From assembly GCF_964204865.1 (NCBI RefSeq), contig NC_135263.1:12214001-12278000 (forward strand): a stretch of DNA of 64,000 nucleotides. The letters are read 5' to 3'. The notes below the pieces were generated by a model. It was given only the letters and a program-made list of their open reading frames with translations, had not been told where the DNA came from and ran no database searches. The position numbers and the translations under genes were made by a program. The stretch's first letter is position 1. Each line of letters starts with the position of its first letter. Of this stretch, positions 1 to 64,000 are shown piece by piece. The stretch comes from Styela clava. Its lineage: Eukaryota.

Positions 1-47
1 AGAAAAAAAGAAACACAAACTTGATAATATTTTCTTTTTTGTTGCAG

Positions 48-3000
48 ATGTAAACATTGGAATTATGCACCAGCAAAAGATTTGCCGACAGTCAGTGTCG
101 TAATTGTATTTCATAATGAAGGTTGGTCAACACTTATGAGAACAATTCATTCTGTGGTGAATTTTACTCCTAAAGAATTACTAGCTGAAGTTGTGATGAT
201 TGATGATCGCAGCAATAAAGGTGAGAATTGATAGGGGGTGAACAAAATTGAATAACGGGATGAGTGATTTATTTGAGTGGAAAAAGTAAAAATGAGATAT
301 ATTTTGAATTATATTGTTCTCAAATGTGCAGCAGGAAGCAGATGCAAGAGAAATATTTTTACAACATTTTATTTATCAATTTGGAATCAGAGAAAAGCCA
401 CATGCGAGACCAAACTCCAGGTCATTGAAAATGACTCCTGGCTAACGAATATTTGAACCTTGGTCGCAGAATCCTTGTAATCCCACAATCAACATCATTT
501 CAGTTATTACATGTTCACAGTTTCGAAAATAATTCAATTGAATGAAATTATTTTATTATTAAAAGACTCATCAGAAATGAGATGTAAACATTGATATTTA
601 AATGTCAATGTGCCTTGTCTTGTAAAGGAGTCTGTATACTGTCAAACCTAGATGCAGACATTGTTTTGGAATTCCTGACAGGTTCAATACCTAATAAAAA
701 ACTTTGATAGTTTGACTATACCATATCTTTGCCCATAACCAATTGCATTTGCCCAATTCTTCAACTCCTATTTTTAGAACACCTTAAGAAAAGACTTGAA
801 GATTACATTCAGAGGTGGGATGGTCTTGTCAAACTATTCAGAAATGAAAGAAGAGAAGGTTTGATTCGTGCAAGAAGTATAGGAGCCAAAAAAGCATCGG
901 CTGGCAAAGTTTTAGTTTATCTTGATGCACACTGTGAATGTGGGTATAATTGGTTACCACCACTCATTACTCCTATAGCAATGAACAGGTAGGTGATCGC
1001 GGTTTTCTAGTCTATCAGAATGTCAATGTTTACAGTAAAATTGCTTTATTTTTAAATTACTCCATGCGAAATTTTTTTGGACATCTGAATCAATATCACT
1101 CCCAATGTCCAATATGTCATTGATATTTTAAAACAACTATATCACTTTGTATTTCAACACCTCTTTCACAATTGAAGCACACAAATGTTAAAATGGGATT
1201 AATTTTAGAAAATATTTATAAACAAGTACTCTCTTTGAAATTTGATTGCAGTAATTTTTGACACACTTATTTGAATTGAATTTATTTTGAGCATGCGCGA
1301 TGAATTAAATTGGAAATATGTATGCTTAGAACCTCTCAAATCTGAGAAACTAGCTATGTTCAACCTCATTGAACTCAAATATGTATTGCATCAAGTGTAA
1401 AAACTTCAGGATTTCTGCCACATACAGAAATGACAAATGAGATTTGCCATGCTTTACTATTATTCTAGCCCACTTTATAGTGCATACTGGTAATTATATA
1501 TGCTTCATTAATTTTGATATTCCAAGTATTCATGGCTGACTGTTCTCATGCATTTTGCAATTTTGGTTTCACTTTTAGTTTACAACATCCATCGTGAATA
1601 TTTTCAAAAGAATGTTTCATATGCGCTGATTATTTGGTTTCTCCGGGACTAACTACTTATCCTTCTTCTATATTTTTGTGCTGGTAGATCCGTAGGCATA
1701 TAATGCAAAAAAGCCATAGCAAGAGTGAAGATAACTATTGTAGGCGATTTGTTGGTGTGCAGCATGACTCCCAGAACATTTCATATGAATGAGTATAGAG
1801 ATAATACAGCAGGGTAGCCCCAAAAAAACACGACGCATCATTTTTTTTTAAATTCATTGGAACTCTGTTTTGTTTTGAGTCACCTTATACGATTAAATCA
1901 ATGTCCATTACATTTAACATTTTGTGTTGTCTTTTAGAATGGTTACAACTGTACCTCTCATTGATGTAATTAGCGGGAGAGACTACACCTTCACTGGTCA
2001 AGCTGGTGGTAACTTGGATGGTTTTGCCAGAGGTGCATGGGACTGGAGTATGTTGTGGAAACGCACACCAATCACAAAAGAAGAAATTAAAAGGAGGGAA
2101 CACAAAACTGATCCCTACAGGTGAGGTTTTGTTTTATTTAGCAATTTAATCAAGGTTTTAGGCACATGGAAATTGGGTATACTGGATCGACCATTTCTTC
2201 AGAACAGAAAATAATCAGCAACTGGCTTCTTGAATAACCCATGATTATTTTCTGCATATTTAAAAGTGTAAACTTGCAAGGACACTGCTTTTCTGTATAT
2301 ATTATTTTTGGAATATTTCTCTCTGAAAATGACAGTAATGCATGCCATCAAGTCTTTTCGAATATCCTGCTTAGGAATGATTCGGGTGACCTCTGATATT
2401 CTATCATAAAATTGTGCGAATAAAATTTCATTACCACTTCGTTCTTGAAGGAAAATAAAGCCTGTGCCCTAACTGTGAGACAGTAATTTTATGGGATGTG
2501 ATTCACGAATTAAACAAAACATGATTATCTTATATGATTGTCCCGCTGCAGCATAGTTATTACCGTAAAACCTATGGCCTGGCCGATTGCGAACCTGTGC
2601 ATTTGGTGTTACTAACAAAAATCTACAGCTTTATTTGAATAATTTTTAATACGAAACTGAAATGTGAAAATCATGATAAATAGATTTCAGCCATGCTCAT
2701 TTGTGGGAAAAGTAAAATGTACCGTTGGTTTTTATAATTTGGCACCTACCAACACTGCTCTTGTCATGTAGTCTTTGGCAAAGATTGTGATGGTGGGTTC
2801 GGTCTGCAGTTTACACACCATTTAGTTACTGGAGTAAATTTTTTGGGAGGTCTTCCGCTTACATTCCCTCTGTTTGGTGTGTGCCACATCAAACAAGTTT
2901 TTCTTCCTGCAGCAACTGCACCCGCGATCACTTTGTTATATCTTGTCAATTCACTGTTCAATGACCATAACAACGCGTCTCTCTGGTGAGCTGGAGATTT

Positions 3001-6000
3001 GGCAACTTGTTGCTTTAAATTCAATGGAACAGAAAGTTTTACAGAATTGGCATCGGCTGCCCCTAATGAAAGCGTCCTTCCTACTTGGTTTTGTAATTCC
3101 CTTGGATATTGTTCACTTTCGCCACTGCTGTCCCCAAAAATAATGTTGTTTCCTACTTTGTACAATGCATTGAAGGCGCTTGGACATAAAACTTCATTGT
3201 TAAATCCCAGCATCTTTGATACTGCTTGAAGTACTCTTTCGTGGTCACTGAGCGGACCTTCTTCGAGTGTGTATGGTAAAAGCTGCAATAAATAATAGAA
3301 ATATATAAGATAGGCTAGATATTGCGAAGCTGATCAGTATCATTATGGCAAATTGGACTACTAGTTAGTTGTTCAGGGATATCTAAAATGGAAACAAATG
3401 TATGAACCAATTGGGAATTGATTATATGCAATATTTTGAATTCTTGCTTATAGGAGTAATTTAACAACATTTATCAAAATTAGCATTTTGAACAATGGTA
3501 GTCTTACAGATACAGTGACTGAAAAAGCTTTCACTTAATCTCTAAATACAATTTAATCACTATCTGAAATATATTCCATTATTAAGAATGTTTTTGGATA
3601 TAGATAATTAGGTTTTAGCCTCTTTCTTTGCAGATTTTTGAGTATTGTGAAAAAGGTTTAAATTCGATCATTGCAAAGCTTGAAAATGGTATTCATTTTC
3701 AACAATAACTGTTAATATCATTTGGAAATAAGCCCTTACCTGTAACTTATATATTCCTGCATCTTTGTCAAACAATAATCTCAATGAAGTCCCGCAACGA
3801 ACCAAATCACTATCAGTTATTTCACTCGGTTCGACAATTATTAGTTTATCTTTACTTCCATCTGGTGTTGGCACTGATTTCACACAGACATGATCCTGAA
3901 ATCTCTAAAAAATTCAATTAAATAGTTGGTTATTGGCTATTAGCATTTTGTTGTAATTAGAAAATAAACTCTTAATTCAGAGGAATTCAATTTTGTCTCT
4001 GGCTGCAGCTCTGATACCAGCTTACCATGTCAGTTGAAAACTATTATATCAGTAATCGCTAAACTTTATGGTAAAGCCTCTGTTTAAAATTCATTCATGG
4101 AATGGAGAATTTGCAAGGGGCTATGTAAATGTGTAGTCTGTATTATGGCATCAAAATATGTGTTGTATGTATGCATACCTGTAGTATTCCGATTTCCAAC
4201 TTGTTTTGGGCATAGGTACGTTTTCTACTAGATCCGCCATCGGTTGACAAATCGTGGAATTTCCATCCTCTCCCGGGCCCAAGTTTTCTTTTACGTCGTT
4301 TTCCATTTTTCGGTATACCGCTAGGTGTTTCGGGTGACGTGGTCGAGCCCGCCGTTGAATAAACTGGCGTGGCGGATCCCAACCCACTATCTGGTGACGT
4401 CTCCCGGATTTCGACAACGTCTCGTAAATCCAAATACTGAGGGCGGTCAGTCGTTGGTAGTCGCCAACGAGTTGCATCTAAATTTGAAGACGTACTTCCA
4501 GAATCGCTTGGTGTTGTTGGCGTCAAGACTGTTCGACGAAACACCCGGTCTCTTTCCACGATTTCGACATCTGGGCTTCGAGAGGATGACGCACCGCCAG
4601 TGCGAACGACACCCGTAGTTCTAAGGTTACCAGAATATACAAATACTTCTTCATCCGAAGGCGTTCTGCCAGAAATACCACCTTCTTTAGTTAAACAAGA
4701 CGCACTCGTCGGGGTTAAACTTTGAGTTATCGCTGTAATTGCATTTCTAATAGCTTGATCGTTCATTTCAGCTGTAGGTGTTTTCGTGATGACGGATTTG
4801 TTATTTGTTAAGTCGAAAGGCTTATCAAATGTTGCGTAATACGCCGCCATATCAGTCTTGAACTTAAAGCGGGATTTGTGTATGTTCTCGGTGACGTAAT
4901 CGTACGCTTTTAATTTTTCAGACTCACGTATGCTGTTGTCACGATTCGACTTCATGCTTAAATCTGTAGGTTGGCATTGAGGACTTCCCGTGTCCCCGGC
5001 CATAATTATTTACTATTCTATTATAACTGCAGAAAAAAAATATTTAAATAATTACTTCTATGTGGCCGACTTATTTTATATCCTGATTACGTTTAATAAG
5101 TTAGCATCCAATTTAATATCAAAGATGTTAGGTTTCCCATTTGACTTAACATACAAGCATAAACAGTATTGTCCGTATATTAAAGGAATGACACGGCGAT
5201 TACCAACTTGTGCCCACCTCCAGATATTTATGAATTGAGAATTGTCTTCAATGAATTCGTAATCGATGACTCATCGGCCTGTTGGGATTCTTTCATTCAA
5301 CCATATTAGTAAAATTTTTGTCCTTACCAGTAGTTACAATCAAGCAAGCTTGGCCGCCAATTGAGGCAAGATTCATTCGCGATCCGTTTGTAAACACTTC
5401 CAAATTTGGCGGGTGGGACGCATTCGATTGATTAAGTGCAAATAGTAAAAGGATGTACACCCTGGATGATAACGTTCAAGCCAAATAATCGCGTTATTCT
5501 GTTTTCTTAATTCCGATAATCTTCATTTGATTTTATCTTATCCACTATAGACAAAATTGTAGTTCTTGTTTTTTCAAATATGACAACTAATCTATTTTAT
5601 GAGGCCGCATCGGGTTGAACGTTCATCAACATACAATCGATTAAACACTCGACATTGTTAATTAAGGCTTACGGGCGACGAAATGACCTTATCACGTGAT
5701 CGATCACCTTCGATCTGTTCAAATCATCGACCTTATATGGTAATATAGGTTGTCAGATAGGTAATACGATGACTGATCACTCGACGACAGAATTTTTGCT
5801 GCCCTTGATACTCCCGGAATAGGTTTCCATCAGCAAATATATGCTTGAAACCAATTGTTTTAAATAATATATACCGTTGTCATTTAATTTATAAAACGCC
5901 AGAATTAGATAACCTGCGAGTGCGACCATCACAATAATGTTGCTCAGAACGTGGTACGTAACCAGCTAGAGTTAATCGACGTAACTAAACTGAGCGATGT

Positions 6001-9000
6001 ACAATACCTAAGTGTCAGCACAAGAAACAAAACCGAATTGATTACCCCAGCATGAAACTCATACATATTATCGTGCTCTTTAATCATCGTGTTCTTGCTT
6101 GATAATTTTCGACTTTCTATTCTTTCTATCTCAGCTACATTAATCGTATTTATTCAAGTCATCAGCGCGCGTCTTCGTGGTTAAAAAAAAACTACAATAA
6201 ATTTTCAAAGACATTTGGCTCAATCGTCACTTGTTTCGTTATTGTTGTTCATGACTTTACATTTACCAAAAAACAAATTCAAAAACTCTAGGATATCATT
6301 CTAACTGTCTAAATTTGGCATTCTTTTCTGAAGCAAGTCATTATAGATAAGCCAATCTGCCATAAAAGTCCGTTCCATATACGAATGTCGCCTGTACGAA
6401 TAAGTCGCATTGACCCATATAAGGATTTAGGACTAGTCTTAAGCGGGAATGAATTTGTAAAAATTCAAAACTCACTTATTAGCTGAAGTTTTACTCAATT
6501 ATCTCTCAAAAATTCTTATTTTTGGGAACAAAAATGATAAGTCCATAAACGACTTTTACAAATGCGTTCGTTTAATTATTCAAAACTTAATTTTTAGTCC
6601 ATTTCAACATATCGTCAACAATTAGTATTTCTACTTCCAGCGGAAACAGCGTTATGGCTTAAAAGCGCCATATAAGGCGATAATTGGTTTTAAATTTTGA
6701 CACAATTTTTGTAGCTTCCGCTGGCTGACCTGACCTATATGTTTCCATATATTGTCTACTGATGTATCACCATTAACGGTGACAAAAAACGTACTACCAG
6801 ATATAATCGATTTTAAGCAAAACTGGCCCAATTGTAAAGTCCTTTTTATGCCAGTTTGTAGTGTATTTACCTTGAAAAGACGATTATATATATTGCTTGC
6901 AGTTGTATCTTGAGTGAATATTATTATACCACTTTTGTACATACTTTTTATGATACATGGTCTCAACTTTCTAGTACATATAGTTTGTTGAGCGTCAATA
7001 CACTATTTTACGTCCTGACGACATAAAACTACTGCCAGGATTAGGTTGCTTTGACGATATGTACTAGTTGTTTCTGACTTTACTCTGTCGCTGTCAACTG
7101 CCAGCTCTTTTCTGTCATATCGATGAACACTTTCAACGACTTCATACATCTTTATTAGCCTACGACATTCATACGCTGTTGCCATGCGCTCGCAAAATTA
7201 TTGTCAAAAGCTAATTCTTTTACTGCACACGCACTCATATGCTTGAAACGTCAATGCGCGGTGTTTGTGTGTGTGATAGAGAGTTGGAGGCACACAGTTT
7301 ACACATTTCTGTAACGCTTGGTCAACGGCGCGTAGCATATAACAATGCCCATATATGGGAATTAATCGATGCTCGTTGAGTGGAGTACTAGACGAAACGC
7401 CCGATGTCGCTCTCAGATAAAGATATCTCATTGGTAAGAGATGTATTCCCTTCAATGTTATATGTATTGCCTTCTTTGGCGTATCGCTTGCTCTTCCGAA
7501 TAAGTCTTGATTTGATTGAGTGAAACCCGCTATGATTATGTACAATACGATGCGCATTTTTGACTACTAATTATCCCAACTAGGGCTATTTTATTTATTA
7601 TTTTTACCATAAAAATGCTACGAAAAAGATTACTTTTTAAGGCGGGTACATTTTCCTAAAAATCACACATACGCACAATTACGATATGGACAGGTTGTAA
7701 GCCATACATGCGGTATTTGGATTAAATGAGTTTCAAGACGATTATAATCACGGATTCGAAGATAAGTCATGGGCCACGTTAACGAAAATGAGAAATAAAA
7801 TTAGTTTCAGTTTCGGGAGCGCTGTTGTAGTTCTGCAATGGTTCATCGAACTTGTATACGCACTTTATTTGTGTATTACTTGCTTGTTTAGATATAAATT
7901 GAAATTGTCTGTAAATTGATTCCTACCTTGAAATTCCCTACAGTCTGGCGTCGAACTTTCGTAAATCCGAAGTTGACGAAGACAATACCATGTCTGGTTT
8001 CAAGAAGCAACTCGCTTGCTGAGCACTTATTTGCGTAGTAAAATTATCTCCATATGGACCTTTCCCCGACCTTTGACCCCCGAAAAATTCTTCCTATAAT
8101 TTATCGTTGCAAAATTTTCGGGGCTATTTTAAGAATACTTTTGCGAGTTGGCGCCTGTAAAATGAAGTATGTGTTTCAAACCATCATTATGATTCATCGC
8201 ATACAACAATCTGTTTTTTAAAAGTACCGGTAAAGAATTTTAGCCTAGTCTATCACAACTATTTCTACACTAATTTTTTATTACTGCAATTTAATTAAAA
8301 CTCCCAGGACGACCGAGTGACATTGGATTATCTGATTTATATTTAAGTTTCCGAAACACAACAGAAAACTAAAGAATGGAGTAAAAACGCGAAAACTAGG
8401 TAATGTTTACGACCACGCTTGAAAATCTGTCTGAGTGAGATAAGTGTCTGAGCGGATGCGAAAAGGGAACACTGTTACGTCACTTTTTGCATCTTGCTGA
8501 TTGGTCAATGTCACGAAGTAAACAAGGTAGTAGATGCTCGGGGAAAGGTCCATTGCGCTGAAAATTGGTCCTGTTTTAATCTGCAAACGGCCGTGTTTGC
8601 TAGATTTACCCCACGCGTTTTCGTTCTGTCGACCGCCATGCAAGTTGCTGCTGTTATATTTCACATGCATTTTTATTATCACCAAATGCGATTTGAGATT
8701 CTCAGATCCTACCTCTAAACATAGAAAGTTGATACTCTATAATAGAATTTAATGCTCTTCACCTTTATGTCCATTTGGAACCTCTAATTGGGCCCCATCA
8801 CGAGACCCCTTTAAAAACACCGCTAACATATTGTATGAAAGTAAAAAAATCAGTAGTGGATGCCGCAGGTTTTTTTTCACCTTTCAAACGTGATCTGCTA
8901 ACATAAAATAAAAATCTCAATGCTCGACTACGACTGCATTATAAAAACGACATAGATCAGGCGTGCTACTCACAAAACGCATCCCGGCTATATTGTCACA

Positions 9001-12000
9001 CTGCAAAACGTGCCACCAGACAATTTTATGCGCCCTCTTTTTTTCAAAAAAAGTGCATACATAAAGACAAAAATACTATATGTTCTTGTGTTTCATTATT
9101 CATCATTTTTATCAGATCACCTGCGATGGCGGGAGGTTTGTTCGCGATCGAGCGGGATTATTTCTTCGAAATCGGCCTTTATGATCCTGGTTTGGAAATC
9201 TGGGGTGGAGAAAATTTTGAACTTTCATACAAGGTAAGAATCGTCATACTGTATGAATAAATGTTTATTTGTCTCGTAATGATAAGGTTCATTGATGAGG
9301 TGAACGTATATTTTTTGATATGGGATGCATTCACAATGATTAAAATTCTTCTGCACCTAAATCTGAAACCAAATTTTTATATTACCTATGTTACGTTATA
9401 GTACGTTTTTATATTAAGTATGCAAGCCTAGGCGGGATGAGGGTTAAGAAATGCGATCAAACCGTTTACAGTTAACCCAGTGACGGGACTGTTTTTTTTT
9501 ATTTATAATAAAGTCTGAAATGAATGTCGATATTTCCGACAGAAACTAATAAGGAGTTGAGATGACATTCCCTAGAGACGATTACAGTAGACCTTGCATA
9601 CTACATTCTTTGTAATCACAATTTGGTCTCCCCGGAGTTTGGATTCGAAGTTTCCTCAGAACCCCTTTAAACCCTGTGTTGGGAACCGGAGTCGGAGTCA
9701 AAAGAATTTGTTAACCATAAGTCAGAACCGGAATTTAGTGTAGTCTTCAATCTACAATCTGGAACCCGACCACCTCGGTTGCAATTCTTTACTAACTTTG
9801 CGTTGATCACTCCGAAACCCGGAAACATAAAAGTTCTAAAATCATCTCGAATCGTTTTTTTTACAATACCAATGTAAATCCTATGTACAATAGGTTAAAA
9901 CGACATGGGATATCTTTTAGCATCAGCGGTCATATCTTATACTTGCAATTTATTTTAGATATGGATGTGTGGCGGTGAAGTACTTTTTGTACCATGTTCA
10001 AGGGTGGGCCATATATACAGATTGCCTGGTTGGAGTGGGAACCCTCCTCCAGACTATGTTCCTTCAAATCCAAGTCTGAGGGTAAGCTTGTTTTTTTTTC
10101 TGATATTAGATTAGCTTTAAAATGTAACAAAACACGTTTAATTTACTGATATTTATAGGTAAATCGTATTATCTCCAGTTCGCCTAAGATTGAGGTTTTG
10201 GTCTAAGACGAATAAGCGCCAAATGAAATGAGTTACAAATACGGATGCCACTTATAGATTTACGAATCGAATTGATTCGAACCAGATTCACGCAATTCGG
10301 AAAAAGAGAGCGATTTACCGAAGAAAAACAAACACGCTTGTTCATCGTTGTTATCGGCGGCATTAAATCTGTCGAATGCGTTTATGCGGCACTCCAAATC
10401 ACGAGACGGGACTGTGAATGAATTGTTCGTGATTGACTTTTACTGATCTGCCGTCATCCGTGTGGTGTAATTTCTTTCAAATTGCCAGTTCAGTATTCCA
10501 CTGAATGGCCCAAGTTTCTATTATACGCTTATACACAAATTTAAATAGATCGTATCCTTGAAAATTCTTTCCAATTTTGATAATTATAATCTGCAACAGC
10601 AAACCTGCGCTGCGACTAAGTTATGGTACGCCCTGGCATGATTGGATGAAGAATCACCTACCGACTTGCAGAAAATATTTAATTTTGATTGAAATTTAAT
10701 TTAAACTTCGTTCAGAGTGAAATATTTCGGGTATATTTGATTCGCGTATATAACTATTACTAAATAAGTTCATTATCCGGTCATGTTAATTGACAATAAT
10801 GTTTTTCATCCTAAATATATATTTTATCCATTTTATTAGCATTTGCTGTGCCTCCACTTGAGTGGCGGTAAATGAAATGAAGGCAAACATGTGATGGAAC
10901 ATGTAAGTGTCTTCTTCCAGCTGTTACATTTTAAAAGAAATGTAATATTTGCTAAGCACGATATAAGCGAGGAATAAAACATTTCGCTTATTCCATAACG
11001 AACATGCAGGAATAGATAATACTTGTGGAATGGCAAATTGTGCTCTGTTTCACATTAACACGCGCCAGATTTCATACCAGACCAAGCATAATATGCGAAT
11101 GTCGTCTTACTTTAGCTCCAACGATCGTGTTTGATCGAGATACAGCGTCGACCAATTATCGCTCGTCAGCTCCGCGTGTATTATGTACTTGGACTTTCTG
11201 AATTACGAAATCAAACGTAGTCCGAGATAATAATAAAGTCCCGAGTTTGGTAATAACGGTTTTAGTACTTAATATATAAGGGAATATTTTTTCGCAGTCG
11301 TAGTCAGTTGGTAGTTTATTTTAATCGAAATCAATTTAATTTAAATGAGTTAATTTTTTTGTTCTCAAGCATATTCCTTAAAGCAAATTTCATTTATTGT
11401 AAACCGGATGCAATTAAAATGGTGATCGCGTATTTATATTCAATAGAATGTGCCCAAAGCAAGGTGTTTCATACTCACTTAGGACTAGGAGTAATGGAGA
11501 CTCCTCTCGGATCAGAGTTAGTTACGACGCTTAAGCAGTACAGTTCCATATCGTGGTTTTAAATTAATATTTTCGTGCTGTTCGTCCCCCACTGTTTTAC
11601 TTTATCTGGGTATCTCTATTCGGTTATTACTATTTTTCCCATACTATTTTTCCCTAGCGTAGCCTAAGATAAGCATAATGAAAGATATCAGGAGAAAGAC
11701 AGAACATTACAGTTATTTCCTTCCTATAAATGAGTGCCTGTATTCCCCTTTGCGTAAACAAGTTGTCGCCATTTTGTTTTTTGTTCTACGTTTAGAATTA
11801 CATTCGTGTGGTGGAAACTTGGTGGGATGAATACAAGGAATATTTCTATGCAAGTCGACCAGAAACTATCAATATGCCGTATGGTGATATCTCTGAACAG
11901 GTAAATCCGCATAGAATATATCTATCTAACGGTTAGATTGTCAGCCACTCTTCAGAAATTCGTTTATTTCCATTCGAAATTTTCTTCCATGTTAGAAAAT

Positions 12001-15000
12001 AACCGTAATTTGAAAAACAGATACAAAATCATACAACATCGAAACTGCAGGAAGTAGCATGGAAAAGATGTTTCTTAACATTAGCACGCTTAGAAATGTT
12101 CAATCAGTATTCAGTATGTTATATAGTCCAGGTCCATCACTTCAAGGCTTGGAGATACTTCCATTTCCGCGAAATTTGAATTGTCTTTTTCTTCACACGA
12201 AGTATTCTCCAGCGCTACAGCTTCGTGCATGTTGTTGTACACATCACTGACAACCACGGTCCTAATTGTTTTATTGTTTCGAAAATTCCATTCTTGGTAA
12301 TCCTTGGAAACGGCCGTCGAGTGAATACATTCTGGCGAGGTATCATCGTCAACATATCCTTTCGTCATTTCAGTTCTTAACATTTATTTACACTAGTAAT
12401 AAATCAGTTACCAATGTTATTATTAAAATAGATATCTAATTACGCAAATGTGGCGTACTTGACCACCTCAAGACAAATTCAAATGCAGCTTTACCGCTTT
12501 CGGTTGAGGCTTCGAGACAAATGAAAATTCAAAGATGTTTAGAAAGCGGCGTCGCGATGGGATATAAACGTGCTTTTAAGACCATGTGATTTTTTTCGCG
12601 CGCTTACATGTTGCACGTGTAGTGTAGTTAGTCTTGTCACTACAGTCGCACTACATTATACATAGCCACTGCAAAAAACCTGTTTCCCTGAGCGCTACCG
12701 CATTACAATTCTAATAACAGATGTTACACAAAACTAGACTCCAAAACTCTTATTTATACATAATCCGCCGCACCTAGCCTGCTACCCGGAAAAGTTATTT
12801 ATTACTAAAGCAGCTAAACACCTACTGAGGTTTTTGCTTGAGTGGTAAGTTTTTTTAATTCCAATTAACTTTAAATTTAGAAATTCGAATTATTTCTAGG
12901 AAAGAAATCGGGAAATCGGAGTTTCATATGAAATAATTCTTGTAATTACATTAGTAATCAAAATATGAATAATATAAATAAAAAAATCTTCACTGCTCTA
13001 CTTACTAACTTTTAGTAGTTCGCAAGGCAATTTCATTCTGGAGAAAATTCGAAATTTAAGAATTTTAAAAAATTGTATGCGAGCAATGTTTTTTGCTCCA
13101 AAATTTATATCCTAAACTTATATACTTATATATTTACAGGCAGAGTATTACGATAACCGGCTGTTCGAATCTTCGCTTGCTATTAGAGTAGTAGCAACGC
13201 CAATAACGATTACACATTTCACAAATAGCAGCGACTTTTCTTATTTATTTACGCAATATTATGCACTCTTTCTCCAATAAGCATTTCCTGTCGTATATTG
13301 CCTAACAATATACTTTTTCATATAATAGTTTAGATGGTAGGTTTTGGAATTTCGGTGCCATTTCCTCCATGTATGCCACATGCCTTCCGTTTCCGTCGCC
13401 CAATACAGCGTTGAAATTCTCTATTGTTTCATCAGCTCTTGGTCTCTCAAACGCTTCCTATAATGTCTCCTATAATTTGAAATGTGTCGCCTTAGAAATC
13501 GAAATGCTTATTTTCTATTCTCATCCTGCATTCTGCAGTGGCAATGGTAAACTATATTATGATTACAATACAACGTTGAATTTTCATTCAATAATGACAG
13601 TATCTCATCGTTTATCCCTATATATACACATCATACTGTATAACACAAATTCTACAATATTAAGTGTTCATAATATTTATTGAATAATGACACTTTCCTT
13701 GTTCTTTTAATAATCAGGTGAAATACAGACGAGATCACAACTGTAAGAGTTTTAAATGGTTTATCGAGAACATCGCCTACGATATTCCAGAACACTATCC
13801 ATTACCAGCTAAAAACAAGGAATGGGGAGAGGTGAGACCACGTTTTGCATTTCGCACATTCGTTACCCGACCTAAATAAGCAAAGCTGCAGCTAATACTA
13901 TCGACGCTACTATTTTTATAAGGGAAGTTGGACTGCCTGTTAAATATGTCCATCCAGAAAGTAGCACTATCAAGCGATGGTCGGTATTTTTACCCTTTTG
14001 TGCCGAATTTTTCAATCGATCGCCGGCATACGTCATATTACTATCTGCTTGTTTTGAAAATAATAACGACCGTGTATATAAATGCGATGGCATATTGGTA
14101 AGAGTGTTGGTTCATAGCCGATATATTTTGGGATTATACCCATCACGTCACTCGGGGTGTAATAAAATCAGTAGACAGTACCGAAAAGGAAAGATTTTGG
14201 TCCTCCAAAGTAGTAGTTCATTACATATCAGGGCCGCGTGTACACAAGGTCCTATTTGGAGGGAACAAGTGGTAACATTGTGAATACCATCCCATTAAAC
14301 CTCATTCTCATTTCTCGTCGTTTCAGATTCGTGCGATCGGCACAAAAGAGTGTTTAGACAGTATGGGCCACAAAAACGGGGACGGTGCAGTCGAACACGG
14401 ATACTGTCATCGTATGGGCGGAAATCAACTATTTCGACTCTCGGATGCAAATCAGTTGGCGCAATATGACCAATGTGTAACCAGTAAACGTGGAATGATT
14501 ACTCTGGTGCACTGTGATACAACTGAGTATAAAGAATGGGATCACGACGAGGTTGGTTGGGACAAAACGTTTTTTATGGATTTAAAAGTTGAGAATAAAT
14601 TAAGGGTCTACTTTAAATTATTATGTTAGGAGCACCTCTCCTTTTATCCCGTTTTGGAAACAAATTTCGGCTCTGAACAAGTCGTGAACAAGTACACTCA
14701 CCGTGTTAGTTTTGTTGAGCTTGAAATAGTTTTCAGAACCCACCACGTCACGTGTTAGGCATTATTACCCATTCAACCCAAGTTTGCGCGGCACTAGATA
14801 ATTTATGTATTATGCAGTCCGTCGTTGTAAATTTACTTTACTTGAATTTACTTTCGATGATCGACTTATCTGTTTTGACCGGGCAGGGTTCCGGGCCTCG
14901 AATAATTGATGTCTCCTTGACGCAAGAAAATTTCTTCCTATACTTCAGCAAGTTTTCGCGAGTTGGTGCCTGTAATTTGGTTTACATTTTAACATTATCG

Positions 15001-15399
15001 TTGTACCCCAAAATGGTCGAGCACCTGCCGAGTTATGTGAAATATACTTGGAACTTCAAAAACATTATTGAAAACTAACAAATAACACCTATAAGTGCTA
15101 AAATGAGTCAATGTTTGCAATCATGCCTGAAATGTATCTATTCTTAGCGGCTACTTAATTTTTATTCGTTACCAACTCATTGATTGGATAATGTTACCGA
15201 AAGAAACAAGAAGTCGATTATAACATTCTTATTATTATTTTATAATTATTTATTACTATTTTAATAGGAGAACAAAGCAATTCGTCACACGCCATCAGGA
15301 AAATGTTTGGATCGCGGTGAATTGGTACATACTGTGTTTTTGTCGCCTTGCAACGGTTCTAAGACTCAACAATGGGAAATTAACCAAGTCGGATCTTGA
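48..15399 (+). CDS. GALNT7: Polypeptide N-acetylgalactosaminyltransferase 7 (5' part lies upstream of the window; 9 exons visible)
   Basis: GT-AG exons in consistent phase: 48-220, 778-988, 1938-2120, 9116-9233, 9959-10081, 11796-11900, 13718-13831, 14327-14551, 15268-15399 (TGA). Motifs: [17 protein letters not shown], DxH (LDAHCE), [29 protein letters not shown], ricin-type lectin domain ([15 protein letters not shown]...QQWE). [14 protein letters not shown] and YFYASRPE match GALNT7 as recalled. Confidence 0.93.
2764..5003 (-). CDS. Nested antisense gene in a GALNT7 intron; about 502-aa putative nuclear protein with a vertnin/OTU-like C-terminal domain
   Basis: Three phase-0 exons join into one ORF: 5003-4179 (ATG...CAG|GTATGC), 3904-3740 (tttttag|AGA...CAG|GTAAGG; alternative acceptor at 3895), 3282-2764 (tattgcag|CTT...TGA). 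Total 1509 nt. Long ORFs (286 and 174 aa) with raised GC relative to the surrounding intron. Confidence 0.8.
8054..8553. mobile_element. About 500-bp TIR MITE (family A), copy 1
   Basis: 16-bp inverted termini ATGGACCTTTCCCCGA...TCGGGGAAAGGTCCAT; homologous copies in the opposite orientation at 55009-55492 and 55947-56247. Confidence 0.8.
12111..12383 (-). CDS. Possible small acidic 90-aa ORF, antisense in another GALNT7 intron
   Basis: ATG preceded 9 nt upstream by an acceptor-like ttattactag; acidic composition; no recognisable domain. Confidence 0.3.
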   Translation of the reverse strand: MLRTEMTKGYVDDDTSPECIHSTAVSKDYQEWNFRNNKTIRTVVVSDVYNNMHEAVALENTSCEEKDNSNFAEMEVSPSLEVMDLDYITY

Positions 15400-17439
15400 T
15401 GACACATCCCCTGTGCCGGAATGAATGCCATCTTCGACTAAACATGAGTTATTTGTGTTAGCAACGGCCCATGCGTAGTCGAGTATGGATTGAAAATCGA
15501 GGCTTGTTTCAAAATCTAAAATATTTTGAAAATGCCCAGTGAAAACAGGAATTACCTTTTTTAGTTTATATGCACAACCGAATTTCCTTTTTGTCACTGT
15601 TTTAGTGCTTTTACAACGCAGTTTGGAGCTATCATAGACCATACATATTATTAGAAATAATGCTTTTGTGTTTCAGTGTGAATTTTTTTATTAATATTAT
15701 TATTGAAAATATTTTAAACGGTTTTTCTTTTGCAGCTTCCGTAAATACTATTTTTAATATGTACAATTTTAAACTAATCGCGTTTGACGGCATTTGATTT
15801 GGAAGTTTGATCTAATGCCGTATTGAAAAGGGGTGTATTTAATGTTATCATACCCTCCATTATAACTAATAAACTAATTATCATACCGCAATTTCTGTCA
15901 CAAATTCACTGGTATCTACGGAATTCACAGTTTCAGGAATGGTATTCGTTCGATACCAATATACACATTACCTATTGAGCTTCATCCTATTCACTTCCGA
16001 TTTCCGGCAAAATTCTTTGTATTCTGCGAATCAGTACAATGGTGCTGTTACCATTACATCGTCGCGTGTAATCTGACCAGGCTCTTGAAAAGTGATTCAT
16101 GGTGATTTACGAGTATTTCATATTGCTACCATATTTAATTGAGCGATGAAAATCGTGACGCATTGTTGAATTATCGGGGATATTTCTGACGTGCGTTCGG
16201 GGTTAGCGAGAATGGTGTGAAGTAAGCGAGTATGTACAAGTAAATAAATTCCTTTTGCCTATCATTGTGTTGTCTTTTTAGACAAACCCAGTCAAAACTA
16301 TGTTTCTTGTAGCAGGTCCTTGTGTATGATTTTTAATGAGCATTATTCACCTAAAACTGATCATTTTAGTCTAGTAATCTATCTGTGATAAGTCTGAAAT
16401 AACTATTTTTATTCTGTAGTCAAGTTTATTTATTTTTATTTTTTCAAACATGATAGAAACTAAGAAGCGCTTAGAACTATTTTTTGCTTTCTTCCAGCAT
16501 ATAATATCTGTACGACTTTGCACGAAAGTATAAATTTTTGGGGGCAATAGCAAAAGTGTTGTAGTTTAACTGGAGCTTCTGTGAGGACTGAGGAAGTTTA
16601 TCCGGACCCTGGGCCACTTCTAAATCAAGCTCCGGGTTTTAGCACAATTTTTAAACCTTAGTTTCCAAATCCGATTCGGAGATTTTTAGCTGCCCGTACG
16701 CCGGCGGTTGATGTTAGCCAGCCTTATTCTTTTCAATCGAAAATTGGACACCAGATTGTAGTAAGTCTATAATTTCAATCCCAGGAAGTTAAACTTTTCG
16801 TTATCGAAACCATATCTACACTACATCATTCACCGAAAAAGATTATCAAGCGTCTGAACACGTTATACACTTGCGATATGCATCTCCGTCCTTTCTTGTT
16901 TATATATTATGATAGTTTTTATTCTTGTTCAAAGATTTATTTTCTATTCTCTTGTAGTCAAAAATGCATGACGCCTATTACTTTAATTTTTGAAGAGAGT
17001 GACATCTTAGAGTGTGACGTATGTATTTGAAGCTAATCGAGTTTACAATATACGGAACTTGTTTTAGGTAGTACGACAAGGTTCTCTTATAGGTTCTTTT
17101 ATCTTCCTGGTCTACTAATAAAATATATATATTACCAAAAAAATTGTATTTTTATCTTTATTCTATATTTTTCATAAAGCTGTTTAGTAAAAGTGGTTGA
17201 CACGAGTCTGAGAGGCTGGAAAAGACATTTTGCGGTAAAGTAATGCAGGGCGTTGATTTTTAAACACGTGAAAGGCTCTTTACAGACTCGCTCTGGTTAC
17301 AAAGTACATTTAGCAGGTTTCCTCTTGTCTGCTAATTGTGAAAATCTTGCGTTTTATAAAAGAAAGACTTTTGATCTGTTATCTTGGTGATATCCTTGAT
17401 TATTGTTAGAGCTATAGTTAAGGCTAGGTGACACAGCAA

Positions 17440-17720
17440 GTTTGAAATAGGATTTACACGGGTGAGAGTAAAGACGACCTGACATGGCTTAACCATGTTC
17501 TTTCTTCCGGTTACCGAGCCGTTTGTGAGAATAGTTGATTTACCAGTTCTTAATGCTTGGATGGTGGCGAAAAGCAACCGAACATGGGTTATTTAGCCAT
17601 CCTGTGTCGACGAGCGGTTCAGTGTCCTCTCACACATAAATAATTCCTACGGAATTCGAACCCGCCAACCCACACAGGGGTAATTTAGCAGAGCGATGTC
17701 TGTTGTACTCCTCATTCACA
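17440..17720 (-). mobile_element. Degenerate tRNA-derived SINE copy
   Basis: Contains ataggatttaca, ccggttacc, cctctcacacata and ttcgaaccc, collinear with the SINE at 54600-54945; boundaries approximate. Confidence 0.6.
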
Positions 17721-20160
17721 CACAGTACCATCCGCATCTTCATAAATATTTATTTTGTAAAGCAAATTCACGATTTTTAACCCAAATTGTGAATTGAAAA
17801 AAAAATAATTTCAATCATCTGATTAAAACAACAACACCGTGTTCATGTGTCATTGCTGATTTCATACATTGGACAAGTAGGCTAAACAACAAAAGAAGTA
17901 AAGTGGATTCGGGGCCCCATCGGGAGGCGATCTGGAAAATGGCGAATAATATGTAATCAATAGATGAACCGATCATATATATTCCATAAATCAAGAAAGA
18001 AGTTTAATTACGGCATATATTCGGAATGCGAAACTTTCATCCGCAACCCATGTTCATAATCAGTTCCACAATGGATAGAACATGAAGGTGTGTATATACG
18101 ATAGTGTAATTGAGTTCCTTCCCCACATTGGAGACATATATTTTATTAGTTTTCGTTTTTTTTAGTATATTTTTCAACACCACTGCAAATGTTCTTGTTT
18201 ACCTTCCAGGTTGTTATATTAGTTATTATTCACTGCGTGACGACACTACTACGACACGCTTTCGTCGTTCTGAATAGAAAGAAAGCCAAGCTATCTGTTT
18301 AATTTTTTCCGAGTATTTTTATTATTCGAATATTGGTTTTATGTCACAAATATTACGAATTAGACATTGCCGAAGTGAAAGTAAAAACGTTCAGGAATGA
18401 CTAAATCGGATTTATCGGGATTTTCAGATTAAAACAGGCAAAAAATAAATGGACGTTTCAAAATTAAAAAAAAAAGATGCAAATACAGAAGATATTGGAA
18501 AAGTGAAGAAAAATAAGAAACGGGAAATCGTTAATAAAAACTGATGGGGAATCTGAGAAGGTGGTAATGAGAGCACCCTAGCATTGCTCATGTTATTCGG
18601 CGCCTTTTATGTAGCCATTGGAGGAAATGAAAAATTCAACGACGTGACCGGAAACTTTGTTGGCATTAACACCACGCCACGTTTGTTTAAACCGTCACGC
18701 CGCAACATATCTTTATAAGGATAATATGCGATATACGTGTATTCAATACACATCGACTGGTTAACAATGATGTCATCCTCACGGCGGGATATTAAATACA
18801 ATTGTCAAATCGTGATCATGTATGAAGGCTTAGTAAACTGAAGAATAGATTTATTATTATTAATTATCCATATACGAGTTATAGTGCATTTATATGTTAC
18901 CCAAATGTGATACATTTGTATCGTGTACATTTTTTTTATGTAAAGCTGTAAAAGGTCAAATATACCCCCGCGGATGTTAGTGGTTAATGTCAATTACGGG
19001 AAGAATTCAAAAAGTGAGTGAAATAAACACCATTTTTACGTAATTCTAAAAATGTACCAGCTAGATTACGTAATCGCGTGGGTTGTTAACAAGCACATAA
19101 CTAAGTTAAGTTACGAGTCCTATATATATATATATATATATGTCCTGACAAAAGTTTTAAAAATAAAACTTACAAATTTGAATTTATTGCGTAAACTTGG
19201 ATATACAGAATCAATGCAGTGGAATAATACCATATTTACTCCGAAAATACAGTTGAAGCGCCGAGTTTTTTGATACTACCAATAACAGAAAAAATGAAAG
19301 TAGACAAATATAAATTCCAAGCGATATAAAAACTGGTTTTCCATATTTATGTGATATTTACAAATGTAGTTCAGTTTGACGTTCACAACTTTTCCTCGCG
19401 CTTGTATACCCCGAAGGCTTTGTATATGTATACAGATGTAATAAGAAATAAACTAAAATATAAATATATATTATGAATCATATAAAATGCAATAGAGTGA
19501 AGTGCTGTTGGTAATTTTGACGCCTTGGGTAAGACTTGTTTATAATTCGAATTGATATCAGTTTGTAAATTTTGAGTAGAAAGAATTATAGTGGAATCCT
19601 GACTTTTATCCAGGGCAATAAAACGAAATTTCTGCAAATCTATGATTTAAAAATGCAAAATTTCAGCAGTAAAATTAACCTGAATCTATGAGTAGTATAC
19701 TCATATACTCAATAGATTCTGTGAGTATTGGACTTGAACCTAAAAATTATGATGTTGTACGGGAATACAAATTAGTCACATTCGTGAAAAAAATTCATTA
19801 TATTGAAATAATCTGTTTTTATGACATTTTAGCGAGTATAACGTGAGAACAATGATTCATTCTAGAGAACAGGTTTCATAACAGATCCTTCAATGAAACA
19901 GGCGTACACTGAACATCGGAAAATTAAGAAAAATCGTGTTTTTCTTTTTTAAAAGTGATAAATACATGAAATATGTTGCAGGTCAATGTTTAGCTCCGTA
20001 TATACGCAAATTGTGACTGTTCACGTAAGTACGCTCGACGCATTTTGCGCTGAAACGTCTTGCATGCATTTAGTACTTTGGCTCTGTGCTATAATGAGCT
20101 TGGCGAAAATCTTAATTTCAACCTTTGAACTTCACAGATATTTTTAATAATTTTAAAACA

Positions 20161-23100
20161 ATGGAATACTTCTGGAAATCCGTTCTTTTGTGTGTCATGT
20201 CCTTAATTGTTGTCATGGAAGCATCATATTCAAACATAGGTAAATTTAGCTAATGATTTATGTAAATCTGATAAATATTTGTCGAATTTCAATGTTTAAA
20301 TCAACGCTCACAGTTATGTGGGTTGGAAGATAGACTAATAATTTCAAATATAATACTAATTTTGTGTTAAATCAATCTACCTATTTACAATTTTAGTACT
20401 GTGGTTGTAAAACATTTTCATACAAATATTTTATTCGAAAAATTGAGGCCAAGGTAATAAAAATGATTATATGTTGATATTGATAAAATTTATCTTTCTA
20501 GATTCCTGTAAAAAAATTCCTCCTGCGCGACGAATTGAATGTGGATGGCCAGGCATAAGAAGAGCATCTTGCGAAGCTAAAGGATGTTGCTATGATTCAA
20601 GATACATGAAAAGTCTTTGGTGTTTTAAAAAAGAGGAACATACGCAAGGTAAGTTTCTAGTATTTGAAGTAAATTAGTCTTTCTATGGGCGTACAGCCTA
20701 TAAAAAGGTTGCACACTAATTAAAATTATGTATATGCATCAGCGACAAATTGCGTGTTTTCTTGATTTTCATTTAGTATGGCAGCTTTAAAATTTCCCAT
20801 TCGATTTCCAGTGAACTATCGCAACCACTCACTCAAATTTTAATTTATATATTATTGTTTATAATATAATATTATAATTTAAAATATATTCCATCCTATT
20901 TCAAATGGCATATCATACAAAACATCAATATGATGCTTTGAGATGAAGTATCTGTTCGTCTGTTTATGACTCACATATTGTGACCGCATATTTTATATAT
21001 TAATTTAGGATATAAACATTGGTCACATTCGTTTTTTAATTCCTAAGAAAACTGGGTCTTGTTGTTTTTCACTGGGATAATTGATGCAAATAGAATTATC
21101 GAGAATTCTAATCAATGATATTCATTCGATATCACAACCTCAGAATAATTAATGTAACAACAAGTTGCTTTCAAAGCCTCCAGGATTTGTGGTTATCTAT
21201 AGACGTGCGTTGGTAAAATGAGAAAGAATAAAGTCAATTCTAGAGTTTGGATACCATAACACAACATGTAAATGCTGGACGTGTATCGATATGAACATTG
21301 ACGTGTTAGGGGGGGTTGATGAGAAGTATGACTCAAAAGTTGATGAGAAAAGACGACGGTTTTGTATTAGCTAAATAAAAGTTAGTCATCGATAAAAATA
21401 TGGGCGAAAACAAGTACAAAAATTTCGCAACCCGTCTTTTCTTAATTGCATCTTATAAATTTAGCTTTTGAGTCGTTAGCCATATTCAGAGGCGGTTCCC
21501 AATGATGTAATAAATCATTTATAAAAAAATTCTCTATATGCCAAAAGCGTCATCGAGTTGAAATATTCTACAAAAAATGAAATCCTGTTTATGCACTTCA
21601 ATGTTGCAATTGAGATTAATGACATTCTAACGGCACCAAGTGAATTGAGCTATATTGCCATGGCATGATAATGACTGAAACTTACTAAGTTACGTAAATT
21701 GTGCTGTGCCTAGTAATCTATTCAAACATGTTTACTGCTTGAGTATTCTTCGTTGCCGTCAGCGTTGTAATCGATTAATTGAATATTTCTCCTAATTTAG
21801 TTTATTCGCAATTAAACGTTTCTGATCGTGACGTCATAGAAAAATATACTTTCTTGGTTTCAATAACAATTTATTGAACGGAATCTTATATATTATGTTT
21901 TAATCCGAAAGAAACTTTGTTCAGAATGAATTAACATTCAGTCTTTATATGTCAAAACTACAACCGGATGTCTTCGTCTTGACGATGTTGCTATTCGTGT
22001 CAGAAACTTCGTTAAAACAGAAAACAATTTATTTCATCAATCATATCGCAGCAATGTTTTCTGTCAAACGTAAATCAAACATGATCCTCTCAAATTTGTG
22101 GCCATATTTTATGAAGAATTATGTCATTTTGTCACATTTTTGTGTTTCGATATTATGTAAAAGTAACATAGCACAACAATAACTTATGAATAAATATTTA
22201 TATATATTACTTTATTCCATACTGTGAAAAGCCCTGAACGGAAGCGAAACTTTAATTAAAATTTTATACCGAGAAATAATTTATATTGTTTTTGTTTATT
22301 AATATCAAATGTCGAAATTATTACATCATCTCAGAATAATATTATGTGTAAAATTCACAGAAAAAACTAAAACTTTTGACAACAAATTTCTATTAAACAA
22401 CAAACTGATTGCGAAGATTTGTTATTCAGTTGGTCTTGCTAATATTTTCAAGCAATATTTAGACTACTTTCTTTAATTTGTTTGTGTCGAAAGATTCTTT
22501 AATGTCCGATAGTTTGCGACCCGATCCTTAAGCGATTTTCGTTCTTCCATTTCCATGTTTAAGCCTTTTGAAAAATTTTAGGGCGCCCCAATTGGACACA
22601 AAATTCGCTTATTATTTTACTACATTTCACGTTCTAAAGTGAATTCCGGTGACCGCAAATGAATTCCTATATAAATCATTATATTCCCCATGATATTTAT
22701 TACAAAATGAAATGCCTTTACAAAAAACGGATCGCAAATTATTTATTCAGAATTAGATTAGTTAATGCATGATTTAAACTCTACCAAAAAAATTGTCACG
22801 TATCCTTATGTGAATAACTGAAAGAAACTATTTTAATTCTCGTTTTTATTGAAAGTATACTTAGTTCGATGAACAACAATATGTGTATTTACAGCTTAGC
22901 GAGCATTACTGATTACAATCTACACTCGTAAGCAAAGCCATCATTGTACAACTTTCTTACACCCGATAAAGGTCTCTTTAAATGGCATGTGGTGCGTGGT
23001 TTTCTATCTAGTAGTAGTGAATGGAGGTTCATTGGGCACGAAATGTACACATGGATCGTTTCTGCTAAACTGCTATTGTTGTTGGGATGACATTTGTTTG

Positions 23101-26100
23101 ATTTGAAATGACGTCAGACAGGCCCGACATCTTCTGAGTCCGACAATCTGGTGCGCAGTAACCACTGCTCTGTTGCGATCTCACCGGTACCGTTACGAAT
23201 TGTTGCTGCGGTGGGACTCTGACTCTGAAATTCTGATTTGAAATCTTTGAATCATCCGGTAACGTATTTCATTGTAATTGGCGTAGGCTACCGGCACTAA
23301 GGTTAGTTATTGGGCCTTGTAGTCTTGTTACAAACTGTAATTTATTTCGACTTATTTGTCAACTTGGAAGTTTAAAGATAAATCCAAAGAGACATAGGAA
23401 TCTTCAAATGCAGTTGGAATGGTTTCTAATATGGAAATCAAAGTAATGCTACACGTATGCCAAACAGTTGTATGTCTCCGCATACGGCATGTTTCCTACA
23501 CATTTTCGGACTACAATAATGTTGAAAATGTAATTACTATAATAGCGGCTACTTACCAAATGTTCACAACAATAGTGTTTGCATTGCGCGGTTGCAGCAG
23601 GAAAATGATGAACAGCTAACCCAACCGTAAATATACAAACCTAGTGTCATGCCCTTACGCCCGACCTTGTTTTGGACGTAAAAAAAATTATGGACGCTCC
23701 GAACTGAAACAAATAAATCGCTTCATTAACCGATTTGTAATAGTTACAGTACTTGCTACTAAGAGTAACTGAAAATCAAATCTGGAAGCAACACAACATG
23801 GTACAAAACTAATACGTGCCGGAAAGCGGCTTTGCCTAACCCCCAGCACGGCGGTTATCTTTAATTGATCAAACGAATGTTAGGTTTGGCGCGGAATTGG
23901 AAGGCGTGTGCGCGTAGCGTACTGTCACAAGAAACGTCAACGTGACAACGACCTTAGATTACAGTGTGATAATAAAAACTGCAATGCGTGCCAGTTAAAT
24001 ATGACATGTACTTTATTGATCCTAACAATATATCAAATCTAAGTCTAATATTAGATTAATTGAATGTATAGCAGTTGACAAACTAATACTAAAACACTTT
24101 TTTTAATCGAGTACACAACGTTGCTCTAAATTCATTGTAGAATTTTATTACTTTTTATAAAAAAAAATCCAAAATGTTTTATGCAGAGACTTATATAGAC
24201 AGAAAGACTCAATCACATACGCACTCGGCTATCATGGAACTTTTAAACCGAAGTCTTCTAAGCTGGAGTTAAAATAGAACTCGACTTAATTTCATGATAA
24301 TTATCCGTGTATAATTATTTGTATCAAATGAAACAGTATGTATTTAGATTTTTGTTAAAGACAATGAGTATCAAAAGATAACAAAATATTTCAGATACTC
24401 ACGATATAAAAAGTATTCTATTTATATCGGGATTCCAAGTACAAATAGAATTCTGACTGAATATTTACTTATAAATACCACAAAAAATGAAATGTTGATG
24501 GAATTAACAACAAAAATGTCGGATACCTACCGTTTAATAAACCACCGCGGAGAACAGCACTGTGTCAGTCGGTGTACAGTTAATTATACTTTAAGCCTTG
24601 AGCAGATTTCCATTCTGCCCACCTATCTAGGATCTTATCTGGCATTTAAATAGAATTTCATATTTATAATGAACTTTCCGGAAATGTACTGTTTTTTTAA
24701 AACTATTTGATTAAAGAATATTATATATATATATTTGAATATGCGTCAGCTACGCCTAATGATAAAGCCTCGCATCACTGATTCTTATTTAATGTGAGAA
24801 CAATTATTCAATAATATGTGTAATGTGACAGGATTATACTTTTGATTTTATTAATAAATATGCACAGTAGCATAAATTCCTTTGAGTGTAATCCTTTTTT
24901 TATTGTATTAATTAATCTTCAAATGAAAAGGGTGTGGGTAATATTAATTTTAAATGTGAGTGGTTTTAGTTGATATAACAAAACTTGTCAAAATCAAACT
25001 CAAGCCTAAAATATGAAAATTTGATAACAGCTAGTTAAGTGCCTCACATTCTGTCACTAACGCATTTCCATTAGGTCACGAACAAAGAAAACTGGAATTT
25101 GCGAAAAAGAGATCGGCGTTATCTCGGGTATACAAATTTTTGCTGAATCATTGCTTATTCTTTTCGTAAACAAAAATTCACTTGCTGGATTACTTTAGCT
25201 GTGCACTGTAAAAATGACAGATGGAGATCAATCAAAATGCATCTGACGGGGTTTTTTCAGTCAGGACAACTGCAAGTGCATATAATATATACAGTGGCCG
25301 AAAATTTCACACCTACCAGTTATTTTACATTGCATATACAAACTCTGGAATCGAAGTGCGACTACAAGTATGCCTACCATAATAATCAATAAAACATGCT
25401 ACCAAATATGGTTTTGTGGCGAATCGTACTTGTGATCAAGCATATTTTTGTCACAATTACACTAATATTATATGTACATATTTATTATTATTTATTCTGA
25501 TTGTATTTTGGTACTTGAATTCTAACGACACTTCGCACTTTTTATGATTAGCATTCATAAAAATCAAACAGTTCACACAACACAATTATTGTGATACCAT
25601 ATAAAACCAATATGACTGGATTAAAACTTTAATGCGTGGGAGAAAAAATGTTAAATCATAAACTGCCAAAACAAATGCCACAAGCAATAATTATGTTTGA
25701 GCCCCGCGATACGGAATGATCTGATTATATTATCTGATCACAACTTGTGGATTACAAGAGGATTGGCGTGTGTAATCTTTAAACCTAATTCGTTTTTATG
25801 TAATCGTGTACATTTTTAAGTCAATTTTCGGTTATTTAGCGATACATATTACAATGTATATAACGGTACATTTTGAAATTGGTTGCATCAATAAATATTG
25901 AATTGGAAATAAATTCAAATTTCCCTTTTGGCCTCATATATCGACTTTATAAGTATATTTATATCTGGTACAAAAGCAATCGCTTGTGGTGCCAGAAACT
26001 AAAATATCCGTATCCAATTGTATATTTATGGAACAATGATGTGGTACATACATTCGATAGGTATCTGTTTTTAAGACGCGATATTATCCCTTTTAAATGT

Positions 26101-28645
26101 AAAAAATTATTGAAAGAGCAAATAATTGCTTAAATGGCATTTGCAAGTGTCGAGGAATTTGGAAATGATTTTCCAAGGAAGCCAAATAGTCGTTTTCCAT
26201 AAATATTTTCAAAAGTAGTAATAAAAGTAAGTAAATCTGTAAATAAAAAAAGTCAAAATCACAATTTATATATAACGATTTATTTATTGTTTTAACTGTA
26301 CAACTATCGCATAGTGCTTCACAATGTATTCGTTCAGAATTTCTATTTTTTTCTTGCGTTTTAAATCAACAAATACTTTCTTCTAGATTCGGACTTGACA
26401 GAGGTAGAAACCGAAGGCTCTGTGTTGAGGACTTGTGCTGTCGCATCTAGTGACCGCGTGGATTGTGGATGGCCTAGTATTAAAAAAGTAATTTGTGAGA
26501 ACAGAGGTTGCTGCTATAGTGAACAAATCAAAAATTCCTATTGGTGTTTTCAGCCAGGTATAAAAACACGATTTTTTTCTCATTTTGCTCGCAACGGCAT
26601 TGAAATTCCAGGAAGTATTAGATGGTGATTCACGGATTCAATTTAAAACAGTCGCGAGGACACAAATTGGTCTTGCGATTTCAGATAATTTTTCACAGAT
26701 TTTGTACGTTTTGAGGAATTACGCGAGACCGCTTTTCCCACCCTTCCGACAATTTGAACTTCATATTTGAATAATTAACGATCCTTGTTTTTGATGAGTC
26801 TTAATTGATTGGCGTATTTTTAGCGCTTTATTTTTCTATTGCAGCAACCTTGTTCATTCAACCTATAATGCAGTATGTAATGAAATGTGTTTCAACTTGC
26901 ACTGCATTATCCTGGAGAAGAACTGTAACTTTGGGATCAACATGCAAAACAGACTCTCGGTGTTGGCGGAAGAAGCATGGAATATTGGGATCCATCTGCA
27001 TGACATTATGCAAATCAAATTCAAGTAATGTTAAAGTTGTGAATAAGGCCTTTCATTTATAACTCTGTAATGCGTTATTATAATATAATATCAAAGAATT
27101 GACAGTAATTAATTCCGACGTTAGGTTCGAAGTATAATATATTAGAGTCCGGTGATTCTCAAATTTTTTAGGCAGCGCTCCCTTTTTAGAATTTGTTAAG
27201 TCTCGCCTCAAAAATAACTGGCTAACAATAAGATACAAATGACAGATGATGAGACGAAAGTAGTTTTTATTAAAAAAAAAACGATGAAAATACGTGGATG
27301 GAACGTAAATGTCCAACAGAGGAAGCTTAAATAAGGCGGGCAAGATCAAATCTAACAAATATTTTCATTTTCAATAAGCTTCACGTCTTCTCAAAAAATT
27401 GTCTACGCCCTCTTTGTAGACCGCCACTGTTAGAAAACCACTGTTAGACTAAATAGTATGAAAACAAGTAAAATTTGAAATTCCGATGATATTAAAGATG
27501 AAAATCGGCGGCCTTTAATGCTGGCTTGCGTTTTAAAGCGGTTAGTTAGTCATGCCATGTCTCAGTAGTTCAGTAAATTCACATAAACATTAGCATGAGG
27601 ATGGCATTTTACCTAGTAAAATAAAGGAGAAAAATTGAATAAAAAAGATTCAGAAATAAAAGTTTCTTTATAAATACAAAAAGGTTGAAATATTTAGGAC
27701 ATATTAGTAATGGAGAATTATTTTTCTCATTTTACAAATTAAAATTGTTGTTACAGCCGTCAAGGAATATATTAAAAATGTATCATCTTGCCTTGGGCTC
27801 AGTAATGCCATTCGACGAAAAACTTCACGAAAATGTGAAGTTGATATCTCCTGTTGGACGAAAATGCATGGAAAAGAAGTTGGGAGATGTTTTGCTAAAT
27901 ATTCAACTTCGGTTGGAGGGAGGGAGTCTATTATTGAAGGTATACATACATGTATTTGTGGGATGAATTGTAACCTTTTTATAGTTGTGCGATAACGCCT
28001 ACACAGCCATAAAATTGCACAATAAAGCATGTTCTTTTTGAACAATTTTCTCGGGCATCGTGCACTAACCTTTCGAAAAGATATTATCAGATATATAATA
28101 TGCCAATTTGTATGTAAAAAAAACTTTAATGGGAAGTTATAGTCCTACCACTCATACGTGACAAACTGAACGTATCTTAGATCAATAATGAATAAAAAAA
28201 TAAGTGACGTTGTTGGGACAATTATGTATGTATAATGTCACCATGTCGATGGTACTTTTTGAGGTTATTCGCTTTCAAATCTTAATCTTTCCTTTCATTG
28301 AGGTTATTGTCATTTCCTAATCTCTAATCTAGCAACAACGAAAAAAACGATTTGTGTATTTGTCACCATGTGCTTTGTATATAAGTTCTTTTTTACTCAA
28401 CGCAAAATGTTGAACTATAATTATCTTTTCTAGATCTCGGACAAGTTGCAAGACAACCCGAAATTCAAATGCCTTTGCTATCACTGAAACCAGCAGTCGA
28501 AAAAAACGTGTCTAGTAACAAAGACTGGTTAATACATCGAGATCCGAATCAACAAAATTCTAGTTTTGAGGTTCAAGTGTCAGTAATATCAATAACAGAC
28601 TTGACAGAAGACGAAGACACCGAACCTTGGTGGAATAGGGCGTAA
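20161..28645 (+). CDS. Secreted trefoil (P-type) domain protein, about 323 aa: signal peptide, 2 trefoil domains, 2 novel 4-Cys repeats, C-terminal tail
   Basis: Exons 20161-20239 (MEYFWKSVLLCVMSLIVVMEASYS, signal peptide), 20502-20648 (CKKIPPARRIECGWPGIRRASCEAKGCCYD...WCF), 26387-26557 (CAVASSDRVDCGWPSIKKVICENRGCCY...WCF), 26845-27024, 27757-27939, 28434-28645 (TAA). All introns phase 1; total 972 nt, open throughout. Donor of exon 4 (A|GTAATG) is the least certain. Confidence 0.8.
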
Positions 28646-30329
28646 ATATTACGAAGCAGAAAGTGGCGTTAGCGACCCTAAATGAATACAGCTGGTGTAA
28701 CTTGTATACATTATCGTTAAATGCATATCTTATGTGCAGCTACATTTCAATGCCGACGTGGAACTTCCAACACTAAGAATATCTCCGTAGTGTGTGTATT
28801 AGGTTAGGGTTAGGCCATAATTTTATTCCGATTTTACTTATTTTAGTTCTATTACAAGTTCGGAGACTGTCTATGTCAGCCAAGTGAATAATACACCTTC
28901 TGTTCACAGGCTCCAGTCCCTTACACAACTTGTAGTAGGCGAACAAAATTAGTCACCTCCATATTGGTTCACACACTTCCGGGGTGCCACACTAGGTTAC
29001 GATGACGTTCACCTATACATCGCATGCAAATTGCTATATATATGTGGAGTGTATTTTTGATGTCGTTCAAGCTCCGTATCTGTTAATATTCTGTTTGTAA
29101 TACTGTGACATACTTGTTGTTTTATAAAGTATTATATTAATAAGACAAAGACAATTAAAAAAGTCTGCGAAGCAAAGCTGAAATATATGAACACGCAGGC
29201 CGCGCACCAGATAAGCATCGAGTTTATGGAAAGATTCGGAGACAGGCATGACGGAACAATATGCTTCAAGATGTTATGTATAAAAGTGTTCTCTTAAAAT
29301 AGAATTAAACAGCAAAATTTTGAGTGAATTAACAGCTCCAACAAGATTAAAGTATGATTTTTTTCAAGCAACTGAAAACAAAATATAAAAAAGTGATATG
29401 CCAACAACGGTGTCAAATATCCTTATGTACTCAAAGCGATCGACCCATTATTAGTAAAGAAGAGCACTTCCGAAATCTTATCAAAAATTGTCCGTGTAAA
29501 TACTTATCGGGCGGGATACAAAATCGTTTGGGCCGTTCATATCAAGGCTATGGAGTAGGAGAAAATTTACAATCAACTTCGAGTTGGAAAAAATTTTGAC
29601 TTTGACTAAATTTATAAATATTATAGACTACCGACTCCAAGAAAATAACAGTTCAATAACAAAAAAAATTACATATGCGAGGCTTCGTCAATGGACTATT
29701 AAGATCTCCTCACAAACTTACCTTTAACGATTTCTGAATTCCGAATCAGATTTTGAAAACACGGCCCCGGATCCAAAGCCCTGCATCATAAGCGTTTACA
29801 AACCTCCGAAATTCATATGTGGTTTCAAATATTCTAGGGTCTGTCACAAAGGAATCAATAACACACGATTAACCTTATACACTGGCTTTGTCATGTTCCC
29901 CACACACAACAACCAACTAACGCTGCTAACATGACAGTACTCAAACCCAATAAAAAAATCAACAAAAATAAATATTCCATCCATCATCTTATATTCGGTC
30001 AAAACAAAGCATTATTCTTCCGTTTCTTGCCCAAGGAAATCCGACAAACAAACCACAGAGTTACCTCCGATTAGGCTATGGTTAACACAAGCATTATAGA
30101 TGATAATATCACAGCATACATGCCGTCAAAAAAATTTCACCCAAAACCTCTACCAGTTTCCACATTGGTTTTAACCAGCAATCCTACAAGAACATTATCT
30201 TGTAATGTGCAGAAAAATATCAACAGTTTTAACTTTTATCCGACTTTTAGCAAAATATCAGTGCTTCAATAAACATAAATTGCAACTAAGCTCCTATCAG
30301 AAATTATTTGCACAATTTTTTGAGTTTTG

Positions 30330-33300
30330 TCATGAGCTGTCATCTTCGCTAGATGACTCTTCTTCTGCCTCTTGTAGCCAATCAATAAATTTGGTAACCT
30401 GAAAAAATTGAATTCAAAAAGTATTGCTGTTACCTAGGACTTCCACTATTACAATTCCTAACGATAAAGTGCCAATGTTTTTTCAAACACCGGGACTCAA
30501 GTTGAATGATGAGAGCTTGATAACCTGGTGAGTTTAAGGAGCGAAATATAACAATATCAGAATACTTACTGATTTTCGTAATTGGTTGGGAGTTACGTCA
30601 GAAACTTCTGAAGTTTGCACTGTAGAAGGATTTTTATGCCATGATAAAATTACTTCTTCTGCTAAGATGTCATTCTCATATAATAACATCAAAATCTAGA
30701 ATAGGAACACAGTAATACTTATAAACATAGTAATATTTCTAAATCACAGCTGAAGACTTTAATTTTAGCCTTCATAATATTTAATATAAATTAGTCATCG
30801 AATATCCAACTTAGGAATTTTTTTTATCTTATTAGCATTAGTCAGAAATAATAAAGTTAAATTTACCACATCTACCAGTCTGTGTCGGGCACACAGGATC
30901 AGTTAGCTAGTTATTATTTATTTCAGATGCATGAACTTGATGGTGAAGGAAGTTGTAACCGATTAGTGATTACGTGAACACCCTGCAGCGGTGTGGAGTC
31001 CAGCAATCCTCTCGGCTCTCATACATAATTATCACCCACAGGATTCAAACCCACACAGGGTAATCAGACGTGCGATCGCAAGTGTATTCCTAACGTTTAG
31101 CACGGTGCATCAACAATTTTATGATTAGTAGTAACGATATGTAAAAAATGAACAAAGCTTAAGAATATACCTTGATAAGACAATCATAAGCATGTTTGTT
31201 GCATAAGCAATATTGTTCAATTTCATTAATACATTCCATCTGTGACTGACTTGTTTTATTATAATTCATGAAAACTGGAGACATATATAACAGAACCTGA
31301 AAAGAGGAATTATTTAGTCAAATCAAGTGTTTTGATGGTGTTACTGCTTGAAATTTTCACCCAATTCCCTAGCACGGCTTGCATCCTTGCCTAGATGTTG
31401 TTCATGTCCAAAAAATAGTACATGTAAGAAAAGTTTAGCACATCATAATTCTATTTGCGATAATTTTACTGTATTGCATGCTGAAAAAATTAGTACCTTT
31501 TTCAAAGCTGGAAAGAATGGTGCACCATTGCATCTCAAATAAGAAATCTCAAATGTGGCTTTAGTAACATTTCGAATAACGTCCTGTATCGTGACATTGT
31601 AAGCATATTTTGATGAGTTAATTTCCAAAATTAAATTATCGCACTTGATACTTTCTTCTATTCCTCGTGATAAACTGTCTTTGACTTCTTTGAAAAATAC
31701 TAAAAAGATAGAGCATACAAGAATCAACGTTCATGATAGAAACATGGAAAAGCAAGCGAGGTGAACCACTAGCTTAGGTTTATGTTACCAAAACAAAACC
31801 TATATTAAAAGTGGCTGATGCAAAAATTTATGTATACAGCTAATATGTTTGTACTTTAAGAGAATTTGGTCAAAGAAGCTCATGCATTCAAAATCAAAGG
31901 AGACTCATCTTTGAGCAAAGTTACGAGAGACCATTGAAATGCTATCGAAACTATATAGATTGAAATTTGATAGGTGCATTGATTTTTAAATACATTGATA
32001 AATTTTTGAGAAACAATTGACATTGGTAATACATTCAATGAACAAAACCGCCATAATGGATTGATGCCATCTTATACACTTCTTGTAAGCCCAAACTCAC
32101 GGATTCATCATTAAATATCCTTGTCTAGCCCCCTGACACACCTACGCCTATCACTAATATAAAAAAAAATTTAGTTAAACTGACCCCTGTATGATTCTAT
32201 TACCTGCTGGAATGAAAACTTACATGTTATTGAATTTTCTTCATTCTCATAATCCTCCATGTCACTTCCATCTGTTGAAATATCATCATCTTCTGATGAT
32301 TCCGCGTCACTATATGTTGGGAACATTTTATCTCTCTCAGTGAGAGACATTCCTAAATAAGAAAGAATATTGATTCCAATCTGTGATAATGGTAATCATT
32401 AACCCTTTCCGTGTGGAACGACAAAAGTCGCTAGATTGCAGCGGGTACGTTGATGTACTCCACTGTTTTATTTAGCAATCGGTCGCAAACTGCTGGTCTA
32501 GTTTTTCCGGGTTTTAGTTTATTGATAAGAAGTCTTCTTCGAGATTAACATAAGCGACGGTAAATCTCGCTTTCGTTTACGACGGGAATTTTATTTGCGG
32601 CAGAACGAGGGAGTGTTTTTGAAATTTATGCAATGTTTTTTGGGTGGTAATAGAAGACATATTATCCCTTCTATCTACCAAAGTATTTTGAGTTAGATCA
32701 CGAAATTGCTACAGCAATATTATGCTATTGTTTGCCAACCACCAAGCGGTAACAGTAAAGGATTTAGCGAATATTTCTATTTTTTATCACGGTTTGGAGT
32801 TTCAACTCCCAAGAAAATGAAATGCCTTTTTTCTATCCGGTTGGTGACTCAGACCCCCACTTTCAGAAAAACTTTTTTTTTAATCGCCAATTGCAAGCCC
32901 TTTAAATAAGCTTTCCAACGAGCCGTCAGTGGGCAGCAGAGGATCATTAGTTTTTCGTTAGTCGATCGATAAGTTGTGGGGGTACAAATGCATAAAATCG
33001 GCGTAGCAAATACGATTATTTAATAAAAAATAAAAATCGCATGGAAAGGGTTAAACAGTTTATTAATCTTTCAACAGTATGGCTTATCGTGTTCAAGCAT
33101 TAGTAAACCATGTATGAGCTCAAAGGTTGTGGGGTATAAATGTGTGTGAGAAGATTGCTGACTCCTTGCCACCATAGGGTAGTTCACTTAACCAGCTACC
33201 TCCACCATCAAGTCCATGCATCTAAAAATGAATAACTGGCTAACCAATCCCATACCCATAGATTACCCAGTTTTTACATTACTGCTTCCTTATAATGATC

Positions 33301-36300
33301 AAGGCTCGGTTTAATGAATAATTAGGAAATAAAAATTTAACAATGTGAACTGGTAATGCACATGAAACATCCTAAATTGGAATATACTTTCAATTATTAT
33401 GCAATTCGAATACGCATATATTCCTATGACCGACTATTATTGTTTTTTAGGTTTAACCAAAACCTATAAAAAAAAATAGTTAAATCACCCCAGATTCCTT
33501 CACGATTCAATTCCATTCCAACATCTTCATCTTCCATATCACTATCTATATCCTCAACTCTACTCCATAATATTCCTCGACCTCTTTCACCAACCAAAGA
33601 TGGATTAATATCCTTCAAAAAACAAGAGAGTAATCTTCAAAAATATGGGAATAAAGGGTATATGATTAAAATGTCCACTGCAATGACAGCAAATATCCAG
33701 CCTGATCTTAAAATAATTGTATCAAATGTCATATGTAGGTGTGTCTGCGAATTATAAAATCCAGCAAAAGTTGAGGTAACATATTGGGCCCAGTATGACC
33801 AGAAATTTGAGTAAAAGTCAATACGATCCAGAAAACAGTTATGAAATAATAGTTTCTTGGAAAACTTTTTGCATAACTTTTTTTCTAGATAAATCTCAAA
33901 TTCTACCTTCTTTTGCATATTTTCTCCTTCTGCAAAAGTTTCATCATCAATTTCAATATGAATCACAGTGTCTTCCTTCAACGTTATATTCGGACCAATT
34001 TCAACCTACAAATGAATTAAATAATAAAGTGAGGCAGATCAAAAATTAAAACCAAGTCTTAAGCTATATCAAAGAAAAAGGTAAACCTATCTTTTGCAGA
34101 TAAAACCTATCTTTTTCATATATGGCTTCTATGGGGCCAAACCAACTGGTGATTATGAACAAATGTTTATTCTATTCTAGTTCTAATGTGTTTACTACAA
34201 GAAAATTGATTCATAAAACCCACTTTTGATCAGTAAAAATTACGAAAAATAATTTACCTTTGTTGCTAATACACATCCAGAAGGTATTTTAGTATTTTCA
34301 TGAATGATTGAATTATTTGACAGAATGCTTTTGTCTATTGTACATTTGTCTTTCACCGTAACACCAGACCAAAGATAGGAATCTGTAAGGGATAGTAAAG
34401 AAAAATAGCCATATGAAGCATGAAAAAGAGGCAGAAGAATCGAAACTGAATTTAAATTGTTATTCCTCATGGTTCTCGCAATGGCTGTTGCTACAGGAAA
34501 CCTCTTTATTAACTATCAGACAAACCATAGCCAACGGTCGCATGCCATTTGACCCACCATTTGAAGCATTTTATGCGACTGCATGCTATTGGAGAAATTT
34601 TTTTAAAGATGGAATGAGAAAAAGTAACAATAATATTGTCTTCCAGCAAATTTTAAATCATAAATGCTAACAACAACAAGTACATCATACCTTTAATAGA
34701 AACATCATCACCAATAACACAACCATTTCCAATCACAGAGTTTCTTATTCGGCAGTTATTTCCTATAATAGTATCATGTCCGATCACACAATTATCCTCA
34801 ATTGAGCTATCTTTCCCCAAAGATTTGATGCTTCCAATATATACATTTCGTCGCAGATGGTGATACAGTTTTGGAGAGGAGGCCAAAGTGATATCTACAA
34901 AATAAAATGATTGGGGCATTTGTCAGCTCCATGGGGATGGAAAACTTAAATTACAGGGTAAAAAATGGCAATGAGTTGTATGCTAAAGTATGTATTCAAA
35001 GAGTTTTCTAGATACCAATTTTTAATTTGAATGAATTTTTAAGAAAATTTTCCCTAAAGATTAGCAATGCAAATTGCCAGTCTTTAAGTATAGCACTGTT
35101 AAACTGAGTTGCCCAATTAATAGTCATTCCTGGAGGAAATCCTGAATTTATGATGACACAATTTCACACAATCATAATCAAATAATTTACTACTGCAAAT
35201 CCCTATCTAAAATTCATCTCAATTTTCAATATTCTAATTAATATATTTATTGCATTTATTTATTTCTATTTATCTATTTTACATCTAATTTATTGCGAAA
35301 TTGGCAAACTTAAGAAAAATTTTTCTTAAGTCCCTGCATCTGAAACAAATAACTGACTAACTAATCCCCTACCGGACATGGACTGGTAACCAGACAAGAG
35401 ACCGTGGTTCGCCTTTGAATATCAGCTTATCTTATCAGCTTTCTTCTCCCCCCCCGGGATTAATATATAAATCCTATTAATATAACTAATCATCTGAAAT
35501 CTAAATTCCATTGAGCTATATTTCCGTTGACGTCTCTGCAAACACGGTTCCATTTTATTCAATTTCCACTGAAAATATACCTTTCTTGTTTTTTCCAGAA
35601 ACTGAATTTTCTCCAGATTCGAAATCGTTATCAGGAACATAAGGGTAAATCCATCTTGAAGTAACTGCCTTGCTTATCGTATCATACATGTGAAGGGTAG
35701 ATATTCTCGCTGCAAAATCTCTTTTAATTGTGTGAATGTGGATTTGATTTCCTAAAAACTGAAAATTTAGTAAGACATTATATACAGGGTGCGATAAAAA
35801 ACCTTCCAGATTTCAAGTCAGGTCATTGCTATGCTGCAGTTATCCACCTAGTTTTAACCCTTTCCGTGCGGTAGGCACGTATACGTACCAACGACAAAAC
35901 TCGCTAGATTGCGGCGGGTACGTTGATGTACTCCACTGTTTTATTTAGCAATCGGTCGCAAACTGTTGGTCTACTTTTTCCGGGTTTTAGTTTATTGATA
36001 AGAAGTCTTCTTCGAGATTAACATAAGCGACGGTAAATCTCACTTTCGTTTACGACGAGAATTTTATTTGCGGCGGAACGAGGGAGTGTTTTTGAAATTT
36101 ATGCAAATTTCGGTGTTTTTTGGTTGGTAATAGAAGACATATTATCCCTTCCATCTACCAAAGTATTTTGAGTTATATCACGAAATTGCTACAGCAATAT
36201 TATGCTATTGTTTGCCAACCACGAAGCGGTAACAGTAAAGGATTAGGCGAATATTTCTATTTTTTATCACGGTTTGAAGTTTCAACTCCCAAGAAAAAAA

Positions 36301-39300
36301 AATACCTTTTTTCTATCCGGTTTGTGACTCAGACCACCACTTTTAAAAAAACTTTTTTTAATTGCCAATTGCAAGCTCTTCAAATAAGCTTACCAACGAG
36401 CCGTCAGTGGGCAGCAGAGGATCATTAGTTTTTCGTCAGTCGATCGATTAGTTGTGGGGGTACAAATGCATAAAATCGGCGTAGCAAATACGATTATTTA
36501 ATAAAAAATAAAAATCGAATGGAAAGGGTTAAGTACTGTAAATTTTAGTTGTTAAATTATTGCCATTTTGTCTCCAATTTTCTAATGATTACAGATTAGA
36601 CATTTTTGGTAGTGATGTGATTATACCGCAATGATATTTGAGCTACTAAAAATGCTGAAAACTAAATCTAGACTGAAATGAATGAACAGTTGGAACAATG
36701 AAGAAGAAAAAAATTTGATGCATACCTCTTCATTTATCAAAATTCCTTTAATGAAATCTTCTTTAGTTTGGTAATCAAAATTATCTGTAAATAATTGAGG
36801 AACTTGGGGGGAACAGACAGCAACACCTTCATCTGATAAATCATACCGAAATTCAAAATTGGAACAAGTATTCTGCAGTAGGGTTTTCTGTAAAGTGTAA
36901 ATATAATATTTCAAATTTTATAAACTTCCAGCAATCACAATTCACAAAGCATTTCGATCAATTCGCTCGCCCTTTGTAAAGATCTTGATTCTTGAGCATT
37001 GCTATATTATTATTATTCTTGTCATTTAGATCTAATGTATCTTATTTTGTATATTTATATCGAATTTATTTTTTTATATCGTATAAACAAATTGGACATT
37101 TAAATCAACCATCAGTTTTCCACCATAACAGAATTAAATAGAAATACGAAACAGAATTGGAAGCTTTTCAAAATATTTTTAACTGTGTTCACTCACAGTA
37201 AGGCAAATTGGTAACCAGAACAAAAGATTGGATGTGCTTTAATAACGAGGATATTTGATAATAATAATAATGGAGATTCAACAAATGGCACAAGAATAAA
37301 ACTGTGTCTATTCATTAAAATTATTCGGAATGCTAAACGTATGTGGCCTTACCAATGGGAACTCAAATTTAGGTTTCCTTGTTAAACCGATTTTTTGATA
37401 ATAAAGAACTTGTTGAGTATGAGAATCGAGAGCAACAACGATGTCATCATCTGCTGATCTCATCTCATGAGTGGGAGGACAACTACGCAAAATTAGTGTC
37501 ATCAACGGCTTATTTTTATCTTTCGTCCTTCTATCCCTGAAAGCAAAATATAAACAGTGAAAAGGGTTATATTTGCCTGTTGAAAGATAGGATTTTCATA
37601 TTTATTCTAGAGAAGAAAGGCGATAAGATATATATATATATATATGGCGAACCACAGCCTTTCATCCGGTTCCCAGTGCATGCTGTGTATTTTGTGCTAT
37701 TTTTTTTTATAGATGACTTTATGGTGGAGAAATTTGTAACAGGTTTCGGTTACTTGAACCTCCCTATGAAAGCAAGGAGACCAGAATTCCTCTTGCACAT
37801 TTATTGAATTAAATACAAGTTACTCATTATTAGGAAGACTGAGAAGACACTGCTGTTATTATCTCAATTGCCAAACAATAATGAGGCAATATTAATATTA
37901 ATTTGTACACACTATTCTAAGCTAAGTCAATTATACAGCAGTATTGAACAAATGAAGTTTATTCAAAAATATGTGTTTAATCTTTCATCATTTCATCAGC
38001 TTTTAAACAATTGTCTGTGACTACGTACACAATTAGCATAGCCTACTTTATTGACGAGATATTTCGCAAATACCAACCGATGTTCTGTTAAAGCTTGCTG
38101 AAGAGACATATTCGATATCAGATCTCCTGCTACAAGAAGAAAATCTGTTTCAAACAACGATTTTTGATCGATGTCTCTCAATACATCACCCAATGATGTA
38201 AAATCTGATGACACAATAGGAGTGACTCGGCATTGAGAGGATCTGGAATAAAATTTGTCAATGATTAGTAATTTCGAACAAAAATTCCACAATTTTGCTC
38301 TAAACAAGGCGTTAGAGAACCATCCACTAATGTGCAGGAAGCTACTAACTTGAAAATTAAATTTATTGGAAAAAGGTATTCTAAAGACATATTTGTCATA
38401 CTTGGTAGATAATTTCTTAACTATGTCAAAGATTTTTGATAAGCCATATTTGGATATAAATATATAAATGCAATCTAATGGTAAAAAATAAATATATTGA
38501 ATTATTTGAAAAAGGTATTGTTTATTTCATTACCGGTATATAGTTTATTTAAAATATGCAAGCTTCTTATAATTCAAAAGAAACGCCATGCTTCAGCTCA
38601 ATTGTAAGACAACATATGTTTGAATAAAAAATAGATCAAACAATAAACAAAGAATAAAATACAAATATGCACCGCTGGTGTTTAGGAAAATTTCAAGAAA
38701 AAATTCCTCCCTCTGGAAGTTTCAGATGGAAAATTTTCTTCGTGAAATATGTAGACAAAATTAAAATCTTATCTAAAGCTCCAGTGTGCGATCTTTTTTC
38801 AATAGATTCTTTGTATTGTGTTATATTTTTTAGACTTGTTCAAAATTTTCTGGGTTAAAGTTTTGTGGATGGAACTCTCCTAGTAGTAATGCTCATATAT
38901 TTTATTCCATATTTTTTCATTTGATCTATTGTACGAATTTGGTGAAACTGTAATGAATTGGCATATTCAATAAATAATATTGATAAGCTATCATGTGATT
39001 TGAATACTGATACTGCAATGGCATTGTATAATAATAGACATTTGATCATCACACATAATGGAGATGAATTCTTTGCTTTTCTTACTTGGCTCCCCATTTG
39101 CTGTTTGCAATATAATCCTTTATCAGACCAGAGCAATGACAGCAGTAAACATAGATCTGTTGAACTCCATTTGATGACAGAAAATCTAGCGTGTAATCCA
39201 ACAATGGTTTGTTTGCTAAGGGGAACAATGCCTAAAATAGAAAAGGATAATTTAGGGGCCTAAATGTTTAAACACTTGTGAGAAATGATTATGCTCATCC

Positions 39301-39783
39301 TGATAATCGTTTACACAAATTTCGCTATAATGAATCTACAAAATCTCAGAATATTTGAACACCTGATGACCCATTCCATTTTTTGAGTCAAGCCTCAAAT
39401 CAGTGAGAAAAACCTCTCGTGTCACGTCTACATCGAGTACCTCATATTCTAATTTTTCATTAGTAAATACCATTATTCAAAACGAACGCAAAATTGTGAC
39501 TCGTAAAAACATTTTTAATTGAACTCGAGATGTGTTGTCTTCATAAGTTATATTATATCTGTATATGTAATTGTTGGCTATACATATTTCAGTTTTTATA
39601 AGTGGTAAATTTGCAGTTTCAATTAAGTAATCATACTGGCGACCACTCACTACTCACCAAAGGAATGTCATCAGAAAGAGGTTGAAATTTTTCATCGAAT
39701 CTGTCTGCTACAACAACAGCTTGTAAAACATTCTCTTGTTCAAAAGTTCCACCTTGAGGCTTGCCTTTCTTTGTTGAAGGCAT
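30330..39783 (-). CDS. EIF2B5: Translation initiation factor eIF2B subunit epsilon
   Basis: 15 GT-AG exons: 39783-39658, 39231-39086, 38242-38078, 37536-37353, 36887-36726, 35758-35581, 34894-34691, 34382-34258, 34005-33907, 33612-33489, 32352-32224, 31699-31497, 31296-31171, 30695-30570, 30398-30330. Motifs: LQAVVVADRF, SLGDVLRDID, LFTDNFDYQT (NF motif), left-handed beta-helix (CVIG..TIIG.NCRI.NSVIG), LILEINSSKYAYN, W2 domain ending FIDWLQEAEEESS. Confidence 0.95.
30865..31110 (-). mobile_element. Degenerate tRNA-derived SINE copy in an EIF2B5 intron
   Basis: Shares ggagtccagcaatcctctc, ggattcaaacc and gtattcctaacg with the full SINE; boundaries approximate. Confidence 0.7.
32403..33050. 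mobile_element. piggyBac-type non-autonomous element (MITE), copy 1
   Basis: TTAA|CCCTTTCC...GGAAAGGG|TTAA; near-identical to 35858-36528; no transposase ORF. Confidence 0.85.
33075..33270 (+). mobile_element. Degenerate SINE copy
   Basis: gtgtgagaagattgctgactcc...cctccaccatcaagtccatgc...aatcccataccc matches the SINE body; boundaries approximate. Confidence 0.6.
35328..35478 (+). mobile_element. 3' fragment of SINE
   Basis: tggtaacc...gaccgtggttcgcc...tcttatcagcttt...ccccgggat...taaatcctat matches the SINE 3' end. Confidence 0.6.
35858..36528. mobile_element. piggyBac-type non-autonomous element (MITE), copy 2
   Basis: TTAA|CCCTTTCCGTGCG...GAATGGAAAGGG|TTAA; same orientation as copy 1. Confidence 0.85.
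37582..37800 (-). mobile_element. Degenerate SINE copy with internal (TA)n expansion
   Basis: gataggattt...ggcgataaga...atatggcgaaccacagcct...ccggtt matches the SINE 3' region; boundaries approximate. Confidence 0.6.
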
Positions 39784-40486
39784 CGCTTAGTCGTATATAA
39801 GTACTACAGCCAGGTTTTATACAACAATCTACGATAATGGCCAGTCATCAGAACACCACGAGAACTGACCGAGGAAGGACTGGCCTGACGCAACAGCAAT
39901 CGCAGAATCGAATGAGCAAGAGCAAAAAGTAACCACGCCACTAGGCACTAATACCGCCTGACGCACAAAATTACTAGCATTTCTCAGTAACACTCAATCC
40001 AGAGCCATTATATAATGGCTCTGCTCAATCAATCAATTGTCGATTTGAAATGTGTGTGAAAGCATGTTATAGCCGAGAAAATACAACTAAACATTTTAAT
40101 TCAGTATATCTAACTCGGGAATGGAAAAAGACTCGTAGTTAAATATACTGGTAAATTTTACAACAGCATGATTGAAAGCTAATAGAAATATAGTGGGCTT
40201 AGTTGTGATTATGACGAGTCGGTGGACAGTGAGTACCTAATCAGCATATTATCACAAAAAAATGTATATTGTACAAATGAAATCAGAATGAAAGAGTACA
40301 TAAAAGGCCTAGTTATGGAAACTGTTTCCAAATAACTATACCTAATATTTTATATTAATAGCCACTGAATAAATTGTAATAGTATTCTCGCAGTCGGTGC
40401 ATACGGGGTTTCACTGACTAACGCGTAGACACAGAGAAAGTACAGTATCAGCAATTAGGAACAGTTGCTTGACAATATTATAAATC
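39784..40486. promoter_or_regulatory. Divergent intergenic region, candidate bidirectional promoter (EIF2B5 / tail-anchored gene)
   Basis: About 700 bp between opposed start codons; direct repeat GCCTGACGCA at 39883-39892 and 39956-39965; perfect 24-bp palindrome with a central TTATATAA at 40000-40023. Confidence 0.45.
40000..40023. repeat. Perfect 24-bp palindrome CAGAGCCATTATATAATGGCTCTG flanked by a 7-bp direct repeat (CTCAATC)
   Basis: Read directly from the sequence: ctcaatc|cagagccattatataatggctctg|ctcaatc. Confidence 0.85.
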
Positions 40487-43400
40487 ATGTGTGATGTCAT
40501 AATGCACAATAGACAAACTTATTCCCAAGAAACGCAAATAATTACTAGGTTAACAGAAATGATGGAAGAGAGAAACGTCGAAGAAAATCCGCGGGAGTTC
40601 GGAGACGTTATTTCAAAAATAAAGGTTGGTCATGCATTTCACCAACATAAGATATTTAATGCTACGGAGAATGATCATCTCGATAGAAATCTAAGCAAGT
40701 TATAAGCTGAGTTATGCAATTATTTAATTTTCAAATATTTTTGAGTTTTTCACCTAGGCCATAATCTACCCTTTTCAGAAAGTTCACGGAATTCTTGATC
40801 GCGTGGGGTTGAATTTGACGAATATCAAAAGCAAAGTACGTCACCATCAAAGAAGTCAATCTTGTGGAGTCGGTAAACTTGAAAATCACACGGATAAAGA
40901 GAAAGACAGGTAAGGAGGCGAATAAATCAAAATCATCATCCAGTCAGGCTTTATGAAATAGCGACTGCTGACGAAAACGTACTAACGCAAACTTTGAAAG
41001 TATCAGGCTGTAAACATAACACTATCTGTTTAAGTAATTAGAGCAAATGAACCTGAATTGTTAGCAGGAACTATGAGTAGAAAATTTTGTATATATACAA
41101 GGGTCTATGGCGGAAGAAATGACAGCACTTTCTCTTTGTACATCAAAAATACATATATTACTCGACACTGTAATATAAAAAAATTGCAATGGTTATTTAA
41201 CCTTTAACTGTCGAAAACAAAATTTAAATTGTGAAATCAAAAGTATGATCAAAATTTCTCTCCTCATTATTTAATTGAAGTTTTATGTAAGTGTTGATCC
41301 AAATTTACCATATCGTTGTTTTAAATCTTATTGTTGATAATATATTGGTAACTAATTATTTCTTTTTAGGCACACGCCTTCATCAAGGTATGTCAGTCAC
41401 ATACCTGTGCCGTATGGGAGACTTCGTCTCAGAAACAAAGTCGCGACGTTATCTATGGCTGATCGAGATCAGGTTTGTGAATCGGAACACATTGCACCAA
41501 ATTTAATAAGCACATCCAAACTTGGGGGAACATTAAATTTGTAGCTTGCCAATAACAGAGAAAAACAAAATTTTCATCGTTATTTCGACAACAACTCATG
41601 TTGTCGAACTGGTTTCAATGTTACGACCAGCTGGAATTCATAAATTTAATTATAAATTCTGTATGCTATCGAAATTAGAAATCCGTTACTAGTTTACCTT
41701 GCACAATTTTTACTAACTATGGCGTAAAAATATCAGGATGGTAAGGAGAATATGCTCCGATTTTAGGGATCCTAGAGAATATGAAATGGATATAACATGC
41801 TTAGCCAAGCCAGAGGAATTGCTGAGAAATATTTAACGTTCATGCATATCGAGAAAACGTTTATAAAACAAGAGCCGTGTTATAGTAGTTTGGCACTTCT
41901 TACTACGGTTAGAACTAAAGTATTGAACCTGTTCATGGTTAACTGAAATGCCAAGAAGTTTTCTGGCAACTAAATGTTATGAAATAAAAGTCCTAAAATT
42001 CGGATGAATCAAAACTTTTGGGACATCAATACTCAATCCGGATGTTTGAATGACTCGCCGGGTACATTGCTGTGCAACAGGATTCATTAGAATCATGAAC
42101 ATCTGTCAATAATGTGAGCTAAAATCCGATATATTAGACACTATCCACAAATATTTCTTTTAGAATCACGGAGGGGCATCCGGAGAAGGTGACGTTACAG
42201 TCGAAAAACATCTCAGAAATGATAGAAGAAGGGAGTCCCCATCACCGAATAGAGGAAAACAATCTGATGCGGGTATCAACTCTGAACCGGATTTACCAAC
42301 ACCCAGAACAGAAGAGCGCAGGTTGGCAATAGTAATATGTATATATCTATACACGGTGAATAATATGTTAAAACAGAGCATCACCCGATTAATTAAAGCA
42401 ATATATATAAATCAAAACGTGTCGTATATAGTTTTAATACTTGGGTTCTATAGAACTTGGTCAATTTACTATTTCACAGAAGGCGATGTGGCTCGTTACC
42501 GGTTCCAGTAGCTCGAGCAAGAAGTGTACATAACCAACGCTACCTCAGCCAAGCAGCGGAAAACAAATTATCTTCAACAAGTTCAAATAAACGGCCAACG
42601 TATCGCAAACGTGATCGAAGATACAGCAGGGTGGTTGCCAGAAAAGTTTTGAATGAAGAAAGCGATTCTTCATGCACTACATCGGACATATTGCATGACA
42701 CATTTACTACTGATGCACGCTGTTCTGAGAATAGCATAAATAAACAAGATACCAATTCTGATGACTCAAGTACCCCAACAAATTCTCCGCGGTATTCAGT
42801 GTTGCAAAAACAAACTGATGCGGATTTAAAAGTTGACGTAGCTTTGCATACTCGTTCTCGAAGCATTCCAACAAAAATAGACGGAAGAATTGAAAGACGT
42901 CTAGAAAATTATTTGAATAAAGGTCTAAAATCTGAAGTAAACATGCAACAGACTCACAGCCAACGACCGATACTAGTTGCCCGAAGAAGTCGAATACCAA
43001 GAAAAAGTCATTCAACGTTGCGAAAAGATGTACATGGAAAAGATTCAAAAACAGACGACAATCCAAAGACATCATCTCCAGCGCCTAAACTCAAACAGTC
43101 GCTCATTGATCACAAGAGAACTTTACCACACAACAAAATCAAACGAGAAAATGTCCCAAAACCCATTCGAGGTGGGAGGCGGCGTGTCCGAGATTTGCTT
43201 GAGGACCAGTGCTCTAGCGCTGAAATTGATAACAACACTACACCACACAATGACCCGCGGCCACCGGAAGATTCGTTGGTTGACACGCACGATGATGGAG
43301 AATCCCAAACTGTAGTAAACTTTTCGGACATCGACACTGGTTCGATGGTTGACACGCAATATGATGGAGTATCGGAAGCTGCAGTTAATTCTTCCGACAT

Positions 43401-45473
43401 CGCACCCATTCGAGGTGAAACGCGGCTTGCCCTAGATTCGCTTGAGGACCAGTGCTCTAGCGCTGAAATTGATAACAACACTACACCACACAATGACCCG
43501 CGGCCACCAGAAGATTCGTTGGTTGACACGCACGATGATGGAGAATCGCAAACTGTAGTAAACTCTTCGGAAATCGACACAGGTTTTGGGAGTGAAATTT
43601 CTAGAGTTGACGAAGGATATGAGGTAACTACAGGAAGAAGCGACGACAGTAGCGCAAGTGCAACTTGGAGGTGGATAAACCGAGATGCTGCCGATGAAAT
43701 TTACGAATCAGATCCAGGCAGTTCATACAGAGAAAGAATAGTATCTCCACGGGGGAGCAGCAGCACCGCGAAAGAGATTGAGAACCATGACACCAATCAG
43801 TACGATAACAACGACATACAATGTATTTCTTCTCCGTCTCTAGTGCATTCCGAAAGTGACCTTCCTGAAACGCTTTTTGGTGCAGATGACATAAAAACTG
43901 GCCGCAGCGTATCGGAAATCACGCAATTAATTGAAAATTCAGCAATCGAAAACCAAAATATGATGACTAGTCCCAAACAAGACATATTGTCTGCTGAGTT
44001 ATCTTTCGACACAGATTATTCTCTGGTAAAGGACCGACTTCATAGATATTCAAATGAATTTAAGAATACTGAAATACCAAAGCTCGAATCCCCAGACCAC
44101 GTACCAGTTACAAAGGGAAGAATACGTGAACAAGTTGATCTGTTCGAAAAACGAATAGAAGATGGCAATGATCCATTTTGTAGTCAAGTACCAAGTCTGT
44201 ATCATGATATTGTCAAACTTGTTGACGGATATATTCTTGACGCCTGCGCCAGTTTAGAAAAAGAATCAGAGACGAAAGGTAAATGCATTATCATAAAAGG
44301 ATTCGATAGCAAATATTTCAGATTAGATTTTTTGGCAGAAGTGGTTGGTTTACTACAAACGGTAAGAGAATATTCATAACTTTGGCAAGACAAGATTCGA
44401 AGCCAATTGTTCTAGCTGAACTTCAATTATGTACTCATCTTCTTTTGGATCATAAGTAATTTTGTCGAATATTTGAACATGTTTATTTAAAATATAATTC
44501 GGAAAGAGATTAATCACCTTTTGAATTTCTTTAGGTACAACTATGCCGGTGGTACCACGCTTGGATCTACAATCTCTGAATCGAGAGGAAGACGAAAAAT
44601 TTGAAAAAATGCGTGGTATTGGCAGGAAAAAAGAATTGAGCGAACAAAGTACACCGTATAAAAGTTGCCTACACTCATCAATGCATACGAATTGCATACA
44701 GAAGTTTGTCTCCTCTACGAGATCGAGAATTGGTCAATTGAAGCAATCGAAGTTGTTACATATTATATGTTCGTCTTGCAAGTGTACAAAGAGGTAAACT
44801 ACGAATTCATGCATTATTTTTCCTATTTGAGCTAATGAATTATGTTGACGACGCCCTGATTTGCCATTGGGCAAAGTGGGCTGGGCTGAATGATAAGAGC
44901 CTCAAATTTTACAGAGACCTCAATATTTAATTTTGAAATAATATTCGTTTTCAAGATGTTTTTTTAAATTTTGAGGGCTTGTTCAGAAACTCAACCGTAT
45001 AAAAATTTCATAAAACTGATAATGAAAAAAAAACGAGAGATTGTGTGACTTTCTTATTTCTCATATATATACGATTTGTTTTTACTGGCTGGAAATAATA
45101 AACTGTGCTCGATGGACTCTTTACTATTCTTTACATATGAAAAAATTAAATCATGCCCTGGTAATTTGAATGTCGATTAAATCTGTTCTGTGTGTGGTGG
45201 CTGTTTGATTGGCATTTTCGTATAAGACTCTATACCATATCATCAAATACTTACAGGTTATGGGAGCACAGCTTTGGGCGGAGAACTAGATGCACAATTA
45301 TTGGAGTGTTATACGAAATATTTTATGGCGTGACAACGTTGTCTGTAATGTTATTGATCCTGTTCATGGGAATTTCAATCCCAGAAAGAGATGATCTTCT
45401 TCGATCTAGCGAATTTATTCTTAATGACATCATAACATTTACACGTGCTGGTCCACCGAACTGTGTCGTATGA
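40487..45473 (+). CDS. Uncharacterised, about 934-aa low-complexity protein with a C-terminal transmembrane helix and KASH-like tail
   Basis: Exons 40487-40624, 40779-40909, 41370-41472, 42164-42321, 42480-44278, 44535-44793, 45257-45473 (TGA); phases consistent, total 2805 nt. Rich in S/T/D/R; hydrophobic segment IIGVLYEIFYGVTTLSVMLLILFMGISI followed by a 30-aa tail. Start exon is less certain. Confidence 0.75.
43162..43583 (+). repeat. In-frame coding tandem duplication, period 243 nt (81 aa), with a 69-nt (23-aa) sub-repeat
   Basis: cccattcgaggtg at 43162 and 43405; LEDQCSSAEIDNNTTPHNDPRPPEDSLVDTHDDGESQTVVN occurs twice; SLVDTHDDGESQTVVN / SMVDTQYDGVSEAAVN sub-units. Confidence 0.9.
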
Positions 45474-45914
45474 TATTTATGTTGTGTTATTTTTATGTTG
45501 TTTCTACGTGACTATTATATGCATACTGACTACGTCTTCTAGCGACAAGTGCTGAATTTGGGTTTTTCTTGGGTGCATTTTGTGTGTATAATAAATACCG
45601 GTAATCATAACCTTATAAAAAAATATAATCCGTAACTGGATATTTCTAGGTTCGTAGTGCTCACTTATACAGTTGTTTATTTAACAACCTGCCCATTAAC
45701 TTGATTTGTCTGTCTAAGTCTAAGCGTAAATATATACTGGTTTAAGCTATGATGAAATAGGAGTAGTTTGCGGGAAACGCTGTTAGGAGAGCGGACAAAA
45801 CCGCAGCTTAGCTTTGAGGAGGCGTACAGATTTAAGATTTAAAGGTGCTGTCGAAGAAGTGGTTATGAAATAATTCACACACGTACGCACTAAAACTGCT
45901 AAAATAAAATTAAA

Positions 45915-47650
45915 TTCAGATTCAGATTCAGATATTTATTTTTCGTCGTGCAAAAACATTGTACATTTAAACAAATGGTAAAAATTAAATAAATACATTG
46001 AAAGAAAGAGGTACAATATTTGGACTGCAATAGACGAGGGATCGCGAAAAGACTATCAAAAGTCATCATGTCAGCGACACCATTATAGAAGCAGATTAAG
46101 TCAAACAATACAGAAATAAATCAGCAAAAATAAATGAAACATTTTGGGAACTAAAATGTACGTGAGAACAGAAGATTCGATTTAATAGAAAAAAGCATTG
46201 ACGAATTTAAACAACTCAACGCCATGCTCCACCGAGCACGCCAACAACAAAGAAATTGCTGACGTGCGTGACGCAGCATAATGTTGTTGACTACTTGGGG
46301 AATTCCCTGCAGCAGCAGCAGTGGAACTACTAATATAACCAATGAATTATGATTAAGAAAAAGACATATTCAATTTATTTTGGGTTGCAAAGAGCACATA
46401 TATATTGGAAAATATTAAACGACATATGTGAACTACAATGGATGAAAGCATATTAAAGAAGCAATGACTATTAGAGGTAACTAAAGTTTTTGAATTTTGT
46501 CTTTGTTATAAGAGTTCATAATACAGTTATTTTGTGAAGTGACTTTCATAAGGAGCACATGCTATTAAATAATAAAATAGCAGTAATGGAAATCAATAAG
46601 GTGAAAGGATACCTAGCTTATTATAGAATCTTGAGCAAATAAAGGTAAGAAACACAAGTGCTTTGTGAGAGAAAGTCATGCTCTGTGAGCAGCACATACT
46701 ATTGGAGTATACCACAGTATTGAAGAGCAAATAAAATAATAATAATACAAGGATAGTGATAGCATATCATGAGAATAATGACAAGATGAAGGTAACACCC
46801 ATAATTTGAAAAAAGTGAGTTTCAAACAGTCTGAGATACATTTCAACTCTGCCAGCCTACTGACAGATATAAGAATTTAAGTAAAGAAATTTTAGTGCTT
46901 TTTTGAATGAATTATAAGTCTTAGAGCGAAGTGTGTCTTGGAGCGTATTCCAGAGTTTCACACCGATGAATTTAATAGAGCTTTGTGAACGATTGGTAGA
47001 AAAGCGAGGCACATGGTATGAGCTATTGGCAGCGGAACGAGTTGAATGAGAGTGAACACTCATCTGTTTGACAAAATAGTATTTAAAAGCCATAGGCAGT
47101 TTATTGTTTAGGTGTTGGTGCATGAGTTTCAGTATCTCGATTTTATAAATGTCTGACATTTTGATTATTTGATTCTTATGGTAAAGAGGATCTAATCTTG
47201 ACATTGGTCCAGCATGGGTCAAAGCACGGATAGCCCTGTTCTGTAATACTTCAATCCGGTGTAACAAAGTTTTATTAGCTGATCCCCAAGCTATAATACC
47301 ATATTGCAAATGAGATTGAAACAGAGCGAAGTATATCATGCGTAACGTAGACAAAGAAGTATAACGCCTAAGCCGATAAAGCATTCCTACCGCCTTGGCT
47401 AATTTAACAGCAGTGTTGGTTATTTGAATGTCCCATTGCAGTTTGTTATCAATGTGGATGCCAAGATATTTGAATGAGCTAACGTTGTCAAGAATAGTTC
47501 CTTCAATCTCAATTTTCACAGATGTCTGTGATTTGGATTTACTTGGAGCAAACAACATAGTTTTTGATTTATTTACATTTAATGTTAATTTGTTTTGTTT
47601 CATCCAATTTGCTACTTTTCTTATTTCAGTGTTCACTCTGGACTGAAGCA
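45915..47650 (-). mobile_element. 5'-truncated non-LTR retrotransposon (L2/CR1 group): C-terminal RT region, 3' UTR and (ATCTGA)n tail
   Basis: ORF 47657-46857 (WMKQNKLTLNVNKSK, FKYLGIHID, YGIIAWG, KLWNTL); AATAAA followed by TATCTGAATCTGAATCTGAA at the 3' end, the same tail as the LINE at 57456. Confidence 0.9.
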
Positions 47651-48341
47651 ACAACAAGAGATTAAAAATCTTTCAATTTTGTTCCAAATCAAAGGCACAC
47701 TTGTAAAGTCAAAAATATTATCTTTAGTATGCCTTTTAGATTAACAAGTCGGATATTGTCTCATATCATCACAGGGGAATCACCTACCACAAAAAGACGA
47801 ACATTTGGTCCGGCGAGCGTCTTTAATGAGTCATTGTGAATGATAATTGATAACCCTAGAGTCAGCGGGGTGTAGTTAAATAATTGGTAATATATTCCAT
47901 ATATATTCCAACATTACAAAAATAGATTTAAATATTATTGTGTTTTTACTTTCAATTACTAGATATAAGATATGAATTCAGAGAAATTCTGTTATATTTG
48001 AAGGTAGTACCCCCAGGCCCCAATCACCACATAGTTATCAAACAAGTAACAGCAGCAATCATTTATAGACTCAACATTAGAAAAGGAAAAAAATCACCTA
48101 ATCTCGTGAGAGAATTTGAAATACTAAAGAATTGTCTTTGAATTGTGAATCAAGTAGAGAGAGAGAGAGAGTTTATTTGTTTTGTCCACCAGAAAACATA
48201 CACAACAAAAAAAATATGAATTTAGTTTTAATATGTATAAAAATGTCTAATATATTTAAAAAAAAAAAAAATTGGTATTTTATTTTATCATAGAAAAAGA
48301 GAATCAACTACAAATAAATCCTTACCACGAAGTTTTGTTGT

Positions 48342-48661
48342 GGATAGGATAGGATTTACATATTTATCCCGGGGGAGAGGAAAGCCGATAAGACGGCTTA
48401 TCCATATGGCGAACCACGGCCTCTCGTCCGGTTACCATTCCAAGTCGGGTATGGGATTAGATTTACTGTATTGTTTGTTTTCGAAAGCATGGACTTGGTG
48501 GTGGAGGAAGCTGAACCACCCAACGACGGCGAGGAGTCCAGCAATCCTCTCGCACATAACCATCCCTGCATGGGATTTTAACCTGCGACCCCACGCAGAG
48601 TAGTTAGAGGTGCGGTGGCGAGCGTATTCCCAACACTTAGCCCGTTAAGCCACACCGCCGC
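48342..48661 (-). mobile_element. tRNA-derived SINE, near full-length
   Basis: Minus strand starts GCGGCGGTGTGGCTTAACGGG (A-box), has a degenerate B-box GGTTAAAATCC and an (ATCCT)n tail; near-identical to 54600-54945. Confidence 0.85.
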
Positions 48662-49190
48662 GCCATACATACAGTTCATACATACATGAAATATACAGTT
48701 CTGTAGTTATATAACGGTCGACCACGGTCTGACGGTGCTTCAAGTTCAATCGTTTTGTTTCATGGCGAAGTTAAAGTCAATGATTTTATGTAATTTCTTT
48801 CCAATACAGCAATATGATTTACTAAGGGACAGGTCAAAATTAGAATCTACAACTACTATTTACTTTAATCTTGTTTGAAATAATAAAAAAAAAACGATTA
48901 TATTATTAATAAATTAAATATTGAGGTTGAAATTCAATTTTGACACAAGAGAGTTTGTTTCGTTTAGCAAAAAAGACAGTCAACCATACTGAAAAACTTA
49001 TAAGAGCTATAGCAATATGGGTGACTGGGTAAAGCTGTTTTTACCACTAAAACTCTTATAGCTGTATAGAGTTTTTTTCATCATCATTGAATAAAAGCAC
49101 CGTGTATGCAGTAATCTTACAGTCATAATAAGAATGTGCATTGTACTCCTAAACTTGTAATTTTTTCATCGCAGAGTATTTGGTTGTAAC

Positions 49191-49682
49191 ATGTTGCGAT
49201 ACAGAGCATATCGTGCTTTAAGGCAATGGTGTGCACCACAAAGATGCTTGGCAACTAAAAATTCTGTTTCAAAACTTTTAAAGTTAGGTAAACTCAATCA
49301 TGTCGCAATAGCTGTGCCGAACTTAGAGAGAGCCACAGCACTTTATGAGGATGTGTTAGGAGCGGATGTAAGCAAAAAACAGGATCTACCCGAGCACGGA
49401 GTTACCACTGTCTTCGTTAATTTACCAAACACGAAGCTGGAACTTTTATATCCACTTGGTGAAAACAGCCCCATAGCGGGATTTTTGTCGAAAAACAAAA
49501 GTGGTGGCCTTCATCATATCTGCATAGAAGTGGAAGATATACATGTAGCTGTGGAAGCATTGAGAGAAAATGGAATTAGAACTCTTACCCAAGAACCTAA
49601 AATAGGTGCTCATAACAAACCAGTAATATTTTGTCATCCAAAAGATTGTGATGGAATTCTACTTGAACTGGAGCAAGAATAG
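49191..49682 (+). CDS. MCEE: Methylmalonyl-CoA epimerase, mitochondrial (intronless CDS)
   Basis: VOC-fold motifs LNHVAIAV, EHGV, KLELL, GGLHHICIEV, PKIGAH.KPV.F.HPKDC.G.L.ELEQ; Arg-rich N-terminal transit-peptide-like leader. Confidence 0.95.
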   Translation: MLRYRAYRALRQWCAPQRCLATKNSVSKLLKLGKLNHVAIAVPNLERATALYEDVLGADVSKKQDLPEHGVTTVFVNLPNTKLELLYPLGENSPIAGFLSKNKSGGLHHICIEVEDIHVAVEALRENGIRTLTQEPKIGAHNKPVIFCHPKDCDGILLELEQE

Positions 49683-50281
49683 AATAAGCGGAAAATTATA
49701 TCCACAAAAATACATTATTCCACATTGTTCAACTAACCTGCATCTCAAAATTTACATATGAAAGAAAAAATGGAAAGACAAAACAATAACTCAAAATACA
49801 TACAGGAGATGATTAATACATAAGATTACCTCAAAATATATATGGATGTAAATTCTCTCCAAGCAAAGAGTTAAAGATACCCGTACTGAAAGCCCATAAC
49901 AAATAGAGACTTGACCTATATATATACTCTTTTGATTATTACTTTCAAATTCAGCAATTGCAGTTCATTAGTGATGGCTAGTTCACAAGGGCAGAAATTT
50001 GCAAACAAAAACTCATTTGTCTGGAATTACATCATACATATTGCGTCAGATAATAAATTGTATCGTACTAACTATTATCAATTTATTTATCTGTTTTCAT
50101 TTTTTCCATTATTCATAAATGAGCTAAATCTTTTAAAATATGATACGAAACGTGTTTTGATAGTGTAATAGCAACAAATGTGACATAGTAGCCATGCGTG
50201 TGCACTTATACATAACTGTTTCTATATTGCTTCAATTTCAGATCAACTCCTTGGATTTTTTTAATAGCGTGTTTTAAGATC

Positions 50282-51627
50282 ATGGTCGAGAGAATATCTA
50301 TTCCAGATTTGTTGAATGAGGATAGAATAATAAAAATATGTGCACCTATGGTTCGATATTCTCGTCGAGCATTTAGAATGCTTGTGAGAAAATATGGATG
50401 TGATTTGGCATACACACCGATGATCATATCAAACTCTTTTGCACAATCGAAACAATGCAGAGATAATGAATTTCAACCGCATGAACTCGATCGACCCTTG
50501 GTGGTGCAGTTTGCTGCGAGCAATGCAAAAGACTTTGCGGATGCAACTGAAATCGTCTTTCCAGATGTGGACGGAGTTGGTTTGAACTGTGGCTGCCCAC
50601 AACGCTGGGCAATGGCTGAAGGATATGGGGCCAAATTGATTAAAAACCCCGAATTAGTACGAGATATCATTAAAACAACAAGAAATAGAATCCCAAGTAA
50701 TGACTTTTCAATATCAGTCAAGATACGGATTCTTGAAACTGAAGAAGGAACAGTGGACATGTGCAGGCAATTTGAAAGCGCTGGTGCGTCATATATAGCA
50801 GTTCATGGCAGAACAACAAAAGAAAGAAATCAACCTCCTCATTATGACATCATAAAGTCAATTAAAGATTCTGTTGATATTCCAGTCGTTGCAAACGGCG
50901 GTATCAAAACTCCACATGATATTGAAAGAATACATGAAATCACAGGTCTCCGAAGCCTTCCCTTTCTAAATAATATGGCAGTAGATTTATTTTCATTTGG
51001 AACACAAAGGAATGTCCAAAAAACTTGGTTTGGCACATTCCTCATTTTAGTATTAAAACCATAAATGTTACTCATCAAAATTAGCAATTACTACCGAAAT
51101 ATAAAGACAGGGAAATCCACCCATTGTGATATAATTCTTGCCTTAAATTTCTAGAATTAACATAGGTGATCAGACATGCTTTCATTCCCAAATAGCTCAC
51201 ATGGTGTTTGGCGCAGGATCTTGGTATTTTACTATTTTGGCATGGTTTACTGAAATGAGGGAACCTGTTGTTTGTAAATATGTTAGTAAAAGTTAATAAG
51301 ACAATTTAAATTTTGATACTTGCATGCCAGATTCACCTCCTAATAATTTTGTTACGTTATATATCTTTAGGTGTGAATGGAGTGATGGTCGCCCAAGGTT
51401 TATTGAACAATCCAGCAATGTTTGGTGGATATGAAAAAACTCCTGTACAATGCATTGAAGATTGGCTATCTGTGACTGAACAGTTTGAAACCATATTTCA
51501 GCACTTTCATAATCACTTAATATATATGCAAAAATACACCACCCCTAAGTGGGAAAAGCAAGTTTTTAACAACCTCAAACATAAAAAGGACATACTGGAC
51601 TACCTATCTCTAAAATATGAATTATAA
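50282..51627 (+). CDS. DUS4L: tRNA-dihydrouridine(20a/20b) synthase-like, 2 exons, about 306 aa
   Basis: Exons 50282-50945 and 51371-51627 (ITG|VNGVMV). Motifs: KICAPMVRYS, YTPMI, DRPLVVQFAA, NCGCPQRWA, SVKIR, AVHGRT, IPVVANGGIKT, LLNNPAMF, FHNHL.YM. Confidence 0.92.
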
Positions 51628-52005
51628 TGACACGCCATGGACAGTGTGATGCGATCGCTTCAGCTATGGTGGTGAGTGCTACCGATGTTGAGAAAAATTT
51701 TATCAATCCTGATACAGTGCAATAAATTTTGAATAGTTGTGCTTGTATCAATAAATGTACGTTAGGTTTTTACAAGTCGTAGTAGCCTCCTACTGTCTGT
51801 CTGATATCTGTTGAAATATGTGCTCTGGCTGGTACAGTGCGCTGAACACACTTTAATAATAATTGCTGGTCAGGATTGCATAATTAGTGCAAGTACTCTT
51901 TCGCTCACTACATTCAAAATTACAAATGTACATATAACCTGTTTAAGATGGTGCTGACATGAAACTTTATCCAGGAGCCCCGACTTAATTGAGTTTGGAT
52001 TAGAG

Positions 52006-52208
52006 CAGGGGTGGGCAAGGTATTTCGACCAGGGGCCAAAATTTTTGCCCAACTAGATAAGACTGTTGGCCATGTAAGTGTGACATAAAAAGTTACATTA
52101 TATGAACAATATTTACAGTGTTACATAGGCAAGAAATGAAAATTTGGTTTTCGTATTGCCGTGGCATGGGTCGGATTTGGCCCAGGGGCCATAGTTTTCC
52201 CAAGTCGG
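52006..52208. mobile_element. hAT (Charlie-type) MITE
   Basis: Starts CAGGGGTGGGCAA; GGGCC sub-terminal motifs; flanks gattagag / gactagag (7 of 8 match, NNCTAGAG-like target); right TIR degenerate. Confidence 0.65.
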
Positions 52209-52622
52209 GACTAGAGCCACGATTTATCAAAGACTCCAGTATTCGAATGATATTGATTTATACTTAAACTGAGCACTTGTGGGGTCAGGCCAGAGTGACT
52301 TGCAATTTGGGTTATGGACGCCCATCAAGCACCAATAAATTACCAGCTACTTGTTCCACACTGCCTTTACCATAGCGGTTCAATAATATGCATCAGTACA
52401 AATAGGGATACAGTATGTTTGTATTATTATATGGATAATTATGCCGCCATGTATAAACAAAATGGAACAGAGCATTTGTCGAATTCTAAAATTTTCTCTT
52501 TTGTTGAAATTCTTTGTCAATTGTACAAATTTGATTAGGGAAGACCATATTTATTTCATCTATGAGTGTCGCTGCCGATTCCAGTCGCCAGAGAAAATAA
52601 ATGAAGAACTATTCGGTAAACA

Positions 52623-53558
52623 TTATTTTTTTTCTTTCGTTTTCTTCGACTTGATCTTTCTTTTTCCACTGGATATCCTTAATTTTTTAGACTTGTTTCG
52701 TGATCCCAAACCAACCATATTCCACATTGCTTTTTTCTGTTCTCTTCTCCTTTTACAGTCACGCAGATACTCCAACTCACCCATGTCCATATCACGGATA
52801 TCTTCATGATTATCATTGTAATACACTGGAAGTCCGAGAGAATTATCAGTTTTAATATTCAACGAGCAAACATTATTCCAACCCCTCGGAGCGCTTTTCG
52901 CAACTTCAACTGCACACGCCATAATATTATCAACAATTTGTGACACTGAGAAAGTCATTTTCCCCGCTGTCATAATGCTGGATGATCCATTACCAGACAT
53001 AAACCATCTAGTGTTTCCAACGACATCGGAAATCTCCTTGCGAAGATCATCACATTCTATATCAACGGGCCACGGATGTTTTCGTTTTTCAAACAAATAT
53101 TTCCCTAGTAATTTTGGTAAACGATGAGATATAGATTTATCACAAAGAAATAGGTCGTACATATCCACCAATTTTCTTCTTGATTCATACTGTCTGTAAT
53201 CCAATCTCACTTGTCGAATGGGCATAAACTTTGTAATTGCAGATACTCCTTTTTCATTTAGAAGATTTTTATAATACTCTTCTGATTTTTCAGCATCATC
53301 CTCATCAAAATCAGGTGTGAAAAGACATATTTCAGAGTCTTTATATAATTCATGGGGCAACTTTATATATACAGACTTTTCTTTTACAGCAGGAATTTTG
53401 TGCAGCGTAACTTGGAGCTGTATGCAATTATGTTCTTCAAGTAAAGCTTTTTCATTTTCCTTTTTTTGTGCTTTAGCGATGTATTCTTTCAAGGCTTTCA
53501 CAGCCTTCGTTACTTGACCCTTATCCAGGGGACATGTAGTTTTCCAAGAATCATCCAT
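52623..53558 (-). CDS. RSL1D1: Ribosomal L1 domain-containing protein 1 (intronless CDS)
   Basis: QVTKAVKAL, IKLPH, EICLFTPD, YESRRKL...YDLFLCD, LPKLLGK...KRKHP.PV, IVDNI, GWNNV.SLNIKT..SL.LPVY, Lys-rich C-terminus. Acceptor at 53597 and a possible 5' UTR donor near 54083. Confidence 0.9.
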   Translation of the reverse strand: MDDSWKTTCPLDKGQVTKAVKALKEYIAKAQKKENEKALLEEHNCIQLQVTLHKIPAVKEKSVYIKLPHELYKDSEICLFTPDFDEDDAEKSEEYYKNLLNEKGVSAITKFMPIRQVRLDYRQYESRRKLVDMYDLFLCDKSISHRLPKLLGKYLFEKRKHPWPVDIECDDLRKEISDVVGNTRWFMSGNGSSSIMTAGKMTFSVSQIVDNIMACAVEVAKSAPRGWNNVCSLNIKTDNSLGLPVYYNDNHEDIRDMDMGELEYLRDCKRRREQKKAMWNMVGLGSRNKSKKLRISSGKRKIKSKKTKEKK

Positions 53559-54599
53559 TATGAGTTAAAAGTGTACTGTTTGGCAGTTTCATTTGACTGT
53601 AATAAAATTTAATTTTATTAAATATGGTAACAGCTAGCCTATCTGGTTTTCTAAATGTCCAACAATTTATCAATTCAAATTACGAATATGATATCTGGAT
53701 TCTCAGCGTATGGCGGTACTGATAGACAAACTCTCAAGCAGAGCAATAATTCTTTCAGTCTGTGGACCGCGCTTTCCCTAAAGCCTGAAAGTCCATCTTA
53801 AAAATTATTATGAGTTTGGAAGTCAATAAGAATTCAGATTAATTTTTATTAATCTCAGTAATATTACATTCACATGAAATTGTAACAGTCTATTGTGGGT
53901 ATTATTATTATAAGAGCCACATTCAACAAGAAACCTATGCGCAGATGCGGCTGTATGCTGGAATGAGTTGTACCAATGCCCTGTCTGACTAAATGAACAC
54001 AAGTATTAAACTTTTGAAATGTTCACGTGGTTTTTTCATTTCACCATCATGCTCACTTATATCCAGGTTTAAAATGCTCTTACCGGTAACCACTAACAGT
54101 CTAAACACAGAATCCAATGCCAATGCGGAGATCAGATGTTTGCACACAGTAGGCTACCGTGTACTGTTTGAGAGATTTGACTCGGGAATTCACGTGGGTC
54201 AGTAGAGCGACCGAGAGCGACATGCCAGATTCAGTTTTCCGGTTAATTAAGTAAGTAAGTGTTAAATGTTTTCCAAATTGCTTCTAAATTTTAGAATTGT
54301 TTATCATCATCCAAAAGCGCTTATTTTCGGGAAATATCTTATATTTTCATTTATTAAAAATAAAAATTTACAAAGTGGAGAATTACGAGATTTTCAAATA
54401 TACAAAAATAAAACCGATATCCATTTACTTATGAATACCCCGTTCTTATTCAAAACAACTGCAAAACATGGAACATCAATCATTTAAAATATGTAGGAGA
54501 GATTTCTTGCTATCGAATTTTAAAAATTCAGGCTAGGTCTTATTTTCGGGAAACCACGGTACACGCATGGGGTTAAAACCATACAAACATCAAGGACAG

Positions 54600-54945
54600 T
54601 AGGATAGGATAGGAGGATAGGATTTACATATTTATCCCGGGGGAGAGGAAAGCCGATAAGACGGCTTATCCATATGGCGAACCACGGCCTCTCGTCCGGT
54701 TACCATTCCGAGTCGGGTATGGGATTAGTTTTACTGTATTGTTTGTTTTCGGAAGCATGGACTTGGTGGTGGAGGAAGCCGTAACCGACCAGCGGTTACG
54801 TGAACCACCCAACGACGGCGAGGAGTCCAGCAATCCTCTCGCACATAACCACCATGGGATTCGAACCTGCGAACCCACGCAGAGTAATTAGAGGTGCGGT
54901 GGCGAGCGTATTCCTAACGCTTAGCCCGTTGAGCCACACCGCCGC
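54600..54945 (-). mobile_element. tRNA-derived SINE, full-length
   Basis: Minus strand: A-box TGGCTCAACGGG, B-box GGTTCGAATCC, unrelated body, (ATCCT)n tail; at least 7 related copies in the window. Confidence 0.88.
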
Positions 54946-55008
54946 GAAATTAAATTTTTTCGTTATCATAATTGGCATAAGAAACAAATATGGCGCATAC
55001 AAAATTCA

Positions 55009-55492
55009 ATGGATCTTTCCCCCGGGCATCGATTTCCTTGTTTACTTCCTGGCATTGGCCAATCAGCAAGATGCAAAAAGTGACGTAACAATGCTCCCTT
55101 TTCGCATTCGCTCAGACACTTCTCTCACTCAGACAGATTTTCAAGTGTGGTCGTAAACATTACCTCGTTTTCGCGTTTTTATACTCTATTCGTTAGTTTT
55201 CAGTCGTGTTTCGGAAACTCAAATATGAACCAGATAATGCAATGATCACTCTGTCTTCCTATGAGTTTTAATTTGATTGCGGTTATAAAAAATCAGTGTA
55301 GAAATAGCTGTGATAGACTAGGCTAAAAAAATTTACCGGTAGGCTACTTTAAAAAAAAACAGATGTTTGCGACGCATATCCCGTTTTACAGGTGCCAACT
55401 CGCAAAAGCACTATTAAAAGAGCCCCATAGATGTTGCAATGGTTAAGTATAGGAAGAATTTTTGGGGGGTCAAATGTCGGCGAGAGGTCCAT
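55009..55492. mobile_element. TIR MITE family A, copy 2
   Basis: ATGGATCTTTCCCCCG...CGGCGAGAGGTCCAT termini; internally collinear, in reverse, with 8054-8553. Confidence 0.8.
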
Positions 55493-55946
55493 TGCAGGGC
55501 TATGTTGTTAAAATATGGTGGCATAGGAAGCAAATTTGAAATTTTTATGAAGATGAGGCCTAATTTTATGAACATTTCACTATTGTCTTGTAAGCGTACG
55601 GCAATGCTGTTTTCCTACTAGATATGTAAATATTCAACAGGAAACGTACAAATGATACTATGATTTAAGGCAAACAGTACTTACCAAAATGATAGTAAAC
55701 GGACTTCGATACAATTATTGCCAAAATATCGTAAAGTCTACAAAAAGTTCTGAGCTTTTTTGCTATTTTATTAGAAATTCTACTTTTACACATTACCTGC
55801 AAGAATGAATCAATCAAATGCAAAGGATATGTCATTTTATGGTTAATTGTTTCATCTCGATAATCTTGTCCTTTTTGATTTATATGGAAGAGCTAAAACA
55901 AAAATTCATCCTCGATAATATTTGAATTCTGAGTAGGGGGCGATCT

Positions 55947-56247
55947 ATGGATGTTTCCACAAGCATCAGCTTCCTTTTTTACTACGTGACATTGGCCGAT
56001 CAGCAAGATGCAAAAAGTGACGTAACAATGCATCCGCTCAGACACTTTTCTCACTCAGACAGATTTTCAGGCGTGGTCGGGGAACATTACCTCGTTTTTT
56101 TGAATTTTATTCGTTAGTATTCAGTTGTGTTTCTAAAATTTAAATACGAATCAAATAATTCAATGATCACTTTGTCTTCTTGGGAGACTTAGTTTAACTG
56201 CAGTAATCAAAAATTAGTGTGGAAAAATTAGCAGTAACAGACTAGGC
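55947..56247. mobile_element. TIR MITE family A, copy 3 (truncated where a CAGTGGTTC-type hAT element begins at 56248)
   Basis: cagcaagatgcaaaaagtgacgtaac...ctcactcagacagattttca...agactaggc shared with copy 2; followed directly by cagtggttcttaac. Confidence 0.7.
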
Positions 56248-58769
56248 CAGTGGTTCTTAACTTTTTGAGCCGCGCCCCCCTTTGAAAAATTTAACAAACT
56301 TCGCGCCCCCCTATTTTTGCTTTGAAAAAATACTTTTGTGATGGGCAGGTTGCTATATATTAAGATGGCGCTATAAGAGTGTTGGTCTCATAGCGTCATT
56401 GCTCAGATTGTTTAGACATAAAACGCTTCGGAGTACAACTTCGTCATTCACTGTCGTATGTATAAAGCTAAATAATGGTTGGCCATCATACATTCTCGTT
56501 TTTCCCCTCAGTTTGCAATACCTGGCAAAGTCAAACTAATTTTTAAGTAAAACTAAACACGCAATAAACCTATGCTTTAATGTATTTTCTGCTTAAACGT
56601 TCACATAAGACACGTAAAATTTCAATCAATTGTTTACTTCATCACTATTGAACGATGCCAAAATTATTTACAGTGTGTTAAAAATAAGCAACAATTACAG
56701 ACTTCTTGGCGTGCCTAACGTTTCAAACAAAATGGAGAAGTACAAATGAATTTATGTAAATTTAAAAGCAGTTCATTTTTCAATAGTTATTATGCATGTG
56801 GACGTTTCCCCGGCCCTTGGCCACTGAAAATAAAGTCGCCAACGCGTTTGCGATTGCATTTTGTTTAAATCTCGATTGTTTTCGTAAGCGTGGCGTGCTA
56901 TTTAAGCCGTAAAAAACTTGATTTCGGTGTTTATTCTCCCCAAATCAGAAATTTCTCTCGACATATTCTTGTGTCGCGAAGACAATTATAATTACTTTTT
57001 CTGTTTTCGAATAGAACCCTGACACCTCTGGGGAAAACGAGTTAGTTTTTATTATATAATCATCAGCGACGAGATGCTATAGATAGAATAAAGTAGTGAA
57101 TCTGCAACCAAATATTTCTTTATTGTAAAAGCGAGATTATAAAATACTAAGAATAAAACGGAAAACACCATGAGTTTTGTTTCGTGGTGGACCACTACAG
57201 ATTAAAATTACTTTTTTAGACATTGCAACTCTTATAGATTCCTTGTGCCTGCGGCACACCAGTAGTGTTTTAAAACTACCGACTTGAAATAAATTTTACT
57301 CCATGGGATTTTATCGCAGACTAAGGAATTTATGCAACGGTGTTAAAATTAATCGAGCATTGCGATAGAGCGGAGTAAGAGTTGCAGGGACAGCTCATAA
57401 TGGTGAAATTGGCAAGAATACAAATCAAAACGTAATCGGGCACTTTGCCACACATTTCAGATTCAGATTCAGATATTTATTTTCGTCATGCAAAAAACAA
57501 TGCGCGATATGAAAAATGAATAAATAATATAATGTAACAAAATGTCAAATGGATATCGGCTTGTTGCAGTTGACGCGGAGTCGCGAAAAGACTCATAGAG
57601 TCATCTAGTCAGCGACACCTTGTAGCTGAAATTAAGCAGCAAATATAAGAAACGGGACACTCAATATTACACATTAATTTAATAAACTAACACGATCATA
57701 CAAAAAGACAAAAAATAAATAGAACTCAATATTACACATTGGCTTGCTTAATTGGACACAATCATTCGAAAAATGAAAAACAACAAAAAAAAACCTGAGT
57801 AACTACGGGATGCCACAATCCCTGTGGAATGATTAACAAACATGAAATAGGCTATAATCATACAAGAAAAAGAGCGGCAAAACATGCGAAATAAACTACG
57901 GAATGCGACAATGACTTTGGAATAAAAAAAGATTACTTTTAAATAAAACACAAGACAGATAAAAAAACATCAACAAATCGAAAATACACCACGGAATGTC
58001 ATGACGGACGCAACAGCGACATCTATAAATTGGTTATGCCTCGTTGAGTACGGAGCACAGCGAAATAGCGTTATGACTCAGCGTTCAGTCTACACCAAGA
58101 TGGCGTACCCAGCAACGGGAGTTTGCTGCTAGGGTTGAATTTGTGGCTATTTTCTGTTAAAGCGATTGCTAGTAAATTATTGGCTCTACAGATTAGTGCA
58201 GAATGAATTATGAGATCTGCATACTTCGTGTCGATTGCACTGGGCTGAAAATAGTAAGGAAATACCAGGACACAATATGCAGACAGAAGAAAATGGCAAG
58301 TTCCAAAAAGATGGATGGATATAGAAAACAACAGAAGGTAATGTTTTCAGATCAATGACAACTAGGCCTATAGGCATCAAGATATAGGCTTTTCAGTGCA
58401 TGTTTGTAAGAATTATAACTACTGGATCGAATGTTATTAGGGAGGTTATTCCACAATTTAACACCAACGAATTTGATCGAGTTTTGAGTTCGTTTGGTGC
58501 TGAAGCGATTTACATAATATGAGCACCCGACAGAGGAACGCGTTTCATAAGAGTGAACGTTGCTCTGTTTTAAAAAATAGTTGGTGAAAGCAACAGGGAG
58601 TTTTTTGCAGTGATGTTGGTGCATTATTTTCAATACCTCAATTTCATAAATATCTGCTAATTTAATAATTTTAAGACTATGATAAATAGGACTAAGTCGT
58701 GAAATATAACTGGCAGCAGAAATTGCACGAATTGCTCGGTTCTGAATAATTTCAATGCGGTGTAATAAG

Positions 58770-61158
58770 TAGGCTTACCATACGTCCCGGTTTAGCCGGG
58801 ACAGTCCCGGTTTTGACGAGCTGTCCCGGCCGGTTGACTCAAATGTCCCGGTTTGTCAGCACGACTGTCGTGGGTAAAAAATTCATATTCATTATTATTA
58901 CTATTTTTTTTCAACGGTGGCAGTTCATTTACCACTGTTTGCGACACACTTCGCTAGTTCAGAGAGAGAGAGAAATTGCTCTATTATTATGTCACAATCG
59001 GTATATGTTTTACTATCACACTGCTATTCATGGCCAAAGTTTTGACTGCACCTCTAAATTAATTTTTCTTTAGCCTAAATTTGCGTTAACTTGTAAATAT
59101 ACACAGTTAGAATTTCTGATGTCCGCTGTCTGATAAGCGGATTCGCTGATTTTGCACGCTTAGCCAGAAATAAATGATAGTCGGTGATTTTTAATTGCAT
59201 TGCTCCGCTGTTCTCCTCTGAACCTAATGACGATATACTTTAAACCAGTTTCGTATCAGTAACCTTCGATGCATCAAACAGAAAAAATTTAAAGCTTGTT
59301 CCAGTTGTGGTTCGTTATTTTTTACCTGATGTTGGTGTGAAGATAAAACTATTAGAATTCAAATCTTTACCCAGGGAAACCGCAATACTTGCTTTCTGTT
59401 CTCGGAAAAGTTGTTGGATTTTGGGCGGATAACTGCAGCACCAACTTTGGAGGCGTAAAAGACGAAAAACAAATAATGCTTTTTTTTTAAACTAAAAGAA
59501 ATATAACCGGTATAGATTGTGCGGCTCATGCAGTTCAACACTGCACTGCGATGCCCTTTCCAACATGCAGTAGATACTTTGCCTGTTTGTGTTGTTGTCA
59601 GAATGTATGATTATTTTTACATTCACACTGTCCGAGTAACAGAGCAGAAACCATTCTGCGATTTTGTTGATATTGAATATCAACGGCTATTACAGCATGG
59701 CAACACTCGGTTTCTCCCTTTATTACCTGCTTTGCAAAGGATTACGGAAATGTTTGAAAGCTTGATAAGTTATTCAAATTCTCAAGAAGGATGTCTTACT
59801 CTTATGCTTAAATGTTCCAACGTACGAACTTCACTTGAAATTTGTCCTTTGCCAGCTCACCTACTTCAGCAAAATTATTTTAATTTTGGAAAAAGATAAT
59901 AGTAATGCCTTAGATCAGGGGTCGGCAACCTACGGCCCCCGGGCCGGATCCGGCCCGCAGAGTATTATAATCCGGCTCGTGACGCTTCACTGAATTATAG
60001 TAACAAAACAGCCGTTTTGACGATTATATTTTTTGAACTAAATCATATTATAACCTTACAAGTATATAATTCACAATTACTCGTTTAATGAGCCTTTAAT
60101 TTAATTATAATTAGACAAATGGCAACAAAACGCAGAAAAGTTGATGCTAAGTGCAAATTCAATGGCGCTGAAAATATTCAAATGAAATTTTTTGAGATGC
60201 AATGAAGAAAAAAATCTATATTCTATTCGAGCTTTCTAAAAATATGTGCGGCCCGCCAATGACTCGCAACCCCTAATTTTGGCCCGCGATCGACAAAAGG
60301 TTGCCGATCCCTGTCGTAGATGTCAAAGGTGAAGCTAAATTTGAAAGAAAAAGGGTAAAGTCTGTTAATTCCGTCGCAATCGCTTGTACTTCTGAAATCC
60401 TTGGAACTCTCTAGCGAAATCGACGTAATGTTTGCGATTTTTACGAGAAATGTCTATCGTAGCTGCATGAGGAAGCCTACAATGCTGTCAGGCCAAACAT
60501 ATGGACAAATTTGAAGGGTGAAATAAACTGGACTGAAGTGATTGGTCTTCAAAATTGATAAATGATATATATGTTTGGTTGGCTAGTCAGATTTTGAATA
60601 GCGATGCACTTTTCGACAAATACCGATGAAGAGATATTTATTTGAGCATGGTTCAAATGCAATTTGGCTTACTTTGCCGGTTGAAATTAAGTGGACAGAG
60701 ATGTTTAACGTTTTTTGTAACAGAAATATTAGCATTTCGAATTTGCAGAAACTCGTAGATTTTGTTTGCCGGAACATCGGCATCTGTTGAACGGATTTTC
60801 TCCATAATTAAAATTTTTTGATTCGAAAGCAGGTTCAGAATGCCAGAAGAATATATAAAAGCACTCGTGACATGCAAATTTAATGGTGATGTCTCTTGTT
60901 ATCAGTTTTATGAAAAAATCAGAACATGAATTTTTGAAAAGGGTTCCATCTGCGGACAATACTTTTGGTCTAAATAAATAATACTCGTACAAACTATTTT
61001 TTTGTGTTTTTCCTAATTCAATGATCAGTAGAGATTTACAGCCGTATATACCCTTAATGACATGGTAGACGTTTCAATATTACAAAGACTGGCAATCGAC
61101 CGAATGTTTGCCAAATCGCACCGTCCCGGTTTTTTGTTTCAGATTTATGGTAAGCCTA
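58770..61158 (+). mobile_element. hAT DNA transposon (Blackjack/MER94-like termini) with a decayed transposase
   Basis: 13-bp perfect TIR TAGGCTTACCATA...TATGGTAAGCCTA; perfect 8-bp TSD GTAATAAG (58762-58769 and 61159-61166); GTCCCGG sub-terminal repeats; frameshifted remnants VTFDASNRKNLKLVPVVVRYF, CAAH, HGNTRF, PGTSASVERIFS. Confidence 0.9.
59916..60313. mobile_element. hAT Charlie/SPIN-type MITE nested inside the Blackjack-like element
   Basis: TIR CAGGGGTCGGCAACCT...AGGTTGCCGATCCCTG; GGCCC sub-terminal motifs; flanks ccttagat / tcgtagat (6 of 8 match); internal MATKRRKVDAKC resembles the N-terminus of Charlie/GTF2IRD2-type transposases. Confidence 0.85.
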
Positions 61159-64000
61159 GTAATAAGGTTTTATCAGCTGAACCCCAAGCAATTAAGCCAT
61201 ACTGGATATGGCTTTGAAATAAGGAATAGTAAATCATGCGTAAGGTGGTAAGCGATGTGTATCTTCTAAGCTTGTATAGCATTCCAACAGACTTGGATAA
61301 TTTAACGGCCAGGTTGGACAAGTGAATATCCCACTTCATTTTACTATCAATGTATATACCAAGATATTTAAAGGAATGGACATTTTCCAATTTTTTATTA
61401 TCAATTTGGATTTCCAAAACATTTTTCGATTTGCATTGGTATGGAGATATTAACATAGATTTTGATTTTTCAATGTTTAGTGTTAATTTATTGGCTTTCA
61501 TCCAACTTGACACTTTTGCAATTTCAGTATTTACTCTCAACGGAAGAACTGCACAAGATTTGTCGCTGTCAAGGAGATTAGTATCGTCAGCGAACAATTT
61601 GGAAAATAATGAAGAGCAATAAGTTATGTCGTTAATATATACGAGAAAAAGGAGAGGGCCCAAACAGCTACCTTGAGGAACTCCGTGCGTCACCGGTAAG
61701 GGAGAAGAACAGTATGATCCCACTTGAACATATTGAGATCTATTATTCAAATAACTAGAAATGAGTTTGCTTGCAATTCCCCGTATACCATAATGCCTCA
61801 ACTTAGAAATCAGGATGTCATGATTCACAGTATCGAAAGCTTTCTTTAGATCTAGAAAAGTTGCACTGACATACTCCTTTCTTTCCAATTTATCATAGAT
61901 ATATGATACTGTATCTAAAATGGCATGTGATGTAGAATAATTGCTCTGAAAACCGAATTGATATTTATTTATTACATCATATTTAGTTAAAAAATTTGCG
62001 AGTCTTTTATGTAACAAACGCTCAAACATTTTATCAATTGCTGAGAGGATTGATATTGGTCTATAATTTGAAATTAATTTTTTATTTCCAGATTTGAAAA
62101 GAGGAATAACCCGGGCGGTTTTGAGAGATGAAGGAAAGATTCCAAGTAACAGCGAGGAATTGAAGAATCTTGAGAGACAAGGGGCAATTATATCCGCAAC
62201 TAATTTGATGAAGCGCGCTGGGATGTTGTCTGGTCCTACAGCCTTCCTGTCGTTAAGATTTTGTATTTCGATTAAAATTTCATTCGCGGTGGATGAGCTC
62301 AAAAAGATGGATTGGCTCACACGATTGCGGAGAAAAGGTTCGAAGTTAGCTGTATCATTGGAAAACTTATCAGCCAGGCTGGACCCAATTGTTGAGAAGT
62401 ATTTGTTAAATTCTGTTGCGATTAAAAGTTCATCTCTAGTTATACAACCGTTTTCAGTATTAATTTCATCAATTTTATGCTTCAATTTCTTTTTTGCATT
62501 TGTGATTTGGCCAACTATTTGCCATGTTGACCTGGGATTACCTTTGGTTGTAGCAATAAGATTTTGATAATAGATTTGTTTAGCTTTATCTATGGTTCTT
62601 GACAAAATATTTCTATATTGTTTAAAGTAAGAGCTCTGGGAACTGTTACCTTTCAAGAAGTGAGTTTTAAACATTTTATTTTTGTGTCGAATACAAGCGT
62701 TTAGCCCTTTGGTTAACCATGGTTTTGATTGTAACCTTTTCTGACGCCGAGAAAGTGGTCGAAGTGGGGCATGGCGATCAATTAGGTGAACAAATGACTT
62801 TATAAAGTCGTCAAAAACACTATTAAAATTTTGGATATTTAAATTAATTCCAGCAAATTGATTAGCAAAAATTACCTCTGCATCACTACGAAAGCAATCG
62901 ATTGAGAATGTTGACATGTCCCTTGACATTCTGCGATTGTATGTGTATGATGGTTTGATGCCTCTCAGACAGCACATGATCGGAAAATGGTCTGTGATGT
63001 CTGACAGAACTATGTGGGAATCTATTTTTAGGTTTCTGATATTTGTATATACATGATCAATGAGAGTTTTATGGTTGCGGACTACCGTGGTATTTTGGAG
63101 TAGTGGTTCTTTTATTTTTTCGACGCAATCGCAGATTTAATTTATCACAATTAAATGAACAAGAGAGCTACGCACAAATATATGGACACGTCAGACCAGA
63201 GCGAATCAGTCCTTACCGGTACCTTTGACGCTACCGGTACCCTCAAAAAAGTTCTGAATTTCCAGTAGCAAGAATTTTGCAGAATCAAAACGTACAGCCA
63301 GTCATGACACTGACTAAAATCCGTGTTCCCATGGATAAAAAATAATACAGCAAAATTTTAGACGAAATATCAAATTTCATAGAATTCACGCAAAATTTTG
63401 AAATAAATAAAAGTAATAGCCTTCTAGTGTTAGATCTCCAGCGCCGGTAGTGTCTATTTCTTTATTGCTGACACGTTTGCATCTTCTCGTATGTCAACGT
63501 CGCAAACGTCTCAATTCATTACTCGCATTCGATGTGTTTCTTTATTATCTGTAGACCGAGCCGAGAAGGTTTCCGTCTACTGCAATTTGCGTGTTTACAT
63601 CGTTATTGTATCGCCTGGCGTTAGAGCCGAAATTGTAAATGCGCACAGCTAGTTTGCTGTTGCAATGCGTTACTTCTATGGCGATTTATCATTAGGAAAG
63701 CTGTATCATATTAATTATAGTGGGCTAATTATGGTTTCCTTTGTTTCATGCTTATTTAACTTGCTAATAGTTTAAAATTTGCTGCATTGAACTCTGAATT
63801 ATTGAACTGCAATTTGTAAATCTGTCCTGCGTTTTGATTGTTTTGTGAAATATTCTTGGTGAGTTTTTTGTATTTCACTGCATTTGGCTTGTTATGTAGT
63901 AGTCTTATTTGAATGAAGTACTGTTAGTATTATATTGGTGCCACAATTATTGCAGTAGGGTTAAGTACTGTTACTGTTGTGCTTATTTGTTCATGTTTAT

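Follow-up and report, generated by a model that had tools for sequence, protein, structure and literature searches.

Two exons of a Styela clava trefoil gene encode an apparently unnamed six-cysteine module, shared with spiralians, that may form repeated binding units of a mucus or body-surface protein

The window analysed here, a stretch of 64,000 nucleotides of the Styela clava genome (C18:12214001-12278000), holds on its forward strand a trefoil gene that we modelled with six exons and canonical splice sites. The encoded protein of 323 aa is identical to the NCBI protein P0001 (labelled uncharacterized, Styela clava). The features of the gene are as follows.

20161..20239, + strand: exon 1, coding part, with the start codon and a hydrophobic N-terminus, a putative signal peptide judged by eye.
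20502..20648, + strand: exon 2, spliced, trefoil domain 1 (Pfam PF00088, E 2.4e-14), with Glu before Cys2 and Trp before Cys6.
26387..26557, + strand: exon 3, spliced, trefoil domain 2 (PF00088, E 4.5e-13), with Asp101 before Cys2 and Trp128 before Cys6.
26845..27024, + strand: exon 4, spliced, copy R1 of the module with all six Cys (C147, C151, C166, C172, C184, C188).
27757..27939, + strand: exon 5, spliced, copy R2 with four Cys (C204, C219, C225, C237), Asn200 and Tyr241 replacing the outer Cys pair.
28434..28645, + strand: exon 6, coding part, spliced, a poorly conserved acidic tail without Cys, ending in the stop codon.

Exons 1-2-3-4-5 are joined at GT..AG borders in contigs from three of four runs (X1-X3, from two studies) that were taken as RNA by presumption, none being recorded as RNA; the introns are absent from the contigs, which begin at about 20136 with exon 1 joined to exon 2. 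Contigs of X1 and X2 extend into exon 6, and those of X10 are pieces only. A previous interpretation made from the DNA letters (hereafter, the sequence-only reading) had described exons 4 (180 nt) and 5 (183 nt) as symmetric phase-1 exons, and both are indeed bounded by AG and GT and of phase 1-1, as are all of exons 2-5. Their inclusion in the mRNA, proposed there as a check, was supported by the presumed-RNA contigs, in which both are spliced in the three runs. A second allele differs at 27926-27939, at the end of exon 5, where three residues are added after the module and all Cys are intact (326-aa P0004, runs X1 and X10). Six of the seven allelic differences in exons 4-5 are synonymous versus two of six in the tail, a pattern that, with these small numbers, is consistent with constraint on exons 4-5. 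When compared with P0002, the tail is identical at 13 of 65 aligned positions and R1 at 24 of 60.

Besides the trefoil gene, the window contains, at 8907-14626 (+ strand), exons that encode both a ricin-B lectin domain (E 2e-11) and a glycosyltransferase motif (PF02709, E 2e-4); judged by these domains, the gene is likely a polypeptide GalNAc-transferase, the starter of mucin O-glycans. The trefoil gene follows about 5.5 kb downstream on the same strand, an adjacency that may be due to chance. Exons on the reverse strand at 30269-38526, which we take to resemble the translation factor eIF2B epsilon, converge on the 3' end of the trefoil gene; the one exon scanned had no Pfam match. Further downstream are a 641-codon open frame (42454-44379, + strand), which is acidic, low in complexity and duplicated over an internal stretch and has no match in Pfam, and three compact genes (49161-53564) for a glyoxalase-fold protein, presumably methylmalonyl-CoA epimerase-like, a dihydrouridine synthase and a ribosomal L1-domain protein. 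The reverse strand carries a LINE-like reverse transcriptase frame at 61145-63136 (RVT_1, E 2e-32) and, at 46857-47672, a similar but shorter fragment. Short high-copy repeats at about 27200-27420 (intron 4) and at 28785-28980 (3' UTR) lie under hundreds of unrelated RNA contigs, with a summed depth of up to 42,000 on the 3' UTR element. Elsewhere in the genome, a near-identical 29-base match occurs 25 times on one contig arm (C2:0.3-5.8 Mb), suggesting a locally amplified repeat.

The sequence-only reading regarded exons 4 and 5 as paralogous, and they align without gaps at 14 identities. Their Smith-Waterman score of 64 was reached by none of 5000 free shuffles and by one of 5000 shuffles with the cysteines fixed, and BLASTP alone gave no alignment between the two. 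The description of the unit as a four-Cys repeat holds for exon 5 but not for exon 4, which has six Cys; the string read from exon 4 began just past the first Cys and ended just short of the last. That the repeat is unrecognised agrees with our Pfam scan, in which neither exon matched a family at cut-off. The best match of exon 4 was the EB module (PF01683, E 0.022, 15.3 bits versus a cut-off of 24.3), which the scan did not detect in 14 family proteins. The C-x2-D-x2-C motif is a feature of the GDNF-receptor/GAS1 domain (PF02351), but this domain has ten Cys versus six in the module, and it matched neither the exons nor the family proteins. No third copy was found in the Styela genome by per-exon protein searches, two DNA patterns (267 and 31 matches) and HMM rescoring, in which 20 candidates were fetched and, of the 267 pattern matches, 100 were listed and about half of these examined; weak genome matches to the module did not carry the cysteine pattern.

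When 1.84 billion proteins were searched with a profile of the two exons, 15 reached E<=0.001, and 12 of these carry the cysteine pattern, so that the profile search suggested in the sequence-only reading recovered relatives in tunicates and in a nemertean, an annelid and a brachiopod. The remaining three hits (P0013, P0015, P0016) are unrelated repetitive ORFs without the pattern and were rejected. A word-indexed homologue search with the module alone returned P0001 as the sole match, while the whole protein retrieved one mussel trefoil protein and P0002 (37% identical over 91%), which retains the six Cys of R1 and the four Cys of R2. Across 50 aligned segments (48 distinct), the module spans approximately 50 residues and follows C-x3-C-x14/16-C-x2-[DN]-x2-C[WY]-x4-G-x5-C-x3-C. 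All six Cys occur in 35 of the 48 distinct copies, spaced 3-14-5-11-3 (25 copies) or 3-16-5-11-3 (10 copies).

Family members fall into two arrangements. The tunicate-type group comprises the proteins of Styela, Clavelina and Ciona intestinalis and P0002 at full length, together with a C. savignyi fragment and the partial P0019. Its layout, read from the four full-length proteins, is signal, trefoil, trefoil, six-Cys copy, four-Cys copy and acidic tail, and a short linker joins R1 to R2 in all tunicate orthologues. The Ciona intestinalis protein XP_002128880 (LOC100178289, 'integumentary mucin A.1-like') and Clavelina LOC143469179 have this orthologous layout with both module copies; their automatic labels most likely reflect the trefoils, the module carries no annotation, and our literature search found no paper naming any of the three identifiers. 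The second arrangement consists of trefoil-free arrays, with nine copies in Lineus longissimus, seven in Owenia fusiformis, three in Lingula anatina, and five, nine and six in three further records; the proteins of Lineus and Owenia and P0010 are almost entirely module. In P0007, P0009 and P0010, several array copies are identical or near-identical within one protein, implying a recent tandem expansion.

The two arrangements were linked by profile comparison, in which the ten tunicate copies matched 36 array copies with a probability of 97.6% (E 2.7e-12, 48 columns). An HMM built from the arrays only scored exon 5 at 27.7 bits and exon 4 at 24.7 bits, with exons 2 and 3 below zero, although these back-scores are not fully independent, since the arrays were retrieved with a profile of exons 4 and 5. 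When the Owenia protein was searched against the 377-Mb Styela genome, exon 5 was the only match, and a weak one (E 2.5). Taken as sequence comparisons, these results show exons 4 and 5 to be members of a family with fixed cysteine spacing that extends from tunicates to a nemertean, an annelid and a brachiopod. Considering that tunicates and spiralians both have the module, it is probably older than their split. In a tree with few columns, long branches and unsettled bootstrap, a single branch sets apart the R1 copies (four rows, support 83/76), and another the R2 copies (six rows, 75/88). Styela R1 is up to 31% identical to array copies and 27% to R2, thus as near to the former as to the latter, which suggests that the R1/R2 pair is old. 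Nothing was confirmed when viral and metagenomic sequences were scanned with P0010 and P0008, and the ESM Atlas gave no usable match in a feature search with the module or P0008 and a TM of <=0.30 in a structure search with a poor model.

No per-copy fit to the family was found in Pfam or NCBIfam, the NCBIfam matches being repeat-summed artefacts only. DUF5766 (PF19070), a candidate name for which we found no paper, matched one of 14 family proteins (P0010) with 42.7 bits summed over repeats and covering 23 of 77 positions, and unrelated families score likewise on these repeats. A literature search of titles and abstracts, with most subscription papers and supplements outside its scope, found no description of the module. 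It is a real, spliced and apparently unnamed domain family of a familiar kind, i.e., a small disulfide-rich extracellular module. Neither Pfam nor the PDB sequence set nor three fold searches of the PDB gives it a name, and it is present in tunicates and at least three spiralian phyla. Until it can be tied to a ligand or a phenotype, the family is of limited importance; being small and confidently modelled, it should be easy to express and solve.

The sequence-only reading had further proposed that the repeat is a trefoil that lost disulfide 2-4, and had named an independent new module as the fallback. Exons 2 and 3 are true trefoils of the human TFF1-3 type (PF00088), with six Cys in about 42 residues and scores of 53.4 and 49.3 bits versus a cut-off of 21; two trefoils in one chain, as in this protein, are also found in TFF2. 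In exons 4-5, on the other hand, PF00088 gave no Pfam match at E<=10. A trefoil HMM scored 46 module copies at <=4.9 bits, profile-profile probabilities were 0.1-0.2% (0.2% for the ten tunicate copies against 27 trefoils from the Styela genome, which make up the trefoil profile), and the arrays-only HMM scored trefoils at <=4.4 bits (26 of 27 reported). The spacing had been said to equal that of a trefoil, but among 18 local trefoils only the 5-residue gap fits (18/18): the module's next gap is 11, where 16 of 18 trefoils have 10, and its first gap is 14, where all 18 have 19-23. Adjacent CC or WC occurs in no tunicate module copy, and exons 4-5 thus differ from trefoils in having neither two neighbouring Cys nor a Trp ahead of the final Cys, besides their other spacing, noise-level scores and predicted all-helical fold.

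What speaks for trefoil descent is the common gene and exon phase, the stretch C-x5-C-aromatic that can be aligned with trefoil Cys3/Cys5, the 4.4 bits of exon 5 on the trefoil HMM, and the match of the profile of alignment A4 to human TFF1/TFF3 structures (E 6e-4 to 9e-3). However, most extracellular modules have phase 1-1 exons, so that a shared phase says nothing on ancestry. The score of exon 5 was reached by 16 of 250 Cys-fixed shuffles, and three other copies lie inside the shuffle range (45-189 of 250). The A4 matches arose because this alignment holds full-length proteins with real trefoil rows, and the trefoil-free alignment A6 gave no hits to structures at E<=10. Given also the six Cys of exon 4 and the trefoil-free arrays in other phyla, it is very improbable that exons 4 and 5 are degenerate trefoils. 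The fallback, supported by a family of its own that occurs apart from trefoils in three or more named genera of spiralians, is preferred, and we are nearly certain that the module is independent of the trefoil family. Domain shuffling instead of trefoil decay thus corrects a tempting story.

The AlphaFold model of exon 4, the only one based on an alignment (17 rows), has four helices and a pLDDT of 90.8. Five models ranged from 86.9 to 90.8, with helices at 6-19, 23-33, 37-44 and 46-58, and the two C-x3-C pairs sit on the first and last predicted helix. The alignment-free full-length model was useless (pLDDT 36.6), and the R1-R2 complex predicted without alignment scored 0.00. Foldseek with the exon 4 model found no match at E<=0.001 among PDB and viral models, and an exhaustive fold search over 48,161 chains found none at Z>=5 and neither trefoil nor saposin among the best 50; the best match (Z 4.9) was to UBA-like and other generic bundles, at background level for helical bundles. 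These searches fall short of proof that the fold is new. The comparison with trefoil structures that had been suggested as a check accordingly went against the trefoil proposal, since the model has four helices rather than three loops. With high confidence in the four-helix prediction, we consider the module a predicted disulfide-stapled four-helix bundle separate from the trefoils.

The disulfides of this bundle can be proposed from the way in which cysteines are lost. Both outer Cys are missing in 7 of 48 copies: the six R2 copies of tunicates, counted as a single event, and one of the Lingula copies. In two copies scored as lacking Cys1 alone, the Cys was found one place later, and the remaining incomplete copies are cut at a protein end, one of them, the C-terminal copy in P0012, being without Cys2 and Cys6 instead. 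The joint loss of the outer Cys, in two independent events, implies a 1-6 bond, and the position of the C-x3-C pairs one turn apart on the first and last helix favours 2-5, leaving 3-4 to bridge the turn that connects helix 2 with helix 3. A nested pairing 1-6, 2-5, 3-4 is thus likely. Trefoil disulfides pair 1-5, 2-4 and 3-6; with nested pairing, exon 5 would keep C204-C237 and C219-C225, unlike a crossed trefoil remnant. The claim that exactly one disulfide was lost consequently stands for exon 5, which is without one Cys pair, but the pair is the outer one of the module (first and last Cys) and not trefoil 2-4. That a copy predicted to have three disulfides stands next to one predicted to have two, in Styela, Clavelina and Ciona alike, represents a natural experiment.

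Several known helical folds resemble the predicted bundle. Saposin-like proteins are helical bundles of about 80 residues with six nested Cys, encoded in tandem precursors with linkers, and the module shares with them the predicted helical bundle, the six Cys, the nested pairing that we propose and the tandem arrays with linkers. It differs in length (about 50 residues) and spacing; no saposin Pfam match was found in 14 family proteins or either exon, and saposin B, which fell outside the rows with Z>=2 when realigned, appeared in Foldseek as a non-significant row (E 9.4, TM 0.26). Small Tim proteins and alpha-hairpinins are twin CX3C helical hairpins. These and the nemertean B-IV hairpin (PMC6410017) likewise have two helices stapled by Cys one turn apart, but the module is predicted to have two more helices and a third disulfide between its C-x3-C pairs, and no sequence or fold match to them was obtained. 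The first three helices superpose on the UBA-like 1oai (Z 4.9, rmsd 2.6 over 46) and 6q00 (Z 4.5, rmsd 1.8 over 41), bundles that are intracellular, without disulfides and 2-13% identical, with Z within the helical-bundle background.

The surface of the module varies among copies. The W-x-K-x-HG motif had been called a conserved surface, but in the 48 distinct copies His is present in 4, Lys in 29, Gly in 43 and Trp/Tyr in 45; the His position is hydrophobic in 87% of the family, and the Trp/Tyr and Gly look structural. Likewise, the module had been described as basic, yet the net charges of +8 and +7 in the Styela copies contrast with -6 to +5 across eight orthologous copies. With His rare and charge ranging from -6 to +8 in tunicates, neither W-x-K-x-HG nor basicity is a family trait. 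Conservation falls mainly on Cys, Gly and the hydrophobic core, and no invariant polar surface residue marking a binding site was found among the aligned family copies.

Our main reading, to which we assign a probability of roughly 55%, is that exons 4 and 5 are copies of an unnamed module serving as probable repeated binding units of a secreted protein of mucus or the body surface. We hypothesize that phase-1 exon shuffling brought the module into a trefoil gene at a time before Styela, Clavelina and Ciona diverged. The protein would be secreted, trefoil 2 would bind mucin O-glycans, the helical modules would supply a second, repeated contact, and the protein would cross-link, or load cargo onto, a layer of mucus or tunic. 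One study (PMC7221086) describes human trefoil factors as divalent lectins by which mucins are cross-linked, the sugar being contacted through Asp/Asn and Trp. These residues precede Cys2 and Cys6 (TFF1 numbering), and the putative pair is Asp and Trp in exon 3 and Glu and Trp in exon 2; in trefoil 2, three of four orthologues have Asp and Trp, and Ciona has Glu and Trp. Because the TFF lectin residues are kept in trefoil 2, we read the protein as a likely secreted component of mucus or tunic with a trefoil that would bind O-glycans, and it is reasonably probable that it is secreted with trefoil 2 acting as a lectin.

A comparable tunicate protein is Ciona Epi-1, which has a signal peptide and trefoil domains and is needed for the surface properties of the tunic, i.e., for its being non-sticky, as stated in the accessible text of the report (10.1101/2024.09.30.615758). 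The same text places Epi-1 inside epidermal cells, so that secretion is not guaranteed in our case. Epi-1 is set apart by its description rather than by sequence: its gene has at least 12 exons versus six here, and the module is unmentioned in that text. As to the module itself, proteins that are almost wholly module argue for it being a functional unit, and the arrays of 7-9 copies with hydrophobic N-termini agree with multivalent use. That it is a multivalent matrix-binding unit and not a released effector seems to us slightly short of an even chance.

The main rival, which we regard as unlikely, takes the module as a membrane-active or antimicrobial effector, the arrays being polyprotein precursors whose cationic modules stay masked by acidic linkers until they are cut free; the trefoils of the tunicate protein would serve as the effector's anchor in mucus. 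Prosaposin-type proteins are such polyprotein precursors, and the nested pairing proposed for the module is the saposin pattern. In favour of an effector, a positive net charge is frequent among the copies (+7/+8 in Styela, up to +11 in Lineus, +9 in Owenia and +5 to +15 in P0010), and linkers are acidic in 8 of 8 cases in Lineus and 5 of 6 in Owenia. Nemertean secretions also hold lysine-rich, helical, three-disulfide cytolysins (PMC6410017), to which the module may be likened. However, those described there have about 95 residues, twice the module length, dibasic sites occur in 0 of 8 linkers in Lineus and 1 of 6 in Owenia, and the charge is not kept in the orthologues; the saposin B row in Foldseek, given above, also weighs against this rival.

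The module might instead be a protease-resistant spacer or oligomerisation unit positioning the trefoils and the acidic tail, which would suit the missing conserved polar patch and the short R1-R2 linker of all tunicate orthologues; this is improbable, since in the Lineus, Owenia and P0010 proteins there is nothing to space. Other small disulfide-rich helical bundles of aquatic organisms act as signals or pheromones, and a signalling ligand or pheromone-like unit freed from repeated precursors would accord with the small, stable, helical, tandemly repeated module, with its variable surface and fixed core, but the constant fusion to two trefoils across tunicates, the few cleavage sites and the absence of pheromone structures from the best 50 fold matches make it improbable as well.

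A broader possibility is advanced only speculatively: an extracellular four-helix disulfide domain, so far undescribed and without a solved relative, predating the protostome-deuterostome split, may act in marine invertebrates as a lectin-partnered mucus effector that forms arrays in worms, is tethered to O-glycans by the trefoil fusion in tunicates, and binds or kills microbes.

Beyond this gene, the Styela genome contains 77 trefoil-domain matches, a large expansion over many contigs with many tandem clusters (e.g., C4:11.61-11.76 Mb, C18:13.45 Mb, C10:11.62 Mb), and 14 of 27 aligned Styela trefoils retain Asp/Asn and Trp at the sugar-contact positions.

Follow-up and report, generated by a model that had tools for sequence, protein, structure and literature searches.

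A predicted membrane protein of Styela clava with a KASH-like tail that runs past the SUN-docking end

We analyzed a window of 64,000 nucleotides from the ascidian Styela clava and found that LOC120340882, a gene annotated by NCBI as "uncharacterized," encodes a 910-aa protein whose predicted luminal tail resembles a KASH domain more closely than expected by chance, a likeness that our comparisons support, and continues beyond the residue at which a KASH peptide would end in the SUN pocket. Judging by its residues, the tail quite probably descends from a KASH. The explanation we prefer, which we hold at slightly less than an even chance, is that a KASH-derived tail was capped by three residues through loss of a stop codon and now ends a scaffold of the ER and outer nuclear membrane that probably does not dock SUN. 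An earlier note on this DNA had proposed a new LINC-complex component; our results do not support that label, as the protein lacks a free x-P-P-x terminus, the only SUN1/2-type protein found in the genome has a canonical pocket, and no orthologue was found in the collections searched.

Gene structure and genomic setting

The gene has seven exons, and joining them across six GT-AG introns gave exactly NCBI's 910-aa LOC120340882 protein, the sole protein to match a query made from exon 5 (Table 1). Each of the six introns was spliced out in at least one RNA-type run; "RNA-type" is a guess at library type, as no run is recorded as RNA, and is supported by the spliced joints themselves. The junction 44793/45257, which the earlier note had singled out for checking, was joined in 5/5 RNA-type runs (three studies) but in 0/2 DNA-type runs (X10, X12), and the intron concerned (44794-45256, GT..AG) was absent from contigs of X1, X2, X3, X4, and X6. 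The assembled contigs, from which rare forms drop out, showed no other joint at the 3' end. The protein length of about 934 aa given earlier stands insofar as the first in-frame ATG (40487) does yield 934 aa; the 910-aa form, from the NCBI start at 40559, is better supported because the X1 contig begins at ~40547, which is consistent with the 40559 ATG, a contig end being no proof of a transcript start. This contig end lies at an AG (40547-40549) just 5' of the ATG and carries two unmatched letters. Spliced-leader trans-splicing occurs in ascidians and could account for them.

Table 1. Features of LOC120340882, with positions in the window
Feature	Position	Strand	Remarks
Exon 1, coding part	40559..40624	+	X1 contig from ~40547, joined to 40779; upstream in-frame ATG at 40487
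Exon 2	40779..40909	+	short helix with heptad pattern (aa ~12-44), encoded jointly with exon 1
Exon 3	41370..41472	+	joints in X1, X2
Exon 4	42164..42321	+	joints in X1, X3
Exon 5	42480..44278	+	1.8 kb; body poor in hydrophobic residues and predicted disordered, first half basic, second half acidic
SRIP, SxIP-type EB1-binding motif	42988..42999	+	fits published context rule; weak, chance p ~0.17
Internal duplication	43159..43596	+	two ~60-aa copies, ~43159-43353 and ~43402-43596
Imperfect SFM-like motif 1, V..I...IE	43909..43935	+	without the essential Phe
Imperfect SFM-like motif 2, I..Q...FE	44122..44148	+	chance p ~0.08-0.12
Exon 6	44535..44793	+	juxtamembrane; basic, Cys-rich, polymorphic
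Exon 7, coding part	45257..45473	+	membrane anchor, tail, stop; junction 44793/45257 in X1, X2, X3, X4, X6
Hydrophobic segment, aa 853-880 (core 860-878)	45297..45380	+	predicted single TM helix; net charge +5 on its N-terminal and -3 on its C-terminal flank
KASH-like predicted luminal segment, aa 881-907	45381..45461	+	Phe900 at -7, Ile898 at -9; ends G-P-P-N
Overhang C-V-V and stop	45462..45473	+	Cys codon TGT (45462-45464) one base from TGA
3' UTR	45474..45597	+	AATAAA at 45590-45595; RNA-type contigs end at 45541-45597

On the minus strand, an eIF2B-epsilon-type gene (Pfam LbH_EIF2B; ~31400-40316) stands head to head with LOC120340882, and RNA-type contigs of the two genes reach 40316 and ~40547, respectively, ending ~230 bases apart, which suggests a common promoter. 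Directly 3' of LOC120340882 lies a high-copy repeat (45914-46200; depth of 1248-2350 in X10 vs. 64), and reverse-transcriptase (LINE-like) fragments occupy 46860-47672 and 61148-63136 on the minus strand. Compact genes with long single open frames follow downstream, for a glyoxalase family protein (49161-49679, plus), a dihydrouridine synthase (50216-51061, plus), and a ribosomal-L1-domain protein (52626-53564, minus), and are useful synteny markers. The window also contains two trefoil-domain exons (20447-20674 and 26365-26625, plus) and a glycosyltransferase-2 exon (711-989, plus).

Predicted membrane anchor and disordered body

The protein has a single hydrophobic segment, with a best 19-residue Kyte-Doolittle mean of 2.22 at aa 860-878 compared with a maximum of 0.71 elsewhere, and no hydrophobic stretch was found at its N terminus (best 0.8). 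The earlier description of a protein with one C-terminal hydrophobic helix and no signal peptide was thus borne out. Since this one segment is C-terminal, has charges of +5 and -3 on its flanks, and is without an N-terminal counterpart, the predicted topology is a cytoplasmic body followed by a 30-residue luminal tail. At 28 residues (853-880), with one Glu and two Tyr, the stretch would also suit a different arrangement, namely a hairpin or insertion in another membrane, with a cytosolic tail in which C-V-V could act as a PDZ-type or export signal. We consider this very improbable, given that the flanking charges and the one unbroken helix predicted by AlphaFold2 at aa 850-878 (low confidence) both fit a single pass.

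The long body had been called disordered, and our analysis agrees: it has few hydrophobic residues, passes from basic to acidic along its length, and is predicted disordered. No Pfam family was found on the protein (P0001, P0003) at E<=1, and AlphaFold2, run twice on single sequences (mean pLDDT 36 and 40), gave no confident domain and models too poor for a fold search. The only coiled-coil-like feature is a short heptad stretch at aa 12-44. Three short motifs in exon 5 are candidate cytoskeletal contacts, as hints only. The SRIP motif follows the context rule for EB1 binding reported in PMC3649978, and a second SxIP (aa 75) was rejected for failing the strict form of that rule. For F-actin, the SFM motif is reported as VxxLxxxFE (10.1101/2025.04.16.649135); the two imperfect matches have chance p values of 0.05-0.12 each, or 0.01 for a looser pattern chosen post hoc, and regexes fitted to both motifs gave tiny p values that we discarded as circular. 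Just before the membrane helix, the stretch encoded by 44732-44793 and 45257-45296 is basic and has several Cys in a span of 25 residues, and the corresponding part of the nesprin shares this character; these Cys are possible lipidation sites.

Likeness of the tail to KASH domains

The tail (45381-45470) reads PERDDLLRSSEFILNDIITFTRAGPPNCVV and is followed by the stop codon TGA (45471-45473). The 30 residues behind the helix and the terminus PPNCVV, with its Cys, had been reported before and were confirmed in two assemblies. As a KASH reference we used the end of Styela clava's own nesprin (L004), the only clear KASH in the genome. In a free local alignment, the two luminal tails matched without gaps (shuffle p 0.0024), while helix plus tail (58 residues) matched more weakly (shuffle p 0.015). 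When the last 16 nesprin residues were slid along the tail, a score of 28 was obtained at a three-residue overhang, compared with 1 or less in the other six registers, and this score was reached by 0/5,029 stop-ended genomic frames (best 22; shuffle p 1.2e-4), a null set taken from the window and fetched loci, mostly non-coding, with GPPPx-ending frames and the tail itself excluded; the test was designed after the match had been seen and uses a single reference sequence. Both methods agree on the same register, with Asn907 at position 0.

This register places Phe900 at -7, Ile898 at -9, Pro905 at -2, and Pro906 at -1, with Leu894 opposite the nesprin Phe at -13 and Phe892 opposite the Phe at -15. 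The KASH residues at -7 and -9 are reported to be buried, ANC-1 carrying Phe at -7 (PMC6527376), and the aromatic and aliphatic residues at these two positions are lost on counting from the real C terminus or in the register of the earlier note. Compared with nesprin KASH domains (PF10541; L004 and human KASH1-3), the tail likewise follows a membrane helix by ~30 residues and matches without gaps from -15 to -1 (F-15, L/F-13, I/L-9, T-8, F/Y-7, T-6, P-2, P-1); it differs in its three extra C-terminal residues, in Gly for Pro at -3, and in lacking a Pfam match as well as Pro at -11, a large hydrophobic residue at -17, and Cys at -23, where Asp896, Ser890, and Asp884 stand instead. These last three are described as features of long KASH1/2-type tails that are not universal (PMC6527376). 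The protein also lacks the spectrin repeats and actin-binding CH domains of nesprins (by Pfam; the folds gave no confident domain). G-P-P-N is itself a plausible KASH end because nesprin-4 (KASH4) is reported to end L-P-P-V, likewise without proline at -3, which makes x-P-P-x a functional end (PMC13200780); in nesprin-4, however, the motif is the true C terminus, whereas C-V-V follows it here, and no common cytoplasmic domain was detected.

A second register had been proposed by the earlier note from a tail of LRMP (JAW1/IRAG2; KASH6), a protein of the ER and outer nuclear membrane whose KASH is reported to be atypical (PMC10827754), and we compared it through the numbering of that paper only. 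Part of it holds, as E538 and L541 match E891 and L894; Arg902, however, faces H549, described as the equivalent of the conserved KASH tyrosine (PMC10827754). LRMP ends at the SUN pocket, whereas in this register, with Cys908 at position 0, LOC120340882 overshoots by two residues; the overhang of two belongs to this register only, the best-scoring one giving three. By its sequence, the tail overshoots the docking end in either case. The LRMP luminal peptide is reported to have an N-terminal helix, and a helix at aa 883-902 was predicted here with low confidence; the MRVI1 coiled-coil domain of LRMP/IRAG (PF05781) is absent from LOC120340882 (Pfam, E<=1), as are the EF-hand pair and long coiled coil of KASH5/CCDC155 (PF14658, PF14662).

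The architecture of a KASH protein is present, with one C-terminal hydrophobic segment (topology predicted) and a tail of 30 residues, within the range of about 8-32 reported for KASH luminal tails (PMC13200780). A free terminal PPPX or x-P-P-x, in contrast, is absent, as the protein ends G-P-P-N-C-V-V with Val as its penultimate residue. Since this free motif was tested for and not found, LOC120340882 does not belong among the members of the KASH family in a classification. Nor did the Pfam KASH profile (PF10541), suggested earlier as a check, match at E<=10, compared with 63 bits for the own nesprin, a weak test for non-canonical tails. A PDB search with the nesprin tail found KASH1, 2, and 3 but not KASH4, 5, and 6, which do have PDB entries, though perhaps without indexed peptide chains; because a true KASH misses these relatives, blank family searches weigh little.

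Could the resemblance be fortuitous? LOC120340882 would then be a lineage-specific, tail-anchored disordered protein with F-T-x-x-G-P-P near its stop by coincidence, unrelated to KASH or LINC. In keeping with this, no Pfam KASH, PDB, or Atlas match and no homologue was found, spectrin, EF-hand, and MRVI1 domains are missing, rare matches are expected to surface when many windows are scanned, and a hydrophobic stretch followed by GPPPx-stop occurs in non-coding DNA of this very genome (2/76 stop-ended matches). However, the nesprin score was unreached among the genomic frames and has a shuffle p of about 1e-4, the match lies at KASH distance (27 residues) behind the sole hydrophobic helix of a real protein, and the blank searches carry little weight for the reason just given. 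We therefore regard coincidence as unlikely, though still a serious contender.

The rest of the genome was searched for tails of this kind. A G-P-P-P-x-stop pattern had 100 matches, compared with 103 for the reversed control; 78 were retrieved, and 22 (12 ending in TGG and 10 repeat copies) were left out. Among the 76 stop-ended matches, only the nesprin is a KASH, for a pattern blind to tails that lack the Gly or that an intron separates from their helix. Two further loci (L055, L056) lie just behind splice donors, look non-coding, and were rejected, as was a 36-residue frame (L006; G000:C5:8775887-8775958, minus; Pfam KASH E 3.2) in which N-G-P-P-P is followed by 13 further residues and which has no in-frame membrane helix, likely a chance match. 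L030:1105-2888 and L077, each with an off-frame GPPPI-stop, are interrupted by stops and frame breaks and look like fragments of related retrotransposons. An LRMP-type gene (PF05781) had no candidates in the genome, in a search without a positive control. Weak matches to PF14662 belonged to coiled-coil genes of other kinds, near which no stop resembling a KASH end was found, and of eight matches to PF14658, the four frames read were by eye calmodulin-, centrin-, or light-chain-like; all were rejected. Thus, no KASH5/LRMP-type gene was found in Styela clava by these exon-by-exon searches of low sensitivity.

The earlier view of LOC120340882 as an orphan was upheld, every homologue search returning only the protein itself. 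Exon 5 found nothing else among the best 7,985 candidates scored, and aa 790-910 had no homologue among 40 candidates (protein lengths 500-1593). The last exon had none among 1.84 billion representatives, where one extra match (P0002) was rejected as a tandem-repeat translation. Metagenome contigs contained no homologue, two ESM Atlas searches and the PDB gave no match by sequence, and no paralogue was found in the Styela clava genome, two weak matches (L002, L003) being rejected as unrelated frames. The searched protein collection does contain close relatives of the Styela SUN, yet no LOC120340882 orthologue was found in it. Literature searches on KASH/LINC in ascidians and on Styela yielded nothing on LOC120340882 among the matches listed.

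Within the species, the older assembly carries a 931-aa allele, 97% identical, with a 26-aa insertion and a 5-aa deletion in exon 5. The tail ends GPPNCVV in both assemblies and in every run tabulated in full, and no luminal-tail change was listed in X1, X4, X6, or X12 (full table) or in X2. Between the assemblies, 1/72 last-exon residues changed vs. 28/838 elsewhere; that one change, T899A in the older assembly, lies within the tail, and the allele data give no evidence of constraint on it. X1 has ten differences in exon 6, whereas the single difference listed for its last coding exon is synonymous, a contrast that is suggestive at most of conservation. Exon 5 (42590-43341) tolerates in-frame length changes between samples; 15 bases near 42661-42681 are missing in X2 and X3, and X2 has a net loss of 63 bases in the first repeat copy.

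SUN docking and the origin of the overhang

Two genes with a SUN domain were found in the genome, of which one (P0004, 877 aa, SUN domain at about aa 676-870) is of the SUN1/2 type. In P0004, the residues corresponding to human SUN2 C563, C601, H628, S641, Y703, C705, and Y707 are all retained (7/7). The other (L010; G000:C2:13751632-13752006, minus), a single open frame of 1069 aa, is possibly SUCO/mid-SUN-like and is a candidate alternative luminal partner. According to reviews, one alanine added past the KASH end abolishes SUN binding in vitro (PMC6527376), and the same KASH+A extension causes UNC-83 to be lost from the nuclear envelope in vivo (PMC6527376, PMC13200780); the earlier statement that C-terminal extensions impair SUN binding thus agrees with this literature. 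The penultimate proline is reported to show high conservation, including in the divergent tails of plants and worms (PMC3265956). Because a single alanine suffices to abolish binding, the penultimate proline is Val here, and the Styela SUN pocket is intact, canonical docking of the LOC120340882 tail onto SUN is unlikely. Close parallels are the KASH+A mutants of UNC-83 and of a human peptide, in which an otherwise intact KASH also extends past position 0 (PMC6527376); these mutants were made in the laboratory, carry a single alanine, and are without function, whereas the overhang here is natural, three residues long, and present in every sample examined.

Under the reading we prefer, LOC120340882 would be a tail-anchored protein of the ER and outer nuclear membrane, and its luminal tail would derive from a KASH. 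A TGA-to-TGT change at the former stop codon likely created the C-V-V overhang, an economical origin because the Cys codon TGT is one base from TGA. With C-V-V past the docking end, the tail would probably neither be locked in the SUN pocket nor hold SUN under load, and the predicted disordered cytoplasmic body would serve as a membrane-tethered scaffold, possibly contacting the cytoskeleton, if weakly indicated, through the SxIP and the two imperfect F-actin motifs. In favor of the capped tail are splicing and a tail that are steady across runs and two assemblies, the positive-inside charge pattern around the sole C-terminal helix, and, as far as residues can tell, the score of 28 against the own nesprin, the suitable residues at the buried -7 and -9 positions, the fit of G-P-P-N to x-P-P-x, and an intact SUN pocket of the kind from which one added alanine releases a KASH. 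Against it, the searches found no outgroup, orthologue, or paralogue through which to trace descent or stop loss and no Pfam KASH match, the match is weaker over the full 58 residues, and the features at -11, -17, and -23 are missing. The residues at -7, -9, -13, and -15 look kept where a dead hook should decay, the gene being a rapidly changing one, which favors either recent loss or continued function.

Continued function would mean a working, non-canonical SUN ligand, with Phe900 and Ile898 in the KASH-lid groove, and hence a second LINC adaptor; the overhang might be tolerated, trimmed in the lumen, or turned to use, with Cys908 engaging the two cysteines that flank the SUN pocket. The two groove residues do look kept, and published KASH complexes leave some latitude: the loop between anchor and proline is reported to be flexible and to vary in length, and the cysteine pair of the SUN pocket to be reduced in the KASH3, 4, and 5 complexes (10.1101/2020.06.19.161265), while plant WIP1 deprived of its terminal motif reportedly loses binding only in part (PMC3265956). 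Moreover, one canonical KASH and no KASH5/LRMP-type gene were found in this genome by the low-sensitivity searches described above. The alanine extension, however, abolishes both binding in vitro and function in vivo (PMC6527376), the penultimate Val replaces a proline conserved even in divergent tails (PMC3265956), the unchanged Styela pocket must also accept the canonical nesprin end, and LOC120340882 has no long coiled coil or motor-adaptor domain of the KASH5 kind. We find such a ligand doubtful. Of the two options left by the earlier note, loss of SUN binding by a former KASH is the likelier. A bolder version, a natural exception to the rule against extensions, appears at least as doubtful: C-V-V would hide the x-P-P-x end of an ascidian LINC adaptor, which would be activated by luminal trimming or locked through Cys908 to the SUN pocket cysteines and would tie the nucleus to actin or microtubule ends by its short motifs, in place of the KASH5/LRMP-type protein that the genome searches did not reveal.

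In the papers cited here, engineered alanine additions are the basis for the rule that a KASH terminal motif tolerates no residue behind it, and the tail of LOC120340882 is a natural test case for this rule. If neither the wild-type tail nor one cut at Asn907 binds SUN, LOC120340882 would be an ordinary orphan membrane protein; if only the tail cut at Asn907 binds, a single base change would have disabled a LINC hook. Binding by the wild-type tail would broaden what counts structurally as a KASH and would mean that searches for a terminal PPPX miss LINC components.
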